DNA of 64,000 nucleotides, from NCBI GenBank assembly GCA_964016885.1, contig OZ024749.1, forward strand, positions 9,548,001 through 9,612,000, given 5' to 3'. Made by a program: the position numbers and the translations under genes. The DNA comes from Eledone cirrhosa. Its lineage: Eukaryota. Within the stretch, counting starts at the first letter, position 1, and each line of letters starts with the position of its first letter. Below, piece by piece: positions 1 through 64,000 of the stretch. The notes beneath the pieces are model-generated. The model did not search any database, had not been told where the DNA came from, and worked only from the letters and a program-made list of their open reading frames with translations.

Positions 1-222
1 TTGGTGGATTGGCAGTATCATTAGAGCATCAGTCAAAATGCTTTGCAGCATTTAGTTACGTCCCTTTACAATCTGAGTTCAAGTCGTGTCGAGGTTAAAT
101 TTGCCTTTCATCATTATAGCTCGATAAAATAAACTACCAGTAATACAGTGGGGTCGATTTAATCAACTTTCTCTTTTGTTTCAAATTGCTGGCAATTGTG
201 CCAAATGTAGAAACAATTATTA
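1..222 (+). mobile_element. tRNA-derived SINE (older, long-tail subfamily)
   Basis: A box tggcagtatc, B box gagttcaagtc, central gcctttcatc..gataaaataaa domain resembling the MetaSINE core, (TTA)n tail. Confidence 0.85.
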
Positions 223-666
223 TAATTAATATTTGTGGGGTTTTTTTTCTTTTGTTTTTAAGGAGGATAAATATGTATAATAATAAGGAATGATAGGTTT
301 TTAAACAACTTCAGTTATTGATGAGAAATTAAAAATTTTAGTGAACTGTATTTGGTAGAAAACAACAGCAAATGTATATAAATTAATGGAGGAAATATGA
401 GTTGGGTTAAAGTGGGGTAGGGCTGATTAATGATTGATTATGTTTTGTTTTTAGTGCCAATCACATGGGAGAGGTACAGTTAATGATTCATTATGTATTG
501 GTTTTAGGACCAATCACATTATTTCTGCAGCATTTGATGTTTTCGAGAAATAAATTATACTTATTAAACAAAGAGACCATGCAAAAGACAGCAAAAAAGA
601 AAAAAAAGAATAAAAAAAAAAGAAAAAAAGCTTCTTGAACACTGTGATTCCTCCAGGAATATATAT

Positions 667-1205
667 ATCATCATCGTTTAATGCCTATCTTCCATGCTAG
701 CATGGGTTAGATGAGAAATTGTCCCACTTGAGGCAAAATTGATCAGGTGACCATCTAGCTCAAATAGGACTGACTATACCTGGCAGGTTTCCTACAGCTC
801 GATGCCGTTTCTAACACATACATATATATATATATATCATCATCATCATCATCATCGTTTAACATCTATCTTCCACGCTAGCATGTGTTTAGACGGGAAT
901 TGTCCCACTTGAGGCAAGATTGGTTGTCTTGCTCGTGTAGGACTGTCTGGCAGGTTTTCTACGGCTGGTTGCCCTTCCTAACACCAACCACGTTTACAGT
1001 ATGGACTGGGAGGTTTTTACCATGTTACCTACACGACTACATTACAGCGTGGACTGTGTATTTTTTTGTTGTGATACCTACACGACCTCATTTATTTAGG
1101 ACTGGATGTAGCGGTACCAACATAACTTTACAGGGAAAGGGGTGGTGCGGATGGGGGGGTAGGGTGGGGGGAATGGGGGGGGGGGGATTTGGGTTAAGAT
1201 GTGCC
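667..1205 (-). mobile_element. Two RTE LINE 3' UTR fragments
   Basis: Match the 3' UTR of the RTE at 52139-54345, including the (GAT)n tail read on the minus strand. Confidence 0.8.
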
Positions 1206-1228
1206 ATAATATATACATATATATATAT

Positions 1229-1431
1229 ATCAAGTTTAATATAGAAATAGCTTCTATAGGACTAGAAGTGTTTTATTCAGAAGAAATCATAAAGAAAGCC
1301 TAATGATTTCTTCTGAATGAAACAGTTCTTGTCCTGTAGAAGCCATTTCTATATTAAACTTGATGTTTACACCTCTACCAATGTATTTAGTACCTTATTA
1401 ACTGTGGTTACCCCCAATTAAATTTGGGACT
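1229..1431 (+). mobile_element. Fold-back PLE stub with degenerate hammerhead
   Basis: Inverted arms 1229-1290/1303-1364, unique tail, microsatellite flanks; cTAATGA-tttc.ttct.gaat-GAAAc..gTC motif. Confidence 0.7.
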
Positions 1432-1498
1432 TACACACATGAACACACACAGACACACACACACATATATATATACATACACACACACACACACATAG

Positions 1499-1529
<31 letters not shown>

Positions 1530-1700
1530 GATAGATATATATACATATATATATATAAAGATGGAGAGGGAGAGAGAGAGAGAACAAGAGAGAGAGAGAA
1601 CAAGAGAGAGAGGAAGATGAAAAGGAAAGAGGTGGACAGACACAGAGCAAGATAAAGAGAAGGGGAGAGGGGACAAAGAGAGAATAGAGACAGACAGAAA
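1432..1700. repeat. Compound (CA)/(TA)/(GA) microsatellite
   Basis: Visible directly. Confidence 0.95.
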
Positions 1701-2019
1701 TAGAAAAAAAATTATCAAAGAGAAATATTTTTATTGGATTAAATTCTTCTTTGTTGAAACCAAGATAATGAATGAAACACACAAACGACAAGTTTGCTTT
1801 TCTAGAAATAAAAAACAACAACACACCGAAATAATAATAAGATCTAACTAAAACATAAGAAGTTTCTCTAAAGCAAGTTTATCTTTGCATCATTCTTGTG
1901 ACAAAGTTAAACCAATATGAAGAATATATTGCTGTTGACGAGGATGTTGACTGTAACCAAGATAGTTGTTGCTACAGACAGATAATAATTTCTTCTCCCA
2001 TAATAATAAATAAAAACAC

Positions 2020-2270
2020 ACACAAAAACAAGATGGCGTAGGACAGAACAAAGGAGAAGCACAAAACAAAGAGAAGAATCCCCAGTCACTGAAGAGGTCA
2101 CAGAATGTGTGACGAAAGAACTTTGACAATATATGAACAACCGTCCAGTTGTGGAACGAACCAACCAACCAACCGGAAATTTATAAATTTAATTTATAAT
2201 ATTGGAGTGAAAGCAACTGATGTGTGGGTTTCTTATTGGCAACATGACCCCAAAGTATAACAATAAATAA
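2020..2270 (+). mobile_element. PLE pseudo-LTR fragment related to the PLE at 54.5-58.2 kb
   Basis: Same order of AAGATGGCG motif, hammerhead and catgacccc.aaagtataacaata tail. Confidence 0.7.
2085..2127 (+). ncRNA. Minimal type I hammerhead ribozyme
   Basis: gtca-CTGAAGA-g-gtcac(agaatgt)gtgac-GAAA-gaac-TT-tgac; stems I and II fully paired. Confidence 0.75.
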
Positions 2271-2319
2271 ATGTTTTCCTTTAATAATTCTAAGATGCTA
2301 CATTATTATTATTATTATT

Positions 2320-3668
2320 ATATGGCCCTTATGGAGTCAATAAAATAAAATACAAGTAACGCACTGAGGTCAAAATAATCGACTTTTCTCTCCCTGAAAA
2401 TTGATGGCCTTGTGTCGAAATCAGATACAATTATTATTATTATTATTAAAATAAAGTACCAGTAATACACTGGGTAATTGCTGGCCTTGTGCCTAACGTA
2501 GAAACAATTATTATTATTATTATTATTAAAGGGCGGTGGAGTGGCAGTATCGGTAGAGGATCGGACGCCATGCTTTGATGCATAGAGTTATGGCCCTTGC
2601 CATTCTGAGTTCAAATCCTGCCGAGGTTAACTTTGCCTTTCATCCTTACGGGGTCGATAAAATAAAGTACCAGTAATGTACTGGGTAATTGCTGGCCTTG
2701 TGCCAAACGTAGAAACAATTATTATTATTATATAGGGCGGTGGATTGGCAGTATCGGTAGAGGGTCAGCCGCCATGCTTTGTAGCATAGAGTTACGGCCA
2801 TTTATGATCTGAGTTCAAATCCCACCGAGGTTAACTTTGTCTTTCATCCTTACGGGGTCAATAAAATAAAGTACCAGTCATGCGCTGGGGCGAATAATCG
2901 ACTTTCCCCTCCCCCAAATTGTGCCTTGGCAGTATCGGTAGAGCGTCGAACGCGATGCTTTGACACATAGAGTTACGGTCCTTGCCATTCTGAGGTCAAA
3001 TCCTGCCGAGGTTAACTTTGCCTTTCATCCTTACAGGGGATAAAATAAAGTACCAGTAATGCACTGGGGTAATTGCTGACCTTGTGCCAAAAGTAGAAAC
3101 AATTATTATTAGTATTATTATCATTGGATTGGCAGTATCAGTGGAGGGTCGGACGCCATGCTTTCCAGCATAGTTACGTCCCTTTACGATCTGAGTTCAA
3201 ATCCCGCCGAGGTTGACTTTGCCTTTCATCCTTACGGGGTCGATAAAATAAAGTACCAGTACTGTACTGGGTAATTGCTGGCCTTGTGCCTAAAGTAGAA
3301 ACAATTATTATCATATAAGGCAGTGGATTGCCAGTATGGGTAGTGTGTTGAACAAGATGCTCTAGAGTATAGAGTTATATCACTTTATGTTCTGAGTGCA
3401 AATTCAGCCAAGTTTAGCTTTGCCTTTCATCCTTACTGAGTTGATAAAATAAAGTATCAGTAACACACTGGGGTCAATTTAATCAACTTTCCCTTACCCC
3501 TAAAAATTGTTGGTCTTGTACCAAAATCAGAAACCGTTATTTACGGTCTGAGTTCAAATCCCGCCGAGGTTAACTTTGCCTTTAATCCTTACGGGGTCGA
3601 TAAAATAAAGTACCAGTAATGTACTGGGTAATTGCTGGCCTTGTGCCTAAAGTAGAAACAGTTATTAT
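2320..3668 (+). mobile_element. Head-to-tail cluster of about 8 full or partial tRNA-SINEs
   Basis: Repeated tggcagtatcggtagag..gagttcaaatccc..gcctttcatccttacggggtcgataaaataaagtaccag..agaaacaa(tta)n units. Confidence 0.9.
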
Positions 3669-3669
3669 T

Positions 3670-5700
3670 GTTGTCCCTTCACTCAGCTTCTAACACTGGA
3701 GATGTATTACAATGTTAGCTGTTTACTACCAGTTAACTGAGTTAACATCCCTTATTTTTCGAGTACTCTCCAGAGTATTTGAGCTGTTCAAAGGTTCCAT
3801 CCATATTGCGATCCCTATTTGTTTAAGGTACTTCTCAAGACTCCAACTATTATTGGTATTACCACCACCTTTTACAGGGACCACAACTGCCTAATCTCCC
3901 AAGCTAACCTATCATATTTATCATTGTTTTCCTTCTTTATCACATACCTTGTTATTAGATGGACAGGCTATTTCTATGATCCAACTCGGTTTGCTTTCTT
4001 TCTTAATTAATACAATATCTGATCTATGTTCAATTCATGGTCACGCTGTATCACAAAGTCCCACAGGATCTTTGCATCATCATTTTTAATAATGTCGTCA
4101 GTTGGCAATATCGGTAGAAGGTCGGACGCCATGCTTTGCAGCATAGAGTTACAGCCCTTTATGATCTGAGTTCAAATCGCGCCGAGGTTAACTTTGCCTT
4201 TCATCCTTATGGGGTCGATAAAATAAAGTACCAGTCAGGCACTGGGGCGATTTAATCGACTTTCCCCTCCCCCACATTGTGCCTATATAAGAAACCATTT
4301 TTATTAATGCCCTTGTGGTTAGGTTTTTACCACTTTTCTGCTCTGTTGAGTGCATATTTGCCACAAAGTGCCCAATGGACTATCCTTGCTATGTTATTGT
4401 GATGTCTCTTATATTCTTTCTGAGCTAGTGGTGTACATTGACTGGTAATATGCCATACAGTTTCTCCATTCATGCCACATATTCTACACTTATCACTTTC
4501 TCTTGTGTAGTCTACTCTATGTTTGATGTAGTTAGTTCTTGGTGCTTGTTCTGGAGCAGCACAGATTAAGGCTTCTGTTTTCTAGTTTTATATCACTTTT
4601 AGCCATCCATAACCACTTTTTTTCCTGTCCTATTTTTAACATCTCTATGGAATTGTCCATACATTCTTTTTTCTGTTTACTTTCAGTTTCATCTTCAAAT
4701 ACTTGTACTGTGTTTTATCTCTACAATCTTCTATTTTACCCATCCCTGACCTTCTTCCAACAACTGTGGTTCTGTGGAATTATTTATCTACCATACCATG
4801 TTATTTTCTTCTGTTCTAATGCTGTCTTTGCACCCCATCAGTCCAGTTCCTTCCTCTCTTGGTATATATAACCTATCTGTGTCACTGTTTGTGTGAAATA
4901 CTCCAATATCTAATCAATATCTTTCTTATCTTTCAGTTTAAACTGTTTAGATCTTCCACTGTCCATGTGATCACACCTGCCCCATATCTAAGGAGTGATA
5001 CCACCCATGTATAGATAGTATCCATCTTATTCCATGACATCTACGCCCAAATTTTCTGCTACAACAATACTTGCTGACTTTATCAGGTCGTTTGGTTCTG
5101 TGGTGTTATTTGTTTTGATGTATTTCAGAACTTCATTCACCTTATATATTTCTTAGTTCAGCTTGCATTGGTCATCCTTCTTTAGGTTGCAAATAAGATT
5201 CCTATTGTCCTCCTGTAACCTTGTCTTTATTCTGTCCTTCATCGCCTTCTCTTTACCTGTCATGTTTACATTAATTTTATTGTCTTCCATACCTACCATC
5301 TACAATTCTCTCACCAGACAGACCATCTCTACCCTGTTTCTGTGGGTTACCAGAAATCTCTTCACCCTTGTCCTCTGCTGTAGTTTCCCTTTCATCAATA
5401 AACCTTCATTTTCACCATTTCTTTCACTGCTGTTTCCTGATACCCGTCTTTTGATAGCTTCAAATTCCACTTCTGTCAACAGTGATTTCTTATTGCTCTG
5501 ACTTGGTCACATGACCTCTGCTCTGTCAGCTGAAACAATCTTCTTTCTCTCCAGTTTTTATATATTCGTTGTTGGTATCCTTTGATATGGACATCATTTT
5601 CCTCTACAGGGTTACTCAAGTAGTAACACTCCATGACCACAACATTTACTTGTTTACTCTGCCTTCATCATGGCTGCTAGTTCATAGCTGAATAATGACC
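3670..5700 (-). mobile_element. Degraded, internally deleted R4/Dong-type RLE non-LTR retrotransposon, interrupted by a SINE at about 4100-4305
   Basis: Minus-strand translation gives CRICGMNGETVWHITSQC..YKRHHNNIARIVHW (CCHC knuckle plus RHN-like motif) and KILWDF. Confidence 0.75.
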
Positions 5701-5711
5701 TGCTGGAGACA

Positions 5712-6417
5712 AGGTTCACTTTGCCTTTCATCCTTACGGGGTCGATAAAATAAAGTACCAGTAATGTGCTGGGTAAATGCTGGCCTTGTGCCAAAAGTAG
5801 AAACAATTATTATTCCCGCCGAGGTTAGCTTTGCCTTTTATCCTTACTGGATTGATAGAATGAAGCAGCAGTATTGCACTGGGGTTGATTTAATCGACTT
5901 TCCCTTCTCCCCAAATTGTTGGCCTTGTGACTAAATTAGAAACCTTTATTATTATCATTATATGGTGGTGGATTGGCAGTATCGGTAGAGGGTCGGACGC
6001 CATGCTTTCGGCGGGATTTGAACTCAGACCGTAAAAAAACGTAGAGTTACATCCCTTTATCGTCTGAGTTCAAATCCTGCTGAGGTTAATTTTGTCTTTC
6101 CTGATGGAGTTGATTAAATAAAGTACCAGTAATACACTGGGTTGATTTAATTGACTTTCTCCTTCTTTAAAATTATTAATCTTGTGCCTAAATCAGAAAC
6201 CATTATTATTTGGCAGTATCAGTAGAGGGTCGGACGCCATGCTTTCCAGCATAGTTACGTCCCTTTACGGTCTGAGTTCAAATCCCGCCGAGGTTGACTT
6301 TGCCTTTCATCCTTACGGGGTCGATGAAATAAAGCACCAGTAATGCACTGGGTAATTGCTGGCCTTGTGCCTAAAGTAGAAACAATTATATATCATTAAT
6401 GTATTAGCAGTATCATT
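5712..6417 (+). mobile_element. SINE cluster (about 4 copies plus a split SINE head)
   Basis: Same SINE consensus. Confidence 0.85.
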
Positions 6418-9400
6418 TCATTTCATTTCATTTCATTTCATTTCATTTGAGTTTGACTCCATGCTCAGGCCAAGTCGAAGACTCCACCCTCAGAGTCTGG
6501 TGTGGTTGCCAGGTTGGATTCTCTGTTTAATTTTGACATGTGTAGGAGCGAGTTTGAGTCAGTTTGTGCTCGTTGTGTATATCCTGGGAGATGGGGTTCA
6601 TCTCTAATGGTGCTTAAGTATCTATCCAGCTGCAATTTGAATGATTCCACACTGCATCCTGATAGATTTCTGACATGTACCGGAATGGAGTTGAATAGTT
6701 GTGCCCCTCGAACCAACAGACTTGACTGTCGCAGGGTTTTTGCTGCCTGGCCAGCCCTTTTGTTGATTGGTGGTAGCTGGCAGCGTCTTCTGTGGCACAG
6801 TGAGTGGTAGGTTTTGGTACCAAAGTTTGGCACCTTTTGCTCTATCATTTTCCAAATGTATATAATTCGGTATCGCTCAAATCTTCTTTCTATTGAGTAC
6901 ATCTTCAAGGTTTTGAGTCTTTGCCAATAGTCCAGGTCCCTCGTTTCTGAGAAGTATGAGGTAAAATTTCTTTGGAGCGATTCCATCTTAGATAGTTGGC
7001 CCTTTGTTGTTGGTGACCACAACTGAGAATAGTAGTCAATCCTCGGAAGTACCATACTGTTCCAGAGGGTTTTCATTGTTGAGGTATCTCTTGATTTGAA
7101 GGTGCGCAAGATCCACCCGCTGTACTTTCTTGCAGTAAGACAGACTGAGTCAAGGTGTTCTCTGAATTTTAGGCTGGTTCCCATGTGGGTGCCTAAATCT
7201 TTCACACACTGTTTTCCCATTATTTGTTGTCCTGATGGGTTTCTGTAGTTTGTTGTATTTTTCAGATCTTGATCTGTTCCATAGCGAATTAGTTCAAACT
7301 TCTTATCATTGAACAACATATTGTTTGTTTCCTGCCATTTGTATATGGTGGTTAGGTCCTTTTGTAAGGCCTCTGTATCCACCTCGTCTTTGATTTGTCT
7401 CATGACTCTGGTGTCATCAGCAAAGGATGAGACGTTGCTGGTTGTATCTTCATCTATGTCAGAGATGAGGATGAGAAACAGGATCGGGCCGAGTACTGTA
7501 CCCTGAGGAACACTGCTGGTCACAGGTGATGGTGTTGAATGGGTTCCATTCACAGCGACTGTTTGAGTTCTATTTGTAAGGAACTCATGTATCCATGTAC
7601 CAACTTTTCCTCCTACTCCTAGCTTTCGAAGTTTGTGTCCCAGGATGCCATGATCTACCTTGTCAAATGCTTTGGCAAAGTCGAGGTAAATAACATCTGT
7701 GTTGTATCTATTCTCTAGATTTTCTAGGATTTGGTCATGGTGTGCCAGTAGTTGGGAAAGACATGATCTACCTAACTTAAATCCATGCTGATTGCAATTC
7801 ATCAGATTGTTGGATTCCAGGAACTCAACCAGTTTTCCACGAACTATTCTTTCGAAGACCTTGATAATGTGTGATGTCAGTGAGATTGGTCGGTAGTTCT
7901 TTGGTTTTGATTTGCTGTCCCCTTTATGTATTGGAGTTATGTGTGCTTCTTTATATGTATTTGGTATTTTGCCATTCTCCATAGATTCCTTCCATATCAT
8001 GTAAAGGGGTTTCAACAATTGTACCTTGCAGTTTTTAAGTATCATGGCATTGAAACCATCAGACCCCGCAGCCGAGTGCATGGAGAGCTTGTCTATGGCT
8101 CTTTCTATGTCTTCTGAGTTGAAATCAATGTCGGATAGGGTAGGTTTAGTATGGTCGATATCCTTGAAGAATTCTCCTGGGTCATGGATCTTCATGGTTT
8201 TAGATGGCTCACTGAAGACACTTTTATACTGTTGACCCAACATTTCTGCCATTTCAATAGGGTTATTCACTACATCCCCATTTTGTCTCTGGAGAGGTCC
8301 TATTGTTGACTTGGTATTCGAGTATTTCTTTGCAAAACTGTAGAAACATTTTGGATTTTTCTTGATGTTTTCTATGGCTCTCTTTTCTGCATTGTTACGT
8401 TCTTCATCATAGTGTTGTTTTAGATTGTCTTCTAATCTGTATATTTGGTCAAGGACTTTCTGTAGTTCATGTTTTGATGTCAGCTTAGATGTTTTGTTTC
8501 TTAGTCTTGACCTTTTGCGCATCAGGATCTTTCGCTCCCGTGGTACAGGTTTTTTTTGTGGATTTGGTTTTCTTAAGAGGAATATTTTTTGCACATATTT
8601 CTTCGATCTTGTTTAAGAATTTCTTGTGTTTATCTGGCCCAGTAAGGTAGAGATCCCAGTCAATGATTTGTAACTGGTTGTTAATAGTTTCCCAATTTGC
8701 CTGGTGATAATCATACCTGCATAGCTTTGGCATGTCCTTTTGTTTAAGAGTTGAGGCATTGGGCTCATTACCAATGCATTTCAATAATATTGTGGTCTGA
8801 AAGGATTGTTGGGGTTGAGTGAAGGTCAAATAGCGTGTCCTCGTTGTTGGTGAAAACCAAGTCGATCGTATTATTATTTCTAGTTGCTTCTGTCATCATT
8901 TGTTTGAGGTATAATTTCTCTGTGACTTCCAACAGTTTGGCTGCCTGTATTTGTTCAGCTTTTGTCCCCAGTTTTAGTATGTGTCCATGTGGCCAGATGA
9001 TGTTAGGGAAGTTGAAGTCACCAAGGAGGATAATGTCTGGCATTGGACTCGCCATGTTTCCCAGAATTTGTTGGAGCTTTGTCAGTGGCTCTGTGAAGGA
9101 TAATGTTGGGCTGTTTGGCGGTCTGTACATTATTGTTACAACTGTATTAAGTTGGATGATTTTTATGCACAGCAGGTTGCAGTAAGCATTTGATTCATTG
9201 ACAAGTTCTATGCATGCATAGGTATCATGGATATACATGATAACGCCCCCATGGGATCTGCCTTGTCTATCACATCTGAAGATGTTGAATCCATTGATTG
9301 AGATTTCGCTGTTGCGGATGTTTTCGTTGAGATGACTTTCAGTAATTCCAATTATTTTGGAGTTGTTTTCTGTTGCTAATTCTTCCAAGAAAGGGACTTT

Positions 9401-9800
9401 ACACTGTTTTTTTTTCGGATAAAGACCCTGGATATTTGCTGTTATTATGCTTGTTGTACCGGATACATCTGCCCTATTGTTGGCAAGACTGTTGTAGTTG
9501 CTGGGACTGTGCTGACTGGATATTCGGTCTGCTGGGCTGTCTGTATTTGTTGTATGTGCCCTGTAAGTCCAGGTGTCAGCCTTTGTATCAATGTTGCCTG
9601 GTTTTGCTGAGTCATCTGTATGGAGTACAGCTGTTGTTGTAGTTGGTAGATTATGCCTAAAAAACTGCTTTCATTCATTACTGTATCGAATTTCTGCGAG
9701 TTTGAGTTTGTTACAGCTGATGTGTGCAATTGAGTAGCATGATTTTCATTCACTGTTGAGCCATGTCCTGGTTTCTGCATTTTTGGGAAATGGTTGAGCA
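6414..9800 (-). mobile_element. CR1-group LINE, 5'-truncated: Q-rich ORF1 end, APE endonuclease, RT, (TGAAA)n tail
   Basis: EN motifs GITESHL, LGDFN, IDLVF, SDH; RT motifs YLDFAKAFD, PQGTVLGP, FADD; (TTTCA)n at 6414-6447. Confidence 0.9.
6465..9388 (-). pseudogene. LINE ORF2 (EN+RT) broken by two frameshifts near 8770 and 8590
   Basis: Overlapping ORFs 8768-9388, 8485-8829 and 6465-8594 form one ORF2. Confidence 0.88.
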
Positions 9801-10190
9801 TCTGACAAAATGTTTTGTAGTATTTAGTTACAACTTTCTACATTCTGAGCTTAAATCCCACTGAGGTTAACTTTGCTTTTCATCCTTTCAGGGTTGATAA
9901 AATAAAGTACCAGTAATGCATTGGGTTCAATTTAATCGACTTTCTCTTCCCTTTCAAATTGCTGGCCTTGTGCCTAAATTAGAAACAATTATTATTATTA
10001 TTATCATTATTATCGGTAGAGGGTCGGACGCCATGCTTTCCAGCATAGTTACATCCCTTTACGATCTGAGTTCAAATCCCGCCGAGGTTGACTTTGCCTT
10101 TCATCCTTACGGGGTCGATAAAATAAAGTACCAGTAATGCACTGGGTAATTGCTGGCCTTGTGCCTAAAGTAGAAACAATTATTATTTCC
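9795..10190 (+). mobile_element. Two SINEs; the first is the body of the SINE split by the LINE
   Basis: SINE consensus. Confidence 0.85.
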
Positions 10191-10194
10191 ATTA

Positions 10195-10560
10195 TTATTT
10201 TTATTGTGCATCATTACTATTTTACCGAGCACAGCTCTGTGCACCTTGGGTATGTGCAGTGTAGTTTTTGCTGACGTTGTTTCTATTGTATTGATAGTAC
10301 TTTTCGTAATATCTGTGCAGTGCTTAGTAGTGCTAACTTTTGTATGCTGTATATATTTGTAAGTCCTGGGGTTTTGGTTATGTATTTGTCTGTGTGTTTT
10401 TTTTATCATTCCCAGAGCACCTATTATTATAGGGGTTTTTCAACATCCAAGTTATTTCTATTTCTAGATCTTTATATTTAGAGAGATTCTCTATTTCCTT
10501 GGAAGATATATTGTCATCTGTGGGGCTTGATACATCTATCAGAAGGCATTTTTTTCTTTT
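10195..10560 (-). mobile_element. R4/Dong-type element 3' end (RLE nuclease C-terminus)
   Basis: Minus-strand translation LLIDVSSP..SKYKDLEIEI..PIIIGALG..ILRKVLSIQ*. Confidence 0.75.
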
Positions 10561-10925
10561 TCAAATCTCACCAGGGTTAACTTTGCCTTTCATCCTCATG
10601 GGTTTGATAAAATAAAGTACCAGTCATATACTGGGGTCAATTTAATCGACTTTCCCCTCACCTTCAAATTACTGGCCTTGTGCCTAAAGTAGAAACAATT
10701 ATTATTATTATTATGAGGTCAGTGGTTTGTTAGTATCAGTAGAGTGTCAAACAACATGCTTTGTGGCACAGAGCTATGGCTCTTTACATTCTGAGTTCAA
10801 ATCCTGTTGAGGTGAGCTTTGCTTTCATCCTTACAAAGTTAATAAAATGCTGGGGAGGATTTGATAGATTTTCGCCTTCTCTTCAATTTGCTGGCCTTAT
10901 ACCAAAGTAAAAACTATTATTTTTA
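10561..10925 (+). mobile_element. Two older SINE copies
   Basis: Diverged SINE consensus. Confidence 0.8.
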
Positions 10926-11511
10926 TTTTTGTAGTTGAAAATATTATGGAAACTTGACAGTCACAGCCTTTTCATCTTTTATTCTTCACCAGATTATTTC
11001 AGAAACATACTTATTTAACCATACATAATCAAAAACCAAGCTTTTTTCTTCCTGAATAATGTGGTCTATCTATCTATCTATCCACATAGCTATCTATCTA
11101 TATAGTTATCTATATATCTATTTACCTATCTATCTAGCTATCTATCTATCTATTTACCTTTCTTTCTATCTATCTATATAGCTAGCTACAAGACAGATAC
11201 TGGCCTATAGATCAAAACTTTATGCATCCAACTGACCAGCTGCATATTTCAAATTAATTCATTGCAGTTAAGCTGTCATTCAAAACTATCTCGGCTATGG
11301 CAAAATGGAATGCAATGAATGATATGAATGAGGATTATTAAGAAAAATACTGCAATGGTCATTCTTCCAGAGTAATGCATTCTTTCCTAACATTGCTACA
11401 TTATAGCAGCAAATGGCTTTCAGTTGGGTTTTCTCTCGGTTTTCAACAACTGAAAAACTTTAATTGACAACCAAGCAAATCTATTTTTCTCTTTTCTCTT
11501 CTCCTTTGCAG

Positions 11512-11547
11512 TAAAACTGTTAATCAATATGAGGAATTGGTATAAAC
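11512..11547 (+). CDS. Putative host gene micro-exon 1 (36 nt, phase 1/1): xKLLINMRNWYK
   Basis: Long pyrimidine tract ending tttgcAG, donor GTATGT; only the phase-1 frame is open, matching the next candidate exon. Confidence 0.55.
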
Positions 11548-11829
11548 GTATGTGTTTTGTTCAGCACCAACAGTACTGGAACATTATTTATATGTATGAT
11601 GGATTGTACTTTATCATTAAGAGGTTCATTGGTTAGAATGTTTATACATCTAAAACTTCTTCTAAGTTCAAATATTAAGTGTTCTCAGAAGTAGGAACGA
11701 AAAAAGATTTATCTTTCTACTGTAAACCTACCAAAACAAACTGGTAGATAATTTCTAGTTTTATTAGAACCAAGTTTGGGAGGAACTTCTAGTCATAAGG
11801 CCTCACCTGGCCTTTAGAATTGGAAACCA

Positions 11830-12480
11830 TTAAATGTGAGTTTTTTGGAAATCTCATATGACCTTTGGAGATACTTAATCATGGCTTTTGGAGACATTGT
11901 GTGGCTTTTGGCAATGTCATGTAGTCTTCGGAGACCTCATGAGGTGTTTGAATATCTCATGTGATTTTCGGAGACCTTGTGTGGACTTTGAAGGCTCTGT
12001 GTGACCTTTGAAGATCACATGTGGACTTTGGAAACTTCATGTGGTTTTTTGAAGATCTTATGTGGCCTTTCGAAACATGTGACATTTGGAGACATTCTGG
12101 CTTTTGGAGACCCCAGAAAGAGTTTAGAGAGCTTGTGTGGTCTTTGGAGTCTTGTGTGGTGTTTGAATATCTCATGTGGTCTTCGGTGGCCTTTGGAGAC
12201 TTCATGTGGCTTTTGAAGATTTTATGTGGCCTTTGGTGATTCGTGACACTTGAAGAGCTTGTGTGGTCTTTGGAGACCTCATGTGGCCTTTGGAAACCTC
12301 TGGTGGTTCCATATGACCTTGGGAGACTTCATGTGGCCTTTGAAGACCTCAAGTGGCCTTTAAAGATCTTATGTGACCTTTGGAGAGCCCATGTTGCATT
12401 TTCAAACTTCCCTGCCATTTGACGACCTCATGTAAGCCAATGAAGATCTCATCTGGCCTTTCAAGTCTATTAAGTGGGGA
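11830..12480. repeat. Diverged ~19-nt minisatellite (gtggcctttggagacctcat)
   Basis: About 30 degenerate tandem units. Confidence 0.85.
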
Positions 12481-12514
12481 TTTTGAATAAAATAAACACA
12501 TTTTCATTACATAG

Positions 12515-12560
<46 letters not shown>

Positions 12561-12576
12561 ATGTGTGTGTGTGTGT

Positions 12577-12850
12577 AAACAGAAATAACAAAGCAAATGA
12601 CACAATGAAGAAATATATTAGTTTAATGCTTGAAATAATAGGAAAAGAGTCTGAACGTTTCAGACACTAGACTTCATCAGCATGAGAAATAAAAGCTAAA
12701 ATAGAAAGATAGCTAGTGAGAAGAAGAAAGAACAGAAAAAAAAATTTGAGAAAAACTCATGTATGTATTCAATCAGCAATTTTAGACATGTACGTATGTT
12801 CTTCTGGTTTTATAATTTCACAAATTTTTGCCAATAAAGAGAGAGTCGGT
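12577..12850 (-). mobile_element. PLE stub with hammerhead motif (about 12648-12685)
   Basis: Minus strand CTGATGA-agtctagtgtct-GAAACGTT; tail runs into (CA)/(TA) array. Confidence 0.6.
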
Positions 12851-13329
12851 TTCGAACCAATGAACCTCTTAATGATAAAGTACAATCCATCATACATATA
12901 AATAATGTTCCAGTACTGTTGGTGCTGAACAGAACACATATGACACAAGACTCTCTCATTGGAATTTACACAACATCAACTAAGTAGATATCTACATACT
13001 TAACATCTATCCATTAATTATAAAATATGAATCTTATCTTTAAGAAAGATTTGGGGAAAGAAAGTCAGGTAGAGGTTAAGGGAGCACTAAACCATAATTA
13101 TGTTGTTGTTGTTTACATCTATTGAAAACATTGTTTTATTTTCTGAAATTGAAAAGTTTAAATTCTTTCAGTTTAAAATTCCTAATGTTAATCTAATTGA
13201 TAATGCAAAGGAAATATAATTATATACTTCAAGTATATACAACATGTATTTAAACTGAATGTGTACCTTATATATATATGTATATATACGTACACATATA
13301 TATATATATACGTACATATATATATATAC

Positions 13330-13360
<31 letters not shown>

Positions 13361-13650
13361 CGTACATATATATATATACGTACAAATATATATATACATA
13401 CATATTAATATATATAAATATATATACGTACATATATATATATGTGTGTGTATATAGAAATATATATATACGTACATATATATATATATGTGTATATAGA
13501 AATATATATATACGTACATATATATATATACATATTAATATATATAAATATATATACGTACATATATATGTGTGTATATATAAATATATATATGCACATA
13601 TATATATATATGTATATATATATACGTAGATGTATATATATGTGTAATAT

Positions 13651-13862
13651 ATATTTATTAAAATAACAGATTAAAGTTTAAGCAAAGAGTCGCTGCTTTC
13701 ACCCTTAACGAGAAGATCTCGTTAAGGATGAAAGCAGCGATTCTTTGCTTAAACTTTAATCTGTTATTTTAATAAATATTTGCTCTAGGGTTCTTATATA
13801 TTTGATATATATTTATCCTTATCGAGCCCTCTTTGAATTTTAGTCTTCACATTTATTATTAT

Positions 13863-13866
<4 letters not shown>
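13651..13866 (+). mobile_element. Fold-back PLE stub, same family as 27389-28690
   Basis: Arms 13651-13713/13717-13779, tail nearly identical to 28600-28690, (TA)n on both sides. Confidence 0.85.
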
Positions 13867-13936
<70 letters not shown>

Positions 13937-14026
13937 GTACATATATATATATATATGTCTATATACGTACATATATATATATATATATATATATACGTAC
14001 ATATATATATATATATGTCTATATAC

Positions 14027-14079
<53 letters not shown>

Positions 14080-14240
14080 TATATATATGTACATATATAT
14101 ATGCCTCAAATGGGACAAACCCGTCTAACCCATGCTAGCATGGAAGATAGATGTTATACAATTATGATATATACATATATATATATACATGTACATATAT
14201 ATATATGTACATATATATATATATGTACATATATATATAT

Positions 14241-15786
14241 ATCATAATTGTATAACATCTATCTTCCACGCTAGCATGGGTTAGACGGGTTTGTCCCATT
14301 TGAGGCAAGTTTGTTTGGGTGACTGTCTCACTCATATAGGACTGTTCCTGGCTGGTTTTCTACAGCTGGATCCCCTTCCTCATACCAACCACATTTACAG
14401 TGTGTGCCGGGTGCCTTTAGCCGTGACACCTACACGACCACTTTAGTGTGGGCTGGATGTTTTGTGGTACCAACATAACTTTACAGAGTAAAGGTGGTGT
14501 AGACAGAAGTGAGAGGGGGGGCTAGGAGGGTGTGGGGGTGTAGGGTGTATATTGGATTAACAGATGCCTACTGAGTGTAAGTTTAAGTCATGTGCGAGGG
14601 AAGGCGGGTCTTCTGTATAACTGCATAGCACCAAAGGTCTTGATCCAGTGTCATTGTCTTAGAGAAGTTCAAGTGCGCAAGGTCAGCTTTTATCACCTCA
14701 TTCCAGGTCTTTCTGGGTCTACCTACTCCATAGCTTCCATCAATTTTGATCACCCTGCACTTTTTTTATACAGCTGTCATGCTTCATATGCATCACATGA
14801 CTATACCAACATTAATCTCCTCTCAAGTAAACTGCATCTGATCCCTCTTATTCCTAATTTCTCAGTTCATTTAGGCTTTGCTGCTTGTGTATATTATTAT
14901 TACACATCCAATGGAGTATGCATGCTTTCTTTCCAATCCTCGCAGATCCTCTGCACACAATGCCCAGGTCTCAATACCATGTAACATTGCTGTTCGTATA
15001 CAAGTATCATACAATCTGCCTTTCATTTTTAGAGAAAAAACTTTTGTGGCCAACGGCAGTATTAGCTCTCTAAACTTTTTCCCTCCCATTCTAACTCTGG
15101 CTACTTTCAGAACACCCTCCTCCACTGTTGATTTTGTCACCCAGGTAACAGAAAGTGTTTCTCTAGAACCATCTGGGCAGTTGAAGGAGCTAGTATCCAG
15201 TGGGCACTTGCTATTTACTGCACCTGAGCATCGACCACATATAAAACCTACATTCTTTGATAGCTTGCCTATGATCCCACTACATCTTTTATGTACCCAT
15301 ATCTTGCATTTGGGACATAGAATGTAATTTCTACCTACTCATTTCCTACACACTGAGCAATGCCATTTCCCAGAGGTCACCTATGCCCTATTTTCCTTTC
15401 TACATACTAGAACTTCAGTCTGAGACAATTCAACTTTAAGGCCTTTTGATTCTAGACCATGCTGCCTGCTTTGGAATTTCTTCTGTGGTTCTGCCATAGA
15501 TTCAGTTATGAGAGTTAGATCATCTGCATATAGAAGTTCCTATGGGCAGCCAGTCTTAAACCCTTCTGTTATAGCCTGTAGGACATTAATAAACAGGCAC
15601 CTACTTTTATGCTAAATTCTTCACTATATTCATTGTTAATCCTAACCTTGCTGACTATTCCTCTATACTTGGCTTGTATAGCTCTCACAAGCCACTCATC
15701 TACTCCTAGTTTTCTAAGAGCCCACCAGATAATGGAGTAAGGGACTCTTTTCAAAGGCCTTCTCCAAGTCAACAAAAGCTAAGTAC
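14241..15786 (-). mobile_element. RTE LINE (PHD-in-RT family), degraded 3' half
   Basis: Homologous to 52139-54345. Confidence 0.85.
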
Positions 15787-15799
15787 ATATATATTGATA

Positions 15800-17690
15800 A
15801 TTAACAGTGCTGCAATCGAATGTGTCTTTTTAGCCCAGCCAATGATCTAAAGTGTCTTGCACAGAGTTGGCAACCATGATAAAAACATTCACTGGCAATA
15901 GCCGGCTGTGGTTGGTTTTCATGTACTTTTGCATGTCATTTGAGCCCTCCTGCTGATCTACACTCTCTTCCTGCCTGACAGGTATGATGAGTAGCATCTC
16001 CAACAGCAGCCTGGTAGTCAACCACTGGTCTCACTTTATGACTGCGAAGATGACTTTTGAATCCAGTTTTGCTGAGGCAGAGTCTTGCACAGATGCTGCA
16101 TGTCAGCACCAAAGGAGGACCTTTGTTGTATGGAAATGTAACAGCAATGCCTTTCCTGATATCCCTTTTTACTTTCTTGTATGCGATTTGAGATGTTTCA
16201 AAAGCATATTTCCCCTCATATAGTCTTTCTCCATTTATTACGATCAGCAGCAACATTTTCCCATGTATCAGCAGAGATGTTTACGTCTTTCAAGGAGGCT
16301 TTCAATGAATCCTTATACCTCTTTTTTGGTTTATGTGGAGGTCATTTTCCTTTAACTAACTCTCTATAAAAGAGTTGTTTTGGTATTCTAGAATCCTTCA
16401 TCTTGGCAAAGCAACCACTCCATCGGAGTCTTTGCTTAAGTACAAGAGCTTCTATGCTTTCATACAGAGAGCTTTCCAAAATCTCGACATTACTGATGTG
16501 GTCCCTCCAGTGAACGCCATGGATCCATCTGAGACACATCTGATGGAAACGTTCCAACTGTTTAATGTGGTGTCAATATGTGACCCAGGTCTCACTAGCA
16601 TAAAGAAGAGAAGAGAGCACACATGCCTTGTACACCTTTACTTTTATCTTCTTGCATATGTCTCACCAACCCCAGAGGCGCCTTATCAGCCAACAATTCA
16701 TCTATATGTTCATAATTTTCTTTAAACCAGTCTTGATGCTTTCTTTGTACTAATCCCAATACATGCCTACCTACCTCATAAACCAACATTTTAAGGGTCA
16801 GCCAATTCTCACCAATATCTGCAACATTCATTTCTTCTCGCAATGTCCTCTTCGCACTATTATCCCTAAGATGACCAGCATTGTCTTTTAGGCAGGGTAA
16901 CACCAGCAGCCCGGATTTTATCTTTTGTAATTAATTTCACTTTTGCACATAACCAGGCAGTGGTCTATCCAGCACTCAGTCCCACGAAAAACATGAACAC
17001 ACTGCACATTCCATCTGTCACGCACCCTGATAAGGATAGTCCAGAAGATGCTATTCTTAAGATGCAGGGTGCATCCATGTAGTCTTAAATGTATTCTTTT
17101 GCTGAAACATGGTGTTGGTAACACACAGGTCCAGCTTCTCACACACCTGCAACAGGAGCATACAATTGCTGTTACACTTTCCCACCCCATGCCTTCCAAT
17201 TACAGTCCAAGTGTTAAAATCCCTACCCACTATAGCATTAAAGTCATCCAGCACAATGACCTTGTCTGCCTGAGGGATATTTCTTATAATACCTTTCAAA
17301 GCATGGTAGTAAGATACTTTTTCCTCATCAACAGAATTCATAGTTGGAGCATGCACACTCACCAGGGTCGCATAACTTCCTTTGTCCAGCGGAATTCTCA
17401 TGGACATAAGACGCTCACTAATCCCCACTGGGAATTCTTCCAACTTATCCACAAGAGCGTCTTAACAGCAAATGCTACTCCAGCCTCTCTTCTAATCCCT
17501 TCATCTCTCCCTTTCCAAAAGAATGTATATTTTCCACAATATTCCGTAAAATGACCATCTCCAACTAACCTCGTCTCAGATAAAGCAACGATGTCAAGAT
17601 CATAATGATGAAGCTCCTTCGCAACAAGAGCGGTCCTTCATTCTGGAAGTTCTGAGGAATCCCTGTCAAGCAATGTCCATACATTCCAAC
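15800..17690 (-). mobile_element. RTE-BovB-like LINE with large internal deletions and a C-terminal C2H2 finger
   Basis: APE pieces (LVSVHAPT, DFNA, TTWMHP), RLRWSG..RIPKQLFY, CSICARLCLSKTGFKSHLRSH. Confidence 0.8.
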
Positions 17691-17784
17691 AGAACCAATA
17701 AAAAACATTGAATATTGGCAATCAGGGCATCCTTCTAGTAGAAAACATTACATACATACACACATAGATACATACATACATATC

Positions 17785-18240
17785 TGATCTAATGAGGAAT
17801 ATGCTGATACTCCACCCTGACTATACCTTTAGATTTATACCTGTGATTATTGAGGCTCTTGGATATGTTACTAACTGTCTCAGAATAAATCTTGAGAAGC
17901 TGGGCTTCACAGAACCAGAAAGAGCATGGCTAGTTAGAAAGCTACAAATACAGTTCATTAATGGAACTGTGAAAATATGTAAAACATTTCAGAAATTCAG
18001 CATGTAAGAACTACATATACACATGTACAGACACAGTATATGCACATGTACACATATAACTCAAAGCATAGATTCCCATTCAAACAATAATATCCATACC
18101 TACACACACAGACATGAGTACATACATACGTATTTACATAGTTGATGTTGTTTAAATTCCAATGAAATTCTTGTCTCTATGTTAGAAACCGACTTTCTCT
18201 CTATTGGTGAAGATTTATGAAATAATAAAACCAAAAGGAC
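17785..18240 (+). mobile_element. RLE-type non-LTR element 3' end
   Basis: FIPVIIEALG..GTVKICKTF C-terminal motif, flanked by (CATA)n. Confidence 0.6.
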
Positions 18241-18639
18241 ATACATACCTCTTCCACTTCCTCCTAAGCATTATACTAATACTACTTTGTTTTTTGCATC
18301 TCTGTATTAGTGTTGTCATTTCTTTAACTATATATATATATCAAATGAAAAAATGGAGTTAAAGACTCATGATAATCCCCTGTAATTTAATAAGCTGAAG
18401 ATATAAGTACCAGGCTCTTCATAATATAATATATAGAGAAGAACACACATGTGCAATTCAGTTATCTAATATTTAGAAGTGCAGTCCATATCATCTTTAC
18501 ACTTGTCAATGAGCCCTGGGATGTTATGGTTCTGACACTGTTTATGGTAAAACATTCTCTTCTTTGAGTCTGTCCAGGTGTTTTATAGTTATAAAGGTGG
18601 GTTACTGCATTTTAATTTACCTTTGCAATTATTATGTAT

Positions 18640-18761
18640 TTTCCATACATTGTTTCACCTTAGTCGGACCATCAGCTCAGTTTAAATGAGATTATAATCT
18701 CATTTAAACCAAGCTGAGGTGAAACAATTGTTCTCAGTAATTAACTGTTGTGGAATTACTC
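18640..18761. mobile_element. Degenerate fold-back hammerhead stub
   Basis: Inverted arms around 18703; minus strand ctgag-CTGATGG-tccgactaaggt-GAAAcaat; ends in (TA)n. Confidence 0.5.
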
Positions 18762-18780
18762 ATATATATATATATATATA

Positions 18781-18906
18781 GTTCGTTTTTGAATTTGTTT
18801 TGTGAAATTTCTTATCTGAAAACGTGTGTTGAAACAGATATTGTTATACTTTGAGAGGGTCATGTTGCCAATAAAAACACATACACCTGTTGGTTTTCAC
18901 TTCAAT
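18781..18906 (-). mobile_element. PLE tail fragment (family of 54510-54675)
   Basis: catgaccctctcaaagtataacaatatctgtttcaacacacg motif on the minus strand. Confidence 0.65.
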
Positions 18907-19100
18907 CTATATATAACTAAAAGTCTGTGATTGCTTGCTTGTCTGTAATGTAATACAGCCAAAAAGGTGCATAATGGGAAACTACTCTGATAGGAAATTT
19001 CCCCTGAAATGGCGATACAAATGGAATAAAACAAGTTTTGCATATAATCGGACCATGGGTTCCCGAGATATGGAGTTTTTCTAGGTACCTTCATAAACAG
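18906..19100 (+). mobile_element. Non-autonomous Helitron-like 5' end
   Basis: a|TCTATATATA start followed by a degenerate tetramer repeat. Confidence 0.45.
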
Positions 19101-19238
19101 AGAGAAAAATAGAGAGGAAGAGATAGTGGTTGTGAGAGAGCAGAATGAAAGAGAGATATAGGGAGAGGGAGAGGAGACAGAGAAGGAAAATGGAAGAGAG
19201 AGAGAGGTGGTGTTGTGTGTGTATATATATATATATGA

Positions 19239-19270
<32 letters not shown>

Positions 19271-19550
19271 GTGTATGCGTGTCTATGACCAGTGTAAATA
19301 GATTACAGACACCCACATATATATATACACACACACATATATATATATGTATACACACACAAACATTTATATATATACATACACACACTTATATATACAT
19401 ACACACACTTATATGTATATATATGGGCCTTCCAGTTTCATTTCACATTATATACATGTCTGTGAATATTTTAATTGTTTAAAAATTATTTTTAAGTGAA
19501 CATGATTTTTTTAAATATTTTGAAGTGAACATGACCCAATGGTGGTCTAG

Positions 19551-19674
19551 TTTATTACAAATTTCCAGTTGGTTGGTTGGTTGGTAAAATAACCAGAAAT
19601 TTATAATAAATTGAAGTGAAAACCAACAGGTGCATGTGTTTTTATTGGTAACATGACCCTCCCAAAGTATAACT
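19551..19674 (+). mobile_element. Fold-back PLE tail stub
   Basis: tttattacaaatttccagtt/aaccagaaatttataataaa arms plus catgaccctcccaaagtataac tail. Confidence 0.6.
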
Positions 19675-19680
19675 ATATAT

Positions 19681-21730
19681 CATCATAATCTCATCATCAT
19701 CTTCATTTAACGTCCATCTTCCACGCTAGCATGGGTTAGACGAGAGTTGTCCCACTTCAGGCAAGGCTGGTCGGGTGACCGTGTCTCGTTCATATAGGAC
19801 TATCTGGCAGGTTTTCTACAGCTGGATGCCCTTCCTAACACCAACCACATTTACAGTGTGGAACTGGGAACTTTTTACCATGTTACCTACACGGCCACAT
19901 TACAGTGTGGACTGTGTTTATTTTGTTGTGACACCTACACGATCTCGATCTCATTATCTCATCTATTTGGACTGGATGTTGTGGTAACAACTTTACAGAG
20001 AGAGGGTGGTGTTGGTGGATAGGGTAGGGGTAGTGGATTGGGGTGTATATTTGGTTAAGAGGTGCCTACTGACTGTAGGTTTCACTTTGTACATCGGCAA
20101 GGTGGATCTTCTGTATTACTGCGTAGTGCCAAAGATCTCGGTCTAGTGATATTGTCTTAGAGAGGTGCAAATGTGCAAGGTCGGAATTTATCAGATTGTC
20201 CCAGGTTTTTCTGGGTCTACCTACTCCATAACTACCATCAATTTTGATCGCCCGGCACTTTTTTATATAGCTGTCGTCTTTCATGCGCATCACGTGGCCA
20301 TACCAATGTAGTCTTCTCTCAAGTAAACAGCATCTGATCCGTCTTATACCTAATTTCTCACTTAGTTCATTTATGCTTTGCCGTTCATGTATTACACATC
20401 CAACGGAGCATGCATGCTTCGTTCCTTTCCAGTCTGTGCAGGTCCTCTGCACGCAATGCCCATGTCTCACTACCATGTAGCATTGCTGTTCGTATACAGG
20501 CATCATACAATCTGCCTTTCATTTTTAGAAAGAAACCTTTTGTGGCCAACAGTGGTATAAGCTCTCTGAACTTTTTCCATCCCGTTCTGACTCTGGCTAC
20601 TGTATTTTCAGAGCCCCCTCCACCACTGCTGATTTCATCACCCAGATAACGGAAGGTGTCCACTATTTCTATCAAACCATCTGGGCAACCTATGGGTACT
20701 TGCTACTTATTGCACCTGAGCATCGGCCTAATATAAAGTCTACGTTCTTAGATAGTTTACCTGTGATCCCACTACATCTTTTATGTACCCATAATTTGCA
20801 TTTGGGACATAAAAGGGAATTTCTGCCTACTCATTTCCTACACACTGAGCATGGCCATTTTCCTGAGGGCCCTATTTTCCTTTCTGCAAACTAGAACTTT
20901 AGTCTTAGACAAGTTAACTTTAAGGCCTTTTGATTCTAGGCCATGCTTCCATGTTTCGAATTTCTTCTCTAGTTCAGCCATAGATTTAGCTATGAGAGTT
21001 AGATCATCTGCATATAGGAGTTCCCATGGACAGCCGGTCTTGAACTCCTCTGTTATAGCCTGAGGGGCAATAATAAATAGGAGGGGGCTAAGGACAGAGC
21101 CTTGATGAACACCAATTTTTACACTAAATTCTTCACAATATTCATTGTTAATTCTAACCTTACTGAGTGTTTCTTTATACATAGCTTGTATAGCTCTCAC
21201 AAGCCATTCATCTACACCTAGTTTTCTAAGAGCCCACCAGATAATGGAGCAGGGGACTCTGTCAAAGGCTTTTTCCAGGTCTATAAAAGCTAAGTAGAGG
21301 GGCTTACTTCTAGGTACTTCTCCTGTAGTTGTCGTACAAGGAAAAGAGCATCTGTGGTACTTTTACCTGACACAAACCCAAACTGCATTTCATCTAGATC
21401 AATTCGCTCTCTGATTAGTTGCGCTATAACTCTTTCTGTGACCTTCATGACCTGCTCAACTAACTTAATGCCTCTATAGTTTCCTCTATCTCGAGCATCC
21501 CCTTTACCCTTGTAGCAGTTAATGATGATGCTGCTACACCAGTCTTTTGGTATGACCCCATTCTGTATTACTTGGTTAACTATACGGGTGACCATAGTAT
21601 GTCCCACCATTCCAGATGCCTTCAACATCTCAGCAACTATCTCTGAAGGTCCAGCTGCCTTGCCTGTCTTCATATTTTTGATTGCCTTACTTATTATACT
21701 ACCTTTAACTTCCACCGCTGGTCCTTCTAA
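19681..21730 (-). mobile_element. RTE LINE (PHD-in-RT family), frameshifted
   Basis: RT motifs [17 protein letters not shown]; 3' UTR and tail. Confidence 0.9.
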
Positions 21731-21879
21731 TATATAAATATATATGTACTTTGAAAAATAAAACCAAACACTGCTAACTATATTATATTTTAATTTACAT
21801 ATGTTTGATCCTTAATATTGAAAGCTCAATAATAAGAATCCTATCTGTTTTCGTATTTGAAAAAAAACAAATTACTTTA

Positions 21880-22700
21880 TCTATATATATAAAACAGAGG
21901 ATGTCTGTCTGTCTGTGTAAATCCCTAAAACTCGAGAAGTACCCGACCGATTTTTTTCAAACTTTACACATGCGTTACTTATATTTCTTGAAGCTAAAAT
22001 TTTGAGCCTAGGGCTCGCATTAGGTGAAAAACCGCATTTTTAGACTTTTTTGAGGCATAACTTAAAGATAATCCAGCCGATTTCCTCTAAATTTGCAGTA
22101 CACATTAGTTAGTCCCCTCGCATTGCTGTGAACAAAAAAATTTCCGATTGTTTTAATGGTTTCAAGGAAATTTATGAATTAGCATTGTGCATTACATGCT
22201 ATTTTCATTTTCAATATAAACGCTCCTTAAACATCCTAAGTAGCATATAATATTTCATTAAAAATTTGTTTTATTTAACAGAGGACACAACACTTACTTA
22301 CTTTTAAGCAGGACCATTTTTGAGGGATTGAGGAAATGAGGGGGACCTCATCACGTGCAAATCCGGGCCTTGTGTACGTTGCCGTGTTATTGACACCATA
22401 AAACTCACGTCTGTGCTACTTCTACTGAGACCCCTTTTGTTGCACCTACACCGCAGTATGAACACTCTGTGCAAGTACACTGAACAGTGGTTGTGCTAAT
22501 TCCGTGGTGACCCCTTTTGTCTCACCTTTGTTGCTGTGTAAACGCAGTGCAACCAGTGCCACCAAGCATTTGTGCTAATTGCACTATAACGCCCTTCTGC
22601 TGTAGTTGCGTTGCCATGCTGATTTCGTCATCTCAAGGAAAGAATACAAATACCAGCATGATGAAAGACGAGGGTATGTTCTGCAAGATAACACATAACT
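21880..22700 (+). mobile_element. Helitron-like non-autonomous element 5' part; right boundary uncertain
   Basis: a|TCTATATATATAAA, (GTCT)n and aaaactcgagaa..ccgattt block typical of such elements. Confidence 0.5.
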
Positions 22701-23054
22701 GAAGATACAGATGAGAGATGGAAAGAAAAACAATCTTTTCCTGAGGAAAAGATTAAGATCTGTTTCAAACATATCATCATCATCATCTAGACAATATCCA
22801 AAACATCAGAGAATTGATGATTTAGGAAAAAAAAAGATCAAATTGTCATATACTACTGGAGGAAAGATGGATAAAAAATGTAAATGTGGGGCATTCAGGT
22901 GGTTGGTGGAAAGATTCTTTAGGAACTCTCAAATATTCTTTAGGAGATCTCGAAGAAATTCTCCATTTAATTTATGTTGAGGTAAAAGTATGTAAGAACT
23001 ACAATCACCAATGGTTCCATTGACCTCCTAAGAATAAAGAACTGTTAAATTAAA

Positions 23055-23790
23055 CTACTAATAATGGTATCAAATTTAGATCTAATGATCTCATGCTTCC
23101 GGTTTCAGATTTCCAATACTCAGAGACTGAGATACTCATCCTCAAAAGGAAGCCTGCACATTGGAGTGGAGTTCCACATTGGAGTGGAGTTCCACTAAAG
23201 CAGGTGGAGATGTTCAAGTATCTTGGGTCCGTGTTCATGAGTGATGAACGGCAGGAGGTTGAATTAGGTGCAAGAATTACAGGAGCTGGTACATTACTGC
23301 ACCAGCTTCAACATTTAGTCATCAAAATAAGGGAGGTAGGTGTAAAAGCCAAACTTGCTAACTTAAATTTGATATTCCTGCTAACCGTTACCTATGGTCA
23401 TGAATCTTCGGTAATGACCGAAAGAATATGATCATGAATACAAGCAGATGATATGGGGTTCTTCCAAAGGATCTTTGGAGTAATGTTACTTGATAGACTG
23501 CATAGCTCAGAGATCAAAGAGTCTGAATTAAGAGATCACAGCTCCAATACTACAAACATGTGGTTAGAATATCTCAAGAAAGAATCGTTGGACAGGTTTT
23601 ATGAGTAAAACCAACTGGCTGGAGAGCTAGGGGTGGACCTTGAGTAAGATGGTTGGATAACATCCATAAGCTTGACTGATCTTTTTTGGGGGATACAGCC
23701 AGGTCTATTGGAGACAGTTGCTTCTGACACGACCTGCTGGAAGGAGTGTTTAAGGACTCTGCCCCCATGACCCTTCCAGCAATAGTGAGC
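23055..23790 (+). mobile_element. Old RTE-type LINE 3' fragment
   Basis: LKQVEMFKYLGSVF, TYGHES motifs. Confidence 0.7.
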
Positions 23791-24227
23791 AAAGAGGAAG
23801 AAGAAAAAAAAAAAGAGATACCTTCAGACATAGTTGGCATTAAATAAGTAAGTAAAAAAATGCATTACTAATGTATACACATACAATATATGAAGTGAGT
23901 GTACAGGATGAAGGGGGGGGGGAGTAACGTGGGGGAGGAGTAGTGGAGAGTGCAAGGAAGAAAGGTAACATTAAAAGAATCTCTAAGATAAAAGAAGAAA
24001 ATAATTAGCACTCATTTATCAATATTTCTTTTTCTTCTGTCAAATGACTTGGTAAACACTAATTACACAACTTACAGTGATTAATTATTATTTCATAGTT
24101 TATGGTTTTCTATTTTCTAAATATAATTTCTCTTAATTGCTTTTTATTTCATTGTACTTCACCTTCTCTCTCACCCTCATTGTGTTCTCTCAATCTCACA
24201 TACTCACTCTCTTGCTCACACACACAT

Positions 24228-24407
24228 ATAATGAGGGGGTTCCTAATGGGTATCAGGAGGTGACTACAGTTAAAAAAAAGGTACTCAATACTTTAGTAGA
24301 GTACAGGTATCTTTATTTTATATACAAATGACTTCTACAAAACTAGAACTTCATTTGTATGAAAGCATCAGGAAAGTCCAAAACAGTTCTAGTCTTGTAG
24401 AAAATAA

Positions 24408-24412
<5 letters not shown>
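24228..24412 (-). mobile_element. Rearranged fold-back PLE stub related to 1229-1431
   Basis: Shared aaacagttct.gtc.tgtagaa and ctctac..gtatt.agtacct..ttaactgt tail; interleaved inverted repeats. Confidence 0.55.
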
Positions 24413-24442
<30 letters not shown>

Positions 24443-24863
24443 TCCCACCCTTGCAAGCAGGAAAAGCAGACATAAAATAATGATGATGATGATATATATA
24501 TATATAAATTGCTTTTAGTGTATCTATCTATATATAACAACAAAAATGGACTGTGTTTACAGTGATTTTTTTTTGCCTTTGGGATTTCTGCATTTTCTAA
24601 GAATTTCAAAACTACCCAACATTTCGATAGTTTTATATAGAATGTTGTTTACATCTAAAGATGTTTGCATAGCTATATAATTCAGATGGAATCAGTTATC
24701 AGAACTTGTTTAGCTCAATGTTTGAAGCACCACAGTATTTGGGAGATTCTTCATAGTGCTGTTTCTCACTTTTTCTATCCACAGGGGAATTTTACTTCAT
24801 TGTTTATAGCAATTAACTATGGTTACACTTATTTTCTGCATTTGTGATTTCTACATTTTCTAA

Positions 24864-24898
<35 letters not shown>

Positions 24899-25436
24899 TA
24901 GATATATAAAGAGAGAGAGAGGGGGAAACACACTAGAGAGAGTGTGTATGTTTATCAAGTTACAGGGAATACCATTAGCGTAAGGAACCTATAAACTAAT
25001 AATGGAAGAACCCAGCTTTATAACAATATATCACACACATACAAACTAAGAGAGAATGTTTCGCCAGAAAATCAGTTTTGGGATTGAATTCACCTAGGTT
25101 CATTAGCATGTGGTAACTGAATACATTCCAATTAACTTTAAGAGAACTTAAAGTAACTGCCTTGTAACATGTGAGAGAAGGAAATGCGTGTATGAGACAA
25201 TAGACCAGTGGTTTGAGTGGGATGAACCAGTAGAAATGGCAGACCAAAACCACTCAAATTAAGGTGCTTGACAAAACAGAGAGAGAGAAAACCATTTTTA
25301 GGAGCAATATATCAAAATATTTGAAGAGCCCAGGATTCTTTTTCCTTTGAGCTCATGAATTACAGGGACTAACATGTGTTTCTGACTCCATTACTTCATT
25401 TTCTACATTGATGCAAATTTACTTTAGTTGAACAAT

Positions 25437-26405
25437 CGAAATGGAGTCTAGCGATCAAAAGTCTGTAATGTAGTACAGTGATAAGAAGGTAGCTTGGAAG
25501 TGTCACTACGAGAGACCACTGAATGAGGAGAATGAATGGAATAAAGATAGTCTGCCCCACATCAATCCAACAGAAGGACCAGCTGTGCAAGTTAATGGTA
25601 GTGTAGTAAGTTATTCAATCAAAAATATGAAGACAGGCAAGGCAGTTGGACCTTCGGGTATAGTTGCTGAGATGTTGAAGGTATCTGGAATGGTGGGACA
25701 TACTATGGTCACTCAGATAGTAAACCAAGTAATACAGAAAGGGGTCATACCAAATGACTGGATTGGTAGCATCATCGTCAACTGTTACAAGGGCAAAGGA
25801 GATGCCCTGGATAGAGGAAACTATAGGGGCATTAAATTAGTTGACCAAGTCATGAAAGTCACAGAAAGTGACCAAATTGATCTAGATGAAATGCAGTTTG
25901 GGTTTGTGCCAGGTAAAAGTACCATGGATACTCTTTTCCTTGTATGGCAATTACAGGAGAAGTACCTATCTAACAGTAAACCCCTCTACTTAGCTTTTGT
26001 TGACCTGGAGAGAGCCTTTGACAGAGTCCCACGCACCTTAATCTGGTGGGCTCTTATTAAACTAGGTGTGGAAGAATGGCTTGTGATCAAGATCTTTGGT
26101 GCCATGCATACAAACCTAGTCAGTAGGCACCTCTTAACCCAATGTACACCTCACCCCACACACCCTACCCTATCCTCCCTTTCCCATTCCATCCACTGTA
26201 TCGATGACACAACAGTCCACACTGTAAGGTGGCCATGTAGGAGACACGGTAAAAAGGCTCCCAGTCCACACTGTAAATGTGGTTGGTGTAAGGAAGGGCA
26301 TCCAGCTGTTAATAAACCTGCCAGAGACACTTCCGCATCAAATGGAACAAAACCGTCTAACCCATGCCAGCATGGAAGATGGACGTTAAACGATGATGAT
26401 GATGA
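25437..26405 (+). mobile_element. RTE LINE (PHD family) with internal deletion joining the RT N-terminal part to the 3' UTR
   Basis: ORF 25585-26442 matches 52781-54187 up to LGVEEWLV, then switches to UTR. Confidence 0.85.
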
Positions 26406-26423
26406 AGATATATATATATATAC

Positions 26424-26596
26424 TCATTTTTATTATAGCTAAATAGTGAGTCTTGTTACTCTGGAGTTTCACCTGCTTCGCCTGTGAAAAGCAGGTGAAA
26501 CTCAGAGTAACAAGACTCACTATTTAGCCATAATAAAAATGAATGTTTAAGCTCTACTTCAATATTGAGTACTCTTTTCTCTTTACCATCAACTAC
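26424..26596 (+). mobile_element. Fold-back PLE stub with hammerhead 3' half
   Basis: Arms 26424-26478/26489-26542; cctg..cagg-t-GAAA-ctcagag-TA; TA flanks. Confidence 0.75.
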
Positions 26597-27030
26597 ATAT
26601 ATATATATATAAATGTAATCTGAGTTTTTCGAATATTAATAATAACATTCGATTCGTTTGCAATTATGCATGCAAGCCTCAATTTTATAGCCATGTCTGT
26701 AGAATGAACCCTTCATTCTTGCTCTTGTGTTGGCATGTGAACAGAACTGCAGAGACAGTCCTATATGAGCAAGACACAGTTACCTTCCCTAACTTGTCTC
26801 TAATGGGACACCCCATCTAACCCATGCTAGCATGGAAAATAAACATTAAATGATGATGATGATGATGATATATATATATTTATATGCCTGTTTGTGTGTG
26901 TGTGATATCAGCTGGCCATGTTCTTTTCTATCCATAGGGTTATTTTACCTGATTTTCTAAGGTATTGTTTATAGCAATTAACTCTTATTGCAGTTTTTTT
27001 TCTGTATTTGGGATTCTTACATTTTCTAAA

Positions 27031-27094
<64 letters not shown>

Positions 27095-27100
<6 letters not shown>

Positions 27101-27372
27101 AGATTTGAATGGATACAGTTTAGTTGAAAGGAATTTATTGACACGTGTTTCTATAACAGTTACATAACCTGAAAGCAGCTGTTTTCAGGTTATGTAACTG
27201 TTATAGAAACACGTGTCAATAAATTCCTTTCAACTAAACTGTATCCATTCAAATCTTTCTATTTTTCTCCGGATTACTTTTGGAACTACAACTGGAACCG
27301 TCGAGCAAACTCTACGTGAGCTGTCAATCTACTGTGTGTAATATTTATATTACAACACAACGGAAAATACTG
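27095..27372 (+). mobile_element. Fold-back PLE stub, 168-nt near-perfect palindrome plus tail
   Basis: Symmetry centre 27178/27179; GAAA-cacgtg-TC hammerhead 3' half; TA flanks. Confidence 0.8.
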
Positions 27373-27388
27373 TATATATATATATATA

Positions 27389-28687
27389 TTTATTAAAATA
27401 ACAGATTAAAGTTTAAGCAAAGAATCGCTGCTTTTTACACTGGGAGATCCTAGCTAGGGCTAGATCGTATAACGGAAATAAAAGACCATGTGACCTCTGC
27501 GCCGCTGAGGCCCTGGAAATACTCTATGCCACAGACCACATCTTAAACAAAAAATCTGAGGCAATTTCGGCTTGTAAACATAAATTGCACAAAACTTTCC
27601 TGTATTACAGCCCCACGTTATACCCTAACGGATAGTACGATCTATACGTGGATATTTTACGTCTTGATGTGGAAGCTAAGTATATGTTTTGTTTATTCCT
27701 TTACTTATTTGCATAGGTAAGTATATATTACCCGTATGTTTTGTGAAGGTATGTATACCTTCTCGTACGTATATTTGATTGCTATGGCGTATAATTTTAT
27801 ATATTCTGGTACATAGGGTTTGGCTATGTGTATACGGGAGTTTTTCGTCTGTGTGAGTATGCAGGTTCGTACGTATGGTGGGTGTGTGTATATGTGTACT
27901 TCTTGTTTTAGTTGACTTACGTCTCCGAACATTCGTGTATTTATATGTAGGTATGTGTGTGCGCTTGTTATATACGTATTTATTTATATACGTTTATATA
28001 ATTATTTATTTATTTGTATACACGCATACACACACACACATATTTATATGTGCGTGGTTTTGTATACCTATGGTAAGGTTTTGCATATGCTTGTGTATGT
28101 ACGTATTTGTTTGCGTGTATGTATTTATTTACTTTGTTCTTAACTCTGTAGTGGAGATTCATTTGGTCTCCTAGTTAGAATTTTAGTCTACGATTTCTGC
28201 TATACCATTTACGTGGTTTTGTCTTTGCCTGCTATTGTTCTCCACGCTCCACATATGACGTATTATCTTCGTTTTTTCGTTCATTGCCAGAGAACGTCTC
28301 TATGCACCACTTAAGAGAACATTAGTCTACGACCTCTTTTATACCATAAACGTGGTTCTGTCTTTGAGCGTAATAGTTTTTCACCGCTCCTATTAATGAC
28401 GTATTATTCGTTTTTTCCCCGTTCTTTGCCAGCGAACGTCACCACGAACCAAAGTATCGTCTTCCTGTCTTCCCTCGGTTGCAACGTTTTTTGAAATATC
28501 CAGTTCTGCGTTTACAGATTGACTTTGTTAGTTTCAGAAGATCCCGTTAAGGGTGAAAGCAGCGATTCTTTGCTTAAACTTTAATCTGTTATTTTAATAA
28601 ATATTTGCTCTACGGTTCTTATATATTTGATATATATTTATCCTTATCGAGCCCTCTTTGGATTTTAGTCTTCAAATTTATTATTAT

Positions 28688-28690
<3 letters not shown>
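27389..28690 (+). mobile_element. 5'-truncated PLE (Nematis-like): inverted arm, GIY-YIG C-terminus, 3' UTR, tail
   Basis: 27435-27635 translates LHWEILARARSY..CDLCAAEALEIL..LNKKSE..CKH..*; arm 27389-27434 inverts 28556-28601. Confidence 0.8.
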
Positions 28691-28739
<49 letters not shown>

Positions 28740-28850
28740 GGTAACAAGTTATCATTATAGGTAATCCAGTTAGAGGTTGTGAGTACTCTGCGTCGTGGAT
28801 AGTTTTAACGTACGGCTTTGTTTAACTCAACAAGATGTATCCATATCTTC

Positions 28851-28961
28851 GTATTCTGATGTGTTGATCAGAGATAAATAATGTAAAGAAGATGAAGTGA
28901 TGCAACTTCAAGCGATTAGCGACCTCTAGACTCACCTGATCAATGAAACAATTGTCAATAC
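28851..28961 (+). ncRNA. Type I hammerhead with long stem II loop (core variant CUGAUGU)
   Basis: gtatt-CTGATGT-gttgatcag...ctgatcaat-GAAA-caattg-TC-aatac; all three stems pair; lies in a TA-flanked insert 28738-29015. Confidence 0.75.
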
Positions 28962-29011
28962 CTGAAATAAAGCCCCTTGTTGTACAGCCAACTATGTTAC
29001 TCTTCATTTTT

Positions 29012-29057
<46 letters not shown>

Positions 29058-29131
29058 CGATATATATGTATATGGCAACTCAATAATACTGTCCATTTAT
29101 TAATATGTATGTATGTGTGTGTGTGTGTATA

Positions 29132-29175
<44 letters not shown>

Positions 29176-29178
<3 letters not shown>

Positions 29179-29431
29179 TATAAGAATAAAGGAACAAGGA
29201 TTCAGTGATCAAGGATTCTATGTGATCTCTTCTCTGATTTTATGATAAAATCAGAGAAGAGATCACATAGAAAATACATATCTGATGATCTTTCGATTGC
29301 GGCGTCAGGTTCAATCTATAATAGGTCTTTCCTCGAGCTGATCGATAGTGAAACATATGTAATATGTTATTAGATATGTTATGATGCAACACTGAATCCT
29401 TGTTCCTTTATTCTTATAGTATTATACTCTG
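29176..29431 (+). mobile_element. Double fold-back PLE stub
   Basis: Outer arms 29176-29207/29390-29421, inner arms 29216-29243/29245-29272. Confidence 0.8.
29276..29367 (+). ncRNA. Intact-looking type I hammerhead ribozyme
   Basis: acatat-CTGATGA-(tcgat..atcga stem II)-GAAA-catatg-TA-atatgt; predicted cut after 29361. Confidence 0.85.
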
Positions 29432-30059
29432 TATATATGTATATATGTATTAATAACTAGGAAAAGCGGACATAAAATGATGATGATGATGAATTGAATA
29501 TATTATTGAGTTGCTATTTAATAAATATAGGATATAAAAACTCGATGAATAAAACTTGGTCATTACCTATATACAAACAATGCCAGTAATTATATTATCC
29601 TGTTATTGATATCAGAAATATAGTTTGTGAGTTTGGATCAATTTATATGTCACGGGGGAAGGGAGATAGTGAAGTTTTACGACAGTCCCTTCATCTGAGA
29701 GAGAAAAACATTATTGTAAATACAATTTTGTTATCTCTCAGATGATGTATCATTAAAGAAATGTCAGAACCCCCTTGTCTCTGTCATATCCAACCTTATT
29801 TAAAGATACAAATTCCCTTATATCATCCCCTTGATATCTAAACATATCTAAATCCACAAAAAACCCACTTCTCTCTATGATATCCAACTTTGTCTATGAT
29901 ATCTAACACTTAAACTCCCCTATATCATTCTTTTTGTGATATCCTACCTTATCTAAACTTATAAACTGCCCTATAATATTCTCTTTTATGAAAATTAAAC
30001 CTATCTAAACCCACAAACTTCCAACTACATAATAAAATATCCTCCTCCTCGACACCTAC

Positions 30060-31035
30060 TATCAGGAATGCATCTGGGGTTCTCTCTCTCTTCAGAGAGG
30101 TGTATCCTCACGAGGTAGAAAGAATACTTCATTGATCTCCTAAACCTGATCGCAACAGTATCTTTTGATGTACTCAAGATGCATCTGGGAGCGGTGACTA
30201 ATCTCTTAGAGGCTGAGATCATGAGAGCAGTTAAAGAGCTCAAATGTGGCAAGGCCGCTGGAGAAGATGAAATCCAGCCCGAGATGTTCAAAGCCTTAAC
30301 CCTTTAGCATTTACATTATATATACTAATGTATTTTTGTGGTAAGGGCTTTATCTTGCACAATTATCTCACATAATATCAAATCTACGAGGTTTTGATAT
30401 TATTTATTTTGAGAACAATACCTTAATGTCCGTTTGAGTGGCCGGTTACAGCCGGTTTAAATGCTAAAGGATTAAATAGAGAACATATCCTCCGGCTGAC
30501 TCATGTGTGCCGGGTGACCTGGATCTCTAGAAAGGCACCTAACCAATGGCAATCAGGAGTGATAATTTCAATTTTCAAAAAAGGAGGCAAGAGAGATTGT
30601 TCCAATTACAGAGGGATCTCCTTGTTAAGCCTCCCTGGTAAAGTCTATGCTAAGTGTCTGGCAAAAAGATGCAAGGAGATTGTTGAGTCCAAGCTATTTG
30701 CTGAACAGTATGGTTTTTGCCCCAGATGCAACACAGCTGACTAAATATTCACACTGCGGCAGGTCTTCAATAAATCGTAGAAGTATTGCTAAGTGGTATA
30801 TTCTTGTTAGACCTCAAAAAGCATATAACCACATTCCTCAGGACCTGCTGTGGAATGTTGTGCAGGAGTATGGGATTGATGGTCAGCTTCTTGCTGCCCA
30901 GATGTCTCTATCAGAATGGTTAAGTATTTATGTTCAGATAAATAGTGCTAAATCGAAACCAGTTAATGTAGGAGTCAGACTCCACGAACGGTGCATACTG
31001 TCATCTTTCCTGTTCATTATTTTCATGAACAAAAT
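30060..31035 (+). mobile_element. Old RTE-type RT fragment
   Basis: KAAGEDEIQPEM, NYRGISLLS, QYGF motifs. Confidence 0.75.
30300..30471. mobile_element. piggyBac-like MITE
   Basis: TIR ccctttagcattta, TTAA duplication; excision restores the RTE reading frame. Confidence 0.85.
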
Positions 31036-31974
31036 TTCTTATATCCAGCGTTTACCTAAACCCACAAACTCCATTATATCATCCTCTCTGTAATACCCAA
31101 CCTGACTTTAACTCTCAAACTACCCTATAATATTCTATGATATTTAAATATATAGAATCTCAGAAACTGCCCTATAATATTATTTTTATAACATCTAATC
31201 TTACCTTAATTCACAAACTGTCCTATATCTATGATATCCAAATCTATCTAAACTTACAAACTGTCCTATATCATTCTCTCTATGATATCCAAATCTATCT
31301 AAACTCACAAACTCTCCTATAAAATTCTGATATTCAACTTCATTTAAATTCACAAACTGTTCTATATCAATTTTCTTTATGATATTCAATCTTATCTAAC
31401 CTCTCAAACTATCCTATAATATTTTATGACATCTAACCTTACATAAACTCACAAACTTTCCAATATTAGAAATGGTGAAACAAGCTTTCATTCCAGACAC
31501 TTTTTGAAGTTTATTATTTATTTTGACATATTAACTGTATTAAACAAACTCTGGTAAAAGTTTCTCTCTTTATTTTTAACATAAATATATAACCATTTAT
31601 CAGTTAATATTAGTTAACAGTAAATAGCTCTTTGATCATTATTCTATTGATTTAAAAAAAAAAAGATATATAAAATATGTCTGAGTGGTGGAAATAGAAA
31701 CAGTGATGAATGTTGGGGAGAGAAATAGTCAGTGGTGAATGTTGGGGAGGGAAATAGTGGTGAATGTTGGGGAGAGAAATAGTCTGTGGTGAATGTTGGG
31801 GAGAGGAATGGAATGATGTTTGGGTCATGTGTTAATGAAAGATGAAAGTGACTGGGTGAAAGGAGTGATGAAAATGAATGTGGGGGGGAAGTGGAGGAAG
31901 ATCAAAAAGGATATGGCTAAAGATGATGGAGGAAAGAATGAAAGCTCTGTGTGATGAGGTTCAATGCTTTAAAC

Positions 31975-32265
31975 CAGTCATGGGCAACCTGCGCTCCGCG
32001 AAGCTTTCTGAATGGCTCGCCTAAGTCACCTAAGTGAAATCTTTCTGATTTTTTTACCCCAACTTTTCAGTCATAATTCGTATTTCTGTAATTTTTAAGA
32101 TCGAGGAAAATAGCATGTACGAATTCTGAAGAAACAAATCAAAACAACTTGAGTTACTGCCCTTTTTTTTAATGTTGGCATGAATGTAAATTAGTGCTTG
32201 TGGCCCGCTTCATGATGAGCCATATTTCATGCAGCCCACTTCTCGAAAACGGTTGTCTATGCCTG
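31975..32265. mobile_element. hAT (Charlie-like) MITE
   Basis: TIR cagtcatgggcaacc/ggttgtctatgcctg, 8-bp TSD ctttaaac/gtttaaac. Confidence 0.8.
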
Positions 32266-32571
32266 GTTTAAACCATCTCAATGATTCCGTAATACGTATT
32301 TCAGTGGTTTAATTTATCTTTGTGTTGTGTGTTTTTTTTATTTATCCCCCCCCCCCCCCATACAAACCAATAAAGCCACTAAAATACAAGGAATTACTGA
32401 GAAGTTAAAAGACAAGACAGAGATAACATAATTCAAGGGGAGAGAAGATTATGATTGATGTTGCTTTTGAATTTTTGCAAATTGTAGGGGGCAGGAAAAT
32501 AAAACGCCAAAAGATAATTCCATAGGCGGGCTGTGTGAAGAAAAACACTATCAGAATAGAATTTGCAAATA

Positions 32572-33866
32572 CAGGGTGTGGACGATATTTGTTCGCAATT
32601 TTCAACTGCTAATTTTATGCAAATTCTTTTTACTTCCGTTGTCACTCTTGTCTTCATAAAAACAGTGACTATATTTCCATTATTTATTTTCAGAATAATT
32701 GATTATGAATAATTTTGAACCTCCAAATTTGTGGAAGAGACACGGAGTTCTTCTTGGAATCCGCAGCTGGAGGACAAATAAGAAAATTTCAGACTTTCTC
32801 AGCGTCAGCAGGAGAATGGTGGAAAAGGTCAGAAAGGAATTGGAAGATTCAGGATTTGACTATGAAGCAACATCAGAGGGGAAAACACATGATCGACGAT
32901 CTGATGCCTTCAGAACGCCCGAGTTCGTTACTGAAGTTCAGGATATCATCCACAATGAACCTAGCAAGTCAATGCGTGCCATTCCAAGGGAGAAAAACGT
33001 GGATGAAAAGCTCATTAGGCTGGTGGTACATGAAGACATTCGCTACGTTTCATACAAGATGAGGAAAGGACAATTTCTGTCAAAGGCGATGCAAGAAAAG
33101 CGACTGAAGCACGAAAAGAAGCTGATCAACAAGTTGGAACACCCACTGGAGCCAGACATGCTGTGGTTTTTCTCCGACGAGAAAAACTTCTGCCAAGACC
33201 AGAAGATAAACTCCCAGAACAACAGGTGGCTCGCTGTCTCATCCAAAGATGTGCCCAGAGTCATGCAGACAAAGTTTCCAGCGACAACATTGGTCTTAGG
33301 TGTCGTCAGCAGTCAAGGTGATGTCATGCCACCTCACTTCTTCCCTGAGAGCCTCAAGCTGAACACTGATGGCTACATCCACGTTCTAAGTGAGGTAGTA
33401 AAGCCCTGGATCAACCAGGTAACTGTAGGTAGGCCGTACATGTGGCAGCAAGACTCAGCGCCCTGCCATACCAGCCGAAAGACCCAAGCCTGGCTGTCAG
33501 AGAACTTCGTCGACCACACTTCACCTGACATCTGGCTCCCAGCTCGCCTGACTGCAACCCCCTCAACTTCTTTGTGTGGGGCACAGTGGAACGAGACGCC
33601 AACAGATCTAGCTGCAATACGAAAGTCGATCTGAAGGCCAGGATCACAAGTGCCTTTAGGGGCCTAAGTCAGGGGACAGTGACGAAGGCCTGTAGCCGGT
33701 TCTGAGGCCGTCATCAAAGCCAATAGCGGGTTTATTGAGTGAGATCAAAAGAACAAGTCATGAAGACAAACTGACCCAAGTTTGATAAATAAATCTTAAA
33801 AAATAAAACTACTGTGTTATTTTTTCCTAGACAGTAATCTTGCGAACAAATATCGTCCGCACCCTG
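32572..33866 (+). mobile_element. Full-length Tc1/mariner DD37D (maT) transposon
   Basis: 27-bp TIR cagggtg(t/c)ggacgatatttgttcgcaa, TA on both sides. Confidence 0.92.
32699..33741 (+). pseudogene. DD37D transposase with a frameshift near 33540 and third catalytic D read as N
   Basis: FSDEK, WQQDSAPCH, then shifted SSPDCNPLNFFVW; 37 residues between the 2nd and 3rd catalytic positions. Confidence 0.85.
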
Positions 33867-33901
33867 TATATATATATAAATTTCTACGATTCTATCACAA
33901 C

Positions 33902-33975
33902 ACGTAAAGAGAGAGGAGTAGTTTTGACTACCTCATACTACTACTCTCTCTTTACGTCTACTGCCTGCATGACTG
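33902..33975. repeat. Short fold-back stub in TA array
   Basis: acgtaaagagagag..agtagt / actact..ctctctctttacgt. Confidence 0.6.
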
Positions 33976-35375
33976 TATATGTGTGTTAAAGGAAGGAAGA
34001 TAGTGTTGAAAAAACTATAGCAAAATAGCAGCTGGCAATCCATTTGTTATTCTGTGTTTGTGTGAATGTATGTCTGCGAGTGTATATTTTTGTAAGTGTG
34101 TCTGTGTTTGTGCATTTATATTTATATACTAATACATATAAATGTATGTATATACACATACACATATGCACACACCTATACATATACGCATCAGCATGTT
34201 GAAAAAAATTCTCGCATATTTAAGAGCTTCAACTGTAAAGGGAATGAGACATAGATTCAAATCTGGTGCTATACAATAAGTTAGGACCTATAATGTTGAT
34301 GATTCTTCTTTGGATCTTATCTACACCCTCAATGTGTATGAAAGAAGCACCAGACCAGATATGGCAACAAATACTCAATATAAGAACAAATGATAGATTT
34401 ATAAAGACATACAATACTTTCAGGCATTAAAAATGTTCTGGAATGAGAGAGTGAACCAACTTTTGGGAGCAGCAGACTTGGAAAATTATGTGATATAATC
34501 ATTCCTGCTCAAATCAGTGGATAATATCATATCAAGAATGTGTAAAGAGTTGCTTTCTTTAAGGGGATAATCAGCCATAGTAATGGAAGACAAAATTGGT
34601 TCTCTATAGCGATTAAAAGATATGTGTATGTGCATGTGTGCAATGGGCTTCTTTATAGTTTCTGTCTACCAAATCAACTCTTAAGGCATTGGGCAGTCCA
34701 AGATATAGTAGAAGACACTTGCCCAAGATCCTGTGACTTCAAGGCAAACTTCTAAACTACACAGTCATGCCTGCACCTTTAATATCATAAGATATTATCT
34801 TGCCATATTTTACTATTTTTCTCAAAAACTAATTTAATAATAGAATAGAATTAAAATTTAGCTTCAGGCATAGTTGTATACAGATATGCATTAGAATTTT
34901 GTAAATAGTTATTTATTGAAAATTTTGAAGCTTCAACAAATTTTCTTAACAAATTGGGAATAAAAGACCCTGAACGGAAAAAGTTGACAGTGTCACTCAT
35001 GGGATGATGGTTTCTAATTTAAGCACAGAGCCAGCAGTTCGAAGGGAGGGGAAATCAATTAAATTGCCTCAGTACTTGACTGGGATTTTATCGACCTCAG
35101 AAGGTTGATAGGTAAAGTTGACCTTGATATGATTTGAACTCAGGATGTATAAAGCCGTAACTATATAATGCAAATCATTTTGTCCAGTGTTCTACCAATA
35201 CTACCAACCCACAGTCCTTAAAATAGTTATATTAAAATTATGTGTAACCGAGATAGCACTATTGTGTATATAAATATACACATATTTATATACACATTGG
35301 TGCAGTCTCAGTTACACACTCTATAATCACAAATAGAACTTTATCGTATAGTTTGGCTGCTAGCACACTTCTTAA

Positions 35376-35596
35376 CCCTTTACCATTTAAACCGGCTGTA
35401 TCCAGCCAGAATTCTCTCACCTCTTTCTGTTCAAACCAGCCCTAACTGGCCCTTCATACAAATGATAAGGTATTGTTCTCAAAATAAATAGCATCAAAAT
35501 CTCATAGCTTCAATATTATGTGAGATAATTATGTGAGGTAAAGCCTTTACCACAAAAATACAATAGTAGATATAGAGTAATGTAAATGGTAAAGGG
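35376..35596. mobile_element. piggyBac-like MITE
   Basis: TTAA-ccctttaccattta...taaatggtaaaggg-TTAA. Confidence 0.85.
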
Positions 35597-35653
35597 TTAA
35601 TACAATAGTTATATTGGTTATATAATAGTTATATAAACTAATGTATTTTACAG

Positions 35654-35708
35654 TGACACTTCAAATTGGATACCATAAAGTAGCCCGGACACAGAGTCAA
35701 ATATTAAG
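35654..35708 (+). CDS. Putative host gene exon 2 (55 nt, phase 1/2): (L)TLQIGYHKVARTQSQIL(S)
   Basis: ctaat branch-like motif, ttttacAG acceptor, AAG|GTAAAA donor; single open frame, in phase with both neighbours. Confidence 0.6.
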
Positions 35709-36061
35709 GTAAAATATTATTTCATATTTCTTACAAAATACAACCTAAATACTTTGTTTTTTTGTATTCTTTGAAATGTCAATAAATGTACTTTTATATA
35801 TTTCCTATATAATTAATTAGCATAGTTCCATTCTTTTTATAACTTAGATACTGTGACATGTATGTGTAGCAGGGTGTATGTGTGTTGTGTACTGTTCTGT
35901 GTATGTTTATGTATAATATCTGCTATTATGTGTATGTATACATTGTTATATTCTGTGGTGTATGTATATGATATCTAATGTTATATATATATATATATGT
36001 ATATATGCATATATATGTTATGTACTGTTTGTGTATGTGTATGCATATATATATATATATA

Positions 36062-36893
<832 letters not shown>

Positions 36894-36904
36894 TATATAT
36901 ATAT

Positions 36905-37307
36905 ACTCGACAGGTTTTCTGGAGTATAATATTCAATGATATTAAATAAATGGAAACTATATTTATAAAACCATATTTATACTATTATATATATTTCAAG
37001 GGTACCAAAATTTTATCATCAGATAAAATACAAAGTTTGTTTTATAAATATTGATATATCCAGGAAAGAATAACTTAACGGTTCAAGTTTTTCCTGGAGA
37101 GTCTGATGTATTTTATCTGATGAGGGCGTACCAAAGTTTTGGTACACTTGAAATATATATAATAGAATAAATATGGTTTTAGAAATATATTTTCCATTTA
37201 TTTAATATCATTGAATATTATACTCCAGAAAACCTGTCGAGTGCTTTTAATCAGTTATAAACATTTATATTTGTTGAATTACCAACAAATTGAATATAAC
37301 TTTTGCT
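36905..37307 (+). mobile_element. Fold-back PLE stub with intact-looking hammerhead
   Basis: Arms 36905-37031/37108-37242, tail to 37307, TA flanks. Confidence 0.85.
37109..37169 (+). ncRNA. Intact-looking type I hammerhead ribozyme
   Basis: tattttat-CTGATGA-gggcgtaccaaa.g.ttttggtacactt-GAAA-tatata-TA-atagaata. Confidence 0.85.
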
Positions 37308-37330
37308 TATATATATATATATATACTGTT

Positions 37331-37382
<52 letters not shown>

Positions 37383-37430
37383 GTAATTCCGTCGGAAAAC
37401 AACGTCAATAAATACGCCAGGTTTATTACA

Positions 37431-37461
<31 letters not shown>

Positions 37462-37740
37462 TCCAACCCATGCAAGCATGGAAAAGCGGATGTAAAAATG
37501 ATGATGATGATGATGATATATATATATTTATCATCATCATCATGCAGGATTTTTAAAAAACTATCATATAATATACATTACACCGTTTGGCCTGTTTTCC
37601 CATATCCTCCCTTCTTACCTTTTCTACACCTCAGTGTCCCTCGTTGTCTGCATGTTGGACTACAATCCTTATTTTCTTGTTTTACTATTTCTCTTCTTTC
37701 TATATTTTTCTCCTTTGGCTAAGCCCTTGTGTATTATATT

Positions 37741-37932
37741 TGTGTGGATTGGCAGTATTGGTAGAGGGTCTGACGCCATGCTTTGCAGCAAAGAGTTACA
37801 GCCCTTTATGGTCTGAGTTCAAATCCCGCTGAGGTCAACTTTGCCTTTCATCCTTACGGAGTCAATAAAATAAAGCACCAGTAATACACTGGGATAATTG
37901 CTGGCCTGGTGCCAAAAGTAAAAACAATTATA
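37741..37932 (+). mobile_element. SINE
   Basis: SINE consensus. Confidence 0.85.
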
Positions 37933-38579
37933 TTTGTGTAATTTTCCTAAAGTCGTAAATTGTCTCTACCTGTTTTGTTGTCTCCAAATGTTCACTGGAA
38001 TGAAAGGTATCAACCTTAATATACCGAAACCATAGTGATTTCCAGGGGTTGACTGAGGAGATGGGACTGTCCATCTTTTGGAAGGGAGGGGGGTCATTGT
38101 CTTTGTCCTGTGTGCACCCTATTTTGAATATATATATATAACCCATGCTAGCATGGAAGATAGATGTTAATCGGTGATGATGATGATACACACACATGCA
38201 CACACACACACACAATGTGCATAGGGTGAAGAAAAATAAATATTATTTTATGAACAAGTTGTAGGAAAAACAATGTAAAGACATGAATTTCACTAATATG
38301 ATGATATGATGTCATGTGTATATGCATGTATGTTATGTGTAATGTGTATATACATATTGTGTACAATTATAGGTATGTATATACAAGTGTACTTAAGTTC
38401 AATATTATCTGTTTGCTTTTTGTTTGTTTGTTATTTTCTAAAGCCAAACCATTTATTGTGTATTGTAGGAGTGTTATTATAGTGTTATTATATTAATTGA
38501 ACCACTCATCTAATAACTTCCCTACTGTGAACACGGCTTTGAACTTTTGCATGTGTAAACTTTGGTGTTCAATTGATCA

Positions 38580-39250
38580 ATAAACTACAGCAACAACAAC
38601 AGCAATAACAATAAACAACAACAGCAACAACCACAACAATAACAACAAGCAACAAAAAAACAACAACAGTAACAGCAGCAACAACAACAACTGCAACATC
38701 AACAACAGCAATAACAACAACAGCAATAACAACAACAACAAACAACAACAGCAACAATATGCTACATCTACAACAATAACAACAACTGCAACAGCAGCAA
38801 CCACAACAATAACAACAGCAACAACCAACAATAAGAACAATATACTACATCTACAACAATAACAACAACTGCAACAGCAGCAACCACAACAATAACAACA
38901 GCAACAACCAACAATAAGAACAATATACTACATCTACAACAATAACAACAACTGCAACAGCAGCAACCACAACAATAACAACAGCAACAACCAACAATAA
39001 GAACAATATACTACATCTACAACAATAACAGCAACTGCAACAGCAGCAACCACAACAATAACAACAGCAACAACCAACAATAAGAACAATATACTACATC
39101 TACAACAATAACAACAACTGCAACAGCAGCAACCACAACAATAACAACAGCAACAACCAACAATAAGAACAATATACTATATCTACAACAATAACAACAA
39201 CAATGACAGCAATACACCACATGAAACTACATCAACAACAACACAACAAA
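38580..39250. repeat. (CAA)-rich array containing about 5 near-identical 83-bp units (38755-39200)
   Basis: ctacatctac recurs at 38762, 38845 and onward with 83-nt period. Confidence 0.9.
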
Positions 39251-39656
39251 AGACGTTTATCAACAGTTAAAGCAGTCTGTTTTTCTTTCCTCCCCAAAAT
39301 ACATAAATACAAATAAGCACACACCACCTGGTTCTCCTTGGGGTATGAGTTAATTTCCAACTATAGACAGTAGCACCGAATGTTGTTTTAAGTCAATTAG
39401 CAATTAGTGAATAATGAAGCTACTACCAATACGATGTAGAGATGAGACAGTGTTAGTGAGTACAGAAACTGTTGGTGTACTCTTGCTTATAATACAGCAC
39501 AGCTTCCGACAAATTAATATTGTCATCATATTTTGTCTTTTGATTTAAATGATGTTTTTTTTCTCATTTCTATATGAAATTTAAGCAACACCTGATATCA
39601 AAAGTGCATGTATGCATACCTCTCTCTCTATATATATATATATATAGTAATAATAA

Positions 39657-39749
39657 TAGTAATAATAATAAATTTGAAGACTAAAATCCAAAGAGAGCTC
39701 GATAAGGATAAATATATATCAAATATATAAGAACCCTAGAGCAAATATT
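39657..39749 (-). mobile_element. Isolated tail of the 13651/27389 PLE family
   Basis: Reverse complement of 28600-28690; TA flanks. Confidence 0.8.
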
Positions 39750-39889
39750 AATATATATATATATAACAATGGTAGTGGGGAAAATGAACATCAAACGATG
39801 GTGATGATTGTATATATATATATATATATATATGTATGTCTATATCTCTCTATATATATATGTGTGTGTATTTGCGTATATATATATAT

Positions 39890-40164
39890 TAGAAAGTGAG
39901 GTTTTTTTTACAAAATGAAAAATAACCGAGGTGTCCTACACAAGTGAAAGGAAAAAGAAAAAAAAGATGAAATCGAAAATGCAACTGGAGTCTTATTTTT
40001 AAAAATATATATATATATTTAATTGGTTCCTTTACCCTCCATCTCAACTCTACTTTTGAAAAGCAGAAGAACTGCGAAACCGGTAAAGGAACCAAATAAA
40101 TATATACATTTTTTTTTTAAAATAAGACTCCAGTTGCATTTTCGATTTCACCTTTTTTTCTATC
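39890..40164 (-). mobile_element. Fold-back PLE stub; degenerate hammerhead on + at about 40052-40090
   Basis: Arms about 39958-40036/40082-40160; TTGAAAA-gcag(aagaa)ctgc-GAAA-ccgg-TA. Confidence 0.7.
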
Positions 40165-40888
40165 TATATATATATAGGTTAACACAAATCAATATATTTG
40201 ATAAACACAAATATCCTCATATTTATGTTTATATTGTAAATGACCAAGTTAGCTAGATAGAAATATACTAATAATAATATTACAGTTTGCCTATAAGATA
40301 ATACATCATAAATCAACAAAAACAAATTGTATTGGCAATGGCCGTAGTGCTTGGACAAATTTAAATTTCAAAATCAAACCTGTTCCGTAGACAGGTTTAA
40401 ACCTTAAAATCCAAATATGTTTCGAATAATGAAAAAGTGGAAGAAAATACCGCATTTTGATCTCCTCAGCAAGCACTATAAAAATTGGTATGTTCCACTT
40501 CAAAATATTTAGGAAGACTGTTTAGCGCACGAGGTAACCTCATGCGGTTATCCAGTGTCTAGCTAGCCTCATACTCGTGCTGCTAGAAATAACAGCCGTT
40601 TGTATGGGGCTAAAATCAGCTCAACGAAGGAGCAGTGAAAAATCAATAATAATGAGTTCAAATCTCAGGCGATCATTTACAATGAAATAGCTCGAAGAAA
40701 GATTATTTCTGAGCCGTGTAATATAGGTTAACACAAATCATATGTAATATATGTAATATATATGTAATATATGTTATATATATATATATATATATTATAT
40801 ATATTACATTCAAAGTTATGGATGTCATGCTTGAGATAATCTCGAACATATATATTTGTGTGTGTGTATATTTTGTATATATGGTACA

Positions 40889-41109
40889 TTTACAAATGAA
40901 CATTTGAAAGCCATTAGCTATGAATTTTGGAAGTTAATGATGTAGAGCCATCAAGCAGATTCCAGCAGAAGAAGGGACAGGTAATTATCAATGATTGTCG
41001 TTTGTTTTATGGTTCTATGTCATCACCTTCCAAAATTCATAGCTAATGGCTTTCAAATGTTTATTCGTAAACATACTGTATATCGCTAGATATACAAAAT
41101 ACACATACT
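40889..41109 (+). mobile_element. Diverged fold-back stub, no recognisable hammerhead
   Basis: Arms about 40889-40951/41009-41071, short tail, TA-rich flanks. Confidence 0.6.
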
Positions 41110-41140
41110 TATATGTATACAGCTATGTTGGCGTGAACAC

Positions 41141-41180
<40 letters not shown>

Positions 41181-41189
41181 ACACACACG

Positions 41190-41550
41190 ACCGTGACCTC
41201 TGACATCACGCAGTAATACAGAGTACCCGACCTCCCATGGGTACAAGCTGAAGCATATAGACAATATGCCCCCACACACCCCACTGCAAGGTGGTCGTGG
41301 AGGTGCCACGGCAAAAAAGCACCCAGCCCACACTGTAAAGTGGACGTGTAGGCGCGACGAAAAAGCACCCAGCACTCACTGTAAATGAGGTTGGTGTTAG
41401 GAAGGGCATCCAGCTGTAGAAATCGAGCCAAATCAGTTCCTGTATGAGCAAGGCATGGTCAGCCAACCAGACACTGCCCACAACAGGACAACCCGTCTAA
41501 CCCATGCTAGCGTGGAAGAACGGACGTAAAACGGTGATGATGATGATGAT
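41190..41550 (+). mobile_element. RTE-related 3' UTR / non-autonomous copy
   Basis: ggttggtgttaggaagggcatccagc..cccatgctagcgtggaa..(GAT)n. Confidence 0.7.
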
Positions 41551-41588
41551 ATATATATATATCATCGTAAACTTTTGGTAGATTTATC

Positions 41589-41626
<38 letters not shown>

Positions 41627-41628
<2 letters not shown>

Positions 41629-41830
41629 TCTAAAGAAAGTGCTCAAGCACAGAAATACTATAAAGATAGCTTATAAAATAGAGTGAAGATCCTTAAAAGA
41701 TGGAAAAAGAAGTTGCCATTGGCTGCTATAAGGAACCTCATATCTCCCAGATACTGGCTAGAAGCTTTAACCATTAAGCTACGGAGCCGTGACAATTCAA
41801 AAGCCAAAAATTTGGCTTCGTACATTGTTT
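41627..41830 (+). mobile_element. TA-flanked stub with degenerate hammerhead
   Basis: CTAAAGA-aa-gtgc(tcaa)gcac-a-GAAA-tacta-TA. Confidence 0.45.
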
Positions 41831-41924
41831 ATATATATATAAATATATCTTACCATGAAACTAATAAGACTAATTGTTTTTGTATCTCTGTGTTTGTCAT
41901 TCTTTTAATTTATGTATACATGCT

Positions 41925-42540
41925 ACTGAATGCATTTTATCATGACACCAACACTAGAACAGTGTCATGTCCTTGAGACAGCTGAACAGTGACCCCAACC
42001 CTTTGGCACGTTTTCTATGACTGGATGCTATTTCCTATCATCAACCACGTTGCAGAGTGTGTTGCCTGCATTTCATCATGGCACCATCACTAGGGAGGCT
42101 GTCATGTCTTTGAAAAAGCTAAACAGTCATCCCAACCCTTTGCTTGGCAAGTTTTCAGTGGCCATATGCTCTTCCTATCATCAACTACTTTACAGAGTGT
42201 ACAGTGTGCATTGATCATGTAAAACACTAACACAAGGGAGGTTAACTGAAGAGTTCTCCTTATTCTTTGTTTTAGTACATTATCTACAGCTGGATGCTCT
42301 CCCTACCAGCAACCAGTTCACAAAGTGTTCTAGGTGTATTTATTATGTAGCTCATCACTATTAAAGAGGTTGTAGAGATATTGTCATGTCCTTCACACAA
42401 ATGGAGACACTTCATGACTCTTTTAAGCATGGTTTTTACAGTGATATGCTCTTCCTGCCACCAGCAACCTTACAGAGTGTACTGGGTGCATTTTTCATAG
42501 CACTGCACTAGAAAGATTGTCGGTCATTTACTCAACTACA
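41925..42540 (-). repeat. Tandem degenerate ~130-140-nt units derived from RTE-like 3' UTR
   Basis: Recurrent gatgctcttcct..cagagtgt..gtgcatt..actag units. Confidence 0.55.
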
Positions 42541-42677
42541 AGGGGAGATACAATGATGGTGAGGAAGCTACTAAGGTGTAATAGCAGAAGAGGTCCTTTG
42601 TTATCTCTATCATGAGGTTCAGCTTCTTACATGTATGTGTGTGTGCATGCATATATATATATATATCTATATGTGTG

Positions 42678-42708
<31 letters not shown>

Positions 42709-42829
42709 ATGTATATATATGTGTGTGTGTGTGTGTGTACTGTTGCCATTTGCTTTATTTCTGTTTATTTCATATATATATCCAGTTCAGAATAGGTACA
42801 CTTTATCCCTGCCATGCCTTGCTCCTATA

Positions 42830-43680
42830 AATATTATTCCCTTCCTCACACATTCAGTATACACCTTTCCCTTCAGTTTTAATGACACTCTCCTCCCCAT
42901 TAACATACTACTCAATTCCTGGAACTTCTTCCATGTATATCTCACTCTAGATTTTTATTGCAGAATCTGATACTCTCTCTCCATTTGATATGTCTCCAAG
43001 GTAACAAAATATTTTCACACTGTTCCCAACATCATCTCCATCTGCAGCTCCTTCCTTCCATACATACATTACACTTAAATTTAGCTACCATATTATTTAA
43101 TAATCCCTTCACAGTTAAATTTTCAAAGTACCCTCTCAATGTATATTCTACATTTAATGGAGTTCATTCAAATACCCTTCCTCCACACAGACATCTTCCT
43201 ATTCTTTCCATCTCACCAAATGCTTTACCACTTGCCATCACTTTTGTTTTTCCAATATTCACCTTCATACATTCTTTCCACCTCCTCAACATCTTTCTCA
43301 GTCCATCCATACTCTCTTCTATTAACATCAGGTCATCGATATACAGCAACTTCTATGGTAAAACCTACTTTACACTTTGGGCCAGTACCTCCATCGCAAC
43401 TACAAATAGCAGTGAACTTAATACTGATCCCTGATGCCTTCCAACCTTTATTTCACACTTGTCACAAATCCCATCCTTCATCCTTACACCTGTATACACT
43501 TCCTTAGACATTGTCATCACTATACTAACCAACCAATTCCTCCATTCCCAACTTTTTCAATGTCAATGTTTATTCTAGTTAATATTGGGTTGCTTCTCTG
43601 TAGGTCTTGGTTATTAGCATTCAGTTGCTTAACTAATTATATTCCTTCATGTAAAATTAACATAAAGTAGCTGAGTATGT
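42830..43680 (-). mobile_element. Old RTE-type RT fragment
   Basis: QGSVLS, LYIDDL, MKVNIGKTKVM, YLGD. Confidence 0.65.
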
Positions 43681-44429
43681 CACAGACAGGTGTACTCTTA
43701 ATACAACTCTCAGGCTAAATCAGTTTGACACAATGTGACAGGACTAGACTTTTAAATTATAGTTTGATCCAGAGAGAAAGAGAAGAACTGAGCCCAACGC
43801 TAGTCAGGGTTACTTTACTTATTAACCCCCAAAAGGATGAAATGCAGCATTGACCTTGTGAGGATGTATTCTCACAACACAGAGAACTGGAACAAATACT
43901 GCAAGACATTCTACTCAATACTCTAATGATTCTGTCAATTCACTGCCTTAATTAACCCTTTTTGATATCAAACCACTTGAAACCATCCCTGGTTCCATGA
44001 TACAAAGCTGTTTGCTTCAAACTTTATATTTATCTAAAAACCTTCCATCATGATTTAGTTATCAAAAACCTTCTCATCAAAGAACAGCTTAATAATGATA
44101 AAGTTAGTTATATTAGTAAATCCTTCCAAATTCTTGGTTATTTTCAAACTTAACTGAAAATTATAGGCAGTGTGTTTCCTTAGAAATATAGGAATGAGTT
44201 GTGTCCATAGTTGGTAACATTAGCAGTAGCACTAACATAGTGCAGTTCATAATAGGGGTGTATAGGAAAACATATATGATATAGAAAGAATGTATGTTTA
44301 GAAAACAGGGAATTTGAAAATTGAATTAAAAGATTTTGCCATAACTTTGACTAAATGAAATAGGGAATATAAACCCATTGTGTTGGAAAAGATGGGTTTA
44401 TATGCCCCATTATTTACTCATACTAGGGC

Positions 44430-44771
44430 AGTAGATTGGCAGAATCATTCAAATCCCACCAAGGTCTATTTTACCGTTCATCCTTTTGAGGTTGATAAAA
44501 TAAAGTACCAGTCACATACTGGGATCGGTGTGATGACCTTTTCTCTCTACAAATTGTTGCCTTGTGCCTAAATTAAAAATCATTATTTTTGGCAGTATCG
44601 GTAGAGGGTCGGACGCCATGCTTTGACGCAAAGAGTTACATCCCTTTCCATTCTGAGTTCAAATCCCGCCGAGGTTAACTTTGCCTTTCATCCTTACGGG
44701 GTCGATAAAATAAAGTACCAGTAATACACTGGGTAATTGCTGGCCTTGTGCCAAAAGTAGAAACAATTATT
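44430..44771 (+). mobile_element. Two SINEs
   Basis: SINE consensus. Confidence 0.85.
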
Positions 44772-44777
44772 TACTCT

Positions 44778-45130
44778 TACTTAACTCTTAGCCCAGCTTG
44801 TTCCGTCAGTAACATAAGTCAACCAATCGTTTCCAGTGCTGTCAGTGGCGGTGGCAGCAGCTCGTTGACATCCATGCCAGATGATATTGACGATTTCTAG
44901 GTCACTTTGGAATGTCCACTGCCATGTCATCTTCGGTTGGCCTCTTTTCCACTTGCCTTTGGGGGTAGTCCACATCATCGCCATTTTGGACGGGTGATGT
45001 TCTGGGAGGCACAGAATGTGATTGACAAAATGGAACCGATGCTCTGTGATGATCTCCTACAGTGTATATGACCATGCTCCCCACAGGATCTCTTTCTTCC
45101 TAACCTAATCTCAACAGGTGACCTTTATAC
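44778..45130 (-). mobile_element. RTE-type LINE 3' end with (TAAGAG)-like tail
   Basis: WTTPKGKWKRGQPKMTW motif. Confidence 0.6.
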
Positions 45131-45194
45131 TATTATAAGACTATTTTATTTAGTCAAAGTTACAACGAAATCTTCTAATTTAATTTTTATATAC

Positions 45195-45528
45195 ACCTCC
45201 GTCCCACTACCCCCACCCCATCCACACCACCCCTTTCAATGTAAAGTTATGTTGGTACCACAACATCCAGCCTGAAACAAATGAGGTCGTGTAGGTGTCA
45301 CGACAAAAAAATACACAGTCCACGCTGTAATGTGGCCGTGTAGGTAACGCGTTAAAAACCTCCCAGTTCCACACTGTAAATGTGGTTGGTGTTAGGAAGG
45401 GCATCCAGCCGTAGAAAACCCACCAGACAGTCCTATGCGAGCAAGACAACCACTCTTGCCTCAAGTGGGAAAACTCCCGTCCAAACCCATGAAAGCGTGG
45501 AATATAGACGTTAAACGATGATGATGAT
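45195..45528 (+). mobile_element. RTE (PHD family) 3' UTR copy
   Basis: Near-identical to the reverse complement of 52145-52480. Confidence 0.85.
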
Positions 45529-45892
45529 ATACATTATTTTGTCCAACCCCTGTATATGTTTATGTATAATAAATATACAAGATTTTTGCTATGAATGCGT
45601 TAAGCCTTAATTACATCACAACTATCTCAGTAGCATGTAAGAATATCAGACAGGTGTTTCTGGATTTTCATCGTTCATTGGTGACATTTACTCATTATTG
45701 AGACTAGAATACACAATAATGTATGGTTTTTATTGGTAACATATATAGTATTAACCCATTTGTGACCATATTTCTAATGAAAAACACTGCTAATGTGTTT
45801 CTGTCAACATTTAAAGTAATCCAGAATTTGGAAAGATTTAACAAAATAACTAGCTTGTCCATAATTATTTGGATGTTTGGAATATAACTTAA

Positions 45893-46104
45893 CCCTTTAG
45901 CATTTAAATCTGGCCAGAATTATGTCACTTCTTTCTGTTCAAACTGGCCATGACTGGCTGCTCATAATTATGTTACGGTATTGTTCTCAAAATAAATAAT
46001 ATCAAAATCTTATAAATTCGATATTATGTGAGATAATTATGTGAAATAAAGTGTTTACCATGAAAATAGAACAGTAAATATAGAGTAATGTAAATGCTAA
46101 AGGG
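45893..46104. mobile_element. piggyBac-like MITE
   Basis: Same TIR family; TTAA on the left, TTAG on the right. Confidence 0.8.
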
Positions 46105-46332
46105 TTAGTGGTTTCTGATTTATGCACAAGGCCAAGTCGACCTCAGCACATTACTGGTACTTTATTTTAGTGATCTTGTAAGGATGAAAGGCAAAGCTAA
46201 CCTCGGCAGGTTTTGAACTCAGAATGTAAAGGGACGTAACTGAATGCCACAAAGCATGTTTAGAATATAACAATAAAATGTTCTTACATAAAGTTCTGAC
46301 AGAAGGTTCAAATTTACATATGCACACTTTAA

Positions 46333-46538
46333 CCCTTTAGTGTTCAAACCGACCCAAACCGGCCAGAATTCTCTACCTCCTTCTGTTGAAATTGGCTGTA
46401 ACTGGTCGCTCAAACTGATGTTAAGGTATTGTTCTCAAAATAAATACTTCCAAAATCTCATAGATTCGATATTATGTGAGATAAAGCCTTTACCATGAAA
46501 ATATAATAGTATATATAAAATAATGTGATGCTAAAGGG
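46333..46538. mobile_element. piggyBac-like MITE
   Basis: TTAA-ccctttag...ctaaaggg-TTAA. Confidence 0.8.
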
Positions 46539-49061
46539 TTAAAACAGATTGTTTTATCATAGAACCAAGGTGGTCTCGGGCAGGCTGGTTAATACAAATT
46601 TATTATAAAGTCGCCCTAATAAAAGAAAGGGGTAAACCTGGGTGTGTCAATTTCAGTTTTAATTGATGTTTCATCAGATTTAGTGTAACTAAGGTCAGAC
46701 ACTGTTGTCAATTTATAAACAGTTTATAGAAATCTACAGTTTCTCAGATAGACATGTAGGACCTTGACAACACAACTATGTATATTATCATCAAGCAGTG
46801 GCATGCAGAGAGGGGTGACAACATGTTTATTTCATGTTTCACAAAAGTGTGTAACAACCCCGGACAACCAGTAACAGCCCCCCCCCCCCCCCCCGGACAA
46901 CCATATCGAGGCAGGTCATAGGGCATCCAGCCAAAGAGTCATGCAGGATTTTCCATTCAATATGGCTACTGAGTACAGCAGCCACATAGATTTCTCAAGT
47001 GCCCATCTAAAACCTGCACCCAGTTTTCCACCCAAATCAAAAAGGCTGAGAAATTTATTAATATGAAATTCAATCCATATACAGCCACATACATATCCAA
47101 ATGTATGTGGCTGTTTTTATATTAATTTGAAGTGTTTATTTCATGTTTCACCTGATTTTACATATTTAAAATGTCTTCCTTGTTCACTTTTCTCAGTACT
47201 AGGCCCTATAGTTGAGTTTTAGGAGCATACAATCAACAAGTTGGCCTCTACCCACCACTACCATCAAGTAGATTAATTATTTCTCCAATGTGACCAAACC
47301 TCTTAATTCTTACAGACTCAATCATCCTAATTCTATTAATTATGGATACAATTAACAAATATTTCATACTGTCATAAACAGTGGGATAACTGTACAATTA
47401 AACATTTTGTTCATTCGCAAATTAGATTGGATTGAATTGGTATAACTGACATGGAACTGTTCATACTATAACACATTTTTCATACATTGACATCCAGCAT
47501 GAAATAACTATGGCATTCTTATTATCATTATCATCATTGTCGTCATTTTTATACCAACTTTTTCGTGCTGCCATTTTGAGGTACTGCTTTACATCTAGAT
47601 TCCCTGCTTGTTGCCAAACCCTTTTAGTTACCTCTTGTGATTTACAGAGATATGGTGTACCAATTCTAAATCCCGAAATACACAAACACATGCATGGACA
47701 CACATACATTCACACTCATACACACATATATATATATGTGTCTGTGTGAGTGTGTGTGTGTGTGTGTGCATGTGTGTGTATATAAATATATATATGTGTG
47801 CATGTATGTATATAAATAAAAATATATGTGTGTGCGTGTGTGTATATATATAAATATATATATATATGTGCACGTGTGTGTGTGTATATATAAATAAATA
47901 TATATATATTTACATGTGAGTGAGTGTGTGTGTGTGTATGTGTATATATAAATAAATATATATATATATTTACATGTGAGTGTGTGTGTGTGCCTTGATT
48001 GACTGCAAGGAATCTCATATCCTACTTTTGTCAGCAAATATTTCAGAGAAATAACACTGGAAACTCCATAGAAAAAATTCTGTTTTACAAACAATTGATA
48101 ATGTCATATTCTCCATGAAAAGATACAATAAAAGAAATAAAATCCACTGATATGCTTTGTATTGCAATCATTCCTCATCAGTAATAACAGTTGTATTGAT
48201 GTTTTAATTGTCTTCTCATGGCATTAATCAAAAAGAAGACCTTAATAAACACAGCAAAGAGTTAATCACAATCAATATCTAATAAAATTAAATCCCGGAA
48301 ACAAATCCCATGCCGTTGTCATCTTCATTTGACACTAATGATTTGTAACACCCAAACACATGGGAATCATTCTCCATTGTACTGTGAAGCAGCCTCTAAT
48401 CTATAAAATTAAAGTTTCTCTAGAAAACATCTTCAGCTGCTTTCCTTCGTTGAAAGAAATGACATTTTTCTTTAGACCTAGCATTCAGTTCTGTTTATTG
48501 TCTTTGAGTCCAAACACAATAAAAGGGGAGGAAGAATGAAAAAAATCACCTCTTTATTATATTATATTATATTAAATTATATTATATTATATTATATTTA
48601 TTCTATATTGTGTTATTAGTTTATTCATGTTAACTGTTTGCAGATTATTTATTATATTTTGTATAAAGATTTTATTTTATTTTTGCAATATTTGAAATAA
48701 AAGTTTCAAACTGCTGAAAATATTTCATATTAAAAATGTTATTAAATTGTGTAAATGTCCATGAAATATTGTGTATATGTAAATACACGATATTGTTTAA
48801 AGTGATTGGTTTGTTTCAAATATAAACTATTGTTTAATGAAAATAGTTTCAACTACATGGGTATATGTTTTATCATTAAGCTATATCTTTTAGGTAGAAA
48901 ATGACCTCAGCAGGTATTACTTCTGATCCATCTCCCTTCCTTTGTTGTCTATCATCCTTGAATAATTTCTTTTCTATTTGACCCATTTATCACCAGCTGT
49001 ATAGCACCATTAATGGGCATTTTCCAATGTGACAGACTTTTACAACACAAGAGTACTAACA

Positions 49062-50045
49062 TTAGAGGGTCGGACGCCATGCTTTCCAGCATAGTTACGT
49101 CCCTTTACGATCTGAGTTCAAATCCCGCCGAGGTTGACTTTGCCTTTCATCCTTACGGGGTCGATGAAATAAAGTACCAGTAATGCACTGGGTAATTGCT
49201 GGCCTTGTGCCTAAAGTAGAAACAATTAATATAGTAGACAATGTTGTGGATTGGCAGTATCGGTAGAGGGTCGGACGCCATGCTTTCCAGCATAGTTACA
49301 TCCCTTTATGATCTGAGTTCAAATCCCGCCAAGGTTGACTTTGCCTTTCATCCTTACGGGGTCGATGAAATAAAGTACCAGTAATGCACTGGGTAATTGC
49401 TCGTCTTGTGCCTAAAGTAGAAACAATTAATATAGTAGACAACAAACGAAAGGATGGCTGTATGATGCCTGTGTGCAAAGTGCATTTCTGCATGGTAGTA
49501 AAACATGAGCAGAGGTTGGCTGCAGAGGATATGTGTAGACTGGAGAGAAATGACAGAACTTGGATGAACTGAGATAAAAACTGGGTACAAAAGGAATGAG
49601 AAGTAGTGTGCAAGAGACACATTGGTATGGACATGTAATGTGCATGAATGATGATCACTGGGTGAAAAAGTACCAAGAAATCGCAATAGAAGGAAGCTGC
49701 AGTAGAGGCAGACCAAGGAAGACCTGGGCAGAGGTGAGAGCTGATCTCAAATCACTGAAACTCGCTGAGAAGATGACAAAGGGACGTAATGTGGAGAGGT
49801 AATGTGTTGAAAAAGATCCATTCAACTCATATAAGCATGGAAAAGTGAATGTAATAATAATTGTTTCTACTTTTGGCACAAGGCCAGCAATTACCCAGTA
49901 CATTACTGGTACTTCATTTTATCGACCCCCGTAAGGATGAAAGGCAAAGTTAACCTCGGCGGGATTTGAACTCAGATCATAAAGGGCCGTAACTCTATGC
50001 TGCAAAGCATGGCGTCCGACCCTCTACCGATACTGCCAATCAAAT
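49062..50045. mobile_element. Two young + SINEs, RTE 3' fragment (49445-49850, +), one - SINE (49855-50040)
   Basis: SINE consensus; WYGHV..RGRPRKTW; aatatagtagacaa duplicated around the second SINE. Confidence 0.85.
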
Positions 50046-50252
50046 AATGGTGAAGAGGATGATCCCACACTTGTAAAATTGACAGTGATTCATATATATA
50101 ATAAAAGTTCCTATATAAACTATGGAAGGGCTCAGTAATATGAAATTCTTTACAGAAAATGTAGGTGTCCCAAATGCAGAAAAGACTGTAACTCTAGTTT
50201 CTCCTCACCCCAAGCAGATAAATCTTTCTCCTTTTACTAAAGATTGCTATAA

Positions 50253-50427
50253 ATAATTGTTTCTACTTTAGGCGGCACAAGGCCAGCAATTACTGGTACT
50301 TTATTTTATCAACTCCATAAGGATGAAAGGCAGAGCTAACCTCAGCGGGATTTGAACTCAGAACGTAAAGGGCCATAACTTTATGCCACTAAGCATGTTG
50401 TCCAACGTTCTACCAATTCTGCCAATA
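50253..50427 (-). mobile_element. SINE
   Basis: Reverse SINE consensus. Confidence 0.8.
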
Positions 50428-50583
50428 GCTTTGAGTATCAGGTAAAATACCCCTATAGACAGAAAAAAGTGGCCATAGCCACTATAAAAAATTGAACACT
50501 GTATCCCTCCATGTATACTGAATTCAATTATTCATAGCAGCTGCTAGCCACTTTATTTCTGCCATTTTACTCAATATTTATAT

Positions 50584-50918
50584 CAGAGGTTCTCCAACCT
50601 GTTGGGCCACCATACCCCTCACAACGACATAATACCCTCAGTACCCCCACCCCTATTTCCAGAGAGACTTGCCTACATGTAAATTGTAAATAATATATAA
50701 TAAATTAAATCATTAATTTATATATAATAAATAATATAATATATACTATGTATAAATACATATTTTTTATTTTACTATATTTTTATATAATATGTTTCAT
50801 TTGCTATTTAATATACTAGTACATCATCTCTACTGCCCCTGCCCCTTAGGCCCCAGTATCCACCTGGGCCCTCTCAATGTCCCCCAGGGGGCAGTAGCTC
50901 CCACTTTGAGAACCTCTG
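50584..50918. mobile_element. hAT (Charlie-like) MITE
   Basis: TIR cagaggttctc/gagaacctctg, TSD atttatat/atttatag. Confidence 0.8.
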
Positions 50919-51159
50919 ATTTATAGCAATCAACTGAAGTTATAGTCTTTCCTGCATTTGGGATTCCTACATTCTCTAAAAGAATATTGAAAGGGTGAGA
51001 GAAGTTTCAAGTCCTGACAATGGCTGGACTGAATAAGGTTTCCAAGATGGATTGGTAACTGGCAAATGAAATCCTTATATACATCGTTAACAAATTAGAG
51101 ACCAATATTATATTGAGGTGGTCAGTTTTAATGGAAGCACCGTTGCTGTTACTTCTAGA

Positions 51160-51610
<451 letters not shown>

Positions 51611-51938
51611 AATCCCTCTCACTTTTTCTCAGCACAACATCAGAGTATCTTTGAAGAATAAAAAGAAAGGATTTGTTAAAGTCATAAGAGTGAGAAAGAG
51701 GGGAAGACAAAAACAAATAGATAATGAGAGAGAGAGTCTAAGACTGCATTATCCAATGTCATTCCCTTTCCAGATAAAGCTGAGTGTGATTTTAAGGTGA
51801 TTTAACTGCTATTTCTAACAAATTAAATGAGCATGATCTGGCTCCCTTGTTAACCTGTCTATGAGGCTCCTTCGTGTTTCAGAATGTCTACATGTTAAAT
51901 GTCTGACAGATATCTCAACAGGATATTATTATTTTCAG

Positions 51939-52028
51939 TTTGGAAGGTCACATCCAGCAGCAAAGAGATGGCATCAAAAACACATTAAAGATATTTGAGG
52001 AACAAAAAACCAACCATTTAAATAACAT
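51939..52028 (+). CDS. Putative host gene exon 3 (90 nt, phase 2/2): LEGHIQQQRDGIKNTLKIFEEQKTNHLNN, coiled-coil-like
   Basis: ttattttcAG acceptor, GTAAGT donor; only the phase-2 frame is open. Confidence 0.65.
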
Positions 52029-52138
52029 GTAAGTTAATAGCATAACCCTTCTGCAGTTGTTATTGTTATTGGTGTCAGAAAAAGTATGAACATTACAAAT
52101 TCCCATTCCCTATTAACACTTTGTGTGTATATATATAT

Positions 52139-54345
52139 ATCATCATCATCATCATCGTTTAATGTCCATATTCCACGCTTGCATGGGTTTGGACGGGAGT
52201 TTTCCCACTTGAGACAAGAGTGGTTGTCTTGCTCGCATAGGACTGTCTGACTGGTTTTCTACGGCTGGATGCCCTTCCTATCAACAACCATATTTACAGT
52301 GTGGAACTGGGAGGTTTTTACCGTGTTACCTACACGGCCACATTACAGCGTGGACTGTGTGTTTTTTTGTCGTGACACCTACACGACCTCATTTGTTTCA
52401 GGCTGGATGTTGTGACACCAACATAACTTTACATTGAAAGGGGTGGTGTGGATGGGGTGGGGGTAGTGGGACGGGGTGTGTTTTGTTAGAGGTGCCTACT
52501 GACTGTAGTAGGTTTCACTTTGTACTTAGGTAAGGCGGGTCTTCTCTATTACTGTGTAGCGCCAAAGCTCTCGGTCCAGTGACATTGTCTTGGAGAGGTG
52601 TAAAGGTGTGAGGTCGGAATTTATCAAGTCGTCCCAGGTTTTTCTGGGTCTGCCTATTTCGTGGCTACTGTCTATTTTTATTGCCCTGCACTTTTTTATA
52701 CAGCTGTCGTCTTTCATGCGCATCACGTGACCATACCAACGTAGTCTTCTCTCGAGTAAACAACATCTGATCCCTCTTATTTATAATTTCTCCCTTAGTA
52801 CGTTTATGCTTTGCCGTTCACGTATATTACTATTACACATCCAGCGGAGCATGCAAGCTTCGTTTCTCTCCAGTCTGCGTATATCCTCTGCACACAATGC
52901 CCAGGTCTCACTGCCATGTAATATTGCTGTTCGTATGCAGGCATCATACAGCCTGCCTTTCATTTTTAGAGAGAACCCTTTAGCGGCCAGTAGTGGTATA
53001 AGCTCTCTGAACTTTTTCCATCCCGTTCTGACTCTAGCTACTGTACTTTCAGAGCACCCTCCCCCACTGCTGATTTTATCACGCAGGTAATGAAAGCTGT
53101 CCACTATTTCTATAGAACCCTCTGTGCAATGGAATGAGTTAGTATTCTGTGGGCATTTGCTGCTACTTATTGCACCAGAGCACCGGCCACATATAAAATC
53201 TATATTCTTAGTTAGCTTACCTGTGATCCCACTACATCTTTTATGTACCCATACTTTGCATTTGGGACATAAAATGGAGTTTCTACCTACTCCTTTCCTA
53301 CACACTGAGCATGGCCATTTCCCAGATGGGACCGGTGCCCTATTTTCCTTCCTACAAACTAGAACTTTAGTCTTAGACATGTTAACTTTAAGGCCTTTTG
53401 ATTCTAGGCCATGCTTCCATGTTTGGAATTTCTTCTCTAGTTCGGCCATTGATTCAGCTATGAGCGTTAGATCATCTGCATATAGGAGTTCCCATGGGCA
53501 GCCGGTCTTGAACTCCTCTGTTATAGCCTGAAGGGCAATAATAAATAGTAGGGGGCTAAGGACGGAGCCCTGATGAACACCAACTTTTACGCTAAACTCT
53601 TCACTATATTCGTTGTTAATTCTAACCTTGCTGACTGTTTCTTTATACATGGCTTGTATAGCTCTCACAAGCCATTCATCAACACCTAGTTTTCTAAGGG
53701 CCCACCAGATAATCGAGCAGGGTACTCTGTCAAAGGCTTTCTCCAAGTCAACAAAAGCTAAGTATAGGGGTTTACTTTTAGCTAGGTACTTCTCCTGTAG
53801 TTGTCGTACAATGAAAAGAGCGTCTGTTGTACTTTTTCCTGACACAAACCCGAACTGCATTTCATCTAGATCAATTCGCTCTCTGATTAGTTGCGCTATT
53901 ACTTTTTCTGTGACCTTCATGACCTGGTCAATTAATTTAATGCCTCTATAGTTTCCCCTATCTAGGGCATCACCTTTACCCTTGTAACACTTAATGATGA
54001 TGCTGCTGCGCCAGTCCTTCAGAACGACCCCATTATGTATGACTTGGTTTACTATCCGGGTGACCATAGTATGTCCCACCGTTCCAGATGCTTTCAGCAT
54101 TTCGGCAACTATTTCCGAAGGCCCGGCCGCCTTGCCCGTCTTCATGTCTTTGATCGCCTTACTTATTATACTACCTTCAACTAGCACTGCTGGTCCCTCT
54201 ATTGGGTCAATGTGGGGGAGACTGTCTTTCTCCCAATTATTCTCCTCATTTAGTAGCCTTTCGTAGTGACACTTCCAAGCTACCTTCTTATCAGCATCAG
54301 TGATGGCAAGTACACCATCATCATTTAGGACACACTTCTCCCCGA
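52139..54345 (-). mobile_element. RTE LINE, young 5'-truncated copy; RT with internal PHD finger
   Basis: ORF 52781-54187: [37 protein letters not shown]; frameshifted C-terminus; (GAT)n tail. Confidence 0.92.
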
Positions 54346-54445
54346 GAGATATATATATATATGTATATATATATGTATATATATATGTATATATATATGT
54401 ATATATGTATATATAAATGTATATATATATATGTATATATATATT

Positions 54446-54500
<55 letters not shown>

Positions 54501-55919
54501 GTATATATAGCGGCGATGAATTAGTTTTGCGAGGTTTTTTATATGAAATCGTGTGTCGAAACAAATATTGTTACACTTGGGGAGGGTCATATTTGTGTAA
54601 CATTGCCAGAATTAATAACAGACCACACTCACTGTTTGGTTGGTTTTCGCTTCTCGCTTCTGTGTCTTTTATATCGGTAATCTAACTTACTCGGTCCTCA
54701 ATGTTGCCATTGACTGACCGACGCTCAAAAATAATACAGACACAATATAGACACAAACACATATATATAGTTTATCATAAATCTTTCGTTGCACATCTGC
54801 AACATCGTCAGAGGTGTTATATTTTCCTCCTGTTGTATTGTATGTCTACGCCATTTTTATTCAGTCTGTCTATATATTTATTTATTTATTTGCTTGTTTG
54901 TTTATTTTATTTTGTCTTCTTTGCGCATGCGTTTGCGTGTGTGTATAGTGTTTTGTTTGCTGTGTGATGGGTGACTAGTGTGTGTTTATGTGCTTGTTGT
55001 TATTGTGTATGTATTTATTTATTTATTTATTTTATTTTACTTATTTATACTTCTATAAGGTCAGTGTTGTTTGTTTGGGTGTTGTTGTTATTCCATTCAT
55101 TCTTTTAGCCTTGGTCTTCTAATTTCTATTTCACTGGCCTCTCTGATTTGCCTATCTGCTGGGTCATTTCTATGTTTAGATATTGTTCTAATTTCTATGT
55201 TGTGTATGTTACCGTCATGTTGTTGTCTAGCATGTTCGTATAGTACTGACCCGTTTTTTCGTCCTTTTAGTTCCCCCCAGTGTTGGTCTATCCTTTCACC
55301 TATGCTACGAGCTGTCTCACCTATGTATCTTGTTCTCATGTTTCTGCAAGTACCCTCTGTACATCTTATGCTATAGACTACATTTCTAGTTTTACAGTTT
55401 ATCCGGGGGTTCACCTTACATATGATACATTTCCTATTGGTACAGTGGGTTTTCTTGAAAGGGTAGGTTTTGCTGATCAGGGATTTTATGGTGGTTCCTG
55501 GCTTTTCTACCACCTTTATTTTTAAGTGGGTCTTTCTCAGGGCCTTTCTACACTGGTTAGCTAATTTCCCTCCAGGGGTGGCGTCCACAAACATGACACT
55601 CTGGTATCTCTGGTTGTCGTACCATGAGGTGGCTTTCCCTATCTTATGCCTAGCCCTATCTAAGCTATTCCATGATTTGCTCCTGTATAATGGGCAAATT
55701 CCTTTCATGTCCAGTTCTATGAGGGTCTTATACTTTTCCATGGCTCCTTCGTATACTCTGACTCCGTCTCTTTGGTTGTAGCCAGAGAACTGCATGCGGT
55801 TGATGAAGTTTTACATCATTCATACGGATATTGTCGATGTTATCTGGGTATTTTTGAGAATATTCGATTTTCCTTTCTTGTAGTTTTTTCTTATTCATCC
55901 ATTCTAATTTCTTATTGAA

Positions 55920-58012
55920 ATGCCTATTGCATTCGTTTCGAGCGTATTTCGTTTCACGTCGGATGATGCTCATGAAATTGCACAACAAACACACGATGGG
56001 AGAGAGAAAATCCTCAACGCTCACACGATGTTGTGGACTGACATCCTAAAGCCAAGCAGACGCACTGCCAACAACTTCCAGGCGTCTAACAATGGCATAC
56101 CACCCTTGTATGGGCTCCGCAAAGACCACAAGACAGTCGACGACCCGACAACAGGACCACCAACAAGACCTGTATGTGGAGCTAATATAGCTAGCAACTA
56201 CAGGATCTCCTACTTCCTCTCAATGGTTATACGCCCCATAATCAAGATGTCCCCAGATGTATGTGACAGTACAGAGGACCTCCTCAGCAGAATCAGTGAG
56301 TGCAACAAAAACAGGAGCCTATCCAACTGCATAATAGGCAGCATGGATGTGGTGTCACTGTACCCATCCATTAACATTGATTTTGCTGTGAAAAGATGTG
56401 TGGAGATGATCATTGAGAGTAAGGTGGAGTTCTGCGACGTCGACACAGACGAACTGGGCCTCCTACTTAGACTTACCTACGACACTGACTACCTAGACAG
56501 CCATGACCTTAGATGTTTCTGCCCTAGTAGACCTATAAGAGGTAGACCCCCCACCATAACCTCAATGGCAAAAAAGACTCCCATGGGAAGGTGGATTGGG
56601 TGGACCAAAGCTATACGGACCCCCCAAAACAATGATCAGGTAAGAAAAATGGTCGCACATGCAATAGGGGCTAGTATCAAAACTACCCTAAAGGGCCACA
56701 TATTTAAGTTCAACGAGAAGATCTACACCCAAAATGAGGGAGCAGCCATCGGCGTCAGCATAGCTGGTGATGTTGCCAACCTTTTCATGGTATGGTGGGA
56801 AAGGAGACTTAAAGATCTCCTTAATGAGAGCTCCATAGACCTCATCATGTACTCTCGTTACATAGACGATATCAATATAGTTATAAGAACATCCCCACTA
56901 GAGAGCACTAACAAGTTTGATTTAGAACATAGCATGATGGAAAGTATCCAGCAGATAGCTAATTCCATACACCAGAGTATAACTGTAACTATCGACTTCC
57001 CTTCCAAACACCCTAACAATAGACTACCTGTATTAGACACAGAACTCTGGATTAACAATATAGACGAGAGAGCCCAAATTCTCCACTCACACTATGCTAA
57101 ACCCATGGCCTCCAAATACCTGATACTCAAAAACTCAGCAATGTCCAGTAGTGCTAAGTTTAATATTCTGATCGCAGATTTGGTACGAGTGATGAAGAAT
57201 GTGTCCCGCATGTGCGACCCAACAGAAATGGAAAGACACATCCAACACTTCATCAACCGCATGCAGTTCTCTGGCTACAACCAAAGAGACAGAGTCAGAG
57301 TATACGAAGGAGCCATGGAAAAGTATAAGACCCTCATAGAACTGGACATGAAAGGAATTTGCCCATTATACAGGAGCAAATCATGGAATAGCTTAGATAG
57401 GGCTAGACATAAGATAGGGAAAGCCACCTCATGGTACGACAACCAGAGATACCAGAGTGTCATGTTTGTGGACGCCACCCCTGGAGGGAAATTAGCTAAC
57501 CAGTGTAGAAAGGCCCTGAGAAAGACCCACTTAAAAATAAAGGTGGTAGAAAAGCCAGGAACCACCATAAAATCCCTGATCAGCAAAACCTACCCTTTTA
57601 AGAAAACCCACTGTACCAATAAGAAATGTATCATATGTAAGGTGAACCCCAGGATAAACTGTAAAACTAGAAACGTAGTCTATAGCATAAGATGTACAGA
57701 GGGTACTTGCAGAAACATGAGAACAAGATACATAGGTGAGACAGCTCGTAGCATAGGTGAAAGGATAGACCAACACTGGGGGGAACTAAAAGGATGAAAA
57801 AACGGGTCAGTACTATACGAACAAGCTAGACAACAACATGACGGTAACATACACAACATAGAAATTAGAACAATATCTAAACATAGAAATGACCCAGCAG
57901 ATAGGCAAATCAGAGAGGCCAGTGAAATAGAAATTAGAAGACCAAGGCTAAACAGAAAGAATGAATGGAATAACAACACCCAAACAAACAACACTGACCT
58001 AAGAGAAGTATA
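55920..58012 (+). pseudogene. PLE RT + GIY-YIG endonuclease, N-truncated, premature TGA at 57795
   Basis: LYGLRKDHK, SMDVVSLYPSI, RYIDD, CIIC, NVVY..YIGET; the inverted copy has CGA (Arg) at the stop. Confidence 0.9.
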
Positions 58013-58106
58013 AATAAGTAAAATGAAATAAATAAATAAATAAATATATAGACAGACTGAATAAAAATGGCGTAGACATACAATACAACAGGAGGAAAAT
58101 ATAACA

Positions 58107-58146
58107 CCACTGACGATGTTGCAGATGTGCAACGAAAGATTTATGA
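58107..58146 (+). ncRNA. Hammerhead motif of PLE A (mirror copy on - at about 54775-54814)
   Basis: CTGACGA-t-gttgc(agatgt)gcaac-GAAA-gatt-TA; weak stem I. Confidence 0.65.
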
Positions 58147-58245
58147 TAAACTATATATATGTGTTTGTGTCTATATTGTATCTGTATTATTTTTGAGCGT
58201 CGGTCAGTCAATGGCAACATTGAGGACCGAGTAAGTTAGATTACC

Positions 58246-59988
58246 TGCCAACCCAACGCCGTCGCCTTCTACTCCAGATACGTTGATGACATCCTGATAC
58301 TTACTTCTTCCCGGGAGATGGCTAATGAAATTCACCAAATTTTCAACGATACTGACCATCACGTCGATTTCACCATCGAACACCCAGGAGAAGACGGGTC
58401 ACTCGCCCTCCTCGACTTCCGTATCAATATCTCGGAAGAAGGAGACATAAACACCACCTTCTACCGCAAAGCAGCGTGCAAGGACTTATTTGTGCATTAT
58501 AACTCAGCCCTCCCCAACAACACTAAGAGAGGCTATGTCCTAAATGAACTGACACGGATCACTAACAGATGCAGCGACCCGATGGGTGGTCTCACCCATA
58601 CCACGCAATTCCGTAATCTACTCAGATCTAATGGTTATCCCAAGCGACTGATTAACGGAATTAGAGACCCCAGACCCAATAGACAGACACCCACTAGAAA
58701 CTTAAATAAATGCAGGTGCTTCTTTAAAATCCCCCACCTGAGTGATTATACCACGAACGCCATCCGCAGGGCCATACGGACGGAGGGACTTGACATACAT
58801 TTGGCCCACACAGGACCTTCACTGCGAAGATGCCTCTCCAACAAACCCGACGAGTCAGATGGGACGTGTTCCCTCAGCAACTGCCCGATACGGGGGGCAG
58901 ATTGCCTACGCACCTATGTCGTATATAAGATTCAATGCGATAAATGTAACAAGTTTTACATAAGTAGCACCATCCGACCCCTACATGTTCGTATCAAGGA
59001 ACATATCAACACCAACGCATCTTCCTTCCGTAAACACATCCTTAAATGCGGAAACCCACAGGGTATACCCTTGGTCACAGTCCTAGTGACTGAACGCAGC
59101 ATCGGATCCTTAAGGATAAAGGAAGCACTTGTTATTAAGAACCTCAGACCCCCACTTAACAACCGGGCTGAGAGAAATGAGCTGACATGGCTAACTTAAC
59201 CATAGTGACCATTCACAGCCTACGGCCTGCTATCTTCACACACACGCACGTATATGCATACCCATACGCATACACACACACATCTATATTTATACACGCA
59301 CACATGTTTTTACAACCTACCACCTTTCACACCCTTTGATTTCCAGCTTCTACAGCCCACTATCTTTCACACACACACGCACTCACACATATACACACAC
59401 AGTTACACACACATGTATACCCATACGCTTACACACACACATCTATATTTATACACGCACACATGTTTTACAACCTACCACCTTTCACACCCTTTGATTT
59501 CCAGCTTCTACAGCCCACTATCTTTCACACACACACACTCACACATATACACACTTACACTTATACACACACAGTTACACACACATATATATTTACACAC
59601 ACATATTTTACGGCTTTCACATGCTAGCGCACCCTCTTGATTTAACCCATTTGGTCAGTAGCTTTTGCCACAGCCTATCACGCGCACGCGCATTCTTTCC
59701 CTCGTTTAAATTTTAAATAATTTTCTCCCCATAACGGCATTCCTGTCTTAACGACATCACAACTTTCTCCGCTTGGCCTGTTCCCCCCCTTTTGGAACTT
59801 TCCCCCATTGATGGGCGTGAGCCCGAAATATTGGGATTAAATCTCCACTACGGTAACCCTTCTACCTTTGTTTTGTTTTCATCTTTGTCTCTCTCAATTT
59901 TCACTTTCACCTGTTTCTCCTATCTATCATTCACTTCCTACCTCGAGATTTCCCTCTGCATTGTTGTGGCTTTCTTAACTACGTATTT
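58246..59988 (+). mobile_element. Penelope-like element B, 5'-truncated (RT C-terminus, GIY-YIG, 3' UTR)
   Basis: RYVDD at about 58276, ORF to 59199 with VVY..YISST, RIKEH; degenerate hammerhead gggc(gtga)gccc-GAAA near 59810; ends in (TA)n. Confidence 0.85.
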
Positions 59989-60014
59989 TATATATATATA
60001 TATAGTTAGTTAGT

Positions 60015-60300
60015 TAGTGTACGAAATATCTGTACAAGCTCTCCACATCTTTCTTTCATCGTGCCTACATTGATAGTGCCAGGTCTGAAGTTATGGTGTT
60101 CGGCAGAAGAGTGAGGGGGGGGGGTAAACTTGGTAGGGAGTGAGAAAGATGAGTTGGTGTTGGTTTTCAATATCTGAAATAAAGAAGAACATTTGCCTGG
60201 TTGTCGAGAGGAGGCTGGTGGGTGTATATTCATTGCTAGGAATGCTCCAACTTAGTAATCCAATTGCCATACAGAACAACATCAGACCCATAACAACTGT
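60015..60300 (-). mobile_element. RTE ORF 5' start (APE N-terminus)
   Basis: FRPGTINVGTMKERCGELVQ. Confidence 0.55.
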
Positions 60301-61029
60301 TTATTGCCATAGAGATTGAGTTAACAGTTACATGTTTGTGCTGCAGTGTACTAATTGGTCTATGTGGTAATGGTGGTGTGTAGGTGTGTAGAGTGGGGGT
60401 TGGGGGTGCAGGTTACATGGGAATATGGCAAAAGAGAAAAGAAAAAAATGTAGTCTAGAGGAGAACAAGTTGTTTGACCTGAGTGGTATGGGGGGGGCAT
60501 GGCTGGAGAGAAAAAGCAAGAGGTTACATTAGGTTTGATAGATGAATGAATATCTTCCTTCTGAATTATGAAGGTAAGTGAGAGGCTGAGGGTTGTAGGG
60601 GACAGAGAAGGAGAAGCATGTGGGATTTGGGGTTTTTTTGTTTTTTTTTTCTCTAGAACAATCTAAGGGAGGTGGAACACATAATCAACACCACCATCCT
60701 TATGTTGCAACATACAATAGACATTGTACAGTCTTCAGTAGATAACTACACAATCTAAAGTTGTTAAAAGTTTGGATCTAATTTTTTTCAGTTTTCTTTT
60801 TTTTTTTCTTTTCTTTTCCTTTTCTTTGTCGATAGTCTGTTATCTTAACTAGCTTCATCAAACTCACAGGCTGAGATATCTTTACATATGTTTAGTAAAT
60901 GTTCAACAAATGTATAAGCAACAGACAAATGGCTCTTTTCAAGAAATTCAAGTACATTTTAGCTTGCTTTCTAATTACAGTGTACTGATTATATAGACGT
61001 GTGATTTTCATGACTTCTTCTTTCACACA

Positions 61030-61320
61030 ACAATAATAATGATGGGGATGACAATGACAGCAACAACAACAACAATAATAATGATAATAATGATGAAGAT
61101 GACAATGACAGCAACAACAACAACAATAATAATGATAATAATGATGAAGATGACAATGACAGCAACAACAACAACAATAATAATAATGATGATGATGACA
61201 ATGATAATAATAATAATAATAATAATGATTTCTTTATTAAACACAAAGTATTTTAATAATAATAACAACAATAATAGTAATAACTATGATAATGATGAAG
61301 ATGATGATGATGATGAATAA
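61030..61320. repeat. (AAT/GAT/CAA) compound repeat
   Basis: Visible directly. Confidence 0.9.
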
Positions 61321-61582
61321 ATAAGTAAGTAAATAGATAAGAATAAAATACAATTCTCTACAATGAAAAATAGAATAAAAGATATTTTTACAAAATACTG
61401 AAACTTTTTTGGGGGGGGGGGGGGGGGCTTGGGGGGGGGGGGGGGGGGCTTTTGGGGTTTTTTTTTACAGAAGAGTTAGTTTTAGCAGTTGAAATTAATT
61501 GAAGAGAGAATTGTCACCATGGTAGCAAAGATATTGTTACAAGTTAGATATGTATATATCATAGGCAAATGGTATGTGTTTT

Positions 61583-61813
61583 ATCATCATCATTGTTATC
61601 ATCTTCATCACCATCATTATCATCATTTCTATCGCCATTACCATCATCACTATCATCATCATCAACATCATCACTATCATCAACGCTATCATCATCACTA
61701 TCATCAACGCTATCATCATCACTATCATCATCATCATCACTATCATCATCATCACTATCATCATCATCATCATCATCAACGCTATCATCATCATCACTAT
61801 CATCATCATCACT

Positions 61814-61847
<34 letters not shown>

Positions 61848-62130
61848 ACGCTATCATCATCATCACTATCATCATCATCACTATCATCATCATCATCACT
61901 ATCATCATCATCATCACTATCATCAACGCTATCATCATCATCATCACTATCATCATCATCGCTATCATCATCATCGCTATCATCATCATCATCACTATCA
62001 TCATCATTGTCATCATCACTATCATCATCATCACTATCATCATCATCGTCATCATCACTATCGTCATCATCACTATCATCATCATCGTCATCATCATCAT
62101 CAACAGCAGCAACAGAAACATCATCATCAA
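61583..62130. repeat. (CAT)n-derived array
   Basis: Visible directly. Confidence 0.95.
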
Positions 62131-62278
62131 CATTATTTCCTGCCTGCTGTCCATAAATATCATATCCAGCACCACTGCCAGTCACCACACTACACCACCT
62201 TCCAATATAACAGTCTCTCTTTCTACACAGGATTTCTCATCACAAATCTTGCAAAACAAATATAATATAAATGTGTAG

Positions 62279-62316
<38 letters not shown>

Positions 62317-62409
62317 ATATATATGTGTGTGTGTGTGTGTATACGTGTGTGTGTGTATATGTGTGTGTATATATATATGTGTGTGTGTGTGTATATGTGT
62401 GTGTATATA

Positions 62410-62576
<167 letters not shown>

Positions 62577-62673
62577 ATATATATACACATCATCATCATC
62601 ATCATTTTATGTCTGCTTTTCCCTGCTTGCAAGAGTTGGACACATATATATATATATATACACACACATATAT

Positions 62674-62709
<36 letters not shown>

Positions 62710-62760
62710 ACACATTTATATTGTATTTGTTTTGCGAGATCTTTTATACAATATAAATCC

Positions 62761-63820
62761 ATTTTATGTGGCCGGTGCTCTGGTGCAATACGTAGCAGCA
62801 AATGCCCACAATACTAGTTCATTCCATTGCACAGATGGTTCTATAGAAATAGTGGACACCTTCCGTTACCTGGGTGACAAAATCAGCAGTGGTGGAGGGT
62901 GTTCTGAAAGTACAGTAGCTAGAGTCAGAACTGGATGGAAAAAGTTCAGAGAGCTTATACCACTATTGGCCGCTAAAGGGTTCTCTCTGAAAATGAAAGG
63001 CAGGCTGTATGATGCCTGCATACGAACAGCAATGTTACATGGCAGTGAGACTTGGACCTTGTGTGCAGAGGATCTATGCAGACTGGAGAGGAACGAAGCT
63101 AGCATGCTACATTGGATGTGTAATAGTAATATATGCGAACGGCAAAGCATAAATGAACTAAGTGAGAAATTAGGAATAAGAGGGATCAGATGCTGTTTGC
63201 TCAAGAGAAGACTACGTTGGTATGGTCACGTGATGCGCATGAAAGATGACAGCTGTATAAAAAAGTGCAATGCGATCAAAATAGACGGTAGCCACGGAGT
63301 AGGCAGACCCAGAAAAACCTGGGATGACTTGATAAATTCCGACCTCACACACTTACACCTCTCCAGGACAATGTCACTGGACCGAGATCTTTGGCGCTAT
63401 GCAGTAATACAGAAGACCCGCCTTGCCTAAGTACAAAGTGAAACCTACAGTCAGTAGGCACCTCTTAACCAAAATACACCCCCGTCCCACTACCCCCACC
63501 CCCACCGCCATCTACACCACCCCTTTCGATGTAAAGCTATGTTGGTACCACAACATCCAGTCCTAAATAAATGAGGTCGTGTAGGTGTCGCGACAAAAAA
63601 ACACACAGTCCACGCTGTAATGTGGCCGTGTATGTAACACGATAAAAACCTCCCACTCCACACTGTAAATGTGGTTGGTGTTAGGAAGGGCATCCAGCCA
63701 TAGAAAACCCGCCAGACAGTTACGAGCAAGACAACCAATCTTGCCTCAAGTGGAACAATTCCCGTCCAGACCCATGCTAGCATGGAAGATGGACGTTAAA
63801 CGATGATGATGATGATGATG
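62761..63820 (+). mobile_element. RTE LINE (PHD family) 3' end
   Basis: [21 protein letters not shown], 3' UTR, (GAT)n. Confidence 0.9.
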
Positions 63821-64000
63821 AAATGTGTAGATAGATATATATATATATGTGTGTGTGTATATCTGTGTATATCTTCTTATCTTATCTTAAACGATCGACT
63901 TTCGTCAAATCGGACCGCGGTAACAATGTTTCCGTTGGTCTTTCCAATTGCTAATACCATCTATCGGTCGCAACTCCAGGTAGAAGGAGCAACGTGAAAT

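Follow-up and report, generated by a model that had tools for sequence, protein, structure and literature searches.

The 64,000-nt window analyzed here, the whole stretch of Eledone cirrhosa DNA under study (contig OZ024749.1, positions 9,548,001 to 9,612,000), contains a pair of inverted 92-nt sequences, and the downstream member of the pair (arm 2) is probably a neutral, microhomology-mediated templated insertion produced by a one-off template switch during DNA repair or replication. On this reading, it is ordinary genome scarring of a known anatomy, with a 1.2-kb template range that goes beyond the published ones. The arms and the sequence between them are as follows:

11547–11638, plus strand: arm 1, probable template of the copy; unique intron DNA that begins at the GTATGT donor and has a colinear orthologue in organism B
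12851–12942, plus strand: arm 2, probable templated insertion in inverted orientation (81 nt net) within the 20-nt loop of the hairpin in the host element's 3' UTR
11820–12465, no strand assigned: old 20-nt minisatellite between the arms, units 60–72% alike; its start is also present in organism B (joint 11763 to 11843)

The arms are reverse complements at 89 of the 92 positions, with abrupt ends and 1,212 nt between them (self-BLAST E value 4e-39 for 11549–11638), in agreement with an earlier reading of the letters alone (hereafter, the sequence-only reading), which had reported complementarity over 92 nt at a distance of 1.2 kb. That reading was also right that two of the three differences are wobbles in plus-strand RNA (G11548:U12941 and U11557:G12932, the third being the A11635:G12854 mismatch); the chance that two transitions both give wobbles is about 1 in 4 by a hand estimate, so these pairs are no sign of selection. 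Copy number, which had been put forward as a check, argues against a dispersed repeat: a search of the 3.0-Gb genome with the 92-mer produced two matches, arm 1 and arm 2 (the absence of further matches does not prove rarity, as the search tool itself warns). Given the extent of the complementarity, the two genomic copies and the DNA 5' of arm 1, which is unique, the inverted pair is neither a chance match nor a dispersed repeat.

The element interrupted by arm 2

Arm 2 lies within a repeat for which the window itself provides an empty-site reference:

12787–12857, minus strand: left of the insert, what remains of the tail of a non-LTR retrotransposon truncated at its 5' end, together with the final stretch of its 3' UTR
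12942–12991, minus strand: continuation of the same non-LTR element up to its 5' truncation, right of the insert
18131–18248, plus strand: sister copy of this element end, with no interruption
12575–12786, minus strand: short high-copy repeat with a CTGATGA...GAAA core (3,907 candidates, ~80% identity), untouched by arm 2

In the self-comparison of the window, the sequences on either side of arm 2 align to a single unbroken stretch, 18131–18248, a high-copy repeat with 1,638 candidates in the genome. All 30 other copies that were aligned, a sample biased by having been picked by likeness to the intact copy, are continuous where the window copy carries the insert. An exact pattern scan of the genome yielded 3,912 copies with an intact site and the normal 7-nt spacing, 4 copies with small tandem duplications at the site and 26 copies with long gaps (42–250 nt); as judged from their first 80 bases, in 25 of these 26 the gap opens with a loop that is intact or nearly so, and the window copy is the only one with foreign DNA. 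The spacing of 88 nt at the window site compared to 7 nt elsewhere translates into a net insertion of 81 nt. The insert sits in the 20-nt loop of a hairpin of the host 3' UTR (predicted at about -20 kcal/mol as RNA), its site shows a 2-nt overlap only, with no target duplication and no poly(A), and the donor sequence is intact. The loop was considered as an insertion hot spot and rejected, given the single foreign insert against 3,912 intact sites.

The longer copies of the host element run into frames with reverse transcriptase (RT) and zf-RVT matches below the Pfam cut-off, end in a (TACA)n tail and contain a C-terminal RPD...E.SC motif, with a weak match to an R2 protein (E 0.83); by this motif, the element would be of the R2/R4 type. 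By these sequence features, the host of arm 2 is the 3' end of a dead, 5'-truncated, minus-strand RT/zinc-knuckle non-LTR element (12787–12991). An apparent inverted piece at the 5' truncation (12992–13014) scored 22 against a background of 20 and was not accepted.

The sequence-only reading had placed arm 2 directly against the stub of a Penelope-like element (PLE) and had suggested a template jump during PLE insertion. The abutment does not hold, because 64 nt of the non-LTR element separate the repeat at 12575–12786 from arm 2, which is located inside that element; the repeat itself is separate from, and older than, the element holding arm 2. By its core motif, this repeat is a candidate hammerhead/PLE-like sequence; an Rfam search gave no hammerhead match for it, only AT-repeat microRNA noise below the gathering scores. 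A PLE as the host of arm 2 was rejected as well, because the longer copies lead into RT plus zf-RVT frames rather than RT plus GIY-YIG. The template jump is thus retained from the earlier proposal, and the PLE is replaced by an RT/zinc-knuckle non-LTR element. Elsewhere in the window (54676–58245), nested inverted repeats (709 nt, 99%; 216 nt, 99%) surround RT and GIY-YIG-like frames, a layout that looks like a young Penelope-like insertion.

Junctions, template and age of the copy

Both junctions of arm 2 can be aligned with the empty site, which reads TTTCTAACATAGACAC, and with two short stretches of arm 1:

11632–11638, plus strand: priming microhomology, 7 nt, complementary to the left break end of the host; pairs with 12851–12857
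11549–11553, plus strand: return microhomology, TATGT (ACATA read backwards), matching the empty site of the host

Read backwards, the template starts with TTCTAAC, a 7-nt match to the left end of the host in which one base has since changed, and ends with ACATAC-G, where ACATA is a 5-nt match to the right end, followed by one extra base and then G. Within 10 kb upstream, 11632–11638 is the only inverted match of at least 6 nt to the left end; ACATA return sites are found at 11591 and 11549. Altogether, 12 of the 92 bases are microhomology common to the host repeat (net insertion, 81 nt). A plus-strand 3' end ending in TTCTAAC would first have been freed by a break or a stall within the element's hairpin loop and would then have annealed to the only matching same-strand site upstream, 11632–11638; a polymerase would have copied about 84 nt from the intron template, the new end would have rejoined the other side via ACATA(C)G against ACATAG, with one base bulged, and the CpG at the return junction would have decayed later in arm 2.

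The templated insertion is favored by the location of the insert in an otherwise colinear element, the 7-nt and 5-nt microhomologies at the junctions, and the single occurrence. Among the observations against it, base 12941 is left unexplained by the 5-nt match alone; most simply, the extra T at this position is the copied C of a CpG that later decayed. Less likely, the GT arose afterwards through an A-to-G change in arm 1. CpG decay is strong in this DNA (4 of the 4 CpGs of 11211–11763 differ in organism B; the SINE motifs of the region have CG 208 versus TG/CA 73). Another is the template 1.2 kb off, far beyond both the 100 bp of the template within which the MMB-TI search looks (Osia et al. 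2021, PMC8421209) and the 3–30 bp, with short loops, of pol theta inverted templated insertions (PMC2943611, PMC11292364). From -100,000 to -50,000 relative to the window, the CpG observed/expected ratio drops to 0.08, compared to 0.24–0.53 elsewhere in the 664 kb.

Other copies of the element provide a measure of how common such patches are. Two further scans with different gap intervals gave 63 and 14 long-gap matches, mostly GA expansions and tandem copies as judged by eye from their opening 80 bases; 7 long-gap copies were examined further, of which 4 carry DNA copied from a local template, 1 carries A/T filler and 2 represent tandem re-insertions. In one of these (L218, G000:C7:84044048-84044129), the same element contains a 23-nt direct minisatellite patch with exact sources 0.96–2.3 kb away, by its sequence a second kilobase-range templated insertion. 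Three others (L221, L222 and L224) carry duplicated pieces of their own tail and flank in inverted or direct orientation, one of them with a fold-back at the 3' UTR hairpin, and may reflect re-priming during integration.

These three copies (3 of 7) speak for an alternative whereby the copying occurred at integration: the enzyme of the element stalled in the 3' UTR hairpin, copied nearby chromosomal DNA, returned and stopped 50 nt later, again with a neutral outcome. Such copying differs from the preferred reading only in timing and enzyme, the orientation of the insert fits first-strand synthesis from the tail, and L1 does likewise in tumours (10.1101/2024.08.27.596794). However, the L1 templates reported there are within 15 bp of the insertion site, whereas here the distance is about 1.15 kb, and the loop is no hot spot, with its one foreign insert among thousands of intact sites. 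The ages are compatible (about 4 changes in 119 positions for the host element against its closest subfamily, 3 in 184 for the arms, P = 0.44), although by the point estimate the host is about twice as old as the copy. We consider copying at integration unlikely.

Within the 664 kb examined, the strict filter for two-copy local inverted duplicates yielded 2 pairs, the arm pair included, and a looser filter 13, many of which are repeat ends or TA-anchored. TA-anchored inverted copies occur several times in the region, among them 27386–27434 with 28556–28604 and a long palindrome beside AT repeats at 13650–13780 (arms of ~60 nt). A 186-nt inverted pair, 99.5% alike, lies at +133,858–134,043 and +134,910–135,095 relative to the window (L079/L080) and joins a SINE piece to what is, by its motif, a putative DNA-transposon end.

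The time of copying can be bounded by comparison with organism B, a contig of which (run X4) spans 11211–11763 with 40 differences in 553 nt (~7% divergence). The sequence-only reading had proposed to look for the pair in a sister species; arm 1 and its flanks are colinear in organism B, and the copy postdates that split. Specifically, at the 10 sites of arm 1 that differ from organism B, arm 2 has the base of its own species at 8, that of organism B at 1 and a third base at 1. The 8 of 10 sites point to copying after the split from organism B, and arm 2 keeps the base of organism B at 11557, which suggests that arm 1 changed there after the copying; by this sequence comparison, arm 2 was made after the two lineages separated. 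At 11563–11576, three of the differences form a perfect short palindrome in the orthologue of arm 1 in organism B, possibly through one template-switch event.

With the host and template of arm 2 in hand, three other accounts of the 92-mer are extremely unlikely, namely, a dispersed repeat, a terminal inverted repeat bounding a 1.4-kb transposon, and an error of assembly. In their favor, the arms are long and lie near each other, and neighboring inverted pairs resemble the ends of transposons; runs X1, X2, X4 and X5 gave no arm 2 contig, which is uncounted since contigs show presence only. Nevertheless, there are two genomic copies, arm 1 with its flanks is colinear in organism B, arm 2 cleanly splits a known element, and the base of organism B kept at 11557 is unexpected from misassembly.

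The host gene, the putative exon and the predicted duplex

The arms are located in an intron of a long gene, with the following exons and signals in the window:

11470–11511, plus strand: acceptor-like signal, 19 of 20 pyrimidines, CAG; two differences in organism B, both keeping pyrimidines
11512–11547, plus strand: putative 36-nt phase 1/1 exon, likely pseudo-exon, in a 179-kb intron; open in one frame
35654–35708, plus strand: next confirmed host-gene exon, phase 1 acceptor, 24 kb past the donor; boundaries read by eye
51939–52028, plus strand: further confirmed host-gene exon; boundaries read by eye

An exon scan of 664 kb combined with a full HMMER search identified the host gene as orthologous to LOC106867251 of Octopus bimaculoides (isoform X4, XP_052830870.1), which encodes a 244-aa coiled-coil protein; seven exons map in order on the plus strand, between roughly -185 kb and +120 kb of the window, with E values of 6e-6 or better. 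Its product gives a weak match to SYCE1 (E 3e-4, below the cut-off), and this is possibly a cephalopod synaptonemal-complex gene; searches of the ESM Atlas and PDB gave no name for the protein, and Pfam searches with 25 candidate frames gave only a DM10 exon above the cut-off. The gene extends over ~350 kb for these 244 aa (about -185,400 to +171,400 relative to the window, plus strand) and is flanked by an ankyrin-repeat gene (minus strand, ~-317 kb) and EFHC2 (minus strand, +181 to +230 kb). Also in the region, at about -241,600 to -237,800 on the minus strand, is a ~4-kb tandem repeat with a 42-nt unit that corresponds to an open, charged 14-residue repeat.

The 36-nt stretch precedes a putative GTATGT donor at 11548, and the sequence-only reading had taken it for an in-frame exon. 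The phase and the open frame were confirmed, but isoform X4, one of at least four annotated, goes straight from the exon at -143 kb to that at 35654 across the 179-kb intron, leaving the stretch out, and the donor is not kept in organism B, where it reads TTCTGT, with changes at +1 and +3 (two changes in six donor bases, P = 0.06 at the background rate). Against a pseudo-exon, the acceptor and exon differ from organism B at only 3 of 98 bases, somewhat fewer than the surroundings (P = 0.08); the exon has one amino-acid change. Unique DNA totaling 224 kb has 53 strong acceptors, 13 of them in exon-like signal pairs of equal strength. Word-based protein searches with the frame of the exon (EFHC2 as positive control) gave no match, a weak result given that a true exon of the host gene was also missed. 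Use of the exon is possible but doubtful in our estimate; the stretch is likely a pseudo-exon.

Arm 1 does end at this donor, as the sequence-only reading had stated, although not exactly at the exon/GTATGT boundary: unbroken pairing begins at intron position +2 (11549), +1 is a wobble, and the partner of the last exon base, 12942, is part of the host repeat. The arm ends at GTATGT because the ACATA of the host is the reverse complement of TATGT, so that return sites are donor-like by construction. The coincidence nonetheless counts against the template switch in DNA, as the arm end is no more than one base from this donor, whose acceptor is the strongest in the vicinity. By hand estimates, the chance of such a donor-ending is about 2e-4 to 1e-3 per event, and with several hundred events expected in the 1,315 scanned windows, 0.05–0.5 such cases would be expected. 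This is mildly surprising: it needs ascertainment to explain and leaves room for an RNA template, no more.

In the RNA-templated version, a reverse transcriptase, that of the element or pol theta, would have jumped onto the intron RNA of the locus, run to G+1 and returned. Run-off at +1 would explain the extra base 12941 as a C that was later deaminated; the host gene is on the plus strand and might be expressed in the germ line, if the sub-threshold SYCE1 match is any guide; and the insert is sense intron RNA in the orientation of the element RNA, as template switching predicts (10.1101/2025.02.02.635956). Such capture, however, requires that the putative donor be in use, against its absence from organism B and that of the exon from X4; it turns the 5-nt ACATA match into an extra coincidence, the junction may equally fall one base inside the exon, and the direct-orientation, kilobase-range patch in the sister copy L218 cannot arise in this way. 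We regard RNA capture as very unlikely. Highly improbable is the fullest version, in which the reverse transcriptase of the element, in mid-integration, jumped onto the intron RNA of the germ-line gene itself, ran off at G+1 and jumped back, leaving an antisense strand that would close off the donor of an in-frame exon just born, as a self-targeting, RNA-templated silencer of exonisation.

The long intronic duplex that the sequence-only reading had envisaged is supported by folding, with a predicted free energy of -151 kcal/mol and presence in the full-length minimum-energy fold, where donor positions +1 to +8 are fully paired. The duplex would likely form in the pre-mRNA, with the next acceptor 24 kb away giving it time to do so, yet what it covers is likely the donor of a pseudo-exon. 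A functional mask, in which selection keeps the duplex as a silencer or regulator of the 36-nt exon, or as a substrate of ADAR, would accord with the predicted stability and the full pairing of the donor, with the transcription of arm 2 long before splicing to the next true acceptor could finish, with the two transitions that both keep G-U pairs, and with the 12 residues that exon inclusion would add to the predicted coiled coil. Against it, none of the 3 differences between the arms is compensatory, one is a mismatch, and the rate of decay is compatible with neutrality; with arm 2 taken away, the prediction still has most of the donor paired (unpaired 0.01–0.06 at 11547–11552); and arm 2 is young and lineage-specific, whereas organism B, without the exon, needs no such arm. 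On these models, a selected mask seems to us very improbable.

Known systems and significance

The closest counterpart of arm 2 is MMB-TI (PMC8421209), which shares with it the inverted insertion near the template, microhomology at both junctions, the return to the original position and retention as a germ-line variant; the present case stands apart by its 1.2-kb template distance and its octopod genome. An insertion relative to an empty site, an inverted template on the same chromosome and microhomology at both junctions were all found at arm 2, which works like MMB-TI but is outside its published operational class, the template being more than 100 bp away. In snap-back SD-MMEJ (PMC2943611, PMC11292364), an inverted primer repeat confined to one flank of the break and a microhomology repeat across the break likewise give an inverted-repeat product; the 81-nt insert and the 1.2-kb loop set the present case apart from these pol theta products. 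The L1 templated insertions and LINE-RNA chimeras (10.1101/2024.08.27.596794; 10.1101/2025.02.02.635956) resemble it in placing less than 250 bp of non-element DNA in a truncated non-LTR copy in the orientation of the element RNA, whereas here the insert is internal and returns to the same point, the template is 1.15 kb off and the host is not L1. Class 2 TSIPs (PMC5110952) have an intact donor, no target duplication or poly(A), microhomology and one extra base in common with arm 2; their donors are distant, whereas here the donor is in the same intron, and arm 2 is known from one assembly. Inverted-repeat loop-out exon skipping (PMC13019027) also involves a long intronic duplex that could affect an exon, but there the arms flank the exon, whereas here both are downstream, one over the donor of a putative exon. 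Among the titles and opening lines of abstracts surveyed for lariat-templated insertions, there was no such case.

Thanks to thousands of empty-site copies of the host element, the junctions of arm 2 are fully resolved, with a template 1.2 kb off, outside the published search ranges. A caution follows for the reading of introns, namely, that an ACATA microhomology can by itself be enough to end an inverted copy at a GTATGT donor. Were the capture of RNA true, the ends of intron RNAs would be writable into their own locus, making duplexes that seal donors, in an animal rich in ADAR.

Follow-up and report, generated by a model that had tools for sequence, protein, structure and literature searches.

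Probable truncated insertions of a Hydra-clade Penelope-like retrotransposon in (TA)n arrays of Eledone cirrhosa

The stretch of DNA analysed here, called the window below, comprises 64,000 nt of the Eledone cirrhosa contig OZ024749.1 (positions 9,548,001 to 9,612,000). It is AT-rich and dense in microsatellites and transposon remains. LINE remains with a reverse transcriptase (RT) lie at 6465-9670, 20066-21811 and 52781-54520; Pfam recognises RVT_1 at 6468-8612 (E 4e-30). A single SINE family is represented by about 20 copies, at positions 3-10871, 37735 and 44448-49433. Two elements with terminal inverted repeats in a TA context occupy 32569-33869 and 36062-36893; the 311-aa ORF of the former (32699-33634) has weak HTH matches only in Pfam and resembles a Tc1/mariner transposase. 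A large canonical Penelope-like element (PLE) extends from 54676 to 58245, with an RT ORF at 55908-57797, an inverted copy of its 3' end longer than 1 kb, and hammerheads at 54811 (minus strand) and 58110 (plus strand). A second PLE fragment is present at 58240-59199.

Three further pieces of the window, a 1.3-kb long copy, a 216-nt mini copy and a short stub, have one 3' end in common. The long copy is flanked on the left by (TA)n target sequence (27373-27389), the final 4 nt of which (ATAT) are common to its inverted arm (27386-27434, minus strand). This arm is a second, tail-less and 5'-truncated copy of the element's 3' end, 49 nt long, and matches the reverse complement of 28556-28604 at 49/49 bases. 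The arm abuts, at a junction devoid of palindrome, an endonuclease ORF (27435-27635, plus strand), which is followed on the same strand by a putative 3' UTR (27636-28529), a hammerhead-like fold (28514-28589), the sense copy of the arm (28556-28604) and an 86-nt tail (28605-28690). A (TA)n run (28691-28737) forms the right flank. The mini copy consists of a 63-nt tail-less inverted arm (13651-13713, minus strand; 61/63 match to 13717-13779) and of a sense half (13711-13865, plus strand) that begins inside the hammerhead core and ends with the 86-nt tail (13780-13865). This sense half is identical to the final 155 nt of the long copy (28536-28690) at 150/155 positions, the difference being five substitutions. 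The mini as a whole is a near-perfect hairpin with a 3-nt loop (hairpin z = -21.6). The stub (39647-39749, minus strand) lies in (TA)n. It consists of the tail preceded by the last 5 nt of the arm, differs from 28600-28690 by substitution at 2 of 91 positions and has its terminal ATT repeat extended by a 12-nt duplication. Within-window BLAST gave E-values of 2e-91 for the mini, 2e-48 for the stub and 9e-20 for the arm, and with a word size of 7 no further copy of the family was detected in the window. The initial annotation had described the arm and tail of the hairpin, together with the tail-only stub, as bracketing a 1.3-kb insert, in a size series of 1.3 kb, 216 nt and 93 nt with a constant 3' end; these identities bear out both points, 93 nt being the length of the stub without its duplication.

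A (TA)n run adjoins five of the six copy ends, the sixth lying inside a degenerate TA array, whereas about 3% of the remaining positions in the window have a (TA)4+ run no more than 10 nt away. TA microhomology of 2-4 nt is present at every copy end. The anatomy of PLE insertions, namely 5' truncation, an inverted 5'-truncated copy and a one-sided tail, is found here, with a tail of 86 nt and not of 30-40 nt.

The interval 27435-27632 translates to LHWEILARARSYNGNKRPCDLCAAEALEILYATDHILNKKSEAISACKH..., that is, 66 codons, followed by a stop located 16 codons past the CxH; a start codon is absent. The motif W.IL..A.SY..CDLC..E..LNKKSE..CKH, noted at the outset within the 1.3-kb insert, is indeed encoded there. 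A phmmer search of 1.84 billion representatives yielded 206 related proteins at E<=1e-3 (best 1.5e-13), the closest showing 45-53% identity. The ten best matches are short (96-271 aa). The pattern CxxC..E..N..CxH is carried by 144 of the best 150 of these 206 matches, and the peptide's own version, CDLC..E..N..CKH, is invariant across 16 aligned sequences. One candidate, P0036, was discarded beforehand as a C2H2 zinc-finger array, and a profile was built from the peptide and nine relatives (10 sequences). The profile search recovered 29 long proteins of 515-806 aa, with Y[RV]DD in 28, DK[TS] in 24, RW[KR] in 16, CxCx5C in 18 and the CxxC..CxH end in 25. A CxCX5C motif also occurs in the near relative P0181. 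In 28 of the 29 the peptide aligns to the final ~60 residues, at 28-47% identity. The similarity to PLEs anticipated by the initial annotation therefore exists, the relatives of the peptide being RT-endonuclease polyproteins with the RT motif in 28 of the 29 long ones, and the GIY-YIG Penelope-like affiliation proposed for the mini-palindrome and the stub stands.

Several other searches gave little. Pfam recognised no family in the peptide, and in two sets of 10 and 6 relatives it gave no RT match and a single sub-threshold GIY-YIG match (P0002, E 0.005), indicating that it does not cover the Hydra-type clade. A word-based search with the peptide among longer proteins returned none from 40 candidates, and a PDB sequence search with the profile returned none. 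The three canonical PLE proteins of the window did not match the peptide (best E 4.3). The predicted model of the relative P0004 (pLDDT 62) had GIY-YIG nucleases (Hpy188I, T4 EndoII) in its top seven Foldseek rows, a weak fold match at E 0.02-0.11 with none at E<=0.001.

Assignment to a clade relies on the residues around the conserved E and N, a poorly resolved tree of 41 endonuclease ends having been left out. Craig et al. 2021 (PMC8557442) described CxxC..E..N..CxH for the endonucleases of Hydra-clade PLEs and attributed the C-terminal CxH to Hydra (Fig. S2 legend); the three Nematis rows of that figure have no CxxC ahead of the conserved E. Compared by eye with Fig. S2 and the text of Fig. 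S7, the peptide fits the Hydra rows and not the three Nematis rows. The Nematis-type C-terminus initially suggested is thus replaced by a Hydra-type one, and a Nematis-clade PLE was rejected on the same by-eye comparison, although that clade likewise has a C-terminal GIY-YIG endonuclease, a pLTR and inverted structures. Very probably, the three pieces are 5'-truncated insertions of one Hydra-clade Penelope-like retrotransposon.

We reject the long copy as the parent of the smaller ones, since it lacks an RT and its endonuclease is reduced to the last 66 residues; it is an RT-less, 5'-truncated sibling. The window contains no RT for a Hydra-type element and no full-length member of the long-copy family, an RT being demonstrated for relatives only. 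The single ORF with an RT (RWK, DKT, divergent RT4) and the CxCX5C linker without CCHH, which mark the Hydra clade, belong to the part that truncation has removed from these copies. The 29 long proteins match the window only at 27435, so the parent lies elsewhere. Nor is the mini a deletion product of the long copy, its arm being the longer of the two (63 versus 49 nt), and the two copies thus stem from separate events. The label "mini-palindrome family" holds in its kinship to PLEs, but such pieces are more aptly taken as the smallest members of a series of 5' truncations.

The putative 3' UTR is about 900 nt, which is long for the Hydra clade, and it includes a tandem duplication (28177-28309 and 28316-28451, 76% identical). 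Either a long UTR or captured DNA could account for the segment 27636-28529; for Pen1_Av, long spacers of captured DNA have been reported (PMC3846280). As a structural analogue we used L001, one of 42 candidate stretches in bacterial/archaeal assemblies, which lies on a contig of a Solemya gill-symbiont assembly and is probably bivalve host DNA contaminating it. It has no nucleotide match to the window and served solely for its layout: positions 1-2248 form a head-to-tail Hydra-type tandem, with an endonuclease end, a hammerhead at 1256, TATATA, GCTCT and an ATG 101 nt on. The distance from stop to hammerhead core is about 130 nt in L001 and in Hydra-1_Obim (by eye for the latter).

The hammerhead-like fold is of type I, with the layout given in File S2 of PMC8557442. 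Stem I pairs 28530-34 with 28576-80 and is extended by 28514-22/28581-89. The core CAGAAGA (28535-41) keeps 6 of 7 bases, U4 being replaced by A. A 3-bp stem II (28543-45/28551-53) precedes GAAA, which starts at 28555, then stem III (28558-61/28571-74) with a 9-nt loop and U17; the predicted cut falls at 28575/28576. Our descriptor, composed after the motif was noticed and permitting one core mismatch, found three hammerhead matches in the window, one of them at 28535; 30 shuffles gave 0.23 on average. Ribozyme activity is called into question by the change at U4, by the 9-nt loop III, by an energy 2.8 kcal/mol above that of the MFE structure and by a stability of the segment that does not exceed that of its shuffles (z 0.08 and -0.85). 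Rfam gave no match at gathering score over the whole window and was likewise blind to the intact hammerhead of L001; its 20 weak matches for the region at E<=5 (18 microRNA, 2 snoRNA) were dismissed as mostly TA-rich sequence. The inverted arm overlaps the fold, a feature that had escaped the first reading. Both inverted arms extend across the predicted cleavage site, which suggests templates uncleaved by the ribozyme. In the mini, core position 4 is missing and the core is broken by the junction.

The two inverted arms stop at the identical base (28604 in the long copy, 13779 in the mini), 49 nt past the first G of the ribozyme GAAA, and both omit the same 86-nt tail, in agreement with the common arm/tail boundary first proposed for these copies. 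The fixed boundary is based on two arms and one stub; it is better read as that of the known PLE tail. In the Hydra-1_Obim consensus, the terminal AAATATA is located 48 nt after GAAA (counted by eye), and according to its metadata four copies terminate at that monomer-end site (PMC8557442). The monomer end of Hydra-1_Ajap is at about +58, with a GCTCT motif at its start (by eye). In the window family the boundary closes on the target-like AATAT, and the tail, which has no ATG, starts with a GCTCT...GAGC motif. GCTCT is offset from GAAA by 52 nt in this family, by 54 in the family of the palindrome at 26424 and by 60 in L001. Judging by Hydra-1_Obim, Hydra-1_Ajap, L001 and the 26424 family, the boundary is likely the monomer 3' end, and the monomer that follows would begin with the tail as its head (start of the 5' UTR), in keeping with the motif order of the L001 tandem. 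The stability of hairpins in the tail is insignificant (z -0.45 to -1.35).

For Poseidon of Anolis carolinensis, in vitro work has shown two RT starts bounding the tail, priming by both strands and an uncleaved template (Frangieh et al. 2024, PMC11167929). An inverted, 5'-truncated copy is common in PLE insertions, as is a tail of 30-40 bp on one side (PMC8557442, PMC3846280). By analogy, both target strands would be nicked by an RT-endonuclease protein made from another locus of the genome, and reverse transcription would have two fixed starts on the RNA, separated by 86 nt. The tail would be the head of the next monomer in a tandem transcript. One target strand would prime cDNA at the tail end, giving the sense copy with its tail, and the other would prime at the monomer end, giving the inverted arm without tail; early-stopping cDNAs joined at their truncated ends would then produce a head-to-head insert tailed on one side. 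Since the arm sequence is present in both orientations, two templates would be needed, either two RNAs or two pLTR regions of one RNA, and these would not have been cleaved by the ribozyme. The stub would be a cDNA spanning only the interval between the two start sites, perhaps a first cDNA that halted on reaching the second of them; alternatively, a truncated cDNA may have annealed at AATAT. Two observations count against such a two-start origin: the tail measures 86 nt versus 30-40 nt in the published cases, and the ends show TA microhomology, whereas the Poseidon start sites lack target homology. On balance we lean towards the two-start mechanism. To the explanation as a whole, that of truncated Hydra-clade insertions with a two-start origin, we assign a probability of about 0.75.

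Other origins of the boundary and of the arms were weighed. The boundary could be fixed merely through the likeness of AATAT to (TA)n, by microhomology annealing and without a protein-defined start; every arm end examined is AT or TAT and merges into the flanking TA run, and the stub ends there too. However, none of the three copies ends or turns at the longer TA-like tracts of the tail, in which TATATAT occurs twice, and in other Hydra elements the monomer end falls at the position of this boundary, which makes annealing alone unlikely. A further scheme retains the same element and derives the arms from a cDNA or antisense template that folds back and primes itself, the boundary being the point at which the endonuclease resolves the copied strand. 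Palindromes at the inverted junctions of rotifer Penelopes were read as self-priming on an antisense template in PMC3846280, and the hairpin form of the 216-nt copy, like the spacer-less mini at 27095, would suit a fold-back. In the long copy, however, the arm ends at the endonuclease ORF, 1,121 nt from its complement and without a palindrome, which argues against simple hairpin snap-back, and fold-back alone leaves the exact omission of the tail by the arm unexplained. We consider this scheme rather improbable.

Two readings deny that the short copies are truncation products. The 216-nt hairpin could belong to an amplified non-autonomous family of fixed structure (SINE-, MITE- or retrozyme-like) moved in trans: non-autonomous PLE derivatives are known (PMC8557442, section 10; bioRxiv 10.64898/2026.07.22.740005) and the window is rich in such minis. 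Nevertheless, each mini is single-copy in the window, tandem arrays are absent, the junction breaks the ribozyme core, and the longer arm of the mini precludes its derivation from the long copy by deletion; an amplified family appears distinctly improbable, and a non-LTR retrozyme was rejected on the dispersed single copies, the lack of a tandem and the broken core. We give almost no credence to a DNA transposon or MITE that targets TA, has terminal inverted repeats of 49 bp and captured a PLE fragment, in spite of the perfect 49-bp inverted repeat and the TA flanks. In both longer copies the 86-nt tail extends beyond the right repeat, and in the stub it stands alone, so that the termini are not both inverted repeats; furthermore, arm length varies, the repeat overlaps the hammerhead-like fold and the insert is collinear with a PLE 3' end. 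This candidate was rejected. The truncated Hydra-clade insertions thus remain our preferred reading.

The window holds more palindromes of this kind. At 26424-26597, a second Hydra-like mini-palindrome of another family lies in (TA)n; its hammerhead 3' half has the stem III seen in Hydra entries (ACTC-A-GAGT), and its tail of ~55 nt contains a head motif, GCTCT...GAGTAC. Another, at 27095-27372, has 84-nt arms, a 113-nt tail and a hammerhead 3' half at 27206, and the (TA)n run at the left end of the long copy also borders it. Other fold-backs containing hammerhead halves are found at 1229-1420, 39968-40160, 29178-29430 (with an apparent full hammerhead at 29283-29370 that has a long loop II) and 18640-18760. 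A complete hammerhead-like motif lies at 37117-37169; its CTGATGA core is intact, no inverted arm is near and (TA)n follows ~140 nt downstream.

The set of minis was obtained by scanning for close inverted repeats and hammerhead halves and picking by eye, a visible GAAA setting a lower bound; the degenerate palindrome 18640-18760 was not counted among the clean minis, its left end being outside (TA)n. In the clean minis at 13651, 26424, 27095 and 1229, the inner end of the arm is at -13, -8, -27 and -16 from GAAA, respectively. All four, from four families, thus turn round within the ribozyme, 8-27 nt upstream of GAAA, and their sense halves start at about -17 to -27 (by eye). The arm of the long copy ends at +1 and that of the element at 39968 at +6. 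Counter-examples to the cluster are the arm at 29178, which ends at +40, and the PLE at 54676-58245, the arm of which exceeds 1 kb and includes a full hammerhead. As a tentative possibility that we hold to be doubtful, mini-palindromes could be a distinct PLE product class of fixed size, for which both reverse transcriptions start at the upstream pLTR/head junction and finish within a hammerhead that has not been cleaved, either by run-off at the RNA 5' end or by stalling. Transcription starts inside the pLTR in Penelope and Chlamys-3 (PMC8557442), and run-off at such an RNA 5' end would therefore explain the turn-round points. Stalling at the ribozyme, or a truncation curve biased towards short products, would explain them equally well. 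In openly accessible papers and the main texts of bioRxiv preprints, we found no report of turn-round points clustering in a hammerhead.

Much of this structure has precedents. The clade, the inverted arm, the tail, the junction palindromes and the opposed hammerhead pairs are already described. The window family shares with the Hydra clade of PMC8557442, which includes Hydra-1_Obim from Octopus bimaculoides, the CxxC and CxH around a conserved E and N, insertion into (TA)n, a hammerhead-like fold near the 3' end with a ctgaagat-stem II-tgaa layout, a monomer end (a probable one in the window family) ~48-58 nt past GAAA and a GCTCT motif at the head. It differs in its 3' UTR (~900 nt versus ~130-260 in Hydra), its 86-nt tail, the A in place of core U4 and loop III (9 nt versus 1-3). 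Its endonuclease end and hammerhead also differ from those of Hydra-1_Obim (by eye). Four family motifs had no true match in the supplement of PMC8557442, one chance match occurring in a non-Hydra file, although line breaks may hide matches. Judged from these sequence comparisons, by eye and by supplement motifs, it is a new family of a known clade, set apart from Hydra-1_Obim. The main text of a 2026 repeat annotation of Octopus vulgaris (PMC13282606), as far as accessible, mentions neither Hydra elements nor palindromes.

Poseidon resembles the window family in its AT-rich target and, under the proposed mechanism, in its tail between two RT starts and its uncleaved RNA template, but belongs to another clade, and its tail lies inside an ORF with starts that lack target homology, whereas in the window family the tail has no ATG and the copy ends carry TA microhomology. 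The Penelope elements of Adineta vaga (PMC3846280) have inverted pLTRs, one of them tailed, with junction palindromes, and Schistosoma (PMC4209133) has hammerhead pairs on opposite strands, 100-700 bp apart, ascribed to truncated PLEs. Unlike the products described there, the smallest ones in the window are hairpins with arms of 50-85 nt, broken inside the ribozyme.

For annotation, hairpins of this type resemble MITEs or microRNA precursors, yet they are the ends of retrotransposons. For mechanism, a reconstitution of PLE integration exists for one element (PMC11167929); the copies in the window bear on the formation of inverted arms and tails and offer a testable in-genome readout: a boundary that probably equals the monomer end, an arm that repeats part of the sense half and would hence call for two templates, and a turn-round inside the hammerhead. 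Should the mini-palindromes prove to be a product class of their own, a genome full of them would allow both start sites, the 5' end of the transcript and the requirement for two templates to be mapped in dozens of families together, among them those of the Hydra clade, which has been little studied.

Follow-up and report, generated by a model that had tools for sequence, protein, structure and literature searches.

The closest described counterparts of the hammerhead motif considered here are carried by retroelements. The axolotl retrozyme Rtz353, a 350-bp tandem repeat, contains the type I hammerhead HHR_Amex2, which is described in the text of that study with a U·U at the base of helix II and a two-pair helix III with a tetraloop, and which cleaved 22% of the monomer in 1 h (Cervera and de la Pena, 2020; PMC7229834), equal by our calculation to 0.004/min or ~4% cut in 10 min. 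The hammerheads of the pseudo-LTRs of Penelope-type elements (PLEs) are also described as type I, with a palindromic helix III and a long helix II, and occur as thousands of solo copies from truncated elements and as opposite-strand pairs 100-700 bp apart (Cervera and de la Pena, 2014; PMC4209133). The same source gives a minimal hammerhead (min-HHR) consensus with an extra base between positions 9 and 10.1, a G10.1-C11.1 pair and a palindromic 15.2-16.2/loop 3. PLE insertions are reported to show 5' truncation, an inverted truncated copy, a one-sided tail of 30-40 bp and (TA)n targets (Craig et al., 2021; PMC8557442), and uncut RNA was reported as the main PLE template, the ribozyme needing protein (Frangieh et al., 2024; PMC11167929). 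According to a preprint, retrozymes derive from PLE pseudo-LTRs, and eight of nine genomic retrozyme dimers did not cleave (Li et al., 2026, bioRxiv 10.64898/2026.07.22.740005).

We examined a window of 64,000 nucleotides from Eledone cirrhosa (assembly GCA_964016885.1, contig OZ024749.1, positions 9,548,001 to 9,612,000 of the forward strand), an AT-rich animal sequence full of microsatellites and of LINE and transposon remains. On its + strand a 92-mer (29276-29367) reads as a type I hammerhead, located inside a two-armed repeat copy of 255 bp (29177-29431; Table 1). Based on its many relatives, end anatomy and predicted folding, we think it probable that this hammerhead is a passenger of a many-copy repeat. 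PLE machinery likely placed the present copy in (TA)n, and the copy is predicted to be folded shut and likely inert. The significance is mainly that of a correction: the hammerheads here are scattered retroelement debris, with four more hammerhead-like motifs within 8 kb and thus five in 9 kb. Because such debris is widespread, a hammerhead in a putative intron is expected and is silent on host regulation.

Table 1. Coordinates of the hammerhead, its repeat copy and related features in the window
Feature	Position	Strand	Remarks
(TA)n/(TG)n microsatellite	29016-29176		likely insertion target
Left arm, outer part	29177-29207	-	exact reverse complement of 29390-29420, 31/31
Left-arm junction	29208-29215	-	read by eye
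Perfect fold-back hairpin	29216-29272		27-bp arms, 3-nt loop; head-to-head centre of the arms
Stem I 5' strand, ACAUAU	29276-29281	+	duplicates the first six bases of the stem III palindrome
Core C3-A9, CUGAUGA	29282-29288	+
Long stem II	29289-29349	+	61 nt, with distal hairpin
G12-A14, palindromic stem III ACAUAUGU, A17	29350-29361	+	predicted cut after 29361
Stem I 3' strand, AUAUGU	29362-29367	+
Anti-core strand	29367-29379	+	pairs 13/13 with 29276-29288 in this copy
Right arm, 3' segment	29390-29420	+	common to many copies
Short "tail"	29421-29431	+	~10 bases, right arm only
Neptune-type PLE 3' remnant	27386-28737	+	inverted 49-bp end; 3' part recurs at 13711-13918 and 39629-39752
Motif in the PLE remnant	28535-28575		CAGAAGA core, U·U at stem II base, 5-bp stem III
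Second palindromic hammerhead	28851-28961	+	~430 bases upstream; CUGAUGU core, ACAAUUGU, GUC; stem II of 9 bp, 82-nt domain; good splice-like signals on the opposite strand
Inverted hammerhead pair	36918-37240	+/-	37117 (+) and 37022 (-); AUAUAUAU palindrome; same two-armed design, ribozyme in both arms; minus copy with shortened stem II
PLE RT/endonuclease piece	54676-58245		piece at 55908-57797 (+), with inverted truncated copy
min-HHR-like motif	~58107-58150		by eye; extra base, 6-bp G-C-closed stem II, wobble palindrome; stem I only 2 bp
Second PLE-like frame	58240-59199	+	319 aa; weak RVT_1 match
Minimal hammerhead core	12654-12690	-	by eye; degenerate stem II
Long fold-back palindromes	1227-1366, 13643-13787, 26437-26545, 27083-27274, 39960-40160, 40820-41060		three computed, the others by eye; most adjoin TA runs
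Transposase remnant	32560-33860		311-aa frame, terminal repeats; Pfam matches only weak and unrelated; presumably Tc1/mariner-like

All elements of a type I hammerhead core (CUGANGA, G12-A14, A15.1-U16.1, H17) are present in the 92-mer, and all three helices can be drawn, with helix I open-ended. GAAA starts at 29350, and the palindrome ACAUAUGU (29353-29360) would give a stem III of 2 bp with a 4-nt loop in the monomer and an 8-bp duplex in the dimer. The first-pass annotation had reported a hammerhead with a palindromic stem III and a GUA cleavage triplet cut at 29361/29362. These parts are read directly from the sequence and, together with the core and stem I, support a real motif: a strict descriptor (core, palindromic stem III of at least 8 nt and stem I of at least 5 pairs) matched twice in the 64-kb window, whereas 200 block shuffles averaged 0.005 matches and never gave 2. 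By themselves, the two core words do not significantly exceed chance: they match twice where 0.83 is expected, and 24 of 100 shuffles gave at least 2 matches. The accompanying description as canonical and intact does not hold, given the U·U at pair 10.1-11.1 of stem II (29289/29349), another mismatch at pair 4, the spacing of 61 nt from A9 to G12 and the Rfam result. No Rfam hammerhead family matched at gathering score or among 35 matches at E<=10, and the miRNA matches returned here involve only the fold-back hairpin and the TA repeats. The Rfam models were likely defeated by the long stem II, and we do not take the absent match as defining.

In design, the motif appears from its sequence to resemble the published retrozyme hammerhead HHR_Amex2, with which it shares type I topology, the U·U at the helix II base and the two-pair helix III with tetraloop, more than the min-HHR consensus. 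Neither the extra base nor the G10.1-C11.1 pair of that consensus occurs in 29276-29367 and loop III is kept, so the motif is not strictly "minimal"; the palindromic 15.2-16.2/loop 3 of the published consensus is present as ACAUAUGU. By analogy with HHR_Amex2, weak activity as a monomer and stronger activity as a dimer would be expected. The earlier assignment of the palindrome to the dimer type is in line with published work, and the 8-bp self-duplex that the palindrome can form has a predicted energy of -7.0 kcal/mol, which fits this type as well. Unlike the Rtz353 ribozyme, the one here has a 61-nt extended domain as stem II, and the locus is a truncated single unit with an inverted arm instead of a 350-bp tandem repeat. 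No second tandem unit with a hammerhead occurs in the 64-kb window, and the tandem arrangement of retrozymes is absent at this locus. The pseudo-LTR hammerheads described from PLEs share type I topology, a palindromic helix III and a long helix II, likewise occur in many copies, and have a parallel for their opposite-strand pairs at 36986-37161.

Three sequencing runs of one sample contain the stretch, and three RAD-seq runs bear the same species label. Contigs matching 29200-29432 numbered 1,456 in one run (X1) and 1,426 in another (X3), and RAD reads matching the same interval numbered 993 (X4) and 1,095 (X6), none at >=99% identity. Summed contig depth at 29352-29359 reached 110,918 (X1) and 102,095 (X3) against 8.8 in unique flank, a palindrome-to-flank ratio of ~12,000 that is not to be read as a copy number. 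The hammerhead without doubt belongs to a many-copy repeat, and is therefore not of the single-copy, conserved host intronic type. The part of the repeat at 29200-29239, in the left arm, had a relatives' depth of 0, and family sequence upstream of the repeat is visible only as loose ends of 30 bases. Judged by eye from loose ends, other copies have distal hairpins of differing sequence. A metagenome scan with the exact family pattern gave 0 matches; a looser pattern of core plus palindrome gave 58 loci, none of which (0/58) had a stem I of at least 4 pairs, and these were taken as chance (best blastn E=0.004). No paper on cephalopod hammerhead families was among those listed by a literature search, and thus the repeat family is probably undescribed, though of a described kind.

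The core and the palindrome are conserved across copies. Variation in at least 8% of reads affected 21 of 61 stem II positions and 0 of 16 positions in 29350-29365 (Fisher p=0.004), in a test that is biased by alignment seeding. This constancy beside the variable stem II would indicate that selection acts on the element, a result that alignment seeding favours. Within the first strand of the core, N7 is variable and one RAD group has a changed G8. At 29293/29345, where this copy has U-A, the RAD reads show C and G in nearly equal proportions (in X4, 41% and 40%); these unphased shares suggest a compensatory pair. Since 29289 is G in 4-8% of contig depth and in ~95% of RAD reads, U·U and G·U are both family forms. 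The copy at 29177-29431 differs from most relatives at eight sites. For example, 29346 (pair 4 of stem II) is U here and C in 73-74% of contig depth, and 29373 is G here and A in 99% of contig depth and ~80% of RAD reads.

The anatomy of the copy points to how it may have arrived. On the minus strand, the left arm first repeats 29246-29272 without a difference and then passes by microhomology jumps to 29390-29420; by eye, the jumps are 29272 to 29397, 29402 to 29262 and 29266 to 29393, with microhomologies of 3, 1 and 3 bases. The segment 29273-29389, including the whole ribozyme, is missing from this arm. The doubly nested inverted repeats described earlier were not found as such: the motif is flanked on both sides only by the repeat of 31 bp (29177-29207/29390-29420), the hairpin of 27 bp at 29216-29272 adjoins the ribozyme and the 13-bp repeat pairs with the hammerhead core itself. 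The arms match at 58 of 58 positions, which makes the insertion young, with divergence below 5% as an upper bound. The left arm ends at the point where other copies run into (TA)n; loose ends behind 29422 pass into (TA)n in 19 (X1) and 14 (X3) contigs, and 18 contigs continue past 29431. Six contig joints connect 29276-29279 to an opposite-strand copy of 29318-29401.

Several of these features are those of PLE insertions as published, namely an inverted 5'-truncated copy with flanking inverted repeats and a (TA)n or AT-rich target (PMC8557442). In contrast to the published cases, the putative one-sided tail here has ~10 bases instead of 30-40 bp (other copies extend further), no RT or GIY-YIG reading frame lies inside 29177-29431, and the inverted arm is without ribozyme. 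No reading frame is linked to the repeat family, and thus its PLE origin rests on end anatomy and context. We propose that a PLE-like reverse transcriptase/endonuclease inserted the copy into (TA)n. The parent element was probably, if by no means surely, a non-coding retrozyme; a PLE pseudo-LTR is a tentative second candidate. In the parent, ribozymes would act chiefly in pairs joined by the 8-bp palindrome, processing multimeric element RNA. Because the right arm continues across the cut site without a break, its template would have been uncut or re-ligated RNA, consistent with the uncut-RNA template of Frangieh et al. (2024; PMC11167929). The left arm may have lost the ribozyme by microhomology jumps, either during reverse transcription or in later palindrome repair. 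The copy would be suited to testing whether the PLE reverse transcriptase jumps across folded ribozymes. In so young an insertion, what looks "worn" may reflect a variant template rather than decay.

Predicted folding suggests that the hammerhead at 29276-29367 adopts an inactive shape. In the isolated 92-mer (folding z-score -0.28), the stem I 5' strand pairs with the palindrome at a share of 0.50 and with its true partner at 0.40, because the palindrome holds the same AUAUGU as the stem I 3' strand. Thus, the perfect 6-bp stem I of the first-pass annotation stands as six Watson-Crick pairs (29276-29281/29362-29367) and does not stand as a fold, the lowest-energy 92-mer pairing its 5' strand with the palindrome. 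Stem II has a predicted share of 0.93-1.0 while helix I is out-competed. G29373 completes a 13-bp helix in which 29367-29379 pairs with the core and the stem I strand before it. This anti-core helix has a share of 0.98-1.0 in most contexts and of 0.04 in the right-arm-only fold; with G it reaches 0.998 in 29270-29385, where A gives 0.38, and 0.975 in the whole unit, where A gives 0.017. For the active monomer, the predicted share drops from 2e-4 for the 92-mer to 1.6e-10 when 18 downstream bases are included and is 7e-10 for the whole unit, and the active fold is predicted to be out-competed once ~18 more bases are transcribed. In the right-arm-only fold (29246-29421) the letter at 29373 barely matters (1.5e-9 vs 3.0e-9), the active fold still being disfavoured. 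Copies with the usual A at 29373 are likewise predicted to adopt the active fold only rarely (1.6e-6), and folding therefore gives no sharp distinction between this copy and working ones; the nearest-neighbour energies used take no account of stabilisation by tertiary contacts or Mg2+ and count against any hammerhead junction. If transcribed at all, a lone copy whose anti-core helix is complete would seldom cut.

Some incidental cutting might nevertheless occur if a read-through transcript were to self-cut in small share or to pair in trans, with no selected role. HHR_Amex2, which has the U·U and the 2-bp stem III with tetraloop as well, cuts as a monomer at the published rate of 22% in 1 h (PMC7229834), the palindrome is common to many copies, and for bare 92-mers the active dimer lies 4.6 kcal/mol below two monomers (-4.6). 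However, the balance becomes +13.6 kcal/mol with the downstream strand, the active dimer is disfavoured by 13.6-23.8 kcal/mol with downstream bases in general, and even for 92-mers free co-folding (-45.4 kcal/mol) beats the active dimer (-42.0 kcal/mol). We consider such leakage unlikely. Partners in cis were sought among the neighbouring motifs. A heterodimer with the hammerhead at 28856 was rejected for its weak duplex (-1.2 kcal/mol) and non-matching stem I strands, which do not cross-pair, and the motif at 28535 was set aside for its non-palindromic five-pair stem III. Neither neighbouring same-strand hammerhead is thus predicted to offer a matching dimer partner.

We regard as improbable a further reading, in which the family has a built-in off switch and this copy preserves in DNA an event of RNA editing that threw the switch. 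Three identical AUAUGU partners are available to the stem I 5' strand (in the palindrome, in the true strand and downstream); the monomer would mispair and only dimerisation would free the active fold. Opposite core C3, the downstream decoy helix has an A·C mismatch in the family form, and this copy has G. An A·C mismatch is of the kind that ADAR favours. Editing by ADAR would then lock the ribozyme shut, the RNA would be spared from cleavage and reverse-transcribed, and the left arm would record the enzyme jumping across the folded ribozyme. At four sites (29299, 29301, 29325 and 29373) the RNA strand of this copy has G where the family most often has A. A-to-G makes up four of the eight minority-letter sites and four of the seven transitions, which is not significant (p=0.07-0.09). 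The copy would also serve to test whether cleavage is restricted to dimers when a stem I strand repeats part of the palindrome.

The intronic ribozyme of CPEB3 and the intronic hammerheads of amniotes are single-copy, conserved at orthologous sites and active as monomers. The HDV-like ribozyme of CPEB3, for which timed intronic cleavage is described (PMC10919898), and the amniote intronic hammerheads (PMC6765202) share with this locus a self-cleaving motif that is possibly intronic. Such precedents, and the intact core, palindrome and GUA, speak for the view of the first-pass annotation that a host intron carries the ribozyme in sense orientation, where it could cut the pre-mRNA co-transcriptionally. 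That it does so to a degree that matters, as in CPEB3, we regard as very improbable. In contrast to the described cases, this is a young, mobile and non-conserved repeat copy with no verified host gene, and the sense orientation in a host intron was not confirmed, as no host exon around 29276-29367 could be established by splice scans, Pfam or homology. Of 274 listed frames, 221 were candidates; Pfam searches covered 150 of these and returned one weak Ty3 capsid match, without any host family. A relaxed splice scan yielded eight exon candidates on the + strand and seven on the - strand, without + enrichment. Co-transcriptional cutting is further opposed by the rate of the analogue, 0.004/min or ~4% per 10 min before the anti-core helix is considered, by the competing fold and by the missing partner in cis.

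The best exon-like piece has 90 bases (51939-52028, +) and good splice scores; a piece of 20 bases at 48894-48913 (+), also with plausible splice sites, looks in frame with it by eye, and the two encode a coiled-coil-like peptide. Together they make a + strand gene, and by sequence an intron at the hammerhead, possible. However, the 90-base candidate had no detected homologue, its only atlas leads being below 0.9, and the splice scans revealed no exon upstream of 29177 linked to it. The best-scoring candidate near the hammerhead (27611-27716, +) lies inside the PLE remnant and overlaps its reading frame, and is therefore not host evidence. In Xenopus, 42-44% of retrozyme copies are reported to overlap introns (Li et al., 2026, bioRxiv 10.64898/2026.07.22.740005), so that an intron location would be unremarkable.

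A reading of 29177-29431 as a MITE with 31-bp terminal inverted repeats, a TA target and the motif as cargo accounts for the perfect inverted ends in a TA-rich site, but is scarcely credible and largely refuted by the absence of left-arm relatives (depth 0 on 29200-29239, the shared sequence being right-hand) and by an inversion point that varies among copies (29318-29401), with the left arm also copying internal sequence and some copies extending past the "terminus".

The surroundings of the repeat, read as retroelement debris, include several PLE pieces. A GIY-YIG-type C-terminus remnant at 27432-27632 had 221 phmmer matches (best E=1e-13); it had no Pfam match and none by word search, and is placed only by phmmer. 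One 504-aa relative among these matches we take, by its motifs, to be a Neptune-type RT-GIY-YIG protein, and one of ten scanned relatives gave a sub-threshold GIY-YIG match. No similarity was found between this remnant and the PLE frame at 58240. A min-HHR pattern search of the window returned nothing, and the motifs at 58107 and 12654-12690 are readings by eye. The six further long fold-back palindromes listed in Table 1 are, to judge from their sequence, likely short head-to-head insertions of the same kind.
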